A stretch of 64,000 nucleotides of DNA from Marsupella aquatica. Its lineage: Eukaryota; Plantae; Marchantiophyta. Location: positions 16,119,375-16,183,374 of the forward strand of contig OZ316897.1 of the NCBI GenBank assembly GCA_973895155.1, in the 5' to 3' direction. The notes beneath the pieces are model-generated. The model ran no database searches. It was not told the origin of the DNA and saw nothing but the letters and a program-made list of their open reading frames with translations. Both the position numbers and the translations under genes were made by a program. Numbering within the stretch: position 1 is the first letter of the stretch; the number at the start of each line of letters is the position of its first letter. Positions 1 to 64,000 of this stretch are shown piece after piece.

Positions 1-325
1 AGCTGAGCGCTGTTCGTGTTACATCCCAAATGTCACTGGGGAAGTACTGTAGAATTCTTGTGCAGACTTATGTGAACTCGTCGCTGCTCAAATAGGCGTT
101 GCTGAGCACGGATTCTCACTGCACATGAATTAATACCTAGGATCTCGGCGCCTTGCAAGTAACAGGATTGGAGAATTGAGGGTTTAGCACGGCTTTGGCT
201 TCCATTGTACCGTATGCCTGGTGAGGGATTGTAACTGGCAGTTCGGAGAGGTGAGCGAGTCGCTGGAGTGCACAGGAATTGCCATTCATCTCACAGATCA
301 TTTTTCGGCCAAATCAGGAGGCGAC

Positions 326-1243
326 ATGCTTTCTCAGGAGTCGATTCTGGTTCTCGGCGCCGGCGAATTAGGCACAGCAGTGCTTCGCGGCCTCGCCCTA
401 CATCGCGAGCGCGGCTCCGTCAAGCTGTCGGTGCTTCTGAGGCCCGCCACAATCAACAGCAGCCAGGCGGAGAAACGCGCTCAAATCACTTCCCTCCAAA
501 GTCTCGGCATCGCAGTCGTGGCAGGGGATGTGATGACAGACTCGGTTCCAGAGCTCGTGGCTCTGTTCAAGCCCTTCACCACCATCATAAGCTGTTCTGG
601 TATGACCTTCGAATCAGGAACTCAGCTCAAATTGGCGCATGCAGTGCTCGATGCAGGGGTGCGAAGATACATCCCGTGGCAATTCGGCGCCGACTATGCT
701 ATCATCGGCCGCAATAGCTCGCAGGACCTTTTCACTGAGCAATTGGACGTCAGAGACCTGCTGCGAGCCCAAACGGAAACGACTTGGATCATTGTATCGA
801 CAGGGATGTTCATGAGCATTCTGTTCGAGGATTTCTTCGGAATTGTGAACGCCGAGCGGACGATTGTGCGTGCTCTGGGGTCCTGGGACAATCTGGTGAC
901 TGTCACTTCACCAGAAGACATTGGGAAGCTGACTGCGGAGGTCGTTCTGGCGGCACCCGAGGTCGAAAACGAAATTGTTTTCATAGCTGGAGACACAGTT
1001 TCGTATGCTCAGATTGCAACGATTGTAGAACAGGTGCGAGGGAAGCCGATCGAGCGAGTGCTGTGGGATCTGAGCACCCTTCGAAAGGATCTGATGGAGA
1101 GTCCGAGCGACAGTTTGAAGAAATACAGGATCGTGTTCGCAGAAGGAAAAGGAGTGTCGTGGAATCGGGAACAAACTTTCAATTGGAAGAGAGGTCTAAA
1201 GACAACTTCTCTGGAGCAGTGGGCAAGAGACAATTTGAAATGA
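326..1243 (+). CDS. NmrA-like / isoflavone-reductase-like NAD(P)-dependent reductase, intronless, microbial type
   Basis: ATG at 326 (MLSQESILVLGAGELG, a Rossmann GxGxxG motif). Also VRRYIPWQFGADY, GRNSSQDLFTEQLDVRDLLRAQ, WIIVSTGMF and EDIGKLTAEV, typical of the atypical-SDR NmrA family. Single exon of about 305 aa. Confidence 0.85.
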   Translation: MLSQESILVLGAGELGTAVLRGLALHRERGSVKLSVLLRPATINSSQAEKRAQITSLQSLGIAVVAGDVMTDSVPELVALFKPFTTIISCSGMTFESGTQLKLAHAVLDAGVRRYIPWQFGADYAIIGRNSSQDLFTEQLDVRDLLRAQTETTWIIVSTGMFMSILFEDFFGIVNAERTIVRALGSWDNLVTVTSPEDIGKLTAEVVLAAPEVENEIVFIAGDTVSYAQIATIVEQVRGKPIERVLWDLSTLRKDLMESPSDSLKKYRIVFAEGKGVSWNREQTFNWKRGLKTTSLEQWARDNLK

Positions 1244-1269
1244 GTTAGTGTAGTTAGTGGCTATTAAGG

Positions 1270-1745
1270 TTCATGACAGAAAAAGGTTCTGGAGTACCAA
1301 ATTCATGATCTATATAGCTTTGAGGAGTACCAAATTCATGATCTATAAGTTTTGAGGAGTACCAAACTCATGTCCATAACCTTTTGCCTTAAAGATAGCT
1401 CATAGCAAACTCATGTCCATATTTTTGCCATAAAGGTTGGTCATGACTAAGTAATTGTAGAGGATAGTGATAAAAAAAATTAGCCATAACGATTGGTCAT
1501 GTGCCTATGACCATAAGTAATTGTAGAGGATAGTGACAAGAAAAACAGCTATGGCCATTTCTTTAGGGCGAAAGCCAAATCTATAAGTATGAAGCTTTTG
1601 GACATCCTAATAGGGGGCTCTAGGGTGTCTCAAAACTCAAAGTTAGATTCTCGACAGAAAAAGTGATGGATTACGAAATTCATGATCCATAACTTTTTGT
1701 TATAAAGATTAGTTCATGATCCATAACTTTTTGTCATTAAGATTT
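1270..1745. repeat. Cluster of short degenerate direct repeats
   Basis: GAGTACCAAA(T/C)TCATG occurs 3 times, TAAGTAATTGTAGAGGATAGTGA twice and TTCATGATCCATAACTTTTTGT twice. Confidence 0.6.
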
Positions 1746-2899
1746 CAGGTGCTACCTTGTTGTTTGGGAGTCTACACAGATTTTTTTTGTCTTATTGAGA
1801 TTTTTTATATGTATTTTGGTTTCAATTTATTTTATACCATTTAACGCCCTCTTATATTTTCTATATTTCGTTGTTGACACCCCTTTTTAGATCTAGTTTA
1901 TTTTTTAATCTTGCCCCTCCTTTGTTAGAATATGTTATATTCATCCTTAAATTTGGGTTCTTTTAAATTGATTTTTCATACTCTATGGATAGCTAGACCC
2001 TAAGCTACCCCTTCCCAAGGTGTCATGGAACCAAGGTGGTATAAGAAACAAACATTTCAAGAGAATGCCAACCCCTCCCCTTTACCTCGGGATAAGAGTT
2101 CTGTTTCCTAAGCTTATGGTTTTTAGTGATGTTTCCTAAGCTTAAGGGTTTGAGTGACATACCTATCGCTCCCGTGAATTATGAGGAAAGCATGAGAGGC
2201 CCGTCATTTTTTGAAAGACATTCAAAATAACTTAGAAGCTAAATAGTTGTTTACTAGAAAACTGACCTTGTAAAAAAATTAAGTGATCACGAGAAGACAC
2301 TTTGTAAAGGAATAAGCACTGAAGCACAAGTACCAAGTCACCCTAAACTAATTTATTCTTACCTTAAAGTGATTACTAAGAAAATTATCCAAACTCTAAA
2401 AAGGAATAATTCTTTATTTGTCTCAACAGTCATGAGAATCCTTTTGAGGATACCTTCATGGTGTGTAGGATTGGGATAGGACAAAGGTCAAGCTCTCCAA
2501 GAATGTTCCTCCTAGCACCTAGCTTGCTCCCTCAACAATGAGCATGAGTCTCCAAGAAGAGCTCTCCCTGGCCTATCTATGTCAGATAGAGTCACTGCTA
2601 ATCACCATTAACACCATAATGGTGGTTTAGCCTAAGTAACTAGAAGTTAACCCCAAGTCTACAGTTAACCCTAACACACTTGAGAGATAGAGAGAACTTC
2701 TAGTGTGGAGACTTGATATGGCCGAGGGGTCTAGAGTGCAGTAGCTGTCATGTGCCAAGGGGTCTAGAGTGCAGTAGCTCTCGTGTGTTTTTGGACATAG
2801 CCTCAGCTAAGGTGAACCACATATTTCTTTGTGTTAACTACTTGTCCGTTGGATGATCATGGCCTGCCGTTGTGAATGTCATCTTCTCTCAACATATGC

Positions 2900-3117
2900 A
2901 TCCTCTCTCCCATCCCAGATGAAGTTTAGAGGTTAAGGTTTATCGTCATAACCCCTAAAACCTATACTTTCATCTCTAAATGGGATGGGATCTGATGCCC
3001 ACCAAGGAGAACTGTTGCGTGCTTGAGATTGTAAGGTTTATCCATCCTTTCCCATTAGAGGCAAAGTTTAGGGATTTGCATTTATCATCCATAAACCTTA
3101 AACTATGGGATGAGATC
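2900..3117 (+). repeat. Host dispersed repeat (TTATCATCCATAAACCCTAAA...GGGATGGGATCTGATGCC...GGAGAACTGTTGCGTGCTTGA), left part, interrupted by the retroelement
   Basis: An intact unit lies at 2925-3030. The interrupted unit continues at 12981 (GATCTAATGCC...GGAGAACTCTTGCATGCTTGAAATTG). More copies occur at about 13380-13440 and 13855-14145. Confidence 0.7.
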
Positions 3118-3447
3118 TGTCACACCATTCTGAGTAGTGTAGTAGTATATCGTGCTATTAGAGTATGTACGTTTGGTATGAGTGCTATTGGAGCCGATAA
3201 GGTTCTGTCATGTTTGTGTGAGAGGGTACTTCTCACTTGTGAGGCATTGAAAGGTCATCTTTCAATGTTGAGCCTTGGAGAGAGAGGAGCTTGAGTGTGG
3301 CTATGGTGGCTGTGAGCTCCGCTTGTGTAACGTGGATTCCTTGAGTAGTGCAAGGTGCGTTGGCTTGACATACGTGTGTGATCGGATCGGTGCGGGATCG
3401 ATGGGGTATTGTTGACCGAGATCGTTGTGCCGATTGTATGGAGATTA
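3118..3447 (+). repeat. Split direct repeat A1 (330 bp)
   Basis: Matches 12514-12843 with 3 substitutions seen by eye. Confidence 0.95.
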
Positions 3448-3458
3448 CATTGAAAGAT
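3448..3458 (+). promoter_or_regulatory. Putative self-priming primer-binding site (CATTGAAAGAT)
   Basis: Begins on the first base after repeat A1. It is the exact reverse complement of ATCTTTCAATG at 3257-3267 inside A. No tRNA-type TGG PBS is present at the boundary. Confidence 0.65.
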
Positions 3459-3717
3459 CACATTCAAAATCTGTTGTACGGACTGTGCGGACAGAAGTTC
3501 GATTGATTGAGTTGTCGACGGTTCGTGGTAGCTCGGATCGTGTGTTGTTATCGAACAGATTGTTGGTATCTTGACCTGTATCGTTGTTGTCCGATCGGCC
3601 TGCTTCCCGATCGATGTACAGATCTGTGATTGGTGACAGGTTTTGAGTTGGAGGTCGATTGATGATTCATGGAGGAAAGCGAATGTTGAGTAGATGTTGG
3701 ACAGTGGAAGTCGATCC

Positions 3718-4290
3718 GTGAGGCTTCAGATCCGATTGCCAGCTACTGTGAGGCTTCAGATTTGATTGTCGGCTACTGTGGGGCTTCAGATCTGATTGCC
3801 GGCTATTGTTGGACGATGTTGGCAAGGCGCAGGTGAAGCGACGGCTTTTTTCCTGAAGGAACGGAGCTGCCAATGCCCCGTGCGACGGTATCATCGTTTC
3901 AGTGAAAGAAACGAGGGTCAAGGGTGTTGAATCAAGTTGCTGCCAATTCTGTGGAAGGGCTGCGTTTTTCATGAAGAAAATCGACAATTTTCGGGAGCTT
4001 TCTGTGAAGAAAGTACTCGTTTTTGGGGTTAGGTGTGAGGCGCACGAGGTCACCCATCCCGAAAGTGCTCGCGCGAGGCAACGCGTGAGGTCACCCATCC
4101 CGAAAGTGCTCCCAACCGCGAGCGAGAAGTCACCCATCGCAAGCGCAGGCAGGCACGAGGTCGAGGTCACCCATCCCGGGGCTATTCCGGGCCGTGAGCG
4201 CGAGGGGAGGCACAAGGTCGAGCGCGAGGAGGTCACCCATCCCGGGGCTATTCCCAGCCGCGAGCGCTTAACTGGCAAGTTCTCATCCCA
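3718..4290 (+). repeat. Tandem and clustered repeats in the retroelement 5' leader
   Basis: A 30-bp unit GTGAGGCTTCAGATCCGATTGCCAGCTACT occurs 3 times (3718-3807). GAGGTCACCCATCC-like motifs occur 5-6 times (about 4046-4290). Confidence 0.8.
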
Positions 4291-4801
4291 CCTTGTGTAC
4301 ACACAAGCTTTGACAACTTGTTGTTTAGATTCAAGCGCCAGTGGGCTTTATACACTTCTCGGTTTGTTTAGAGGCCTATTCTAGGCCAAATCAGAGGCTG
4401 TTTGAGGGTTTTTGATACTTCTGAGTCCATCTAGACTCACAGATTGAACTAATTTTGCCTTGGTTCTCATCTACAACATTGGAGTGCCATTGTGAAGCCT
4501 ATTATGAAGGCTCTTCCTTGAACCTTATGCACATTGTCATATTGATTTGCATTTGCTTTTGTGTGGAGAGTTGAATGGTATCCATTCTTGTTTCTGGATC
4601 CTCTTCACACATGTTTCCTGTTTATGCGCCATGTTAGTTTCGTGTGGGCGCTTGATTCCATAGGAGTGATCCGGGTTTGCAACTGGACATTCTAGTGTGC
4701 TGTGTATTTCTCTCTTGGTGATGTTGGAGTGATGCCCAACACACCATGGTGAGTGCTTGTGGTGCTGATAGGGATAGATTGCCCTTAGGGTTAGCACATA
4801 G

Positions 4802-7300
4802 ATTAGGTTAAAGTTGGTCACCACGGATTCTTCTGGTGCTGCTGGATTACCCGATGGACGACGGACCGGTTTCACTCGGAGTGGGGCACAGTTTCGGCCA
4901 GCGGCATTGTTAGCAATCAGTAGTGCAGCTTCAGACAATGATTCTGATGAGGACTCAGTGACCAGTTCTCCTCATCATCAGGTGGTTGCACCTTTGTTGT
5001 GGGATATGGACGAGATGTACGGGGCTACAAAGGGCCCACGACGATACTCTGGTGCAGTTGGCACAATTGATCTGGATGACTTCATCCAGGAGTTTGATAC
5101 GTGGTGCGATATGTAGACATTGCGTAATGTCACATTGTTTACCCCTTTCATGGCATGGAAGGGATTATTCCAGCATTTGGAGGGGCCACCCATGGATGAC
5201 TACCATGAGTTTCGGAAGGCTCATTTGGTTGAGATTGAGGCATGGAGGCAGCATTGGTCGCCTAATTACGTGTCCATCACCTATGGCACTAGTGCGGCTA
5301 CCCAACCAATTGCCACAACTGCTGCTTCTTCTAGCAGCACTAGCCAGAGTGGCACACCATCCACCAGCAGCACTCCAGCAGCATCCACCACTACTCCTGC
5401 CGGTGTGATTGTGACAGGAACTGGAGTTGCGCCAGCATTTAATCCTGTGGTGGAATTCTTTGAGGTACTGAAGCAGAACTATCAGGGTGTGAGAACTGAT
5501 AAGTTGAAGGGTCTTCAGGAGTTCCAACGCAAGACTGGAGAGAGCCTACGTGAGGCATACACACGTATGCGCAGATTGATCACTGTCACCAAGGGAGTGA
5601 CAGAGGCTCAGGCAGTCCAATTTTGGTATGCAATTCTGGACAGAGAATTGCGACGCAGAGTGAGAGATGTCACTCTGCTTAGGGATGCAGATCCCACATT
5701 AGCAGTTGTTTTCACCCTTTCTGAGCGCATTGAGCTCAATATGGTGAATGAGAAGGTGGTGACTTTCGGATTTGCCAAGGAAGCACCAAAGGCTGCATCT
5801 ACATCCACACCACAGCCTACTGCACGGAAGAGCCAGAGGGAGAAGCCTACTGCACGAGAGTCTACCAGCCAGAGACCTGTGCCCTCTTATGCTGGACAGC
5901 AGTCAGGATGTTGGACCTGTGGTGGGGATCATGCACAGAGATATTGTCCAGATCATAGAGGATCAGGGGGAGCATCAGCGCCTGATCAGCGACAGTGTGA
6001 TCACTGTGGAGCTCCTGGACACACCAAGGATAGGTGTTTCTCACTCCACCCTGAGTTACGGAGAGGAGGATCCCATACACATGATCAGGGAAGAGGAGGA
6101 GGAGGTAGAGGTGGTGGACGTGGTCGTGGCATGCCACATGCAGGGAGACAGGGAGGTGACGCTGCCCCTGCTGTAACCATAGATCCAAAGGATGCTAAGA
6201 TTGCTCAATTGGAGCAACAACTAGCTGTCATGGCTAGTTCCCAGGTGAGACCTAATTTTGGTGATGGGGCATCTACATCCTATGGACCTTCCACATCCCA
6301 TGGTCCTTCCACATCTTATGGAGCTGATGGAGACCTTGCCACCATGGGATTCATGTGTGGCACTGCACATATTGATGCATCAGCAGCTTTGACACGTGGG
6401 GCAGCCAAAGCTCTTGAGCCCCGAGGAGCAGTAGTGGAGTTAGATCCACAAAGGGGGGATGCACGTCGGCAGACAAAGCTTCCTCAGTCTTTTACATTGT
6501 CAGAGACAGTTCAGACTGCCTCTATGAACCCGGTTCGGACAAACCCTGATGTGGGTAAGTTGGCAGAATCAGGTAGTGATGCAGCAGGGATGATAGGTAC
6601 CTTGCTGGGGGCGGCTACTGCCATAGTACGCACTCCATTATTTTCAGCGACAAACATGCTGAACTTGGGAGTTGGTCCTCCAGAAGTGTTCAGATTGGCA
6701 GCTACACTCTGTGAGGACACTCCAGTGGTTGCTTCCCATGCAGAAGCAACTTGCAGTGTTGATGCAGTGAAGACCATGCCACCTACTGCTACTAGTGAGA
6801 CATGGCATGCAGCAGCAGCGAGGTTGGTGGATTTACCAGCACGCCCTGCATTTGAGAGGACTAGGTTTAAACCTAGTGTTGTGTCATTGGATAATCGGAG
6901 TGGTATCTTCCGATTAGTTGGGCCTTCTGGAGCAGTATACCAGCCAGAGAGAGTGTTACTGGATACTGGTGCTCAGCCCTTGATGTTGGGGAAGTCTGCC
7001 ATACGTGGATTGGGATTGCGTCCAGAGGATTTGGAGGATTGTCCCTTTCCCATTCAGACTTCATTGGGGGGACCTACACCTACACAGCATATCACCAGGA
7101 GACCACTTGATTTGAGGATTCAGGAAGGTCATACCACAGATAGATCACAGATACAGGCGCGAGCTATTCTGACTAAGGCAGAGTCATATGATGTGTTGGT
7201 GGGATGTACAGTGCTCTACCCCATGGGATTTATTCTTGATTTTTGGGAGGAATCAGTGTCATATAGACCTGATTGGCAGTCAAGAGATGCTCGATTTAGC
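4802..7300 (+). pseudogene. Retroelement Gag (two zinc knuckles) and aspartic protease
   Basis: ORFs 4814-5116 and 5120-8251 are in the same frame, separated by a TAG at 5114-5116. Knuckles are CWTCGGDHAQRYC (about 5909) and CDHCGAPGHTKDRC (about 5996), followed by an RGG-rich linker. Protease motif VLLDTGAQ at about 6953-6976. Confidence 0.85.
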
Positions 7301-7668
7301 AAATTGCCAGTGAGATTTAGTGGACCTATGGGAGGCCCTAAATCCACACCATTATCTTTGGCAGCATTCAGTGGTGTAATTGCTGGACCTGATGATTTGA
7401 TTGAGGGTAATGCGCATGCAGCCGATGTTCCACCATTGGAGGAGTCTCATGAGGAGCACATCATGCGAGGATTACCTGTTGGCAATGTTATGCCACCAGT
7501 GTGGGGCATTGCACAAGCCTTGCCACAGGCAGCAGCACGATTGGTACATGATGCATGGCGTCATGCTTTTACACCACAGTCAGGAGCAGAGCAGTCTCTT
7601 GCAGATGGACCTGTGACTCTTTCACCATTGGATACCACTCCTATTGCTTGGCAGTATCCACCGGAGGG

Positions 7669-8570
7669 TATTTGTTTGTTGGATCTTTTTGGTGGGATTA
7701 GCACTGGATTGGCTGCTGTTCTTCAGGCAGGAATTCCTATGCGTCGTTATTTGTATGTGGAGACAGATGAGACAACACGGAGGGTCTCATTGCGACATGT
7801 GGCTATGTTGGTGGATAGATATCCACAGTTGCTGCCAGTGGATGCTGTTCGTGGTTATCAGCATGCACTACCTACTGATATTTCATTGTTGGGGGCGGAT
7901 CATCTACATCGTGTTGGCCCCATTGATTTGGTGATTGCTGGTTGGCCATGTCAGGGCCAATCTAGAGCTGGCATTGGGCATGGACTTCATGATCCACGCT
8001 CTGCATTGTTTTGGGAGATGTTACGGGTGCTGCGTCACCTCCAGCTACATCAGACACAGTCTCCAGCATACATTTTGGAGAATGTGCCATTGTTAGGTGA
8101 TGATCGTAGTCGGATTGTTGCCAGTGTTCACCAGGTGAGGTCTTGGATTGGACCTGCTGTGTTATTGGATGCTGCACGTGTGGGTTCTCGTGCACATCGT
8201 CCACGCTTATGGTGGACTAATTCCGCGCTCACCAGCCTTAGTGGTGGATGATATTTTGGATCCAGGGCGTCGTGCACAGGGTGTGACCCAACCTGATAGA
8301 CCTCCATTGGCAATGGTCAATGCAGTTGGGTGCCCACGTTGTGCATTACCCACTCTTGTAAGCCACTCTGCTTCATATGCATTCAGAGCAGGTGGCCCTG
8401 GACTTGTATGGACACAGCTCTCCAGCAGTTAGTGGAGCCTACTGCTGATGAGAGAGAGCGTGCTATGGGATTTTTGACTGGCACCACTGCAGTTGTCTCT
8501 GTGTCAGAGGGTTTGCGGCGCCAGGTTCTTGGTCAAGCAATGGATTTGAATTGTTTGACTTGGATTATCA
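7669..8570 (+). pseudogene. C5 cytosine DNA methyltransferase domain embedded in the retroelement polyprotein (two frameshifts)
   Basis: Motif I LLDLFGGIS, motif II YLYVETD, catalytic motif IV IAGWPCQG (about 7934-7957), motif VI YILENV (about 8069-8086) and motif VIII AHRPRLWW. After frameshifts at about 8225 and 8412 come motif IX ERERAMGF and motif X RRQVLGQAM. Confidence 0.9.
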
Positions 8571-9384
8571 GCTTGGGAGTAGCTGAACAGTTGCGGATGC
8601 GCTCTGCCGGAATTACTGATTGTCCCTTGGTGAGCTTGCGGTCCACTAAGACAGTATTGACCACAGCTGGGGGCGAGCAGACAGTCCATGGACCTATGAC
8701 AGGATTGGCGGCTGGACAGATTGTTGAGCAGGAAGGGACTGCTCAATCTACTACTAAATAGCAATCATCGGCTATCTCTTCTACCCTACAAAGAGATATT
8801 AGGGATTTGGTGGAGAGTTGGGAACCACAGCTTGGCCCTAAGTTAACAGGGGAGGAGAGACGTCGTATGCATCGATTCCTGAAGAGTTATTGGAATTGTT
8901 TTGCATTCAGCATGAAGGATTTGGGGACATTGAAGGGCCCTGGTATTCAGATTGAATTGGCTAGTGATGCGCCAATCTTTCGTAGACCATACCGTTATAG
9001 TGACATGGAGAGAGCTCTGATTCAAAGCAGAACTCAAGATTTGTTGGAGGCTGGATTGGTGGAGATTTCATATGGGGAGTATGCATCTGCCACAGTGATG
9101 CCAGCCAAGAAAGATGTGCATGGCAATTACACAGATAGGCGCATGTGTGGTGATTACAGACCTATTAATCGCCAGACAAAATCTGATCGATATGCCATGC
9201 CCACACCTGAGGAGATCTTTGATGCTGTGGGGCATGCAAAGGTTTTCAGTTCATTGGATCTGAGGGCAGGATACCATCAGCTTCCAATTAGGCATGCTGA
9301 CAGGTCCAAGACAGTTCTGGGGGATTGATTCTTATGGCAAAGATCGTTTGTATCAATGGTTATTCTTACCATTTGGGTTGAAGA

Positions 9385-9690
9385 CCCGGGGTCCTCACTT
9401 CTTTTCTTCCGACCCATCACGCGCGAATAAGTATAGGGTTTTTTTATTGGGTTTAATGAAATACTTTTAAATTTTTGTTGAAGAACATTAGTGTTATTTT
9501 AATCCAATTTTGAGAATTATAAGAATCATAGGGTTTTTTAAAATCAAATATGGGAACATTCTTGGAATATTCTATTAAGTTAGGGGTTAAAAAATTCCTA
9601 AAAAAAACTTTATTGACTTAACTTTTAGGGTGTTTATTCTCCCAAAACTTCGAGCGTGATATGGGACACCCCTTGGATTGAGGCCCCCGA
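9385..9690. mobile_element. Non-autonomous DNA transposon (MITE-like, 306 bp) inserted into the RT domain
   Basis: 9-bp TSD GGTTGAAGA at 9376-9384 and 9691-9699. Imperfect TIRs CCGGGGTCCTCA / TGAGGCCCCCGA flank an AT-rich core. Removing it restores PFGLKNAP. Confidence 0.85.
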
Positions 9691-12059
9691 GGTTGAAGAA
9701 TGCACCAGCTGAGTTCCAGAGAGTCATGGATCGAATCCTTGTAGGTTTGGATTTTGTCAGATGTTATATTGATGATATTTTGGTCTATTCTTCTACTGTG
9801 GAAGAACATCAGCAGCACTTGCAGACTGTGTTGGAGAGATTGAGAGCACATGGGTTGAAGCTCCATCCTAGCAAGTGTAAGTTCTTCCAAGACCAGATTG
9901 AGTATTTGGGCCACACCATATACCCAGGGGGATTGGGTGTACAGCAGACTAAAGTGGAGGTCATTACACAGATTCCTTGTCCTACTGATGTGAGTAGAGT
10001 TCGTGCATTCTTGGGATTGGCGAGCTACTACAGGAGGTATGTTAAAGGATTTAGCCAGCTTGCTAAACCTTTGACCATACTCACTAAGTTGGATCAGGAA
10101 TGGATTTCGGGTGATGACCAGGAGCATGCCTTTCAGGAGTTGAAGCAAAGGTTGGCATCATCCCCTATTTTGAGAAGACCCATTTCAGGCAGACCATTTC
10201 AGCTACACACTGATTGGAGTGGAGTAGGACTTGGAGCAGTGCTGACTCAGAAGGATGATGAGGGGAATGAGTTTGTTGTGGCTTATGCCAGTAGATCAAA
10301 CAATTCAGCAGAGGCTAAGTATAGCTCTTATGAGGGAGAGTGTTTGGCAGCAGTGTGGGCTGTTGCACACTTTCGTTGCTACTTGTTTGGTAACCCCTTC
10401 ACCTTGATCACTGATCATCAGCCTCTTAAGTGGTTAATGGAGTCTGACAAGCTTACAGGGAAGCTTGCACGATGGGCATTGTTGTTACAGGAGTATGATT
10501 TCCAGGTGGTGCATAGGCCTGGAAAAGTGAACTTGGATGCAGATGGATTAAGCCGCAATCCATGTACCAGTCAGCAGGATGAGACTGGAGCCAGATGGCA
10601 TGATGAGTCAGATAAGGAGATGGTGCCAGGATGGCATGCATCTGCCTTTCTTTGTTGGGTGCCAGCATACAGTGGATCTGTGGACTCTACTTCATTGGAT
10701 GGAGTGGGTGATGAGTCTTCAGATGTGGATGTTGGTGAGGTAACTTCTGGACAACAAGATATTCACAATGATGTGAGAGTGTTGGAATATCTGCGCAATA
10801 GTTCTATTGTTGGCAGTGTTGATGCCAAGGACCGTGACAGGGTTCTACAGAGAGCCAAGAGGTTTCGATGGGAGGGAAACCATCTTTTGAGAGTACTGCA
10901 TGATGGTAGGATGTTGGTGGTACCAAAACCATCACAACGAGTACATTTGGTGCGACATGCGCACGAGGAGTTGGGTCACTTTGGTGTGAAGCGCACTTAC
11001 AGCTTGCTGCAGATGTAGTATTGGTGGCGTGGTATGCACACTCATGTCCAGCAGTTGATAGCTAAGTGTGTGGTATGTGACAGAGTGAGAGCATCATTTA
11101 ATGCTCCCACTCCCCAGTTGCACCCGTTACCGATCATGGGTTTGGGATATCGTTGGAGTTTGGATTTTGCTGGTCCATTACCTCTTACCCAACGTCATAA
11201 TCGGTATGTTTTGGTCATGGTGGAGCACTTCTCCAAGTGGATTGAGCTAGTGGCGTTGCCAGATAAAGCCAGTGGAGGAGTTGCTGCTACATTTTTGGAT
11301 TGTGTACTCAGTCATTTTGGAGCACCAACTGAGGTGTTGACTGATCAGGGAACTGAGTTCCGTGGAGAGTTTGAGAGTTTGTGTGAACAAGCTCTGATTG
11401 ATCATCGCACTACCTCTCGTGATCATCCTGAGGCAGATGGATTAGCTGAGAGAGTTGTGCAAACTGTGAAGAGAGGATTGCGTAAGTATGGCTTGCAGGT
11501 TGGTCATCTGGGAGATTGGGATCTCCAGCTACCTTGGTTAGCTATGGGCTACCATTTCAGTCGGCAAGCATCACTTGCATCCTTCTCACCCTACTTTTTG
11601 CTCTATGGTAGAGAGCCAGATTTGCCAGCAGCTATTCGTCGTCATGCTGCACCAGTTGTGAACTTGGATGATCCTGATGTTTGGGTCAAGGTGTGTTCAG
11701 AGAGAGCACGGGTATTTCAGAGAGTGATGCCCATGGCTTTTGACAACCTTGCCATTGCCCAACATCGTGATACTTTGAGGTATGCCACTATTCGTGGAGG
11801 AGGTTACCGTGCAAGCATTCGACGATTTCATCCTGGTGATTATGTTTATTTGCAGCAGACAGCACCCACGACACTTGATGTGACCGCAGGCCGGACAATC
11901 TTACGTGTGCGTGAAGTGTTGCCTTCTGGTGTCCTGATGTTGGAGGGACGCGATGGTATGGTTTGGAAGGATCATGTGCGCAACTGTGCACCATGTCACC
12001 TTCCTAACATTGATGGTACAGTAGATCCAAGCTTGGCACATGTTCGTGCTGGCTTGAAA

Positions 12060-12197
12060 TGTATGTTGTGTGGATCTGCTCAGGGAGCAGCTACTATGTT
12101 GATTTGTGATAAGTGTTCTAGAGGATGGCACATGTCATGTTTGACACCACCATTGCAGGTGATTCCTAGTGGATCATGGTTGTGTCCTCAGTGTCGG
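12060..12197 (+). other. PHD finger (C4HC3) fused to the integrase C-terminus
   Basis: CMLC...MLICDKC...WHMSCL.PPL..IP.G.WLCPQC is a canonical PHD pattern. Confidence 0.9.
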
Positions 12198-12364
12198 TGA
12201 AGCCGACTAGTTATCATTTGTGTTCTCTTGGCAGATATGGATTGCAGGTAGGTGATCGATGGGGCTCACTTGCACCCGGCCTCCTGATCTTCACACCTAA
12301 AAAGGTGTATATCAACCTTGTAGAACTCATGGCTAGCTAGAGTTAGGGGACCTTACTCCCAGCT

Positions 12365-12374
12365 AGGGGGGCGA
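12365..12374 (+). promoter_or_regulatory. Putative polypurine tract (plus-strand primer)
   Basis: AGGGGGGCGA directly abuts the first base of repeat B1 (12375). Confidence 0.6.
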
Positions 12375-12980
12375 TTGTGGGTTTTGGACATGTGTGGACA
12401 TGAGTTCCACTTGTATTCCATTCTCTTGTATTTGTGATGTGGCAGTGTGACTATGTCTGGATGTATGTGACAAGCGATGTATGTTGTGTAGCGATATGTA
12501 TGCGCACGACAACTGTCACACCATTCTGAGTAGTGTAGTAGTATATCGTGCTATTAGAGTATGTATGTTTGGTATGAGTGCTATTGGAGCCGATAAGGTT
12601 CTGTCAGGTTTGTGTGAGAGGGTACTTCTCACTTGTGAGGCATTGAAAGGTCATCTTTCAATGTTGAGCCTTGGAGAGAGAGGAGCTTGAGTGTGGCTAT
12701 GGTGGCTGTGAGCTCCGCTTGTGTAACATGGATTCCTTGAGTAGTGCAAGGTGCGTTGGCTTGACATACGTGTGTGATCGGATCGGTGCGGGATCGATGG
12801 GGTATTGTTGACCGAGATCGTTGTGCCGATTGTATGGAGATTATTGTGGGTTTTGGACATGTGTGGACATGAGTTCCACTTGTATTCCATTCTCTTGTAT
12901 TTGTGATGTGGCAGTGTGACTATGTCTGGATGTATGTGACAAATGATGTATGTTGTGTAGCGATATGTATGCGCACGACA
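12375..12980 (+). repeat. Right-end repeat block B1 (12375-12511), AC, A2 (12514-12843), B2 (12844-12980)
   Basis: B1 and B2 are 137 bp each with 2 differences, and A2 matches A1. The B1/A2 junction reads GACA-AC-TGTC. Confidence 0.95.
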
Positions 12981-14569
12981 GATCTAATGCCAACCCTTTG
13001 AGGAGAACTCTTGCATGCTTGAAATTGCACTGTTTGTGCATCCGAAAACCCCTCCTAAAATTTGTTTGCTTGTTTGTATGTACATGGTCATGAGTCATTA
13101 CCCCGTGATGAAGCCACAAAACCCATATGCCAGCCTGGCCTAGGGATTCTGAAATTTGAATGAAAAATACACTAAGGTGCAAGTGGCACACAATGGCAGA
13201 TGAGACTTTTGCCCTATAAAACTGAAGTGAATCGTACAAAAGTGCACTCAGACTTTACACTTGGTAACTCATCTCCACTTGGGGATAATGGCTAAACCCC
13301 CTTTGGTTCAGCACCCTTTGGGATTACATCCCATTATCCCCTCTTGGGATGGGTCCTACACTTTGCCATTAGGGACGATGTCTAGGGTTTGGCTTTATCA
13401 TCCATAAACCCTAAAATCATGGGATGGGGTCTGAGAGCCAACTCACATGTGTGGGTCCTCAGAAATGGCCCTTACCTGCAGCAAAATATTAGGGGAAAAG
13501 TAAATCTTGGATCACAAATGGACCTTCTCAAGTGCAACATGGCATGTGCTCAAGCAGTTTGTGTTCCTCATTGTCCCCTACAAGCAGAGGTAATAAAGCC
13601 ACAGCAAAGCTTCCAGTGCCACACTTTTGCAACATGTCACTTTCTCCCTTTTGTTTGACAAGAAAGTTTGAGGTCAGTTTGAGGTCGGCACCTCAAGGGT
13701 CATAAGATTTCCGGCCCTTGCCCGTGGAAGTGCCAGTTTTATGGCATCAGGCCTGGCACACAAGGGGGTAACAGCATATTTCTCAGTCATTTGTATGCTG
13801 CCATCAGTCAGGTTTATGGCCGATGACATACAAGTTGGCTCTGATCACCTTTGGAGGAAAACTGTTACGTGCTTGAAATTGCTGGGTTTACTCATCCTTT
13901 CCCATTGGAAAGGGTTAAGGATTAGGGTTTATCATCCAGAAACCCTAAAACCTGTGTTCCATCTCAGAATCCATTGGGATCGGATGCCAATGTTCGAGGA
14001 CGACTGTTGCGTGCTTGAAATTGTGATAGATTTGAAGAGTGATGACGAGAAGTTCAGGATAATGTATATCGATCAGGGCACTACGTTCTGGGATGAAATC
14101 GGATGTCAACCTTCCAGGAGGACAGCTGCTTGCTTGAAATTGTGGCAGATTGTCCTCCCAACCGAACAGAAAAGAAAAGATGAAGTTGGTCACGAGGAGT
14201 GCGCGAAACTGTTTACGAAGGTGTGAAGAACTGCTGGCCAGACTCCGATTTATCACTCCCAGCAAATGTTAAAAATTCATTCCCACCCACTGGAGACATT
14301 GTACATTTGGATTACGTACATGCCATGACAATGAAATAGAATCCGTGCCGTCAGGAAGTAAAATTGTTCACAACCATCAGAATCGGGCCAAAGCTTTGGC
14401 AACAAGAATTAATAGGATCTCCAGCGTTTACATCCACGGTGGACAAAATCTACATTACATTGGAAAGGGGTTTGCAAGTACAAGGGCAAAGGTGCTCCAA
14501 GCTCTCATCTCTCCTAAGGAGCATCTGCAGATAAGATCGTCATTGCATCCTAGTCGAGTACGTTGTCCA

Positions 14570-17500
14570 CTACAAGACGTGAACTGCAGCCTTTAAGGAC
14601 TCAAATTGTTGTGGAGTAATAGGGATAAACATGCCTTGCTGTAGTAAGCACCCCTGTAAGAGGGAACCCGTATTAGTCTGCTCTTGTTGCTGACCAATTA
14701 GGCGGTTTGGGATCACCCCAGACGCATTTACAACACCTTCCTCATCTACCTCCATAGGGCTGTCACCTTCAAAATGCACATGGCGGCCTACTTTCTGGAT
14801 TTTCTTTCCCCTTGTTCTATCCACCTGCTCATCAGTAGTCCTTTTCCCCACCACCGGCTCCACCATACCACCAGTCGCCAAATCGGTCTTGTCCACTGGC
14901 TCTCTTGCAGCGGTTGTGCTAGCAGAAGTTTCTCTACTACCCTCTGCTGTTATGGGGACACCACGTTCAGTTCCATGCACATGATTATAAAAATCCAGAG
15001 ATGGTAATATCCCGAGCGAATGACATGGGGAAGGTATCATGCCAATGGCACACGGTCTCCAGTTCTCAACCACAGTCCACCTTTGAATTTCAGAGCCCTC
15101 TTGTCTCAGTGCAACACTGGGGGTGAGCATTGAATTGTGGTTGAATCTTAGGGGACTGCCGGCAGTCTGCTCCTCATTGCGTAACCCATCTCTGGTACTT
15201 TGTACAACGTGCTTTTGAGAAGCGAGCCTGGCGAAAAAAGCCTTCTGTTGTCGCCTGGCGACCCCAAATGCCGGCTCCATGGTTGATTCCGACCCAAGGC
15301 TTGAATCATCTCTGTCTGCAGGACTAGATGCAATCAAGCTATCAACGGACCCCTCCTGGAACCTCTCCTCTCTTACGCTGTTTACACTAGCCACTTGGTT
15401 TTCAGACGTATCCATGACATTCCTATGAAGTCTTCGCATGCTAGTGCCAAGTTGGGCAAGGGTAGCTACGCGATGTTGATATCTTTCATTCCCCAACTGT
15501 ACAGCGATCAGTGTTACAAGGCCAACTAGCGGTTCCTGTCCATTCGATGTAGATAGACAGAGTCTTAAGAGATCAGCTAGAATCTCCTTACTAAGATTTG
15601 GCTTTACAAAAAGCGAGTTTGATATTTTCAGGAGTTTTGACTTTCGAGGGTCGTTCTCAGTCGAGTCCTCGCTGGCCTGAACAAACCTCTTACCGAGAAG
15701 CCAAGAACACCAGGTTATTAACCGATTCCTTTGCAAAGAATCCGTTGAGCCGGGATCTGTCAACTCATCGATATTGAGGTCTGGTGCCTGAGAACTAGTT
15801 GGTCCTTTCCCCTCAAGCCTCCGCAATTTCCCACTTCGTGGACAGCTTTTATTGATGTGCTTTACAATGGCAACTAATAACATTTCCGGTAATCTAGGCA
15901 GGTGAGACGAAAGTTCCCTTAGGGTTAATTTCCATGCACTGTCCATAGCAGATGCCAGGTCAGTACCATCCGTTGAACCTGTTGCTCTAACGGACTGTTT
16001 GGACTGAACTTCATCCTCGATAGGCAGTGAGTCTTGCTCCAACAGTCCATCATCGACTAGTGTGGAAACCAGATTCAACATTGAAGATAGCGACAGATCC
16101 AACAGCTCCTTGAAGAGTGCTTTCCTTAGCTGCCTCTTGACTGCATGAACAATGATACTCAATAACTCAGCTCTTTCGCCAACCAAGGAAAGAATCAAAC
16201 CCCCACGGATCCTGATATTTCATGTCAAATCTTTTTTCAAGACTGCAGTCTGGGAAATGGCCGAGCAAATGCAACCCATTCATAAACCACAAAGCTGGAC
16301 AGGAAAAGATCGAAATGCTCGAGAAAAATGGTCAACCCACCTCTCAAACTTTCCTGAGGGAATACTTCAGGGAGCTCTTCCACCTTGCTTTCTGACTCCT
16401 GCTCCTCTTCGGACTGCTGCGAATTAGTAGCTATGGGGCTTGGATTCAAAATGTCAACCACAAGGAGGCAGTGCTCCACAAGCTTGGACTTCAGCTCCAG
16501 CCTGACATTGACCAATGTTTCCTTCTGCTGGTCCCAGTACTGCAATTTCAACCATGCCAGTGCCTGCATTCCATTCCAGGATGCATTTAAAAAATCCAGG
16601 ACTCAGTAAGCTCATGCTAAGTTGAATTTTATTTCACTAAGGTTGGTTTAAACAAACCCAACCGTCCGTCTCAATCACTTATGAGTCGGACACGTTCCTA
16701 TATTTTCAAATTTTTCGTTCAGAAGCAAAATTATTGGACCACTACAATCTCACTACTTACAACCGAACACTTGTTATGACGCTGAAGGGTCCGGCAAGTC
16801 AGGGATTCCATTGTTGCTTCATATTCTTGTCGGAGATGAAACTGACTGAACAATAAGACCTGTTCTAAAATCCAAAAACCGGAACTACGACAAGTCCCTT
16901 TTCTGACCAAGAAACACCCTACGCCGGTGTCTCTCTTACGGTAATAATCGTTTCCATGTAAAGAGGCAAGAAAAAACATCAGACATGAAGCCGATCATTT
17001 GAGACTTATCGCGAATCTCCCCTCAATAGTGAAACAAGGAAATGAAACTCACATCCACACCCGCGCAGTACTAGGGTTATAATCTTGCATCCCAGCATAT
17101 GCACACTCAATTGCCGAAGCTTTAGTGAGCAACTCGAAGGATGCTTAGTCTCACGAAAAGTTAGACTTTGCCTCATGACGAATCAGGTTTCCACGGAAAT
17201 CCTTCGACTCCCGCACACTGAAAGGGGTACGGCTTTGTATCCTTGACATAAAAAAGCGTCGCCTATGCTTTACTGGTTGAACTGACAGGATGCCTGACGT
17301 CAGAAAAGTCAACTTCTATTTCAAATCACGATTTTTCACTGAACATATTATCGAATTGGTTGTCGTCTTCAGTACACAATGTCCCCTCAATGTGAAGCAA
17401 GGAATGCAACGTTGGTACATTCCCGCGCAGAAAGAGGGCTCACTTGTTGCATCTCATCAATAAGCACACTACATTGCGTAAAGCCCTAGTGAGCAACAAA

Positions 17501-19405
17501 GCGGATGCTTAAGACTCACGAAAAAATGTGCTGACTAATATGTAACTGCAGGAACAGGCAGCCCAGAATTCAATAGTGGTCAACTCTGTGCCACGGGGAA
17601 ACTTCCCCACAGTATATTCCAATCGTAGTAGGATGAGTCCCTTTGCCCAACTTGGGACATATGGACTGAGACTTGCTGCCTATTATCTCTCAAATTTGGG
17701 GAATAATGGAGGGAGATCCAGGGACCCCATGGTGCCTAGGTACAGGGCTAACGTGCAACGAGGCCACGGGACGAAATTGACTAGGCATGACGTGGAAGTA
17801 AGTTTGTAAATGAAGAAATTTCAGAGGTTCCTCCTAATCTGGGAGAATGAATATGGAACACTAAAGTGAAGGTGACCAAAGAAAAAGGAAGCAAGCCATG
17901 GTCTGGTCCACACGTAGACTTTTTAAGTGATCCTACCACAACCCATGGGACCAACCTGTTTGCTTGCAACTTGCAGAAGGGCTAGTCCGGGGAGTTCGGT
18001 GTGTGCGGCCTCTACAATAGAACAAACAAACGATGGAAACGGACAAAGCGGGTGAGAACAAAATTTCAAGGTCGTGGCAGCCAAAAACCCCGAGTCAATA
18101 GTGCTAAGAAAATCAACACCAGATCATCATCACAATGCGCTTTCGTGCCAAATGTACTCTCCAAGACACGTACTATAGCCAGCGGTGTGATAACCAGGAT
18201 AATAACTAAGTTCAGGAGAAAGACAGGGCTTCGACTTACCTAAAGTGTGGAACACGACAAAGTGAACGGAGACGGTGATATGATGATCAGGAAAGTGATT
18301 AGATATCAACTAGGCCTATGATGAGAGTTTGCTTATAGAGACTAGCAGAACGATCACACACCATGACGAATGTCAACCAGCAGGCGAGGTAATCCTGCGA
18401 ACTCTGCTCGATCAGCAACTGATGTCGTATTACGCTTTTGTGACTGATCTACAACGCCATTCACCAGCCTGCTCCAGGGCCACCCACCAAATTATATTAT
18501 TCGAGGTCTGACCATGGGCACTCTCACAAGCCTCCTGCACGCTTTGAAAATGCACTCCATGAGCTCTGACTGAACACAAAATGTTGCTTTACATAAAAAC
18601 GCATACACATTTGCAACTTGGGAGGCCATCGAACTAACCTCTGTATTGCCATAGCATACATCATCCTCAGCATTTCTTCTGGTAGGGGCGATTCTTTGAG
18701 CATCCCGTGACTGAAAAGGTCCAAACACAGCGTTTCAACACAATCGGTCTCTCAAGAGAAACCACCCAGCCGCGAAATGAATAAGTAAAAGAAATGGTTA
18801 GGCGCATCAGCGCCACATTCGGCGACACTAACATAACGGCACTTCGATTCCAAGCGCATATAGCAGAAGACATTTGCTTCTGCGAGGTACAATGCGAAGT
18901 AATGTCTGGTTATAAGTTATGAGCAACAAGGCGGTCGTGTCATGCGTAGCCGTTGTCATCGTGGGTTTACTTAGTAAAGTTGAAAAATGACTCACTTGAG
19001 TTGCGGATCCCTCTGATGGATGCCAATGATAGCAGCAGAAGTTTCCACAGCTATGGGTACTTTTCCTCTGCTTTGCCATGCTGCTATCTGACACCAGAAC
19101 AACTGTTTCAATCAGATCTTCGTTTTTCCCGTCAGTTGCAGCACAGGAGAGAATACAAAAGAGATGTATAAAACATTAATGACTTACCTAAGACTCCGTT
19201 AGCCAGATAGGGTCTGAGTAGAGAAGCAACACAACAAGAATTATGCGAATGAGAAATAGCTGACTAGAGAAGTTCTCGAACGCACTCTGTCCAGGGCACC
19301 TGAGATACGCTCCGGGGAATCTGAGAACAGTTCAGTAGCCACCCAATTCCAATGCTCCCAACTCTGCCATGGCACTTGTCGCAAGCTGGACCGCTGTTTC
19401 CCCAT
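14570..19405 (-). CDS. LAS1: Ribosome biogenesis HEPN nuclease LAS1 (pre-rRNA ITS2 endonuclease), 7 predicted exons
   Basis: Predicted exons 19405-19286 (MGKQRSSLRQVPWQSWEHW), 19087-18996 (IAAWQSRGKVPIAVETSA), 18710-18639 (EEMLRMMYAMAIQR), 18468-18362 (LVNGVVD...LPRLLVDIRH), 18011-17956 (EAAHTELP, completing the HEPN motif RHxxxH), 16563-16341 (ALAWLKLQYW) and 16140-14570 (contains WRPCAIG). All have GT-AG borders; the last intron is the least certain. Confidence 0.9.
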
Positions 19406-19939
19406 TGCTGTCTCACATAACTACGCACACAAACAAAAATCAATGCAGAGAAAAGATAACATTCATACACCTCCAGATCAGGACAGAAACAAAGCATGCA
19501 AAGAACAATGACGTAGCGAACAACGCAACGAACCTTTGCTCAGGTCCACCGCTGAACTGTAAACCTAATGCAGTTCTCCCATCCGTTCAGCGCCCATCTC
19601 AGCAGCAACATGAGCTCCAAACGGACCTCCTCGACATCTATATCGGCTCCAGCTCAAGCTCGATCGCTCTGAACACCCACCACGCACTAAGAATTCCCGT
19701 TGAGTCCGTTAATCGACGGAAAACTTCCACGAAGAAAAGGAGTACCGCGTTTTCTCAGAGCGCAACAAGGTTCTCTCTACCAAAAGCCCACATCTACCTC
19801 AGCCCGAGGCGCATTGTTCTCCACATCCAATGCCCTCGTCACACTGCAGATCATGCACAGCCCACACTAGGAAATTTCAGCTCAGGCTGGGAATTCCCGT
19901 TGATCAGGCACTTCACCGGCAATGTCCACAAAGAAATGG

Positions 19940-20250
19940 TTAGGGTTTTCCTTCAAGGGGCTGTTGCAGTTTAGGGTTTTTGTTATTGACAAGTTTTGCA
20001 AAATCTAAAGCCTATAATCTCGATCCTAATCCAGAAGTGAAACTTCTAGACTGCTACTTGGATGTCATAATTGACACTCGACGTGCAGATGGAAGATAAG
20101 GATTGAGGGCAGATGGCCCAGCTAACTTGAATGTATTCACTTCTATTTATGCTCTAAAGAACTGACACTGAAGCTAGGCTTAGTCACTTGGAGGACAACT
20201 TCCACAAAGGACCTATGGCGCCTGGGTTAGGGTTTTTTTTAAATGGGCTG
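19940..20250 (-). promoter_or_regulatory. Telo-box (AAACCCTA) and site-II-like (TGGGCY) elements upstream of LAS1
   Basis: TAGGGTTT occurs at about 19941, 19972 and 20228. GGCCCA/TGGGCT occur at about 20115 and 20243. This combination is typical of plant ribosome-biogenesis promoters. Confidence 0.55.
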
Positions 20251-21039
20251 GGGCAGCTTTGGTTTTTGTAAGATACAAGTAGTGCCAAATACTAAACTAT
20301 AATACAAGGTTGAGCCAATTTTTAGAGTGGTCGTCATTCAAATTTGTAGGGCACAAAAAATAAGAAAGCTGGTACAAGGAAGGAATAAAGACAGAAGAAA
20401 TTTAATTTAGTGCAGATAAAAAGGGTCACACCAATGTCTAAAGAGTGTCTAACTAGGAGGGAATCAAATGGGATAAGCAAACCAAAAGAGTAAGTCACTA
20501 ACACAATGCACAAGGATCAATGAGTATCATCTCTCCATGATCCATGACAGGGAGTATTGTACATGCTCAATAAGGTGTACATACTCAGACAGAGACTATT
20601 GTACATACTTAATAACATGTACATACTCAATAACACAATGCACAAGGAGTATCCTCTCTCCATGATCCATGAGAGAGAGTATTGTACATACTCAATAAGG
20701 TCTATATAATTATGTGAGATAATGCATAGTTCCATGTAATATTGGTAGGATTTGAATTTCACATACTATTTAAGTCAATAGGGGACTACATACACTAATC
20801 AAATAAAACATATTCTCCCAATATTTAGGGTGCCACTTTCACTGAAAAAACAAAAGTTATAAGGTCCAAAGACATAGTAAAGATCATGGCATGGCACTGG
20901 CATTGATGGCAAGGTGTTGGGCAAGGGGCACACTTTACTTGACGACCTTTTTTACTTCATAATCTCTTTCACATAAGGACCCATTTGGCACCACATCATC
21001 TTTTTACTTGATAGCATCATTTATTCATGACATCTTTCA

Positions 21040-21740
21040 CATAACATTTGATATCTTTGGCAAAACTACTTCTTTTTTGTTAATGACAATTTTTTACTTG
21101 ACGACAATTGTTTACTTGATGACAACTTTTTAATTGACGACATGTTTGGCAAAATGATTTCTTTTTTCTTAAACAACATAGTTTTACTTGACAACGTCTT
21201 TCACATAACTTTATCTTTGCAAAATAACTTCATTGTTCTTAATGACATCTTTTTACTTCACGACATCTTTCACATAACGACATCTTGGGCGACACGACAT
21301 CTTTTGTTCAATGCACGGGTATTGAACTATTTTGTATTTAACAACATTGTTATACTTAACAAAACCTTTGGCATAGCGACATCATTGGCAATACGACCTC
21401 TATTTCTTTCACAACCTCTTGGCCGAGATGACATCTTTTGTTCTCAACGACTTCTTGGCCGACACGACATCTTTTGTTCTCATCGACATCTTGGCCAACA
21501 TGACATCTTTTGTTCTCAACAACATCTTGAGCGACACAACACCTTTCTTCTCAACGACCTCTTGGCGACACGACATTTTTTGTTCTCAACAACCTCTTGG
21601 CTGACATGACATCTTTTGTTCTCAACCCTGTTCTCAACGACATCTTAGGCAACACATCTTTCTTCTCAACGACCTCTTGGCCAACACAACCTCTTTTGTT
21701 CTCAACGACATCTTGACCAACACGACATCTTTTGTGCAAC
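21040..21740. repeat. Degenerate tandem minisatellite (about 33-bp unit CTTGGCCGACACGACATCTTTTGTTCTCAACGA)
   Basis: About 10 recognisable units at 21410-21735, with more decayed TTTTACTTGACGAC units upstream. Confidence 0.8.
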
Positions 21741-24700
21741 GCACGGGTATTGAGCTCGTCTTAATATATAATCTTGATCTATAGCTACTGTACACTTCAG
21801 GCCCTACAATATGGAGTGAAACTTTTAGACCTTGACTCTGGGGGAGGGGGCAGGTGAGTCCCTAAAAATGGCACAACAACATTGAATGTTGTAGTCCCTT
21901 TTATGGTAAAAAAAGAGCACATAGGTTAGTTCTTACCCAAGATTTGAGCTCAAACTGTACAAAGTACAAAAGAATTGAGTCTGAGATTTTTGGGACCAGT
22001 TTGGCCACCTTCACTACTCCTTGAGGGTGGCTTTACAAGATCTAGGGCACTTTGTGAATAGTTTTCACCACTTTGTGTTCAAGGATAGACTCCAGGCTAA
22101 ATATCTTTTGAAATGAAGTTCAATGAATGCCAAACACCTTGAATCAAAAACAAAAAAAACAAAAAAAACAAAAAACAAAAGTCGGAGCCAAAGTTTGGAA
22201 ATATTTGGAGCTGCTATAATGGTGAATGCACATTTCAGATTTTGTCTTATTCAGATTTTTGTGTCATGTATTTTCATTTCAATCTGCCTTAACAAGGGGT
22301 AGCCTTTGTATTCTATACATTTTTAATTAATTTTTAGACCCCTTTAGTTTTAGGTATTCTAGAGTGTTTTGAACTTATTTTGGCAGCCCCCTTTCACAGT
22401 ATGTGTTTTCTTAGAGATGAAACCAAAGGCTCCACCACCACGAGTGAGAGAAATGATGCTGGAGAACATGAATACATAGCCTCTTAAGTTCTCCTCATGT
22501 TTTTCTTTCCTAGGTTTATGGTTTTTATTGAAAGGAGTGTCATTCATAAGGCACCCTGAGTTAAGTACACACATCTAGCATGGTTTGACTGTACCTTTTC
22601 TTGGTCACTGTGCTTTTCTTGGCAGACACTTTACTTATATAACAGCACTTCTATGCTCTCATATTTTATTTATTTTCAGATCACTACAAGACAAAAAAAA
22701 TAAAGCATGTTCCAGGATGAGCATGCTATATCTGGAGGTGACAAATTCTAGTCAAAACAAGCACTTCACAAAGAAGTTTCCTTTGGCCCACTACTTGCCA
22801 TGTAGAATCAGCAGACATCATACCTGAATGGGCCCCAAGGTTTTGTGAAGCCAAAATGCAGCTGTTTTCACTTATCATATGGTCCAGATTTGATCTCAAA
22901 TGGAATAAACAAAGCAATGGTCCTCAACTATCTTGTAAAGCCATCAGAAACCCAGGTCACCACATCCAACAATACTTTGTAAATCTCGGATGTAATGATG
23001 TGGATGAGATGAGTTTAGGGCACCTCTGATCTCCACTACAGCTCTCAATGGCATACCTACCCTACTTGGTTCCAAACTTGAAACAAACACTCAGTTAATG
23101 CCTTCAAACCAAAACAACGGAGAAGTGTCTTCTCTCAATTTCTAGGAATGAAGAAAGGAAGAAATCCTTGTTGGTGGTGCCTAAGCTGTTGAAGGAAAAC
23201 CCTAGGCAGGCTTGGAGGTGGTTGACCGCCTCCTCTCAACTTCCATGAAGAAAGGAAGAAATGTGGACAAGTGGTTGCCCAAGATGTTGAAAGAAAACCC
23301 TAAACAGGCTGTATTCTATTAGCCTCAAATTGGTCTACCCACAAATCTTCGAAGAAAACATCAGAGGTAATCTTCAGTTGGCCGTTTGTCATCGAGGGCA
23401 GCCCTCAAGTTTTGGAGTTGAGATTGGATGGCCAGCCCCATCATACATTCTCAAGCCATGACAGAGTAAGGTCACATTTGTGGGCTAATGGCATATGGCC
23501 CCAACCAAGCTCAGAGGTGGGTGCCCAACATGCTGGGGCGTTAATTTAGTGCACTAGCCCCGACTACACGTTCTTTGAACGTGAATAGCGGGGAGGACAA
23601 TAAAAATTTCACCAAAATATATTCCTTATTCACATATTTTGAAGGTTAATGAAATGATAAAAAAGTTATCATGCATATCATCATTTTAATAATCAGACAT
23701 AACATATCATAGTACTCTTTTCTATGCACATTCCTAGTTTTTCTATCCTACATCCCACTTATGCACATATAATATGGTGGGCCATAGAGATCAGTTTTTA
23801 ATATAAATAGAAATCATAACAAAAAGCACTCATGATTATCATTTGACATGACATACATCATAGACATCAATTTTCTCATCATTCCACATGAGCCATGGAG
23901 TTATTGTCTAGAGATTTCACTCTAGAAGCGTAGGCCCCAACTTTAGCTTGTAGTTGCAGATTTATAAGTAAGATAACTAACAATTTATGCACATTTTGGG
24001 TACAATGTGCGATCCTATCCAAACATAAATAAACATATTATCCAATAATATTGAGCAAAAGTTTTTTACGGACCCCACTAGAGGTCCCTTCCAAAATTCC
24101 TGGCACCACAGCGTGTCACGTCAACAACAACCGCAACAAACAGGAACGAATTGGTCTCCACAATGAAAATATGCCCAAATTCGTGTTTGCGACAGGATTT
24201 TGGTAAAACTGGGGACGCCATGCCGTAAAAATTCATGTAAACTTGTTTTACAATTAACCATATTATTTACCTTTAGATAACAAATTATTGAAGTTAAGAT
24301 AGACAATAACTGTTTTTTCAACCCCTAAATAACTGAATGCACAACATTAAGTAATAACAATAACCATTAAGTAATAATTAAAAAGAGAAAAGTAACAAAA
24401 TTAAATGTGTAATTGAAAGTAAGCACTTGTCACTAGAAACAGTTAAGTAATTAACGTCCACTACAATCCATCCCGCCCGCAATCCAAACTGTAACGAGCG
24501 CTCCTCCGCGCCACAACCTCTACACGAATTCTCGTTGTTGATTATGATGGTGATGGTGAGGTGAATGTGTGCACACGCAATGTTGAGAGAAACGAGAAGG
24601 TGAGAAAGAAGCTGCCCGATCGAAGACTCGATAACAAAGAAACCAGAAAAGAGATCATTTCATAAGGGACCAAAAGCAGGAAAAACAACGATCGCAAACA

Positions 24701-26556
24701 TAATTGATAAGAAGAAACTGAAGAACGAAACGATCGAATCAGGAAGAGAAGGACTGCGATTGAACCTGAAATGAAAACAAAGATCCAAAGAGGCCATGGC
24801 GAAGTGAAAGCGTAAGCCAGGAGAAGCGAAGAAGAAGATATAAAACGCAGCAGAAACACGATCGGGGCAGAGAAGAGCGGAAAGGCAGCGACTTGAGCAG
24901 AAGAAAAAGGCAAAAGCAGATCGATCGAGACAGAAAGAAAAGTGGAACTGAACCCCGATCTAAGGCCGAAAACTCACAAGCAAAATAGAGAATTGAAGCA
25001 GTAGAAGCATCGGGAGGCACTGGCGAAAGAGAATTGACAAGGAGATTTGAAAAGCACAGAAAGAAACATCGAGAAACAAAATTGAAAAGAAATAACAGAA
25101 TCGAATAGACTGAAGAAGAACCGATAAGGACTTGAGCATAGAATGACTGAGAACGACTGAGAAAAGGCATGACTAAGGCAAAAATCAAAAATCAAAGAAC
25201 GAGAAATAGAAGCGCCGGCCCCGGAAGGAACTCAAAACTGAAATCGAACAAGGTCAACTTTCATTGTTGAATAGCTCTCGTTCTGGCTTGTGCTGCAGGT
25301 GGTTTGCCTGCTTTCTTGTTTCTTCGAAAATGAACTTCATGCTTCAAGAGATGAACAGTGGGGCTATCGTTCTCGTTCTCGTTCTCACTCATGCTGCAGG
25401 TTGTTTGCTACTTTGATCAGAATGAGTGCGTTTGGCTGCTTCCTTGTTTGTTTCCTCGAAATTCAACTGCATACTTCGAAAGATGAACAGTGATGTAGTA
25501 ATGTAGAGAGAGGGAGCCAGAGAGGGTGGTCCGCATGGGGGACGGAACCTTTGGGAATGAGGCAGGCAAGCGGTGAGTTTGCCTGCCTTCTTGTCGGAAC
25601 GAGCTCCAACGTTGTTGTTGTTTGATTGCATGCATTCTCCCGAGCTCTCGATGCTGTTCGAGGTGTTGCTTGGTTTCCCTGACATTCGATCGTCGGTGCC
25701 CGAGAGACGTGGGGATCATGCGAGTAGGGCAGCTCTAGATAGTGTCATAGGCTCTACTTCCTTTCTAATGGTACCCCGCAGACACAGATGATGGAGCGTT
25801 ATGCTCTGTCTAGCTGAGCTCCCAGGCCCCGTCGTAGCTTACTGCTGCTCCTGTGGCTCACACTGGAGTAAAATTTGCGCCAGAGGCTAAACAATACTTT
25901 TGTGTTCCGTTCGAGAACATAGCACGCGCGGGTGCTGATATTCTGGAATCCAAGTTCATTTACTTGGCGAGGACCGCAACGACCTTTATTCCCTTGAGCA
26001 GCAGCTTTAGATACTAGTGTCCCAGGCTTTCCTTCCTTTCTTCGTATCAGAACTCCGTCGTCGCTCTGCATGGAGAAATGGAGCTCAGCAGCGCGCGGAT
26101 AGGGGTGATGAAGCAGTGGGATCCCTCTCTCATCAACTCCTTCCTGGCACCTGTTCTCCTGCGGCTGTTTATGTTCTCAAACGTGGATCCCATCATCCGC
26201 TAGGCTAAATAAAATTCAGGTTCTGCCCTGCGTTCATATCTGTGCTTGGTTAACATGCAGATACTTTCTCACTATCCCGGCCAACCCGAGAGGATTTTGT
26301 TGTCCATCTCAAACCCTCATGCAGGTGCTTTCGCAGTAATCCCACGCAATAATGCATATCTTTTGCAGCAGCTTCTTCAGATACTATCGTTGTATATATT
26401 CTCACAGCTCCATGGCTGCGTGACTAGATGTGCATGATATTAGTTGCTTCCATTGAGATATTTGTACACTCTGTTCCATCCCGAGGTCAAATTAAGACGT
26501 CTGAGTCAGTTCAATGGACTTATTGGATGCAAGTGCGGTTTGAAAATGAGGGCAAT

Positions 26557-26805
26557 ATCATCAGCGTGTCTGGTGTTGTGCCCGATGAGCTGATGACCGG
26601 CCTACTCTCCGCTTGTCGGAGCGGCCAATTCGATCGGGCCTAGGCTGTGGTGACCAATGTTATTGCAGAGGGGCACCCTGTGTCGCAGATTTTGAGCCAG
26701 TTGTTCGGTTTGGTTATTAAAGCGCCAGAAATCACCGATGAGCAGAAGGCCCGCATTTTTGAACGAATCGCTGAGGCCAATAAGTGTCTTATCGATGGAG
26801 CTGAA
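26557..26805 (+). pseudogene. Intronless fragment of a replication factor C small subunit (RFC4/yeast Rfc2-type C-terminal domain)
   Basis: IISVSGVVP...LLSACRSGQFDRA*AVVTNVIAEGHPVSQILSQLF...ITDEQKARIFERIAEANKCLIDGA. It has an in-frame TAG at 26641 and is truncated at both ends. Confidence 0.8.
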
Positions 26806-28847
26806 AGACAGTCAGTCGAGCCATCCTTCCAGTGACCCTGGGAATAGTTCTTGGATCCGCTTTAGACACGAAAACATGTTTAAGACAACATATTACAGTG
26901 CCGGACCCAAAGCAAAGAATTGGTGGTCGTTATCCCATTTCAATAATATCATGAAATGTATCATTCGGTGAATTATCCATAGTTTTCCAGGAACCTTCCG
27001 ATCCAATCTGAATCATCAAAAAGCTTTGTCGCAATGGAGTGGTGCTTATCCTAATTGTCTACATTTGTCCAGGGACTAGATGTCTGTACATATAAAAACT
27101 GTGCAAGATTACAAATAATTTAGTAGCTAAGAAATTCGGCGACAAGAAGCATCTTTTGTCTAATTGTCAGTTCAATGGACTTATTGGATGCAAGTGCGGT
27201 TTGAAAATGACTTGTGCTATCTCTTTCGGGTGTATCCAGGTTAATCGATACTGCGAAGAGGCTTGCATAAGAGATGAATTTTGAAAGTGGAGAATTGTAG
27301 CAAACAACAGTGTCGCGAAGACAAACTACGAGGACTTAAGCTCGAAGCAAACTGTCGTCTATGTCGAGCAGAAGCGTGCGTGTGTTCGGCCGCTTGGCGA
27401 TGGACGTGTGCATTTGAAAAAGGACGTTACGATTGTGGATCCGTAAGTTGCTCGTGTTCTTTGTCGTTGCGTCTGGTTTTATTATCTGTTTTCGCCTTAG
27501 TTTGGAGGCTTTTTTACAAAAAGTGCATCTAAGAATTCTATACCACGAGTCTGAAGCGCGAAAGAATGTTCGCATAGATCTACAGTGCTGCCCGGTGCGT
27601 GTATTGATTTATCTCGTTTCAGGACCTCAACTGCGTTCCCAAAGTGAATTACCAAGTTCTTAGACTTTATAATGTGCAGGGTGCATATTGATAGATAAAC
27701 CTACCCCAAGTTTTTGATATCGTTTGTAATCGTGTCCTAGGGAGATTGTTTACTTGTTGGAAATGCCAAAAACTTGCGCCTAGTACAGCCAAAAACCACA
27801 GCTGTGACATGGCGCCTGCCAGTCGCTAGCCGCAACAACCGCTGAAAAAGCATCTTAACTTAAGAATGTTAAGTCACACACTTTGTATATATTGAGAGTA
27901 CAATATCTGAGTCTCAGTTTTATACCCAGATACCCGTACAGTGTGCAAGGAACACCTCAATTAGTGTGACTTCATGTGACCTATAATTAGAGAGACACCT
28001 TAAATAAAGTGAGTCACGCTACCTATACTTAGAGCCTATAATTAGACTGAAATTTATAATCAGATGTATTTTATAGGCTAAGCTATTTTACTAAAAATTT
28101 GCAAAGCTACTTAAGGCCTATGGTCTAGAGTTGGCAACTCCCAATAAAGACAAAACTGATAATGAGTCTTTAATAATCAAAGAACTTAAAAAATGAAGAT
28201 AAACAAAAAAAACAGTATGGGGGAGGGTGGACAAAGAACTAGATGGGCAAAGATGAACCCAAATTAAAGCATACTTAGAATTGTTTCCATGCAAGCTTTT
28301 TCTTTCTTCGTATCTCTACTTTCAAGGAATCTTGGGTAAGAGGCCTAGTTAGTGTAACTTACTAGAGTTGGACACTTTATCTAATGGAACGTTTGTTCCC
28401 GCGTTTGTTTGGTACTCACACAAGTCTTCTTGCAGAAAGGGCATGGTGTGTCGGCCGACTTACTTAATGGTGTTTGGGAAGTTGGACGTGAGTTTTCAAG
28501 TTACCTAGAGAAGAGAAGCTCCGAATAAGTTAAACAGTGCTTCTACATACAGGTTTGTTGTCTCCTAACTTTCAAAAAAATAGTATACTTAGAGCCTATA
28601 ACTAGACTGAAATTTATAATTAGGTTGACACCTGAAATAAACTTAAGTGAGTCACAATTTTATGTGAGATGTATTTTATAGGCTAAGCTATCTTACTAAA
28701 AATTTGCAAAGCTACTTAAGGCCTATGGTCTAGAGTTGGCAACTCCCAATAAAGACAAAACTGATAATGAGTCTTTAATAATCACAAAACTTAAAAAATG
28801 AAGATAAACAAAAAAAAACAGTATGGGGGAGGGTGGACAAAGAACTA

Positions 28848-31800
28848 CACTGCTCACCGCCATTAGTCTTATGTCACAAATAGTGTTATACTCAATTAAT
28901 GTTAGTAAGTCTAAATCAAGTGAAGGGGTGTTTTGACAAGAAAATAAGAGTAATTGTGGATCTTTTGTAACTGTAAATAGTATTTGTGATTTACACTAGG
29001 TTATGGTAAAAGTGGGCAGGTGCAGTTGACATGTCAGTCTGAAAGCTTGCTGACAACAACGTGGACCAATAAAGCCACATGCATTGGACAACTAGTGTGA
29101 TGGTTGCATGCATCACTAGCTCTCTACGTAATATTTTTCTTGGATTTTCCTCACTATACTGTAGTAAGATTCTACTCACAACATAAAATCTCATTGACTT
29201 TTGTTTGAGGCCATGCAAAAACGGGGCAAAGTTTTGAGTCGCTCCAAATTGTACAGTAGCTCTCTATCCTGACAATGAATTTTCTGTTGTAAAGCTTTGT
29301 CGTGACAAGTCCACATCGGCAACATTTGATTGCAATCCCCTTTGAGAACGCCTGAATTTTCTCAAAATTACAAATCTCATTGACTTTATTTGCTACCATG
29401 CAAAAACGGGGCAAAGCTACGGGGGAAATTTGAGCTCACAGTGCTCCGATCATTGATGTGATTCAAACATTGACAGATTGGAATGAATTGTGTGTCAATA
29501 TAAGGGGCTGAAAGATTTATAACTTGCACATTTCAAATCTGGGAGGTTCCCATACGTCTTGCTTGCTGATCAAATTATTGATTATTGCATGCCCCTTTGA
29601 GACTTGTACGTAGCTGAGAATCGAGTTGATCTTTTGATTGATCTGCAAAGACAATAGATAGAGAGTGTGCTTGTGTATTTTCAATGATTCACAGTTGGCT
29701 TGCTATCATCGAATTAGACCATTTCAAACAGCTGAGGCTGTTGTCAAGCTTTCTTGAGTATTTTTTGCATTTGCAAGAAAGAACCGTCTGCAGCTAAGCT
29801 GATCCACGAGGTGAGGTGAGTAGCTTTGGTTTGATTAAAGCTGAATCTTTAGTTTGCTTTCAACTTATTTTCAATCCATTCGATCAATCAAACATTGAGT
29901 TGAAGTGGAACTTGTGTTTGAGCAGCAATTTCTCAATCTTGTGAGCTTGCAGGTCCAGGTGCAGGTCAGGGTGTTCAAGTTAGTTCAAGCTATTGATCAC
30001 AGATAGGCTCGTATGGCTCTCCCCTTTTAAGTGCATGGAGACATGCAAGGCAGCCCTTGCCTCCGGTTCTGTCCACTGAAGAGGCTGAACATGGAACCGA
30101 AGAGCAGCAAGAAGAGTAGCAAGAGCAAGTCAACCAGCAACCACTATCGATTCAGGCTGAAAGATCTCGTACATTACAACATGTCTGCACTAAGGCCCAA
30201 CGAGTGAAGGTCATTAAGTGCAGGCTACAGTTCAATTTAGAGGAGGAGAGGAACGATTGATTGCCACTGATGCAATTAAACAATTTCCAAAGTGTTTTTG
30301 TTCTGCTAGTGCAACTGCAAACATTGTGAAGGCATCACGTTGGTGGAAGGAACGGGAAAGTATTCTGGAATCTTTCAAGGTAGACAAGATGTGTGTGAGC
30401 CGATCATTTCATGATGGGAGGAAACGGACAGAGTTGAAGGCGGGTCCAGGTAGGGGGAGGAAAGCAGCCGCTTGGACTACTTGGTTGTACCCTATCGTGA
30501 GAGATGAGTTTGAAAGATTAAGGTCTGCAGGCCTGAAATTCTCACCCAAGGTACTCCTTCTAGTTGCTAAAAATGCATTAGTGACAAACAATCATCCCAC
30601 TTTCTTTCCGCAAGCTATCTTGGATGATGATCCAAGACCTCTGACAGATAGAATAACCCCCAGGTGGGTCCAGCAATTCCAAGAGCGAAATAACATTGTC
30701 CATCGTTCTCAGACCGGTAAACTTATGGTTTCCCCTGCCAAGCAAGAGTTCATAGAGAGAAGAGTAGCTTTCCACATGGGATTTCTTGCACGTGGTTTTA
30801 GATCTGGAATCTTGGATGAGAATGACCAGGAGAATATGGATGAGACTCACTTTTGTGTCAATATGGACAACGGGAAGACGTTAGGTTTCAGAGGAGACGA
30901 AAATGTGAAATATGCAGATATTGTTAGTGGAGGAGTTGGAATTACCATGGTAGTAAAAGTCACAGGAGGGGTTCAAGGGAAAATTGGGACCCCTTTCATG
31001 ATTTTTCAGAATGATCATTGTTCTTATCCAATTAGGGGAGTTCCTGATAATGTGCCAGGTGTATGCTACCGCTCCACAACATCCTCGTTTATGACTTCAA
31101 AATGTCTGACAGAATATTACAAGGATGGGAGGGTCAATTGGGCAGATCCTAGTGGACATAGGAAAGTCCAATGGATGGATAACTACCCAGGGCACAAAAT
31201 TCTTCCGGATACCGAGACAGCGTTGGAGCACATTAACATGGAGGTGAGAAGATTCCCTGATAATGCTACTCACTTGGTACAACCCTGCGATAGCTTTGTA
31301 ATTTCAAAAATCAAAGATGCCTGGACACGAAGGTGGGAGGTGAAGAAAATGGAGCTGATCAGGGATAGTCAATGGCAGGGTGATGGAAGGCATGGTACAA
31401 GTGGTATGCTCATTAATCCAGGGAAATTTTTTTTCTTGCAATTGGCAGCTGACTCTGTATGTGATGTCAACAGGCAGGTTGACAAACATTACAGAATAAG
31501 TTATGCCAGAAAATCTATGATTAGAACTGGTCTCTCCTTAAATCTCAATGGGCTGTGGGAAGAGGAGCAACTTTCACCAGAATTACAGCAAGTCATTGAG
31601 AAATATCGGTGGAATTTTAACAGAGGGTTGCAAGGTCTGTTAGATATTGATCCACGATTGCCCCTAACAGAAATTCCTTTGAATGTTGGAGAACCCTCAG
31701 CTCAGGAAGACCTTGACAGTGATGAAGTTGATGAGCTTGACAGTGACGAAAATGAGGACTCCCTGCAATTGCCTCACGAACCTGAACCACTGGAGGCGCT

Positions 31801-32622
31801 TGAGAATGGAGAGCTAGTAGAGATTGAACCAATAGCACCGGTAGAGAACTCTGCAGATGCTGAGTTTTGGGAATACCTTTCCTCCCAGTATGGTTTAGAC
31901 GAAAATGCTTCAAATTGACATGTTCAGTTTTGAATATTTTGTAATTGCAGTTTACCCGGGCCTTGACCAATTTTGTAATTGATATTTCATTCAAAGGAAA
32001 AAATTATTTGTTAATTGCATTTTGAAAGATTCTGCGCACAGCTTCAAATTGACATGTTGTTCAGTTTTGAATATTTTGTAATTGCAGTTTACCCGGGCCT
32101 TGACCAATTTTGTAATTGATAGTTATTCAAAAGAAAATATTATTTGTTAATTGCAGTTTGAAAGATTCTGCACACATCGCTCACAGCGCTTTTGCAATTG
32201 ATTCTTAAATTGATTCACATAATAATTACTTTGATAGTTAGTGACATCATCGCTGGTGAGATCAACAGTTTCCAAGACTTTTTGAGCATTTTGGGGAAGA
32301 AAACAAATATGCTTTTGGCAGATCTATGAGGACAGGTGTCTGTTTTGAGTGCATAAGTTTTGAGTGCAATGGGGATTCACAAATACAGTACAGTAGTGTT
32401 TTTCCATACCCCTAAATTTTAATTTCATATCATGATGATGTTTTGCAAACACTGTGAAGTAATCTTACCAAAACACCTGAATTAGCATTAGCCACATTCT
32501 ATTTAATGCGCATGTAAATAGTATCACTCCAAAATTAACATTGGTAAGGTTAAATCTCGATAGGTCCAAATCTTGAGCACTCACCCAAATAGAATTAGTA
32601 AGACTAATCACGGTGAAGAGTG
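28848..32622 (+). mobile_element. Tc1/mariner-superfamily pogo-type DNA transposon (3775 bp)
   Basis: TIRs are CACTGCTCACCGCCATTAGTCTTA and the reverse complement CACTCTTCACCGTGATTAGTCTTA (20/24 match). TA TSD at 28846-28847 and 32623-32624. The empty site AGAAC-TA-GATGGG is visible in the paralogous copy at about 28235-28247. Confidence 0.92.
30050..31918 (+). pseudogene. pogo-type DDD transposase (CENP-B-like HTH plus DDE_1 domain), damaged at the N-terminus
   Basis: ORF 30218-31918 contains WVQQFQERNNI (HTH), NMDETHF, WMDNYPGH and VQPCD (DD36D by manual count), plus an acidic tail. The upstream part is in another frame and contains a TAG. Confidence 0.85.
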
Positions 32623-33439
32623 TAGATGGGCAAAGATGAACCCAAATTAAAGCATTCTTAGAATTGTTTCCGTCAAGGTTTTTCTTTCTTCACTTTATCT
32701 AATGGAAAGTTTGTTTGGTACTCACACAAGTCTTCTTGCAGAAAGGGCATGGTGTGTCGGCCGACTTACTTAATGGTGTTCGGGAAGTTGGACGTGAGTT
32801 TTCAAGTTACCTAGAGAAGAGAAGCTCCGGATAAGTTAAACAACGCTTCTACATACAGGTGTGCTGTCTCCTGACTTCAAGTTCTTCCTGCTTTTTGTGT
32901 GGTCCCTAACGTGATTATTGAACCCTAAACTCCTTGCTATTTTCTAATATAACTTTTGGTCATTTAATTTGGCATTTACTCTGTTGCGGTCCTTTTAAGA
33001 CGGTTTAGTGTGCTTCGAATCCTGACCAACTCCAAATCATAGCCATGTCTGAATTGCTTTTTGTCATTACAATTTTGAATTGCAACAAAGATCCTCATTT
33101 CGTAAAGAACATGAAGAAAATAGTTTTAATATATACATATATATATACAAATATATCTTTATATTGACTGAGTATTAAACCTATATAATTCATTAGATTA
33201 GATCGATTACATGGTTCTATAGTTGCCTGTACCAATTCACAAACTAAGGCGGTAGGCCGCTTGCTTACGATAGCTTCCAAAGATCTCTGAGACATTACCC
33301 AAATTTTCTTCCAGACAAATTGTCTTGGACAAATTTCTTGATTCGGCTAACATGGTAGCTTTTGCCCACACCCATTTACTTGCGGGTTTACTTGGGTGTC
33401 TCCAACACCACCTAAACCGTATTATCGTGTGAATGATGC

Positions 33440-34450
33440 GATAGGGTTTCGCATACCTAGGAGAACTATACCTTGATTGGTAACTATACCTTAATGTAAG
33501 TATTGCTCTAACCAAAATACCTGGGAGAACTATGCCTTGACTTGGTACAAGTCTTGGAAGAAGTTGCAAGAGGACTCCTCCTTGCCGTTAACTTGGGAAA
33601 GCCTAGTTGAGAGTCTTCGTGCTCATGTCACCACTAAGTATCTAGAGCGGAACGCTTAATAGAAATGTGTAACGTAAATGAGCTTTAGGGGTGATACCCA
33701 AAACTGGGAGAACTATGCCTTGACTTGGTACAAGTCTTGGAAGAAGTCGCAAGAGGACTCCTCCTTGCCATTAACTTGGGAAAATCTAGTTGAGGGTACG
33801 TCTTCGTGCTCATGTCACCACTAAGTACCTAGAGCGGCACGCTTAGAGATGTGTAACGTAAATGAGCTTTAGGGGTGATATCCAAATGATCATCACTTAT
33901 TATCAAAACCAATTGGTGTGTATCCCGACGGGGCAAGAGACACTACATACACAACTGCACAACTTTCTAGTGATTCACGTGTGGCGCCATGGGTCATCAA
34001 AGTAAGGATTGTTCCACCAAAGGTGGCAAGCCGAGCGGAGATGGAGGGCAGAAGGGCATTAAGTAATGCTCTAACCGAAATACCTAGGAGAACTATGCCT
34101 TGACTTGGTACAAGTCTTGGTAAATGAGCTTTAGGGGTGATATCCAAAATCTCATCACTTATTATCAAACCAATTGGTGTGTATCCCTTAGTAGTTGATG
34201 AGGTCCCTGTAGGGGATATGCCTGTCGGAGAGAAGGTGTTGTTGCGAGAGAAATTACGTAAGGTTATGACTATAAATCCTAACAAGCCGATTTTTGTGAA
34301 TGTCACAAGTTCTAACGGTAATCTGGGTGTTGCGTTGGTGGATACAGGCGCGACCGCTTGCTTCATGAGTGGCATCACCTTCGAGTAGTGTTTATGGCAT
34401 GAATTTTGAGTAGTGTTTGGCGCTCTGCTAACTTGGTTGGAGCCAAGCAA
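33440..34450 (+). pseudogene. Scrambled LTR-retrotransposon gag/protease relic
   Basis: A Gag-like segment ENYALTWYKSW...LTWESLVESLRAHV is repeated at about 33525 and 33708, with a partial copy at about 34088. A protease motif GVALVDTGATACFMS lies at about 34326-34370, followed by a stop. Confidence 0.7.
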
Positions 34451-34582
34451 CCAACTCTTCTTGGTAACTACGAGATTGTGATAAGCAAGTCTCGTTTCTG
34501 AAATTTCATTGAGCGAATTTTGGATGGACCCTAGCTAAGAAAACTGACGAGTTCATAATCCTTTGCATAGGTCTCCCAAAAA

Positions 34583-37500
34583 ATGTCACGGCGTACAATG
34601 TCCGAGAAGAGACATGCCGCACGAAGGCGTGCAATAAACACCTGTGCTGAGTCATTGAGTCCGTTATGTCAAGGATGGGCCTCAGTCCCATTTTATCTCC
34701 AAGAATGGAGAGAAGTCTGCCAAAAGACAATCCAAGGCATGAAGGTGTGCAGGATGTGCGGACTAGTTCGATACGGAAACACTCCGAGGATCGACAAGAC
34801 ATTCACCACCGTACCAAAGGTGAACATGACGCCGTACGACATTTGCAACGCATTTGTCAACCAGTACATTGAGAACCAAGATGGAACAATCAACGTGTGC
34901 GTGACTTGCGTGCGAAACCCCGCCCGTATCCAGATAAAATCCTTCATATCTCCGCAATATGCGATCGACATCCTAGCCGTGAAGCCGTTGTACATGCAAT
35001 TGCTCTCGCTAATCGACTGTCGATTAGGCATCATACAAAAGTACAATGGCTTCCACTCTGGCTTCTACAAAAAGGAAAGCCTCCTTGACAACCCGCTCAT
35101 ATCCTGGAATCTCGACACGCTAGAGTGCAATAATCGAGAGGAGATCATGCGACAGATATACAAGGTCATGGAACTCAATTTGACGACCAACCAACTTTTC
35201 AGAAGATAGGTTTCATTGGTCGAGTTGCCAGACCCATCACTGGGACTGTGCATCCTAAGTTCCGACGGAGTAGAGAACATCATCAAAGACAAGAGGGCAA
35301 AGGGAATCACCACGAGATCCATGAACTTTGACCCATTCATCACCGACTCGGAAGGACTATCGAACGATCCACAATTGACATTGGAAAATGCAATGTTCCC
35401 GTTCTTGTTCGTCCACTCGAGGGGTTTCCATCGAGGACAACTCAGCTTGATCGACTACATGAAACGGAGGACACAACAGTTGTTCAACATATTCACTTTG
35501 TACAAGCCATACATGCTTATCATGTACCAATTGCGACAGGCCAGCCAAGTAGCAAGCATGAGCAGGACGATAGTAATTGACAAGGAATACATGCAGATCA
35601 AGGAGAGGTGCCCCCACTTTAGCGAGAAGGAAATATACAAAATGCTGATAAAAAAGACAATCACGCAGGCCGTTCCTGGGAGCCCGGCGTGGCATGGAAG
35701 ACACCTCGACGACCTCAAGTGCATGGTGAGAAAATGGGGACTGCCCCACTTCTTCCTCATGCTCACTTGCGACGAGCTCAGCAACACCCGTTGGCCTGAG
35801 ATCGCCGACCTCGAGAACCTCGTGAAGAGGATGAATCCGACCTTCTCATGGAAAGATTGTCCTGTCGAATGCGCCGTGCTCTTCCATGAACGAATCCAAC
35901 GTTTTTTCAGGGATTACATTTTGTCGAAACGCGCCATAATCGGAAATGTGATCCACTACGTCATCAGGTACGAGTTGCAGGGCCGTGCATCACTCCACAA
36001 CCACACGGTGCTATGGGTCAAGGATTGCGACGTCGATCGAGTCACGAACGAAATTGCCACATTCATCCCTGGCAGATTCAACTCGACATCCGGCAGATTC
36101 AAAGAGCCGAATGGACTCGAAGAAAAGACCCTATATCGCAACGTGGTGACGAAACAACTTCACTACTGCAAGGAGGGCTTGTGCTTGCAAAGGCACTCCC
36201 AAACCGGCCTCAAGTACTGCAAGTTGGGTTTCCCCCAAGAAACTCACCTTGACAAAGATGCGGCCATCGACCCCGCCACAGGGAAATGGAGGTACCATAG
36301 GCCAAGCGACCACCACCGAAATGTCGTGCCATACCACCCGCTCGTGTTGCTATTGTGGGGCGCGCACATGAACCTGCAGCGCGTCACAAACGTGGCCTGG
36401 TCATTCTATTTGCTCAAGTACGCGATCAAATGCGAGCCCCTGGGATCACTCCAGCTCAATGCGAACGATGCGCGCACTCTAGGACTCGAGGACCTGTCTG
36501 AAGTCCAACTCAAGCTCGTCAGCGGAGCCGTCCTGTCTCGAAGCGTGTGCGCCACGGAGGCGGCCTTGACGTGCCTCAAAATCAGCATCATCCATCGCTC
36601 GGAGACAGTGGCGTTCATGGACTCGTCGCCTCCAGAACTGAGGTCCGCCATCTACCGTAAGTCCTCAGGGATATGTTTGCATCCCACCAGACTCTACGCA
36701 CAGAGGCCCGAGGATATGTTTGCAATGTCCTTCTACGACTACTTCACCAACCACGAGGTCCTCACCAATAAGAAAAGCACCACCAAAGACTACGTCGGCA
36801 GGGATTTGCAAGGCAATTTTGTGTATCGGACGGATCGGCTCGTGCAATTTTCGGAGTATCATCCAGTATACAAGATGAACGGTTTCTTCTACAACTACCT
36901 CCTGAAGGTCGTGAGATTCCGTGCAGAAGGCGAGATTCTCCTCAAACCCATAAGCGAGACATGGAGCTACTTGCACGAGTGCATACACCGCAAGTTGATA
37001 ACCAGCGTCGACGACGTGCACAAGTTGGTGCTTGAGTATTGCGCATCGCACCTCTACTCCACCCACCACACATCCCACCTGCTGCAGGAGCTGAACGAAA
37101 AGCTTCCCCACCAAATTTTCAACGACGCGGCCACATTCCAAGCGGTCCCCACCGTCGCCGTAGAGAAACCGATCGGCGCGGTGCTCAACGACAAAACTCT
37201 CCCGACCGTCAATTTGACTCCGGACCAAATCAGAGTGTTTGAGGCACTCAAGGATGTCAAGAGCGGTCTGTTCATGATCGATGGAAATCCGGGATCCGGC
37301 AAGACTTTCTTCATCTCTTTCATGAACAAATACTGGACATATAAAGGGAGGAAGGTGAAGATGTGTGCCACCACGGGCGCGGCTACCATAAACCTTCATG
37401 CGGACACGGTGACAATGCATTCCTTGTTCAGCATTCCAATACACGGAGAGCTCAGGCCTCTGCACATCACCAGTTCCCAATACCGCATCTTGAGGAACAA

Positions 37501-38581
37501 TGACGTGTTCATCATAGACGAGGCGAGCATGCTGACACCCAAACTGTTGCGTTGCGTCTCCACAAGACTACACGAGACACTACAAGACGAGGACCGCTCA
37601 TCCGACCCGTTCCAAAATAAGACGGTCATCCTGGTCGGAGACATGTGCCAATTGCCTCCGGTTTGCACCCATCACACCAACGACATATGCAGGTCGTGCC
37701 ACCTCTCGTCGTCGCCATATTTTGAGACCATGTGGAAATTTCACCTTAGCACTGTGCTCAGACAGAGCACAGACCGGGAGTTCATGGAGTTCCTTAACAA
37801 CATCCGCACAGGCCTCCCTACCCAAGAATCGATCGATGAGTGTCTGGGACGATGTTACGTGTCCAAACAAGAAGCCCATGATTTCATCGACGCCTCGACG
37901 ACCGTGATATGCACACATAGAGAAACAGTCGACAACTACAACGAACGGGCATTACAGAGATATTTTCCATGCCAAGAGATCATGCCCGTCCCAATACTCA
38001 CCAACGCCCCTTCAGACGAATCCACCCGACCTTGGATACAAGATCCCTCCTTCCACACACTGACGAACGTTGCAATCGGATGCAAGGTGATTCTCACACA
38101 CAACATCGACCTCTCCAAGCAGGCCGCGAACGGCAACGGAGGAATCGTGGAGAAAATCACTACAGAAGCTGAAGGCAAAATGTTGATTTTTGTGAGAATG
38201 TCTTCCAACCACTGCCTCGTAAAGATCAACCGCACGGTTCACGAGAACAAGTTCATCTCGGGACAGCAAACCCATCGGAAATCCACTTTCCCTCTCATGC
38301 TCGGATACGCCATAACAGGTCACAAGAGCCAAGGTTGCACACTAGCGGGCAAGGTCGTGCTAGAAATAAACAGTGCATTCACACCGGGATTGGTGTACGT
38401 TATGTTGAGTAGGGTCACAAATAGAGCATTCATGCGCATTGTTGGAGATCTTACGCCGCCGGACTTCAAAGTGTTCCACTTACAAATTCGTCGTGTTCAA
38501 CAAGCAGATGTCGACCACCAAAGGCAACAAGGCAGCGAAGGCATCACAACAACAACGAGAAACGATGACAGGCGCAAATAG
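34583..38581 (+). mobile_element. Helitron-like RepHel gene (HUH Rep plus PIF1-type SF1 helicase), Helentron/Helitron2 type, intronless, one premature stop
   Basis: ORFs 34583-35209 and 35216-38581 are in frame across a TAG. N-terminal CxxC pairs. Rep motifs are PHFFLMLTCDE, YELQGRASLHNH (about 35969-36004) and YLLKYAIK. Helicase motifs are GNPGSGKT (about 37283), IIDEASM, GDMCQLPPV, YAITGHKSQG and YVMLSRV. Element ends were not defined. Confidence 0.9.
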
Positions 38582-39377
38582 CAATACGATGAGCGCTACT
38601 CCTACAACAGTTCAAGTAAACAGTGTCCACTTCATACTTCACCTTGTTGATGCAAGCGATATATAATGAAATGATGATACGAAAGTTGAAAGATTCATTA
38701 ACATTGACGGGCAGTATTGTTCTAACACATTGTTCACGTCTTTCTTGTGCAGCCCATGACAGCCGTGGAGATGGCAAGGATGATCATGAGAGAGCTGCCG
38801 TCGGATGACTTCCGGACTGACGAGGAGGTAACGGCTAAACAAATTGCTTTCGGCAACGGTCTCGGAATTGAGACAACTGAGATGGTGAACGGAATCAAGA
38901 GGAGAGATCTGTCGAAGATGATCGAGGAGAGGAAAGTGTTCAAGGCCGACTTCTACGATCATTACGAAGATAAACCGGCGACTGGTAAGCACAAAGAGAA
39001 AACCCCAAATAAAAAATGAATTAAACCATCTCATGCACACATTAAGCACTAACTCCGTGTTGAAAACAAATGCAGGTGTCATGAAGGAGATTCTTAGGTA
39101 CATGGCAGTTCCGTTCGAGGAAGACCAGCTCACTTACAAGGACGGGATGCGTGAGTACATCCAGGTCACAAAGGGAGCTCGTCTGGAGCAACTGACCAGA
39201 TTGAGGCATGATTTCAAGATGCCACTTGATATGCTGGTAGGGCTGACACATCAGCAATCCCAGTCCCTGATCGACAGGCTGAGGAGGAGCAGCGACCAGG
39301 GGCTGCTATCGGACGTCCCTGCCCAAACAGCAACGGAACAACCCACCACATCCAAGCGGAAATTCAACGCGATGTGA
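38508..39377 (+). CDS. Predicted 3-exon orphan protein (213 aa) overlapping the RepHel 3' end
   Basis: Exons 38508-38615, 38753-38984 and 39076-39377. Both introns are AT-rich and GT-AG, with matching phases (0 and 1), giving a stop-free 642-nt frame. Confidence 0.55.
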
Positions 39378-41010
39378 CAGTTGTTTCCATGATGTAGTAC
39401 AGAATTTCATTTTTTGGAACAATGTGTTGTATCATGCAAAAACAAATGACAAGTCCCAATAAAGATATCCATTGTCCGACACAAATTCTTGACTCCCAAT
39501 AAAGATACCCATTGTAGGAAACATATTTATCTATATCAATAACTATCTACTTTTTAACACATTTTTTATTTGTATCAATAACTATCCAATTTTCAATCTC
39601 AATCGAATAAAAACAGGTGGGGGTCCACGAACTAATTGAGCATGGGTGAGATGTCAGGCAGTCTCATGTTGTGGCAAGTGGGTGGGTCATCCTGGAAACT
39701 GGGTCTTAGGGAGTGTGCAAGCTAAGAGAGAGAGTAGCAACTTGATTGCAAAAAAAGGCACAATAATCAAACCGCTAGAGAGGTTTCCCACTAGAATGAC
39801 ATCTTTTAAATAGACTATGAGAAAAAACGAAGGGATTGTATATTGTGAACTTTAGATTGTTCCATGGGACACATGATAAAATTAGACTATACAGAGAAGA
39901 TTAAAATGCCCATAGGAAATGGTCCAAAGTTTTGGCGTTAAATATTGATTTCCAAGGGGAAAAAAATAACCATTTAAACATAATCCCACCAACCATTTTT
40001 CTTTTTTTATACCCTCGTTGGCGGAGTCACACCCCGCCGCAAAGCTCACTTCGCCGGGAGAAAATCACGGGAACCCGGCGCCGGTGCGGCCTCCGCAAAA
40101 CCCGGCGCTCCGAGCGGTCAGTTCCGCCCATGTCCGGCGAAAGCCGCTCGGAAAGACGACGAATTCAAGCACGTAAAGACAGAAACCGCGCTTCTCCCGA
40201 ACGACGATCGCCGTCCAAACCGTGCGCCGATGGACGATCGCCGTCCATGGCCCGCTCCCTCGGAAAGAAGGCGCTCCAAGGGAAAGATGGCGAGCCTCCC
40301 CGGCCGTAAAGATGAGCTCGACGTGCCTGAAGAAAGTGCTCTCGAGAGCTTTCTTCAGTGAAACGCTCTCAAGTGAGCAGATCCGCGAGCTGACAGAATT
40401 CTCTCGAGATTGTTGATCACTTGCTCGCCCTTTCGTCGATTGAGGAGCTAGAGGACGGTGCGGAGAGTTCCTCCGAATTGTTAAGTAGGAGGTTCTTTTC
40501 TAGTGACAACATTGCTTATTTGATTTCGAATCTGGCACTCGAGCTCTCTGGTGGGTCTTCATGTCTATGAGGGAGAGAATGATTGATCGAGAAAACTTAT
40601 TACCAAGTTTAGGATTGATTGTCTGCTGGAATTGGACAGCTAGAGGTGTTGACATTGCTTCCGGATTTCTGACCAGGAGGGACTGACGACTCACGTACAT
40701 TGTTCACCTATTTGAGAACCATGCTACCTCTCTAATAGTTGTGCTGCTGTCCCATCTTCGTTTTGCATATGAGCAAGTTTAGATTGTTGACATTGTTTCC
40801 AATTGATGAGCAGAAGGGACAATACTCATAAAAATGTGTACGAATCTGATGAGCAACCTGCCCCCTCTGTCTGCGTAGCGGGTCTGCCGTCATTGATAAG
40901 GAGGAGGTGTTGATATTCGCTTCCCAATCTGATGAGCAGGAAGGCGGTGCGACGGTGCCTCCCAATTTTATGAACATGAAGTTTTGACATTGGTTGCGGA
41001 ATTGGTGAAT

Positions 41011-41042
41011 AGGAGGAGGAGGAGGAGGAGGAGGAGGAGGAG
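41011..41042 (+). repeat. (AGG)n microsatellite just upstream of the PDI start codon
   Basis: About 10 perfect AGG units. Confidence 0.9.
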
Positions 41043-41058
41043 CTGTTAAGGATATGAA

Positions 41059-44000
41059 ATGATGGGGAAAGGCAGCAAGATAGGTGGTGGAGAACGGCTC
41101 CGGGTGTTGTTGCTGACCGTGGGCGCAGTTCTGCTACTCGCAGTCACCGTGGGGACAAATGTGCTGCAATGTGATGCTGTGCACATCAGTTCGTCTACCG
41201 AGAAGAGCCACTTAGAATCAGAAGAATATCACACGAAATTGCAGGATGCGGATGGATGTGCAGCAGAGGATGATGACAATGGGATTTGCTTACCGCCGTC
41301 TATGAATGGGGATAAAACGAAGGCAGGGGAGGCCGTGAAAGAAGCACAGGAAGAGGAGGAGTTTGAGTTTGAGTTTGAAGATGTGGAGGTAGAGAGCAAT
41401 GGAGATGACGACGACGGCGAATATGAGGAGAGTGATGACGAAGACGAGGAAGGCGAAGATTTGGAAGACGAAGAAGAAGACGATTTCGAAGGAGAGGACT
41501 TTGAAGATGAATTAGAAGGCGAGGAGAGATTGAAAGCGGAAGAAGAAGACGATCAGGAAGAAAAATTGGTGCGTTATTGATCTCCTTTTGATTTTAACAA
41601 TTTGTTATTGTGATCGTTTAAGGAAAGGTCCGGAGATCCAATAATCGAAGCCCAGAATTGCTTATTGTACACTAATTCATCATCAGCATTGGGCTTGATC
41701 CGAAACAATGGTCCGGGTGTTAGATCTTCCTTCTTTGGACACTCAACGGTGAATGGCAGTTCTTCTTTGTTATGTCAAGCATGGGGCGTCCATAATCATA
41801 ATCATAATAATAAGATGCACCAAGGCGACCACATGGTGGAATCTGTCCGCCTTATTCATTTGGATAACTGTTGAGGCTTCAGTGTTTGACAAATCTATTA
41901 TACCACAATCAAGGTAACCGTAAAATACTTGGGTTTCGGCTTTGGAAACATGTCCATTGCTGCTGATTTTTTGAAACAAGAGTAGTGATTATCCTGCTGA
42001 ATTCGAACGAAGAAAGATTTTTTCCTTTTCTTATTTTATCAAACATAGTTGATGAACGTTGAGGCCTACTCCAAGTGACTGGGAAGGCTCCATTCTTTGG
42101 CTAAAAGACGTTCTTCAATGGGATGGCAAGATCTAGGAACTAGGCTACCTAAGGGAAAGCCACCATGCCTGTGGATCATCGTAGTCTGTTCTGATTCCAA
42201 AAGTAGACTTTTTGAAAACGTAGGGTAAAAATGAATAGACAACGGGATTAAGAACCTCTAAAAATGTGCAGTTTGATGAGACGGACGTCGTGGTGCTGGG
42301 AGGTGCAAATTTCTCCGAGTTCGTGAATTCAAGACACTATGTTATGGTGGAGTTTTATGCCCCCTGGTGTGGCCATTGTAAAGCCATGGCGCCGGAGTAT
42401 GCAGAGGCAGCAACAATTCTCAAAAGCGAAGCAGTTTTGGCGAAGGTGGATGCCACTGCTCACGACGTACTTGCTCGGGAGTATGGCGTGGAGTCCTACC
42501 CTACGCTGTTCTTCATCATTGATGGGGTCCACAAAAAGTACCCCGGTCACAATAAAAGGTTGGTTTTCGTAACATAGGGTCTCAGAATGAATAAGACAAC
42601 CTTTACTTATTAAGAAACTTATCAGGGTCTTGAATGATGTAGAAATATTTTGTAAGTGGCCAAATCTTTGCAAGCTGCGTGGTTTTTTGGTTCTCAGCGT
42701 TATCTAGCATAATGAATTGTAATCTGCAAAACTAGTTGAATAGTTTGAACCCCTCGAGATTTCAAGATGCTAACCGGTCCTTAGTGTTTAGTCACTTGGG
42801 CCCCTTTTAAAAAAATTTCATGTCTCTTATATTTAATGGATTCCCGTCCTTTCTTAGTAAGCATTTCGCTTGATTTCCCGAAATCCTGTAATACTATAAT
42901 GGTCTCGGAATGGTCATACAGCTGGTGTCCTCACCGTGCATCTCACCAAAAGTTGTATCCGTTTCGTTCTTTCATTTTGTATTGCGAAACTGTTGGTTAT
43001 TTTGTCGTGTATGTAAGCTTAGCTCCATTGGGTCGTTGCAGGGACGAAATTGTAGACTGGGTGAAGAAGAAAACTAGTCTAACCGTAGCAAAGCTATTAT
43101 CCAAGGGCGATGCCGAGTTGACTCTCGACTCACAGAAGTCTCCCATAGCCATCGCACTTCTAAGTTCCTTGGAGGTACTAGCGAAGAATCAAGCTTGAGT
43201 TTCTCCCTTCTCCTTCCCTCCTCTTACCCCGCGCTTGGATTATTTTTGTCCATAATTAATTCTTCTAGTCCTGAATCGGAGAAGTCTTTAGTAGCGTTTT
43301 TATTGTTTTTAGAAATCTTACAGCTTAAGAGCTCAGTTGGATAGAGCCATGAGTAGTCATTTGTGGTTGGTTTGGTGAAATGGCAGGGAGAAGAGGTTGA
43401 AGAGTTTACATCTTCAGCAAGGCAAGAGGATGACGTTTCGTTCTACCTAACAAACAGTGCTGAAGTGGCTGAGGTTTTTGACATCCCCAGTGACGTCAAG
43501 CGGCCGGCCGTTTTGTTGCTGAAGCAGGAGCCCGAGAAGGTCACTTGGTTTGGTGAGTACTGAAACTCTCGCACAACAGTTGATCCCCCATCTGCATGGA
43601 GCATTGATTATGATTCAGAATTGGAGTTGCTATTGAAGCAGTCAGCAGGAAAATGAAGTATGTGCCGTGGATAGACAAGTAGAGGTCATGAATTTGAGAA
43701 TACAGTCGTGTAGATCTGGATTTTAGATGTGTTATCATAAGACGTGCAAATGGCCCATTTCTGCCCTTGTAGTTACTCATAGCGATCGAGTGGTTAGTTT
43801 TTGTAGATCTTCAAATAAGCAAGTGGTGCATTTGGATGCTAAGAATTAAATTTACAGATAAAAACTAATTTTGTCTCTATGGTCTATGTAATTCTAGATG
43901 GTCCGTTCAAGCGAGACGAAATTTCAGCATTCGTGGCCAAACACAAGCTTCCCTTGATTGTGACCTACAACAAGGAAACCTCCTCATTAATATTTCAATC

Positions 44001-47000
44001 ATCCATCAAGAAACAAGTACGTCACAGGCTTCTAATGTTGATATTTTGTTAACTCTGGGGCAAACTGAATGGTGGAATTCTTACTGGAGAGCAGACCTCC
44101 ATGTATATTCTTTTGGATAGAGGAGTTCTGATTACTTAAGGGATATCTTTTGTCTAGAGTTTTAAGATTTTACCTGAATCAGATTTAGATGTCGTTACTT
44201 TCTTGCGTCTGCTCCTTAGTGAGAATGGTAGAGTACTGTTTTCAATTGCATTTTATGGGCACTTTCCACCAAGTTACGGAGGGTGCAGTCATTTAGACAT
44301 TTCCACGCTGGATTGTGACGTTGGCAGGTCATCCTCTTCGCTGGTCAAGACGATCTTAACGAGCTGAAAGCCGGTTTCATGGAAGTATCGAAAGCTCTTC
44401 TAGGAAACGTACGGGCCACCTCAAGTTTGCAAATATTGAACTTCTCAAGTACAGAAGCGAATTGGTGGTGATTTGTAAGTGCTTGCTTTGTTCAGGTTAT
44501 GAATCCACCGTAACAGAGTTCAAGTTTCCGCGTGCAGTTAGTATTTGTCCACGTGGATCTCGACGATGAAGAGCAGGCAAAGGGAATTATTGAGTTCTTT
44601 GGTCTAACTGGGGACAAGCCAGCGGTAGGCTCTCTTATCGTGTGCCACAAATGTCATGTGCCTTGGATGAAATTGACAAATTGCTGGCATGTCTGGAATC
44701 CCTCAAAACCTTCTAGCTTCTTACTAGTCTATATAGAGATGTGCACTTCCTCAGATTGTCCTTGGTTGAATTTGCTGCAAAACGTCGGCATAAGAAGAAT
44801 TCTTTAGAGACCACTTTTGTTCATGCCGAAAATACTTGGAGCATGGTGCAGGTTATGGGGTATGAGACACAAGAAAACGGACGGAAGTTTTTGCTAGAGG
44901 CTGATATCACGGCACAAAATGTGAAGGTAAACTTACTTATCTGTTCCATGTTGATCAGCGCTAACCTTAAAGATGAAATCAGATCCTTGTAGAGGCCAAA
45001 TTAGTCTTTTTAAACTGAGTTTTATATATTCTTTTGAAGGCCTGTCATTTCAGTAATAATAAGTTTTGATCACCTTATGCATAATTTGGAACTCTCAATT
45101 CTAAGCAAGCTTGATGCAGGCAATCTTCAGTAGTAAGTTTTTTAGTGGTTCTGCATCTGCTTAGGGGATGTTTGCAGATTCAAAGTAGGTCATCTAAGCT
45201 AGAACTCAAAATGTCAATGACCGTGTGTACTGCTATCAGGCCTTTGGAGAGGCTTTTTTAGCCGACAGCCTTAAGCCCCACCTCAAATCAGAGGCAATTC
45301 CTGAAACGGTATGGCCAGTTCTGGACATCGTTATTTCTTTGAAATAGCATTACAGGACAGTGACAAATTTGTGACTTCCACCATTGTTACCAACAATTTT
45401 CTTCATCTAGATGTACACATTAAGTGTTATGGTCATATGAGAGAATCTTAACAATGGTCATTGCCTCCCGTAACAGAATGACGAAGATGTGAAGATTGTG
45501 GTGGGCAAGAATTTGGATGACGTTCTTCTCGATGAAACTAAGGATGCTTTTCTTGAGGTTTGTTCCTACTGTCAATGTCTCCCATAATTCATACAAGGCA
45601 GAGTAAATTGCGGATGTTTCGTCTTCTGTAGATATCAAGCTGCAATTGCTGCACACAAATTACAGTATCAGATGTACTCCCTATATCTGGGTAGTAGGCT
45701 TTGCAAATTCTTCGCGTCACTCCCCCTACAGCACCAGCTATGATACCACTTGTGAGCTGTACAAGTGTGTTGAGCAATGTGACCCTTCAAGAGTGACACA
45801 GATCATCCGCACGCTTCTACAGACGATTTCTCTGCCCATTATCCTCACTAGTTCTTGTGTGGGGATCTCTACTCTATGGTCGTTATCCCCTGTAAGAGAA
45901 CTGTTTGGGGGATATACCGCAGACACGGAGTGCTCTGTGAAACTAAAACTTGGGGTAGCTTACTGTGTGCTTAAGATATGAGCTCGTGTGTGCGAACATA
46001 GAATATCTGAAAACTGGAGAGATACGGGAGGACATGAACTACATGAGCTACAGCAGTCGCCATTCTCACTCTTCTCTGATAGTCAATTACACTCCTGGGT
46101 CTGGACTACATAATCTTGTCCAGCTTGTGCAGAAGCTTGAGGTTCTTAACTAAAAATCTGAACAGGGCATAGATCTAAACTGGAGTAGCTGCCATAATAT
46201 TTGCATTGACAGTTGTCATAGTCAATATAATCATTTGCAAACACTACCAACAATGGAACTAGTTTACTCTTATTTTGGAATTAGAGCAGTTGAAAGCTGT
46301 TGTGGAAACGTTGAATTGATATTCTCCTCACGTTCTTTCTATTGGGTATCTCCTGTGCATCTCGTGTAGATATATATGCCTGGTTGTGGGCATTGTCAAG
46401 AACTGGAACCAATTTGGAATAAACTGGCCAGGCGATTAAGATCAGTAGAGTCGATTGTCATTGCAAAGATGGATGGCACTGCTAATGAACACGACAGAGC
46501 AAAGGTACGTACAAGGACTAATCATCTAAGTACTAGGGATGACAATTTTCCGGCATGAACTTTTCCTTTTATTAGAGTCAGCAACGCGCATGTAATGTCT
46601 TCAACAAAAAGTGCAGATAATTTGAGAGTACTTGGTGTTTTGTTTGTATCTGCAGCCAGATGGCTTCCCCACTCTCCTTTTCTTTCCTGCAGGGAAGAAA
46701 AGTTTTGATCCGGTATGTTCTCATAAATACAACACCCTGTCCATTTTATTGGATTTTTTTTTTCCTTCTGTAGGTTAGATGGAATGTGACACTGTTCTCT
46801 CAGGGGATTGCTGGATTTCTTTCTGCTGTTTCCCTGAAAGCGCCCTGTTGGACTGTCAGAATTATTTATAACCTTTAGGCAGGCTAACGTAGAGCACAAT
46901 TAATCCTCTGTCAGTGTGGCCTTTGTTCATCCCAATTCCCTCCCTCCGTGATCTTTGCATTAGGTTCACCGGCTCTCTTCTTTCTCCTATATCACTTTCT

Positions 47001-47385
47001 TTGTGCTTTTTGTCCTTCTGCGTAGAGTTTATTCCCGGGGTTTCTTTCATGCACCTCATGGGGATTGTCAAAGTCTGCGTCACAATCTCTCTGCTGCTAA
47101 GTTGCTGTTTAATTGATGGTCCAGATAACATTTGACGGAGACAGGACAGTGAAGGAGTTCGTCAAGTTTCTGAAAAAAGAAGCTGCCATTCCCTTTACAG
47201 TGCCAAAGAAACCTGAGAGCCAAGAGAACTCACGTGCAGCGCAACTGACCAATGAGTTTACGAGCACCACGACGTCAGCTGAAGAGCCTACCAGTGATGC
47301 AGAGAGCATCTCTTCTACTTCTGCAGAACCTGAACTTGCCTCTGTAATCGAGGAATCTCAGAGTTTCAGGAAGGACGAGCTATGA
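41059..47385 (+). CDS. Protein disulfide isomerase (plant PDIL1-3/1-4 type, acidic N-terminal extension, a-b-b'-a'), about 13 exons
   Basis: Signal peptide followed by a D/E-rich tract in exon 1 (41059-41568). Exon 42272-42558 has EFYAPWCGHC, and the exon at about 46370-46504 has YMPGCGHC and IAKMDGTANEH. The protein ends in KDEL-stop at 47385. The intervening GT-AG exons encode the b/b' domains. Confidence 0.92.
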
Positions 47386-48139
47386 GGATCTCTCAAATTC
47401 TTACACTTTAGGTAGTTTCAAAGTTTTCAAAACTTGTGAGGCTTCTGTTTATGTCCACTTTACAGATTTTTTCATCCAGCGAAGAAGTTGCCAAGGTCGA
47501 GAGTGTCAAAGTCACTTGGGACGTGGTTGTCATTTTGCTGTGGATCTCACTCTTCAATCTAATTTGATGTAACATAATGGCGTTCACCCAATATGACCTC
47601 GGCTAGTTAGGTAAAGTATATGAAAGCTCAAGGCCATCTGCTCTTCTAAACTCACTTCAATTCTTTTGTCATGGTGGAGAAACACATGAACGAGTAGATG
47701 ATCAATACATGATTTGAATTGGCTTTAGATTCATTGACCCCCATCTCTGGGTAAATAGCAAACGTAGTCAGACGCCCAAGACGTAGGATTGAGACAGAAA
47801 ACTCTGATTGGTTCTTACTTTGATAGGAGTCATTCGTCCACAATTTCATGGATTGTACCTGATTCCAATTCTAGACAGTTTTCTACTTATCAATTGGAAC
47901 CAGCGACTACCTTTCGGAAGCATCTGTGAGTAGGAGCAACGATTTGCGCCTGTGTCTCGTGCGATTACCACCAATTCGGATCAGAGACAGCCAGCTTTAA
48001 GGGGAGTATGTGATTCGATAATCTTATCCGAATGCGCGCTTCAGGTCACGAGTCATGAAGAGCTTTTTGTCAATTCGTACTCCGCGTACTTTAAATCGTG
48101 ATCTCAATTGTGAGGCAGCTATTTGGCCTGACGGATGTG

Positions 48140-48308
48140 GAGTTCTGGAACTAACGGTGAGGCCAATAACGTTGAGGCCAACATACACGGCCACAGATCT
48201 AAGATATTATCTTCCTTCTTCTTGCAGAGTTCTGGAACTAACGGTGAGGCCAATAACGTTGAGGCCAACATACACGGCCACAGATCTAAGATATTATCTT
48301 CCTTCTTC
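48140..48308. repeat. Near-perfect 87-bp tandem duplication
   Basis: GAGTTCTGGAACTAACGG...ATCTTCCTTCTT starts at 48140 and again at 48227. Confidence 0.9.
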
Positions 48309-49363
48309 ATGCAGCCGTTTGACCATTCCCACATCCAGTCGGATAGAGAACTTGTCCATCAGCACTCAACTGCTCTATGCAGACACTAGCGCGATAGCAA
48401 TTTCTGAGACTTGTTCAATCTGCTCTCTGAGCCTGCAACTTATTGAAGCTCACTTCAGACAGACGTAGTAATTCGGGTTTCTGTGGTGAGACTTTGGCAT
48501 TCCTCAACATGTTGACCTGATCTCGACAAGAGAAACATTAGAGACACAACACAAAGCCTCTCCGCGAATTCAAGGTTCGCAACCCTCCTCCCAGGTCATC
48601 CAAGCAACGAAGTAATGAAGTTGCTGAGAAATTCAACAAAAGTGAACATGTCAACGACCAGTTTCAGCCGACGTAGACATCTTGCCACTAAAGTGGTGAA
48701 CTCCCAGTTGACAGTTGACGAGAGTGAACGCGCACTGGGCATGCGGGCGGGTTGGAAGGTGATCACGGCTTGCATGAAGACGGAGGGTCAAAATGGGAAA
48801 ACGCCTCCCTACAGGTTCTCCTCGGTTCTCTCCAATGTGGCTAGCTTAGATTGCAGAGGAGCTCATCTTGCATAGACGCGGGCGCCAAGAAGGAGAAGCA
48901 TCTTTACCTTCACGAATTCTTTTGGCTGGCCTCTTCGGGGATTGCTATTTTGGTCCTTACATCTAAGGGCACTGTCAAATTCACGACCGACGACCAACTA
49001 TTCATAACCCCTCATCCTCTACCCCTCAATTCGAACTAATAATGCTCTCTGCAAACTTCTTTTTAAATATATTTTCCTGTACATGAAATGTAATCTACGA
49101 AATGCATCCTCTGCCCCTCAATTCGAACTCACAATGTTCTCTGCAAACTTCTTTTTAAATAAATTTTCCCTGTACATGAAATGTAATCTACGAAATGATG
49201 AAATCAGTCTACGACATCAGTCTGAGGAAATCAGTCTACTAAATCAGTCTAAGAAATCAGTCTACGACATGCTGTCCTGCGGGTGCTGACCAAATTTTGT
49301 CATTGGAGAGTACAGCTTTAAAGCTCAACTGTGCCGATGAGGAAGCTATTGGCAGTCAGACTA

Positions 49364-50203
49364 TTATGGTGCACAGCCTCCCAGACTAAAGGTCGTCCCC
49401 ACACTCCAAGTCCCACAGACCACAGACCTGCAAAGAAGTTGACTACCGTTCTCCCCATCCCTGGGCCGCATCATTACTAGAAGTTCGTGACCCGAACGCA
49501 CAACCCTGGGAAATAAATACCATTCCAGACGAAACCTGTCATACTTAACAGGCTGTACCAGCTTCCAGGTATTCGAGGAAGGATCATACAAATCCACGTT
49601 TTCCGAGAGATTGTGAAGCTGTTCACCAATCACGAACAACAACGGTTGCCCTTGTACGGTGTTGTTTACTACCCTCCACTTCTCGGTAGAGCAATTAAAC
49701 ACCATCAGCAACTTGGGCTCTCGGTAATGCGATACCGGAACGTAGATTTCCTTATTGAGACAGGCCACCCTCAAATCAACCAAACGATTCTGCCCGAGGG
49801 CAATGCACGGCTCGTCCACAATCAAAGACCACTCGTCCTTCTTTGGATCGAAAACTTCCACACTGACACACTCCTTAGAGAATGCGTAGAGCTTTCCATC
49901 GTAAGGCACACAAAGTTTAAGTTTTCCATCTCAAGCCCTGCGAGGTTCATGTTTTCCATTCCAAGACTCGAAGTATTCAATATAAGCCAGGAACTTCGTG
50001 CCTGAGCATGGTTTCCAAGCGCGGTGACATCCTCCGAGATCCAGCGATAGAAATCTAGTTTGTAACTGGAATCTTCCTCCCTCGGTCTTATGTACATAAA
50101 AATCCCGAACATAAACCTTATCATCCAGCAGCAATGGTAGAGCTAGGGATTTTTTGACAAACTCTGGCATGAATGACCTTACGTGAGGCACCAGAGGCAT
50201 CAA
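49364..50203 (-). pseudogene. Kelch-repeat (F-box/kelch-like) gene remnant
   Basis: Kelch-like blades YDGKLYAF..VEVFDPKKDEW, LNKEIYV..LMVFNCSTEKW and VIGEQL..VDLYDPSSNTW. The upstream part lies in different frames and no F-box is seen. Confidence 0.6.
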
Positions 50204-51269
50204 CTGCTGCTCTAGATCATGGACTGAGTTCGCTTCCTTGCGTTCTACACTTGTCGTCCCTCAATGGCTCTCTTCCAGGCCCAATTAACACACGCCAGTA
50301 CACACAAAGTTCTCCATGACACAAGGCACACTGGCACTGAGAAGGTCACACTACAGAAAACCTCTCTATTAAATCCGTTTTTCGCTCATTCATCACACCT
50401 GCTGCTGCACAGTTAGAATAGTAGATTGGCTCTATTAGGAGAGGAATAATAATACATCGCAGGACGGTAGAGCGTACCCAGTAAGCTCCTTGAATTATGG
50501 GGAGATAAGGACTAGGGAAGCCGTGCTAATACTCGTTTGGTCAAGTTTCTTGACCAGGGTGCGCCGATACACACGTAAGCGACATTAAGATGACAGAGCA
50601 GGGTAGTTCCAATCGGTGCCGAATACCAGCGTATTAGGTGGGTTTGTCATGAGGTGATAACTAGCTTCAGGCCAAGAATTCTGGCCCACAGAGAGCCTGA
50701 GTAGAGGAAAAGTTGAATGCTGTCTCATAACGAATGCAATGTCTCCTCAAACATAGAAATCCAAGGTCCCAATTGCCACCGTACCAGAAGTAGAGTGGGC
50801 TCATCACAGGGATTCTGCCCAAAGAACTCGGCAACTGCTCGATCAGCCCTGGAGCACCTCGATGTGCATGGAAACCAGGTTTCGGGAAACCTCCCAGACG
50901 CCGAGCTCAAAAGATGTTAGTGTTTGTCCTCTTTAGACCTCTTTTGAGTTTTCTCCAGTGTACTTTGTTTGGCCTTATTTTTGTAAATTGATCATTCAAA
51001 CCAAAGCATTAGTACTCCCTATTTGCAGAGTCCATCACCATTGTTTTCTGTTGTTTCGCTGGCAAGGAGGGAGGCTGTGGGTGCACCCACCATGGAAATT
51101 TTATCTGAGCACGCCTAGCCATCCCCATCATAGACAGAAGGAAAAAAAAGATGCGAAACTAGTAATGAGTCGAATGAAAGTTTGGATTTAGTAGAAATGG
51201 CGTGACCAAGGCAGAGGGTTGGGAGAAAAAAGGGGAGGGGTACAATTAAAGGTTGGCTGGTGGGGTTCT

Positions 51270-52210
51270 TGAAATTGCTGTTTCTCTGGAGATACAACAG
51301 AGAGGGCCTGAAAGCGCAGCTGTCTAGGGTAAGTGGATTTGATGACTGCCGTTTTTGGAGAAAAAAAAGAGAAGGCATGGAAGCTCAACTGTCCAACAGA
51401 ATCTGAAAAGTGCCGTTTGTTTCTGGAGATAAGAGAGACAAGGCATGGTACTAAGCACAGTTTGTTGAAAGGATGTGCTGAATGCTGGTTGTTTCTGGGA
51501 GATTAGAGAAGACATGGAGCTCAATTGTCTACGAGCTTTGATGACTCCGGTTTCTTCATTGGAGTTAAGAGAGGAGGCCTGGACTCTCAATTGTCGGACA
51601 GGATTTGGTGAGTGCTGTTCGTTTCTCGGTGATAAGAGAGAAAGCATGAAACTAAGCAGAGTTGTCTAAAAGGCTTTGATGAATGCTGTTTGTTTCCTGG
51701 AGACACGAGAGTAGGCATGGAACCACAATTGTCTACAAAAATTTGATGAGTGCTCTTTGTTTCTTGGAGTGAGAGAGGAGGCATGGAAGCTAAATTGTCT
51801 AACAGGATGTAGTGAGAAAGCATGGAACTAAGCACAATTATCTAAATTGATGGTTTTCATGGATGCTGTTTGTTTCGTGGAGTTCAAGAGAGAAGGAATT
51901 GGACCTCAACCGTCTAACGGAATTTTATGGGTGTTGCTTGCTTCTTGGTGACAGGAGAGAAGGCGTGGAAGCACGACTGTCAAAAGATGATGTCGGCTGT
52001 TTGTTTCTTGGAGATAAGAGAGAACGAATGAAAGCACAATTGTCCTGCAGGATCTTATGGACTGAAGGATTTCACCAGTTTTGTTTCTTGTAGTAAAGAG
52101 AAACAAACATGAAAGCGCAATTGTCGGTAAGGATTTGATGAATGCTACTTTTGATGACTGGAAATAAGAGAGGAGGCATGGAAGCAGCGCAATCGTCTAC
52201 AAGGATTTGA
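51270..52210. repeat. Degenerate tandem minisatellite (about 60-65-bp unit)
   Basis: About 14 units of GTTTCTTGGAGATAAGAGAG..GGCATGGAAGC.CAATTGTC. Confidence 0.8.
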
Positions 52211-54309
52211 TGCGCGCCAAGATCAGTAGGGGTATCGAACACAGAACATAAATTAAATATGTCCCGAGGCAACGAACCGGAATTCCATGCTGCTGCCCGT
52301 TCTTGCACGAATGCATGCAGGCACTGAGCGCTTGAGCAACTCGCAGCGCGACGACGACGATCCCTATGTCCAGTTTGTAGAGCTGCAACTTGCGACTTGA
52401 GTGGGCTCTTCAATTAAGGGAAACAAGATGTGCAATGCAAAATGCGCTGATGGTTTGATCTCAGCGGTCTAGAGAGACACTCATGTGAAATAGCTTAGAT
52501 TGCAGAGATGGAAAGAGTTGCATAGCGGACCACCTACGGTAACGGGAGGATTGAAGAACACAACCCGAAAGGCTATTCTTCTACTTCCAATGCAGGTTCT
52601 TTACTTAATGGCGACAGTCGCTTCGTCCGCCGATTCTTTGTCCGAATGTAGACTCGATTGACAGTACAGCTGAAATTGCGGAGATGGAGCTATGATGCAG
52701 ATGTGACGTACACTCGCATAACTAAGGAAACCGGTGTCTTACATTGCAGATACACAGTCTGTAGAGCTCATTAGGGTCGGATTATCGGAGTCCTTGCATG
52801 GCAGATGTACAGTACTAATGTGCCGACGAGAGTACAGTCCCTTCGAGTGAGTTCTCCTGTCAAATAAAATTGTATACCGGCAGAGCGCATTAAAGTCTGT
52901 CTAGACGAGAGAATTAAGTCTCCGTTCCAATTCTCCACACCGCGCGCGCCATTTTATAAATGCAAGTCATGGCTGAAGTGAAGAGATTCGGAGAGAAGCG
53001 TTGCACTGTGCCACTGCGTGTGTGACGCCAAACATGGAACGGCTGCTCTGATGGACTCTACAAAAAAATAAAAATGATATTATGATTCTCTGGAACAGTA
53101 ACTCTGTGAGCTCCACCAATGCAGCCAGTCCTCTGTTGCCTCTATGTGTGACCCATGCTTGCACTGATGGACTCTACAGAAGAACAGAATGAGATTACGA
53201 TTCTTTGGAACAGTTACTCCGTGAACTCCACTAATGCAGGCAGTCCTGTAAGATGAACGGATGGTGGTGGGCAGTTTTTTGGGGGGAACGGTAAAGGAGT
53301 GGACAGAACTGAAGACTGCCTCCGTCCTGAGAATGTCTCATCGAGTGTCTTATTCACTGACCAGAGCAACGTTCTGTGTGCATAAGCATGGCTAGCATGG
53401 CTACATGTGATTGTCCTGACATACGAAGGATTTCGTCGATTCCGAGCTTCAAAGCGAGAAACTTGGGGATGAAATGTTCGGAACAGGTGGTCGGAGGGGA
53501 AGTGGCCCAGCAGGTCCTGTGTCAGGATTTAGACGTGCTTGGGACTAGTAAGTTGAGCGGTTGGCGTAGGAAGGAACTATCTGGAAAGTTGTGCGTTATC
53601 TTGCATCGAGGGGAATAGTGGATTTAGTCAAACGTGGAGATGGCTTCATGACAGTCGAAGAATTAGATCGGCCGAGACTGATGCGTAGAGTTTGGGTGCC
53701 CTCAGTTTGCTACAACTGATTGACAACTGCACATCATAATATGGCATGCCCGGTGTATACGACATCACTCCATATACCATGATAAACATCGTTATTTTCT
53801 ATAAATCAATGAGTACACCGTATATTTACACATTTTGATTGTGATTACCGGCAATGTACTTACAAGACCAGTTACCTTTATGACTCTAGTCATGCTTCAT
53901 GAGATACGTATTTGAATACTGATACTCATCCCGTAAGTAGCACATTGGTGTGCACTTTCTCAGTGCAATTTTAGAACGTAACACTCTCAAGTGAACATGA
54001 CTGACTGTGTTAAGCAGTTGTGAATTTTCTGTTCCATTTGAGATAAGCACCTGCAATTCTGAGTTTTGCAGTGCCCTCCTTTTATATATTCCGGTCGGAG
54101 ACAACAAGCGGAGATCAAGGCCAACCTTCAAGCCAAGGACGAAACCAATGAAGAAGGCATGAGTAAGCTGTTGCACAATGTATACAGCAACTGGGCGGGC
54201 ACTTGTGAATAGTGGGTTCATAAACAGTCGGTTCATGAACAGCAGAATGTTAATTAGTTCATCAGGGAAACTCGAACGAGATATTCCTTTGATACGTACT
54301 ATGGATTTT

Positions 54310-55560
54310 ACCTCAGCTGGAGCGCCGTATCCTCTCTTCTCTACTCCATTGCCTGGAGCATGAAGGGCTGGGCAGAGTGCACACATGGCTGGCCCGTGTG
54401 TCTTATATGTTCCCGTTCTGCCAAGCCTGTCAAGTTCACTTTGTGCAAGCTTTCCCCAGACGACAATCGATGGGTTTGAGATCCACGGTCAAAATGCCAC
54501 AGGTGACAGGTGGGCCAGGTTTGCTTAAAGTCTACGGTTTTCCTCCAGTTCTGCTTAAAGTCTACGGTTTTCCTCCAGTCCTCAACCTACCCTTACCTTT
54601 AGTCAGTTCCGTATTATTTTCATCCAAGACGTTACCGTAGCTGCTGCAGTCTCCAATTCCTCCTATTTCCTCGTCTGGCAGGGTGACAGGAATGTTCTAC
54701 CACGTGGATAGCTTGTCCAACTTGAAACAAATATTGAGCATAGCATCGGAGATATCTGGATTTTCTGCTTGCATGAACCATAATTATAACTGCGAGCGAC
54801 ATACTTGGACTTGAAGTCCAGGCGCTGGTCGTTACACTACCTGACAGGCATGAAGGCCCCTGCTGATGTCCCCTCTTACCCCGTCCAGAGCTGACAAAAT
54901 GGCTCTCTGTCGAGTCTGAATTTGCTACAGTCCCATCTCAGCCACTTCTCATCAGTAGAGAGGGCGCTTCCTCTCCCGCTGCAGACCAAGGACACTGTTG
55001 CTATCTGATCTTCGAGCTCTGTCAAATGCCGCCTGGTTTCTTTGCGTTGTTTACTGGAGTCTGTTTCCTCTTTTGCCTGGGATAAGGGTGTTCCTGCCTG
55101 AAACTCCCCTAGTCTTTTCTTGTCACGGAGCAAGCCATGGGAAAAACTTTACTGGAAGGGAAGAATAAATCTTGCTGGAGGAGAACGACGGGAAGCTCAG
55201 AATTATTCCGGTCCCATCCTGTCCACCCTCTCGCTGGAACAGCACACGAGATAAACTTCACCCATTTAGATTTGTCACTGGATCTACTCTTTTCTTGTGT
55301 CTTATTGGACGTGTGGCCAATCCTTGCTATTGATCTGTTTGTTGGGGGTTTCAACACGTTCTCCATGACAGCAAACATAGGCAGATATCATGTGTGGACG
55401 TCTGATTTTTAAAATGTCTCTACATGTGCAAAGAGATCTTGGTACGTAAGACCCTGATGTGTGCCTCATTTGGCGAATACTTACCTTGAACTTATCGACT
55501 CTTTCCTTAGTTTGCTTACATTCATTTCCGTCGACTTCTACTGTACGAATAAATAGGGCC
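54310..55560 (-). other. Possible multi-exon gene or pseudogene of unknown product
   Basis: Several GTAAG-type donors and CAG acceptors on the minus strand bound short open segments (for example about 55560-55485 and the segment ending at about 54880). No recognisable domain. Confidence 0.25.
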
Positions 55561-58500
55561 TGCAAAACCATGATGCTGACTCGAGAAAGCGAAACAGGAA
55601 TTGTCATCCTCTGAGGGTACTCTCCCCCTCGTTTTAAGAAAAGAAAGGACACAGGAACAAAAGAATAAAGGACTTGTACAGTACTTCGAGTCTTAATCGC
55701 GGATTGAAAAGAAATATTTTCCTGCACGTTGTCAGCAGGCATTTACACGTAGCATTTGACGTCTTTCAAAAAGCATTTTTTGCCAAAGAAGATGCTTCAA
55801 CGAGAGATTTAGCCGTGACTTCGCTATGTTCTTGCCAAAGAAGATGCTTCAACGAGAGATTTAGCCGTGACTTCGCTTAAGAGATTCTTTCAAGTATGGT
55901 TATGGCTTTTCGTAGAGTAGGCCAGATTCTAGAAGTGTGCTTCCGAAACGGAAGAACCTGTTTCTCTTTTACTGTACTATCGTCGGTACCACTGTACTCG
56001 CTCTGCACTGCAACAGCTCCGTCATCGACCGCTGAATTCCGAATCTATGGAGCATGGGCGGTGAAAGGGAGGAGACTAGGAGAAGTTTTGACCAAAGCCC
56101 CTGAACCGTAGAGCAGGCCTGATGTGAGATCGTGCCTGTCCAGCCCAGAGCCTCGCAGCAAACGTCCATTTATATTATAGTCTGGGAAAGTTCTATGTGG
56201 GCTCATCTTTTCTTACTAGAAGACCTACAGTAGTAAACCTACATTTTCCTGGAGCCATTATAACTGTAGCCCATGTCTTGAATCTCGCAAGGGATATGTG
56301 GGCAAAGACCTACAGTACTAATCTTGAATCTCGAAGATCTATTCCTGCTGCAGCCCAGTTCTTACGTGGGGTCAGATGGCTAGTCGTAATGGACTCAATT
56401 CTCTTATCATTCTATTTTCTGTTACTTACTGAACTTCGGTTAATCATCTGAAACAGGAAGACAGCATGCCCCAAGTATGCACATTCACGCAATACATATT
56501 TTAAAAAGCTCCCATCTCTAAGAGGCAAGTGTCTTGGACACGATATCCATATCGCAACAACTTGCCATGACGAATCTGGATGTGTTGTTGATGGACGGAA
56601 AACAGTGAGAGAAAAGGGAGTCAGGTCGAAAAATGGGTACCAATCATCCCACAGAAAGCTGCCACCGAATGGCCTGTCAGATTCGATTGGCATGATGGCC
56701 GTGAGCTTCATGGGAAAAGGGATGCCACCCTCGGCAGTGAAAGATGCCCAGTACGTGAACAGACCAAATGATCTGTATGTCGCACTTTTCCGTTTCAAAA
56801 ACAATACGTACCGTAGATTGCAGAGACTGCCAGACGCTCAAACATATTGTGAATATGTGGTCAGCAACTCAAAGGACGTGGAGTGGAGGTGAGCTCACTA
56901 CCATTCGCATTGGTGTCGAAGAACTATGCTAGAGATAGCCAAAACTGCAACTTATCCTGCGGGAGCAAACGAGACTCTTGCAGTGTTAGAGATCTGTAGT
57001 ACAACTAAGAAGGAAAGTTATTGGACATGAAAGCTGGATTGATTTCTCTGGAGTGCATAAGGAAAGCTAATGTTATTAGTTAAATTCCCTTGTTGGATGC
57101 TGGCGTTTTGAAGGAAATTCAATTGGTGTTTTCCGGGCTCTTTTCGAGCCAAAAAAATAGTTGTATTCCATGACTCAGAATGCGAAGTGTATGTTAGCGA
57201 TCCCTTAGTTTAGCTTGAACCAAGAAGGCTTGATTGATGGAATTTGTGATATATCTCACTAGGAAAGGTGCTTTAAACTGTGGCCAGTCAATAATGTTAA
57301 GTGATGAAGAGGAGCCAGTAAGTGACGCAGAAGCATGTTTTCTCATCATCAGAAAAGACCGTCATGATGGTTTAGTTAGGATACAGGTGATATTACTTCG
57401 ATTAGGAAGCGTAGAAGCAAGGACTGAAGTTGCTTGGGTAATGCAATTAAGGACATCCTTTAATTCTGGTGGAGTACTCTGTTCGAAAGAATACTCGTTG
57501 TTAGCGTGGGTTCAATCACGAAACACACTCGTTTAAGTGCTGAAATTCTGCATTAGCAGATCTCAATTTTGTACGTAAAGTGGTGTGGCTTGGTATTAAA
57601 GGATGCTCATGCACAGACCTTCCTCAAGCGAAACTGACATGCACAACGCCACAGTGTCGCCCACCATAGAAACTAAATGTCAGGCCGTAGACTACACATG
57701 TTGACCAACATGTGAGCTCCTTTTTAAGATTTGTTTTCGCTTGAAGTGAACATCCACACATGGAAGTCATTCATTACGTCTACACTTAGTCCCTATGTGG
57801 ACCTCTTTTCCTTTTCTCTATTGTACTTTGTTGACCCCTATTAAAAACAATGTGGACCAGTGAGATGTAGTCTCTTCTTTTGATCATATCTGTAGAACGT
57901 ATCAGTTGCCATCCTTCTTGCTTTTCTTTTGTCTCAAACTTCAGCTACACTAGCCGTTTAGATTTTCATGTGCAGTATTTCCACGTGGGGACGCATGGGC
58001 CCCACGTGCATTGGTCTCCAGGGTTGCTTCTCATTTGTGCAAAAGACCACTTCTCTAAGGAGATCTTGGTAGTGAGATCATCACTGCATAACATGGTTCC
58101 AATTCCAACATGTGGCCAACAAGAGGATTTCAAGTGTCAGGCCTCAAACTCGAACATGTTCAGCGTCAGCGCAAGTGACACATGACCTGGTTCACTTATG
58201 CACCATTTGTATAATAATTGCAAATCTTACACTGAAGCAATTGTCACCATGTCTCACGTGCCCACTCTCCCCACCTGTCATACAACTCTATAGTATAAGT
58301 TCCAAGAGCTGAGTCTCCTGGGGCTTATGTGAAGGCCAGTCTACCCAAGGTTTGAAATTCTCTGGGCCTTTTATGACTCTTCCAATTCTTCACAAATCTA
58401 CAGAATCATGTACCACATAGGTAAGACTTTTGAGAGTTTTGGCTTTGTATGAGCTTTGTATGTTCTACAACATTTACCTTGCTTTGTGGAGGGGATTATG

Positions 58501-60319
58501 CAACGCCCCATCGATGAGGTATATGTGACTAAGAATTTTAGCGTATGAAATAAAACATGGCCCAAATTACTGGCATTGAACTTCTACTTTTTTATATACA
58601 TTTTGCATGACCTTCAGTCCAATGATTTTAATTCTTTTGTTTCTTTTCAAAACTCATCAAGTTGTCACGTAAATGAACATTCTGGTTACAGGCATGGTGG
58701 GCCGGAATGTCCCCTCAAACTTGGGCTAGTGCCCTTGTGTTGGGGACATTATATCCCACAATGCACTCTAACCATGACACTACCTTACTCAATATCAGAC
58801 GCATTAGTTGGCTTCCCAACCCTCCTCCCTGGTTGTAATCTGTTGCATTTAAACCCCAGCTAGCTGCATTGGCACACCCCTCTGGACCTGTATGCTTCCC
58901 ATTAATTAAGTGAACCTGTGAAGGCTAAAAGGTCACATAAGATAGGTAGCTGTCCACAAATGAAGTGCCTTAAATCAAAGCCAATGTGAGTTGTCTTCAA
59001 TATCAACTACTTAATTCAAAGAACTATTGTAATTACATTAGACTGTTCATAGCAATAAGTGTTACTCACATTTATTCTGGTAAGGCAAATTTGCTGCTGC
59101 ACTCCTGAACGAATGTTACCTAAAAAACGCTTACAGACATTTTAAACATTTTTTTTCCAATGGACAGAAGGGGGCTGCCCCAGGATCCACATGGAATTCT
59201 TGGCCCTATCATGCATGAATTAATCTAGATAAGACCTATTCCCTTCTTATTGTTAGTAACATTAATTTCCCATTCACTAATTAGATGCTAACACTAATAG
59301 CCCTGATCTTCAGTTTAGTTTGCATGTTCATTTCTCCCAGGTGGAACCCAGACTTTCTCTACAAGTGAACATTCTTAGAGAGTTACTTATATGTTTTGTG
59401 CAAATGCAAAACAGTAATCTGTGGCTCAGACTTTGAAGGTTCTCAACACTCTATACAAGGATAGGAGCCAGCAGGGAGTCTCAAAACTTCAAAGTTTACA
59501 GTCCCTAAATTTTCATTTGAATACAGTCCCTAACTTTTGAGTTGTGAGTAGGGTAACTCATCCCCGGGAGGGGCTAATGGAATTCAATCTCTAATGGCGG
59601 TGAGCCTGAGGGGGTTACAGCCCATTATTGCCAAGTGGGGATGAATTACAAAGCCTAATCCCCCAAGTGTATTTTTTGAAACATTCAGCTCATTTTACCT
59701 AAACTGTCTGGCTAGCTATTTGCAGGTTGTGTGTTCTCGTTAAAAAGTGAGACTCCCCAAGCCAAGCTGGCATGAGGGTTTTGTGGACTAACCTGCAGGA
59801 CAATGCCTCACAACCTTACACAGACTAACAAACAAGAACTCGAACACAATAGGGGTTTATGGTTGAACACAACCCTTATGGATTTTGAAATAAATGTTCC
59901 ATAAGTTTTGTTCTACACAGACATCCATACATGGCGATTAGGAAGCTTCATAGGCTGGGCACAGAAATTAAAATTTCACCTGAAGACAAGAGTAGTTCCA
60001 CTTAGACGGAATGACCAAAACCTATATGTCGTGAGCATGAGGATCCACATTGCATTCGATGCACACCAAATTGAGTATCCAAGTCTTGTTTCAAGAAGTC
60101 TAATCTTTGGGTCCAGTCCCCCAAATTCAACAACGACTTCTTGGGATCCCTAGGTTAGGTGGAGGGGAAGGGGAAGGGCCATTTTCCAGGTGCCTTTGAT
60201 CCTGCCTACTAAAGCCATAAAGTCAAATTTAAATGTTTGAACATATGATTTGGGTTGCATGAATGGCTTTCAAATTGCCACATGATGTAATGAAGAACTC
60301 CAAAAACATACTACAAATA

Positions 60320-61700
60320 AGTTCTCCACCAAGTCTTACATTCAAATAATGTAAAATCTACACCATTGTCAAGTTTTTGACGAGAGGAATAATGTATTCC
60401 AGTCGGACTTTGCAACTGTTCCTATTGGTGACTGTCAGGCTTTTTGGCTCTTTGGTTGATTTTTCCCTTTTGCTCCCCCCTTTATTGGGTTCTTGTCTTT
60501 GGGGATCCTGTCTCCCAAGTTTTCTTCTGTCTCCCCCACCCTTATTGGGTTCTTGCTTTGGGGATCGTGGCTCCCCATGAGAACCTTTTTTTCTTTAGCA
60601 GTGTTCTACATATTTGTTTTGTCCTAAAGCCATGTTCCACCTATACCATGTGCTGCAAGCTCTTGAAGAGAGTACCGGTGCATTCCAATGGGATTTGGTA
60701 ACAATTGCTTTGTTTGTGTGGCATGTTGCACCTACATTGTAGCGTTGGGGAGGGAGCGCATCACACTAGCAAGTGATTAATAACTTCTCCACTAAGTCTT
60801 CCACTAAACAATGTACAATTTAAACCATGCCCAAGCTCTTAAAGAGAGTAATATTGTATTCCAATGGGATTCCATTAAACAATGTAGAATTTTATACCAT
60901 GGCCCAAGCTTTTAAAGAGAGGAATATTGTATTCCAATGGGATTTGTAACTATTCCTGTTGTTTTGAAAAACCATGTTTTTGCTTACATTGTAGTTTCCA
61001 GAGGGAGAAGTTCACAGCATCAAATGTACCCACTATAGTACATGCAACCCTGTTTGTGCTATCTCATGGTCTACTTATGAAATGTCATTCTGGTGAAAAA
61101 TCTTATTGGCCGTTGAATCATGTCACATTTTTCCTTAACCATGAGATGGACAACCTGTCACTCTCCCAGTAACACACATTCTCCTTGAAATCTAGTTGCC
61201 ATTTCAATTGCCATGTGGGCTTGTTGACTCCTCACATTGTCCAACTATCTGACCATCTCACTTATGCTTGACAACACTTCCCCTCAACATCACTTACTAC
61301 AAACAATAGTCTGTGATGCACACATTGGCTATGGTTAATGGCTTCTATTGAGTCTTCCATTAAAATAGTGTAAAGTCTATACCATACAGAAGCTCTTGAA
61401 GGGATGAATATTTTTATTCCAATGGGATTTTGTAACTATTCCTATTTGTGTGGTTGGAAAGCCATGTTCCACCTACATTGTAGCGTTGGGGAGTGATCAC
61501 ATCACACTACCAAATATTAAATAACTTTCCCACTAAGTCTTCCATTAAAATATGTAAGTTCTATACTACGCACATTCGCACAAGCTCTTGAAGAGAGGAA
61601 TATGGGATTTTTATTTGTTGTGTTGGAGAGCCATGGCCCACCTACATTCTATCGTTGGGGAGGGAGCACATCACACTAACAACAAAGCTTGGCGAGATGG
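60320..61700. repeat. Clustered degenerate repeats
   Basis: About 6 copies of AAGCTCTTGAAGAGAG...TATTCCAATGGGAT-like sequence and 3 of CACCTACATTGTAGCGTTGGGGAG-like sequence. Confidence 0.7.
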
Positions 61701-64000
61701 TCATAAATATGTACTGCTTTTGTGGTGGGAGTCCCATGTTCAAACCTCCGACCTACATGTGGCATTGGCCTACTATAAGGTGGGAAGGAAAGCTCATTTG
61801 GGTCTTTATTTCGAGTAATAGGTTCCGTTGTAGGGGGGACAGGCCTTGAAGATAGAAAGGAGGAAGGAGTTCTAAACCAATGGGTTTTTATTCTATTCTA
61901 TTTAGCTAAAAAATAAATCCATACCTATACCAGCAGGGCCATATACATAAGTCATTCATACAAGATGATATTCAGCCATATCCTGTCATTAAATTTTTTA
62001 ATGTTTATTTTTTAGGGAAAAATATACCTGACAGATGATATTCTGCTTTTTCTCTCTTGTGGCTTTTGGACTTTTCTAAAAATATTACGTTTTTCTTATG
62101 TGTATTAAGTTGATATAGAAGTGTCATTACTGTAGTGGTAACTTGGTGAAAAAACTCCCCAACTTTCACCGATGGCCATAAAAAGCTTTTCCAGCAAACA
62201 AGTCTTTCCAATCTAGTTTTTCCAGTATTTGACTCATATCTAGCCAACACATATGTTGCTGCATGTTGCAACAGATGAAAAGGCTGTCGCCAGGGCAATT
62301 TGCCTCATATCAAGCTGCTTAGGGTGTTGTGTCTGTAATTTAATTTCCTCTCCATTTTTTGAACAGTCCACACAATTTTAGACCACCATTCTGACACTGG
62401 GCACCAATTTTTATAATTTATTTATTATCTACGCAAACCAGGGTAAGAGTACAATATATCTCTCAAAAGTGACACTCTTTCCATTCTTTTGTGATCCATT
62501 GAATTTCAGTCACATATGCAAGTATGTAATTACTAACTTTGAAAGCTACTGTTCAGGGCCTCGATCTAGAGTGAAGCTCATAGACCATGGCTCTGGGGCA
62601 TAATGGAAGTTGGGGTGTGAGTAGAAAATGTGGATTTTGGGTAAAGTGAGTTTCTGAAAGTGACACACCGGCCTCCATATGTACTCACCTCTACATAAGC
62701 TTCAAGTGAGTCTCTGAAAATGATGCAGGAGCAGGTTCTTACAATGTCTTCATCTCTATTTAAGTTCAAAGAATGGGCATTCAGACTAGGTAGTTGAGAA
62801 ATAGACACCATTACTCAAGGGAGAAATTAATCCGTGGACCCCCATGTTAGTTTAGAGGCTGTTATCAAGAAACTGAAGCCTAGATGGACCTCCAAATCTA
62901 AAGAAGAAAAAAATTCAAAAATGGACAAGTCAATGTTTGAAACAGTTGCCAACTTGGCAACCATAATTAGCATCAATCGCAAAACTAACTGCAATGTGAA
63001 CTATTGTTTAATGTGTGGGTAGCTTAATTGCCTACTTCAGCAAAACGGTGCTTGACGGTTTCCTCCAAGTACCGAAGGGATACACTCAAGTTGCATCGAA
63101 AGTAATCACTTTTCAATTCCTACACTTAGATAGACAAAGAGAGGGAAGTCATCAAATCACTAACTTTGCATAATAGTTGAAGTCAGACAAAAAGTTTCAT
63201 GGAAACAAATCTCCAATTGTGGAATTTGGAATTGATCGAAAGCTAGAGAAATTTAGAAACTCATGACCACTTTAGTACTTGATAAAATCTCCCAATGTTA
63301 CACACTCATTGGAAAGCTAGGGAACATTGGAAACTTATAATCTCCTAAGAACTCAACTAAATCTATCAATGTTAAGTTCATTAAAATGCTAAAGAAATTC
63401 TAAAATTCAGAATCTCCTTAGTACTCGGATAAAATCTGTCAATTTTAGGTTCATTCTCATGGAAGGGGTCAACATTTCAAGGGTTGTACAACAAAGATTT
63501 TTATTCACGTTAGAGATTATGAAATCACGGGTAAAATCTAATTTTCAAATTACTTACTCAATTCTTACCAAATAACAATATTGCTGAGCTCATCATGACT
63601 GTCTCTTCAAGATCTTTCTAACGCCATACTATACCCGAGTTTTCATTATGATTTGACTCAGCAATGTCAAATCAAAAATTGCTACCGGGAAAATTTCATG
63701 TTTTGAATAATATCAAAATGTAAATAAAACCATTACTGGGAACAGTTTTACCTCAATCTTTTTGTCTTTTTATTTGCATGTCATTTTTTTACATTCTTTT
63801 TTACGACATGGCGTCCAAGGTTTTACAGCAAACTTGCCACAAACACGAATGTAGAAGTTAATTTTATCTAAAAACAAGTCTCTTCCTATTTGCAGCGTGC
63901 CATGATGATGTGGCGCATTGTGGAGCCAGGAATTTTGCAAAGGACCCCTAATGGGGGTCCGTAAATAATGTTCATTAGAGCAGCATTCCAAGCAGGTACA

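Follow-up and report, generated by a model that had tools for sequence, protein, structure and literature searches.

A Candidate Self-Priming Site, with a Predicted Primer-Masking Hairpin, in a Split-Repeat Ty3/Gypsy Element Carrying a Dnmt3-Like Domain

The 12 nucleotides at positions 3447–3458 of the window (the whole 64,000-nucleotide stretch analyzed here) are probably the primer-binding site (PBS) of a self-priming Ty3/gypsy retrotransposon with split repeats. What was observed are sequences, positions, covariation between primer and PBS, target-site duplications (TSDs), and repeat junctions; the explanation that joins them, from transcription start to integration, we consider probable as a whole, its parts being weighed separately below.

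A Ty3/Gypsy Element with Split Repeats

The host element is a 9.86-kb Ty3/gypsy retrotransposon (3118–12980), present in the window as a broken copy. Its domains follow the order Gag, protease (PR), Dnmt3-like methyltransferase, reverse transcriptase (RT), RNase H (RH), integrase (IN), and PHD finger, and its repeats are split as A1-body-polypurine tract (PPT)-B1-(2 bases)-A2-B2, that is, A-body-B-A-B. The features are as follows.

3114–3117, plus strand: left 4-bp TSD, GATC, repeated at 12981–12984; a 5-bp version mismatches.
3118–3447, plus strand: repeat A1, beginning TGTC, the left element end; promoter, R, and U5 would lie inside it.
3245–3267, plus strand: hairpin, a predicted primer mask; its 3′ arm is the putative primer, and 9 nt of the PBS recur in its 5′ arm.
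3257–3268, plus strand: putative self-primer and predicted transcript 5′ end; 12 nt ending in GT, exact complement of 3447–3458.
3447–3458, plus strand: putative PBS, adjoining A1; its position is set by the end of the A1/A2 match, and it covaries with the primer.
5006–8677, plus strand: Gag-protease-Dnmt3-like methyltransferase region (PF00145; tblastn with Marchantia proteins), with frameshifts and stops at 5114 and 8249.
8762–10500, plus strand: reverse transcriptase and RNase H (RVT_1, RT_RNaseH), with a 306-bp insertion at 9385–9690.
10929–12200, plus strand: DDE integrase with a C-terminal PHD finger (Pfam Integrase_H2C2, rve, PHD); the D-D-E motifs are visible in the alignment.
12361–12373, plus strand: polypurine tract, directly 5′ of B1, recognized from sequence.
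12374–12511, plus strand: repeat B1, ending GACA; 2 differences from B2 over 138 nt.
12508–12517, no strand: B-A junction palindrome GACA-2 nt-TGTC, spacer AC in the window; candidate integrase attachment site.
12514–12843, plus strand: repeat A2, with a second copy of primer and hairpin at 12641–12664.
12843–12980, plus strand: repeat B2, the right element end, GACA; the A2-B2 joint brings together the PBS-defined end and the PPT-defined start.
12981–12984, plus strand: right TSD, GATC, matching 3114–3117.

The element has the PR-RT-RH-IN order with a DDE integrase, the TG...CA ends, a TSD within the 4–5 bp range, and the PPT of Ty3/gypsy elements; the feature it lacks is a pair of whole long terminal repeats (LTRs) at its two ends, the repeats being split instead. 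The solved structures nearest to the methyltransferase are those of DNMT3A, and the best PDB match of the RT is Ty3 RT. The protease, which has no Pfam match in the window element, is assigned from a motif in the translation and from PF13650 on relatives. A G-run occupies the PPT position in all 38 relative loci listed. A1 and A2 differ at 3 positions over 330 nt, and upstream of 3118, contigs from four sequencing runs diverge from the window into varied flanking sequence (agreement 0.47–0.7).

Decay of this copy is evident from the stops at 5114, 8249, 8759, and 11016 (the last interrupting the integrase zinc finger), the frameshifts, and the RT insertion. The latter is 306 bp long and AT-rich, with imperfect terminal inverted repeats and an 8–9 bp target duplication, and resembles a hAT or MULE MITE; no further copy was found in the window or in the best 80 of 458 relative loci. 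The element itself sits inside a degenerate host repeat (2930–3117 and 12981–14150) with several copies of 50–100 nt and telomere-like words, and the host flanks join across the TSD.

The Primer/PBS Match in the Window

The preliminary description had claimed that the 11 nt directly after A1 (3448–3458) are perfectly complementary to 3257–3267, or 12 nt with the pair 3447/3268, and this complementarity is exact. Beyond 3257, where C3256 opposes C3459, perfect pairing gives way to patchy pairing (16 of 18 positions up to 3251/3464). The 11-nt primer proposed there thus stands as regards its pairing; as regards its length, 12 nt is more likely than 11. PMC6317226 recognizes self-primers by an LTR stretch of 10 nt or more that is complementary to bases 0–5 after the LTR, and the window element has 12 nt in this position.

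None of 1000 dinucleotide shuffles of A1 gave a 12-nt match at offsets 0–6 from the repeat end; among 9072 control positions in the window, 12 nt was reached at 3 and 11 nt at 8. A looser test, which takes the longest inverted repeat anywhere in 900 nt, reached 12 nt in 3 of 300 unanchored shuffles, and for this reason the match of the window copy alone is suggestive, short of decisive. Among the variants listed from sequencing-run contigs, none falls inside 3257–3268 or 3447–3458; the same holds in a second comparison, which drops differences near stretch ends and also misses the known variants 3248 and 3256. Summed read depth over A is far above the depth after the PBS, such a depth sum being no copy number.

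Seven Families, Each with Its Own Primer/PBS Pair

Relatives were taken from the best 80 of 458 confirmed loci (L numbers) of one metagenome scan, about 65 of them distinct; the viral contigs scanned contained no usable related locus. These 80 loci include six further families, whose integrases are 51–77% identical to that of the window element, and the A repeats of the seven families have no blastn match to one another. Family 2 (L002, L018, L020, and others; 77% integrase identity) and family 3 (L033, L046, and others; 52%) both retain A1 and the bases that follow it, and the full A-body-B-A-B order is found in L020, L033, L046, and L047. The closest named proteins are those of Calypogeia and Marchantia (75–83%), followed by Sphagnum, Klebsormidium, Closterium, and Haematococcus, from which a bryophyte host appears likely. 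A Dnmt3-type domain lies between Gag and RT in 16 of the 17 relative loci tested by tblastn, and the RT is deleted in L021 and L022.

The bases directly after A1 are again complementary to a stretch inside A1, over 12 nt in L002 and 15 nt in both L033 and L046, and in three families the end of the repeat thus locates the PBS independently. Half of the 12 A1 copies tested, the window copy included, have an exact run of at least 10 nt; the other six have one or two mismatches in 12, or have lost the primer by deletion (L004), which we read as probable decay of old copies.

The remaining four families (L012, L025, L032, and L053) show the order PPT-B-A-PBS-leader after the integrase; the split layout is known from the whole-order loci, these four being known from B-A-PBS contigs alone. 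Such contigs (L012:8656–9038, for example) may represent a collapsed assembly, a one-LTR circle, or a tandem copy. Their primer and PBS were picked as the longest inverted repeat in up to 900 nt, which yielded 14–16 nt with arms about 170–235 nt apart, a result reached in 0 of 300 shuffles for each. Across all seven families the primer pairs with the PBS of its own family over 12–15 nt and with those of the others over at most 7 nt, own-family pairing in the last four holding by selection. The pairing is thus conserved with changed sequence, in line with the preliminary description. When anchored at their 3′ ends, the seven primers differ at 3–8 of 12 positions; six of the seven end in GT, facing a site that starts with AC, and six start with A after a pyrimidine.

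A second element in L051 was left out of the seven families (its inverted repeats are of low complexity only, 20 of 300 shuffles), and L009 is without the primer/PBS region. In L053 (2280–2292), the B-end attachment word recurs at the A end ahead of the PBS, possibly as a remnant of an ordinary U5 end. In L023 (1166–1798), B-A is followed by an inverted partial A, a rearrangement or an assembly artifact.

Predicted Transcription Start

A plant start site is expected about 29–32 nt below the TATA box. All 12 selected copies of families 2 and 3 have a TATA box 29–32 nt upstream of the first A of the primer, a count made without L004, L021, and others carrying deletions or changed words, and L012 has one 29 nt upstream of the primer. 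By this spacing, the TATA boxes of three related families would independently place the start at the first base of the primer. None of the sequencing runs listed as containing this stretch is an RNA run, a result that bears neither way on expression. No TATA-like word lies near −30 of the primer in the window, L025, or L032, so position 3257 is a predicted start in the window by homology of position only; a start within a few bases of it is nevertheless likely in the family of the window element.

A Hairpin over the Primer

As the preliminary description had noted, 3245–3267 form a 9-bp hairpin in which 3245–3253 pair with 3259–3267 around a 5-nt loop; two G.U pairs lengthen the stem to 3243–3269, and the stem of family 2 is closed in the same way. 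When the window RNA is folded from 3257, the primer:PBS pairing probability is 0.54, and it drops to 0.01–0.03 with 30–100 upstream bases. RNAs of the other six families folded from the first base of the primer give 0.81, 0.97, 0.76, 0.79, 0.97, and, in L053, 0.10. With 30–60 upstream bases, pairing falls to 0.00–0.04 in the window, family 2, L012, and L025, and in these read-through folds the primer is taken by the upstream arm, through a stem whose sequence differs in each of the four. The L012 mask weakens with 100 upstream bases (0.51). Family 3 and L032 have no masking hairpin and keep high primer:PBS values with upstream bases; L053 has none either. The hairpin is conserved in four families and dispensable in some. 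It would act as the preliminary description proposed, on the A2 copy of the primer at the RNA 3′ end as well.

On balance, we slightly favor the view that the hairpin was selected as a mask. The main competing view accepts self-priming and regards the hairpin as incidental or as acting at the DNA level, for example as a promoter element or a local inverted duplication of the PBS. It is the less probable of the two, yet far from negligible: three of the seven families (family 3, L032, and L053) have no hairpin, and in run X7 a T>C change at 3248, which disrupts one pair of the stem, is frequent (351 of 609 depth units), with no compensating change of the partner among the variants listed. Against it stand the retention of a primer-covering stem in four families with different sequences, the closure of both the window and family 2 stems by two G.U pairs, and the flip in folding, from 0.54–0.81 to 0.00–0.04, with 30–60 upstream bases. 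A second stem-loop is present at 3218–3236, just upstream of the hairpin, and family 2 also has an upstream stem, its TATA box lying between the two stems.

Integrated Ends and the B-A Junction Palindrome

Inserted copies begin with TGTC and end with GACA, and 8 of the 11 copies with both ends are flanked by an exact 4-bp TSD, never by one of 5 bp (the three misses are L041, L046, and L073). L018 and L003, two contigs of one insertion, provide a ninth 4-bp TSD. These ends are the two halves of the B-A junction palindrome, GACA-GC-TGTC, which is kept across all families. Its motif has 35 matches, of which 34 lie at B-A junctions and one is stray; 16 have the spacer GC, 8 AC, 7 GT, 2 AT, and 1 AA, and the stray match has CT. 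The variants are those expected from deamination of methylcytosine.

Because the PBS follows A and the PPT precedes B, reverse transcription defines B+A as the LTR, and B-A-body-B-A would be the expected product of ordinary synthesis. The PBS- and PPT-defined ends lack a conserved TG/CA (in family 3, A ends in CAAT and B starts with ATAC). The integrated ends thus seem to derive from the internal B-A palindrome rather than from the ends that PBS and PPT define. Retroviral integrases use CA-3′ ends with 2-nt 5′ overhangs, and cleavage of the palindrome after CA on both strands would leave precisely such ends.

With a 12-nt primer assumed, the window and family 2 (5 rows, 3 insertions) have a blunt A2-B2 joint. 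Among 15 A-B joints of family 3, nine are blunt, three are two nt short, one carries two PBS bases, and two are of other kinds, as expected if the ends were freshly joined, or the primer cut varied, in each cycle. After same-locus duplicates (L038, L059, and L074) were dropped, transversions between B1 and B2 amounted to 0.009 within an element and 0.024 across 13 elements. Each element's B1 and B2 have private indels and transversions in common, and B2 is thus likely to be recopied from B1 in each cycle. The two sets as wholes have no majority difference, and the B2 nearest to a given B1 is that of the same element in only 7 of the 13 elements (9 of 13 by transversions). Simple inheritance of the A2-B2 junction is disfavored by the joint variation and the shared private variants.

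At about 20 distinct 3′ ends a complete B is followed by flank, versus 19–20 with B-A-B. Where the 5′ end is visible, the former are A-body-B copies. L002, L004, L022, L069, and L018/L003 are of this A-body-B kind, with no repeats and a perfect 4-bp TSD, and would be missed by LTR finders.

A Proposed Replication Cycle

These ends and joints can be accommodated as follows. The transcript would start at about 3257, and its first 12 bases would fold back onto 3447–3458, pair there, and, by analogy with the action of Tf1 RNase H, be cut off as primer; in longer RNA the hairpin would hide these bases. A minus strand synthesized from 3446 and a plus strand from the PPT would give a linear cDNA, B-A-body-B-A, whose ends would have to be joined, A-end to B-start, because the conserved TG/CA is missing there. 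The integrase would then act on the palindrome in the PBS-side LTR, cutting each strand after CA, and A-body-B-A-B would be inserted with a 4-bp TSD. This product alone should be able to replicate again, because its RNA would keep both the R repeat and the upstream A.

A circular or end-joined integration intermediate is the somewhat better-favored possibility. In its simple form, a symmetric 2-LTR circle, it predicts A-B-A-body-B equally often, and since B precedes A in 0 of 13 distinct 5′ ends of relatives, we reject this form. Because the mirror product is never seen, some asymmetry is needed, for example a jump of the plus strand from A-end to B-start; alternatively, A-body-B may arise later by B1 x B2 recombination.

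Less probable, though still worth considering, is a self-primed element without any closed circle, whose integrase uses the internal palindromes on linear cDNA or on an intermediate of RT template jumping, the extra B being copied when plus-strand synthesis switches from the end of A to the start of B. Such a route accounts for both the missing A-B-A-body-B and the common A-body-B copies with TSD, and work on RT clamping has considered Tf1 RT (PMC3035444). On the other hand, A-body-B could also be formed after insertion by B1 x B2 recombination, with the TSD kept.

A broader version of the end-joining cycle seems to us evenly balanced. It would apply to a bryophyte-wide lineage in which RT ends are uncoupled from integration ends: a self-priming 12-mer gated by the start site and guarded by the hairpin, joining of cDNA ends, an integrase that opens a palindrome inside the LTR, and an end-joined circle obligatory for every re-replicating copy. 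The split repeats of PAT and Ngaro might have arisen by such a route as well.

Source of the Primer

Priming by the element's own RNA, without tRNA, is very probable from the comparison of families. The alternative that a host tRNA, a tRNA half, or another small RNA serves as primer, the upstream complement being a structural or promoter feature, has a precedent in the half-tRNA priming of plant copia lineages (PMC6317226). A tRNA scan found no tRNA gene in the window with which the PBS could be compared. The alternative is nonetheless very improbable. The PBS starts with TGG in none of the seven families, and full-length tRNA priming therefore does not fit; moreover, seven cis-matched PBS sequences would need seven tRNA switches, each followed by a change in cis. 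There is also no Rfam match in 2900–5200.

That pairing and repeat order are accidents of one copy (chance, rearrangement, or misassembly) is hardly credible, for although unanchored shuffles reach 12 nt and the window copy is decayed, the full layout recurs in the four whole-order loci and is published for Klebsormidium nitens (PMC5890265), TSDs flank the permuted ends, and the pairing is found in six more families.

Implications and Neighboring Features of the Window

In the sections of PMC6317226 drawn on here, self-priming in plants is predicted only for the Tcn1 and TAR lineages, and the split-repeat gypsy-Dnmt3 element adds a further candidate plant lineage, one with natural compensatory changes. 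The RNA switch proposed here, the hairpin, is not described for Tf1/Tf2 in the corresponding parts of PMC7175516, PMC4600332, and PMC5341516.

Circles are usually treated as dead ends for elements with an integrase; their role as integration precursors has been debated from retroviral work (PMC1180852, as far as drawn on here). In the present element, every copy able to regenerate its ends shows the permuted order expected from a re-cut circle. Since close relatives are annotated in Marchantia polymorpha, the start site, the primer, the circle, and integrase cleavage are testable in a model plant.

Elsewhere in the window are a Helitron Rep/PIF1 helicase frame of 1123 aa (35210–38581), a DDE_1 transposase frame (30218–31918) between 169-nt direct repeats of 96% identity (28403–32877), an uninterrupted, GC-richer NmrA-like frame (188–1243), a Kelch-repeat frame on the minus strand (49364–49930), and a degenerate 36-nt tandem array (21050–21770).

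Comparison with Known Systems

In Tf1/Tf2, Tj1, and Tf1/sushi elements, and in plant Tcn1, 11–12 nt of the LTR are complementary to the adjoining PBS, which has no tRNA match (PMC7175516, PMC4600332, PMC5341516, PMC6317226). The window element resembles Tf1/Tf2/Tj1 in having 11–12 nt of LTR/PBS complementarity directly after the LTR and no TGG start. The label "Tf1-like" given in the preliminary description is therefore apt for the mode of working and does not extend to membership. The vast majority of chromoviruses bear a chromodomain on the integrase, whereas the window element has a PHD finger there and no Pfam match to a chromodomain; on the latter ground we provisionally keep it apart from Tf1/sushi. 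Tf1/sushi elements are ordinary LTR elements of the chromovirus branch, in contrast to the PHD finger, methyltransferase, split repeats, and upstream masking stem found here. In Tf2, the choice of start site decides whether the RNA can be copied, a nucleosome shifting the start downstream (same Tf1/Tf2 sources); control there is by a moved start, versus the hairpin proposed for the window element.

Split direct repeats in the order A1-B1-A2-B2 are shared with PAT, TOC, Kangaroo, Ngaro, and Viper, which encode a tyrosine recombinase (PMC4157794). Unlike the PAT/Ngaro group, the window element combines a DDE integrase with TG/CA ends and a TSD of 4 bp, and no tyrosine recombinase was detected in the 13 element frames scanned against Pfam. 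An internal palindrome proposed as the integrase cut site that gives processed ends recalls foamy virus, whose integrase cleaves palindromic 2-LTR circle junctions (PMC1180852). There, however, the palindrome is the LTR-LTR junction and its cleavage restores the linear order, whereas here it would lie inside the RT-defined LTR and yield a permuted insert.

The closest published element is KnitGypsy-Dnmt3 of K. nitens (de Mendoza et al. 2018, PMC5890265), with which the window element has in common the gypsy domains, a Dnmt3-type methyltransferase domain inside Pol, and the A-coding-B-A-B repeats, described as DIRS-like (the KnitGypsy layout is taken from a figure legend). Because KnitGypsy-Dnmt3 was published with both, the A-B-A-B layout and the methyltransferase were already known. 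The portions of the text and supplement text of that paper available to us contain nothing on priming, TSD, PHD, or a junction palindrome, and a 2026 preprint (bioRxiv 10.64898/2026.05.21.726589) mentions streptophyte Gypsy-DNMT3, in the part seen not its priming. The full-text literature searched, with Repbase reports and subscription journals outside its scope, gave no account of priming, TSD, or palindrome for the split-repeat gypsy-Dnmt3 lineage, and the name KnitGypsy appears in a single paper there. No K. nitens name occurs among the matches of the DNMT search; K. nitens integrase-PHD proteins are 53–55% identical to the window integrase. Unlike KnitGypsy-Dnmt3, the element described here resides in a land plant, and its closest named relatives are those of liverworts.

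Follow-up and report, generated by a model that had tools for sequence, protein, structure and literature searches.

A methyltransferase-bearing Ty3/Gypsy element in a liverwort

Why should a retrotransposon in land-plant DNA carry a cytosine methyltransferase between its protease and its reverse transcriptase (RT), and is that domain a working part of the element or a scrap of host coding sequence picked up once? The question arises from a 64-kb stretch of the Marsupella aquatica genome (the window). Pfam searches and repeat comparison show that positions 3118-12980 of the window are a single Ty3/Gypsy element, with the domains Gag, protease, C5 methyltransferase, RT, RNase H, integrase and PHD in that order (Table 1). 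The succession Gag-PR-RT-RH-INT with a DDE integrase is that of Ty3/Gypsy elements, as are the TG...CA ends, the primer-binding site (PBS), the polypurine tract (PPT) and the short target duplication. In place of two complete, identical long terminal repeats (LTRs) around the coding region, however, we found the arrangement A-coding-B-A-B, so that the element functions as a Gypsy element yet is structurally variant.

The window copy is a broken, dead member of a high-copy family. Beyond the stop in gag and the two frame breaks in ORF1, its ORF2 has lost two nucleotides near 9314, carries a 307-bp insertion in RT and has a TAG at 11016-11018 in the integrase. ORF1 aligns with Marchantia protein P0006 over 5006-8677 and with the close database protein P0001 over 6623-8758. 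Summed contig depth over the element was about 2e5 in run X1, against 34 for the flank contig, which shows that copies are many though it gives no copy number. Between the two copies of each repeat the difference is about 1%, so the insertion of this copy is young. The 307-bp insertion is missing from other copies in public runs, and the rise in depth over it in runs X1 and X7 indicates that it is itself repeated; its 8-bp duplication is of a length that we take to be hAT-like.

Table 1. Features of the element and its target site (window coordinates)
Feature	Position	Strand	Remarks
Left target-site duplication, GATC	3114..3117	+	identical 4 bases at 12981-12984
Repeat A1, TG start, right-hand part of permuted LTR	3118..3446	+	differs from A2 at 3 of 330 nt
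Predicted transcript 5' end / self-primer	3257..3268	+	12 nt complementary to PBS, exact match
PBS, self-priming (Tf1-like) type	3447..3458	+	
ORF1: Gag with two Cys/His knuckles, protease, methyltransferase	5006..8761	+	broken by TAG 5114-5116 (in gag) and two frame breaks
Aspartic protease, DTG at 6962	6870..7290	+	PF13650 weak, E 0.0095; motif
DNMT3-type C5 cytosine methyltransferase domain	7670..8590	+	catalytic motifs preserved; C-terminal third frameshifted in window copy
Conserved stop TAG followed by CAA TCA	8759..8767	+	fits CAR YYA readthrough context
ORF2: RT, RNase H, integrase (zinc finger and core), PHD finger	8762..12200	+	Pfam RVT_1, RT_RNaseH, Integrase_H2C2, rve, PHD
MITE-like AT-rich insertion in RT, 307 bp	9385..9691		imperfect terminal inverted repeats and 8-bp duplication
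PHD finger, integrase C-terminus	12057..12194	+	PF00628, E 7.9e-11
PPT immediately before B1	12361..12373	+	same layout at 19/19 listed B starts
Repeat B1, CA end, left-hand part of permuted LTR	12374..12511	+	2 differences in 137 nt from B2
Internal attachment-like site: CA of B, 2-bp spacer 12512-12513, TG of A	12505..12520	+	imperfect palindrome
Repeat A2	12514..12842	+	
Repeat B2	12843..12980	+	A2/B2 joint 12842/12843 is the inferred circle junction
Right target-site duplication, GATC	12981..12984	+	

The PHD finger has as its best solved relatives CHD4, DPF3, ATXR5, KDM5, PHF21A and UHRF1, and all 103 matched PHD fingers lack a Trp at the second residue ahead of the His. Fingers of the CHD4, DPF3, KDM5, PHF21A and UHRF1 kind read unmethylated H3K4. 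Between the PBS and gag, the leader holds a 41-nt GC-rich unit repeated four times (4046-4269); CpG observed/expected is 0.85-0.90 in the leader and A, and so not depleted, unlike the coding part, where it is 0.30-0.47. A nearby DDE transposase, at 0.38, is depleted to a similar degree, so that the depletion does not mark the element out as self-methylating.

The surroundings are mixed. A degenerate host repeat lies on both sides of the element (2926-3119, 13001-13055, 13361-13433 and 13855-14170). An intronless NmrA-like reductase ORF at 326-1243 (+) has a CpG o/e of 0.97 and nearest Atlas clusters that are mostly bacterial; an old gene transfer is possible. A Helitron Rep/helicase ORF of 1123 codons at 35210-38581 (+) is also undepleted (0.97), unlike other elements, and a DDE_1 transposase ORF (30218-31918, +) sits between 169-bp direct repeats at 28403 and 32709. 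Probable host genes are represented by a plant-like Kelch-repeat ORF (49367-49930, -) and a thioredoxin ORF (42239-42574, +); the window further contains a 549-codon ORF with no Pfam match (14570-16219, -) and a degenerate 36-nt tandem array (20949-21771).

The domain is of DNMT3 type by sequence and predicted fold

The ORF at 5117-8251 matches Pfam PF00145 (E 1.6e-10, 41.3 bits, cutoff 22), an assignment confirmed in the ESM Atlas. This bears out the reading of the first-pass annotation, made from the sequence without searches, that the methyltransferase motifs share a frame with Gag and protease: motif I (LDLFGG) lies at about 7679-7696, the Glu of motif II at 7760, the Cys codon of GWPCQ at 7949-7951, ENV at 8078-8086, and RAHRPRLWW runs to 8221. 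Its account of the C-terminal part also held. Relative to P0001, about 13 codons are missing at ~8221 and a second frame change occurs at ~8409, after which the coding sequence runs in frame across a TAG into RT; motifs IX-X are out of frame in this copy, and at each break site additional letters are found in other copies from public runs. Motifs I, IV (PC), VI (ENV), VIII (RxR), IX and X are present in unrearranged order, as in C5 methyltransferases.

The closest solved structures by sequence, whether searched with the relative P0002 or with a 44-sequence profile, are DNMT3A and DNMT3B; profile E values were 4e-27 for these, 2e-17 to 5e-14 for DRM-type enzymes and 9e-9 for M.HhaI. An AlphaFold model of P0002 (pLDDT 91.2) returned DNMT3A/B in all rows listed by Foldseek (best E 3.8e-19; TM 0.81-0.84 of target). 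The PDB ranking and Foldseek agree in placing the domain nearer to DNMT3 than to enzymes of the DRM or DNMT2 type or to those of bacteria and phages, which makes it DNMT3-type as judged from sequence and a predicted fold. A tree of 201 domains sets the element sequences apart from phage enzymes and joins them to the one host DNMT3 available, that of an ant (support 0.79); plant host DNMT3 sequences are not among the taxa. A close viral donor was considered and rejected, as viral contigs gave weak phage methyltransferase matches (59 loci, best E 3e-14).

Catalytic residues are widely kept: among 183 element-type domains, Marchantia rows included, the Cys is present in 173 and the Glu in 179, while one Arg is found in 168 and the other in 170, gaps being scored as misses. 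A Glu stands in place of the Pro before the catalytic Cys in 58 domains out of 175 aligned, a count made without the Marchantia rows.

An element family with algal and bryophyte hosts, and selection on the domain

A domain search returned 70 proteins, the named matches, at 42-78% identity, coming from Marchantia polymorpha, Calypogeia fissa, two Sphagnum species and Closterium, and the full scan gave 269 clusters at 50% identity (E up to 1e-30). It had been proposed in the first pass that methyltransferase retrotransposons of the Klebsormidium kind might extend to land plants, and these bryophyte relatives support it. Other element domains lie on the same strand in 68 of 80 related loci, the remaining 12 being short or without any.

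The domain occurs in two positions. Of 261 domain proteins, 98 have it between RNase H and integrase and 54 end after it, while 24 have it ahead of RT in one record (a class that includes gene models of broken copies), 83 consist of the domain only and 2 are otherwise arranged. The RNase H-domain-integrase position corresponds to an RT clade of its own (support 1.00), to which the chlorophytes Hariotina, Haematococcus and Cymbomonas belong. The window RT, 80% to Calypogeia, falls among loci of Calypogeia, Marchantia and metagenomes (0.97), and Coleochaete branches outside this group (0.97); the wider clade (0.94) takes in Closterium and the Klebsormidium nitens RT P0116, a partial record without the methyltransferase part. 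These are FastTree trees with local supports, midpoint- or phage-rooted, from which cluster members with 335<id<402 were left out. As far as such trees can indicate, the RT phylogeny fits inheritance from algal ancestors. In Tetraselmis P0179, although it comes from a chlorophyte, the domain precedes RT. P0146 combines RT and PHD with a methylase family of the Dam type (PF05869).

The first-pass annotation had named absence of the domain from other copies, or its neutral evolution, as grounds for abandoning the idea. Neither was borne out: the domain is family-wide, and comparing the window with 53 second-family loci we obtained a median dN of 0.25 at dS 1.40 for its N-terminal part. Elsewhere in the element, dN was 0.18 for RT (31 loci), 0.17 for integrase (13), 0.41 for protease (33) and 0.67 for the linker (46). 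Since dS is near saturation, the ratios (0.14-0.20 in close pairs) are approximate; within-family dN/dS (0.36-0.74) was not used because it mirrors the decay of dead copies. The substitution pattern is that of a methyltransferase domain under purifying selection.

A fixed stop codon separates the methyltransferase from RT

The reading frame is kept across the TAG at 8759-8761 into RT, and P0001 terminates at the same codon as ORF1 of the window. Positions 8759-8767 showed no variant at 3% or above in four runs (179, 102, 6 and 19 contigs), seven nearby positions being variable; the listing was made from assembled contigs, in which rare variants are lost. Fifty-five of the 80 loci span the domain and the start of RT, and 47 of these are close relatives. 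A stop followed by CAA is present in 44 of the 47 (TAG in 28, TAA in 16), and the other three comprise two in which a second stop replaces CAR and one that is frameshifted; the loci behind these counts, and behind those of element ends below, are mostly one family and so not independent. Among eight distant loci, seven have no stop, the coding sequence being fused. Stop-bearing and fused lineages occur in the same contigs or collection (L028, L049, L071), and Calypogeia has RTs in both clades.

The context TAG CAA TCA of the window fits the UAG CAR YYA signal of TMV, for which 11-32% readthrough is given in plant reporters (PMC2754532; here and below, papers are cited from parts of their text). 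The largest related family has CAA CCC, agreeing at 5/6 positions of CAR YYA, and then an in-frame ATG two codons past the stop; the window family and L022 have no ATG after the stop and keep CAA YYA. A literature search found nothing on CARYYA readthrough in retrotransposons. Because the TAG is fixed in the family and the CAA conserved, we read the element as two ORFs joined by a likely leaky stop, in which case the methyltransferase would be made at the level of Gag. It lies on the Gag side whether RT is reached by readthrough or by reinitiation. The first-pass reading of the TAG as a lesion in a single ancestral polyprotein is therefore not supported in the form given, although a fused form does exist in the more distant lineage.

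Permuted repeats, self-priming and an internal attachment-like site

The putative self-primer within A1 was matched in none of 2000 shuffles and, at the predicted 5' end, pairs with the PBS in the minimum-free-energy fold of 3257-3480, the total energy of which is no better than that of shuffles (z -0.98). Among 20 5' ends, 15 have within A a stretch of 10-17 nt complementary to the PBS (shuffle p <=0.004); such stretches occur in three families, whose sequences differ, and lie mostly about 140-170 nt into A, with two of the best matches further in.

The permuted arrangement is general. Full A...B-A-B structures were found at five loci (L032, L049, L056, L071, L077) and B-A-B at three (L010, L028, L068), and among these is a family with only about 42-55% protein identity. 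All nine B/A junctions displayed have CA, two bases and TG inside a 7-bp imperfect palindrome. The 4-bp target duplication is exact in seven of nine two-ended elements, with a mismatch in L023 and no match in L077. For each of three unrelated repeat sequences, the end of A coincides with the PBS and the start of B with the PPT, to the base, which means that the A/B joint unites the two ends that PBS and PPT primers would define. Two of ten joints contain remnants: L040 has 10 nt of PBS with 5 of filler, and L032 has 2 nt of PPT with 17 of filler. The converse arrangement A-B-A...B, with an upstream B, was seen at none of 22 5' ends (19 distinct flanks). Ten 3' ends stop after a single B, and could stem from one-LTR circles, double-site cutting, B-B recombination or assembly collapse.

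A model of packaging and circle integration, and its alternatives

These features suggest a replication cycle. Most ribosomes would stop at UAG-CAA, yielding Gag-PR-DNMT, and a minority would read through to make RT-RH-IN-PHD, a step we regard as likely. The RNA very probably begins inside A and primes itself. Ordinary strand transfers would then, with good probability, give a linear cDNA with an LTR of B+A at both ends, and these ends would be joined. The DDE integrase would, as we think fairly likely, cut the palindromic CA-NN-TG in the upstream LTR of the resulting circle; cutting a two-LTR circle there and inserting it gives exactly A...B-A-B with a target duplication. HIV-1 integrase cuts the palindromic 2-LTR junction (PMC1905944). 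A symmetric circle should also yield A-B-A...B, and as none was found among the 22 5' ends the model needs an unexplained bias; nor does the model in itself account for the ten 3' ends with a single B.

Whether the methyltransferase, released by the protease, would mark CG sites of the cDNA or circle, giving the incoming DNA the look of host heterochromatin while the PHD finger steers it to H3K4-unmethylated chromatin, seems to us a balanced question. By analogy with SymbioDIRS-Dnmt3, which methylates CG in yeast, methylation of cDNA or circle by a packaged enzyme stands at about even chances; the KnitGypsy domain gave no methylation in the same kind of assay, a result that its authors call inconclusive (both PMC5890265). 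In its boldest form, which we hold unlikely, the model would have CG methylation in the left half of the site distinguish the two LTRs and set the cut site, and such methylation-directed choice would account for A...B-A-B only. Taken whole, from a DNMT3 at the end of ORF1 through Gag-level packaging, CG-methylated cDNA and a two-LTR circle to insertion, the model is one we favour by a modest amount. The idea of a circle was already present in the first-pass annotation; the repeat anatomy now gives it support that it lacked there.

Other readings compete with parts of this scheme. The repeat order matches that of Ngaro, PAT-like elements and VIPER (PMC6681497), and replication in the manner of tyrosine-recombinase elements, with the whole A...B-A-B carried in the RNA, the A/B joint inherited and B/A templating a new circle junction, would by itself explain why no upstream B is found. 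We nevertheless judge this improbable: it leaves unaccounted for the coincidence of A with the PBS and of B with the PPT in three unrelated repeats and the two joints with primer-site remnants and filler, Pfam reveals no recombinase ORF, and a 4-bp target duplication is present. For the expression of Pol, reinitiation or a separate RNA might replace readthrough, as the ATG past the stop in the largest family and the database Pol proteins of ~1030-1040 aa, recorded apart from ORF1, would suggest; yet the window family and L022 lack that ATG while conserving CAA YYA, and the frame is unbroken over the stop, which leaves this reading unlikely for the element studied here.

Somewhat less unlikely, though still doubtful, is that the element retains the domain to bind DNA, or uses it once inserted to silence sibling copies or the target site, and not to mark cDNA. 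The inactivity of the Klebsormidium domain in yeast and the replacement of Pro by Glu before the Cys in a third of domains (58/175) speak for such a role, and a structural one would suit Gag-level amounts; against it, the Cys, the Glu and both Arg are near-invariant across streptophytes and chlorophytes, as expected of a catalyst. That the domain is a one-off, neutrally evolving host DNMT3 capture could appeal to the break inside it in the window copy, but is scarcely credible given its element context at 68 of 80 loci, its purifying selection and the 269 clusters. Returning to the packaging and circle model, we think it unlikely, though worth stating, that it describes an old green-plant Gypsy lineage defined by circle integration via an LTR-internal site and a capsid-level packaged DNMT3.

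Comparison with known elements

The nearest counterpart is KnitGypsy-Dnmt3 of Klebsormidium nitens (PMC5890265), likewise a Gypsy element with an intronless, unrearranged Dnmt3 domain, DIRS-like A-coding-B-A-B repeats and purifying selection. The hosts here differ in being land plants, and so does the layout: in the window family the domain closes ORF1 before the stop, whereas in KnitGypsy-Dnmt3 it shares the RT ORF, and a domain inside the RT/RNase H ORF was found in the L071 lineage but not in the window family. The parts of PMC5890265 drawn on present that element as acquired in the lineage of K. nitens and take up neither its priming nor an attachment site, a target duplication or a PHD ('PHD' gives 0 matches); three of the supplements name neither Marchantia nor Sphagnum. 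PMC12344493 restates the finding as 'streptophytes and dinoflagellates', and its tree figures may include bryophyte copies.

Repeat order is common to the window element, SymbioDIRS-Dnmt3 and the split-direct-repeat YR elements (Ngaro, PAT-like, VIPER). YR elements encode a tyrosine recombinase, however, and the window element a DDE integrase together with TG/CA ends, a PPT and a 4-bp duplication; Pfam did not find in it the combination of DIRS elements, a tyrosine recombinase without a DDE integrase. Pairing of an 11-12 nt RNA 5' end with the PBS is shared with Tf1/Sushi and the moss Tcn1 clade (PMC7175516, PMC6317226), which differ from the window element in its PHD, methyltransferase and permuted LTR; where Tcn1 has a chromodomain, Pfam gave a PHD and no Chromo match. 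The palindromic CA...TG site resembles the retroviral 2-LTR junction (PMC1905944), which a DDE integrase cuts internally, as the model proposes for the element. The retroviral event is a side reaction at the end-to-end joint, whereas in the window element the LTR itself carries the palindrome from copy to copy, and the joint of the two ends would be kept within the inserted DNA.

Significance

In the openly available papers searched, we found no report of land-plant or chlorophyte members, of the stop or of the circle integration route. A wider range would by itself be a modest result; the fixed stop adds weight to it, as do the permuted LTR and the occurrence in Marchantia. Structure-based searches for LTR elements, of the sort used in PMC6317226, require paired full LTRs and would probably overlook elements like these, and many 'methyltransferase' gene models of Marchantia and Sphagnum are in fact these elements, so that DNMT3 counts are affected. 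If true, a DDE integrase routinely using circles would be an unusual route for LTR elements.

In PMC5890265 the function of retrotransposon DNMTs was left open, and the Gypsy case was taken for an event in Klebsormidium. The family described here is found from chlorophytes and streptophyte algae to liverworts and peat moss, and its domain occupies one of two positions. Methylation mutants exist in Marchantia polymorpha, and the presence of the family in that species makes the question of what these DNMTs do testable in a model plant.
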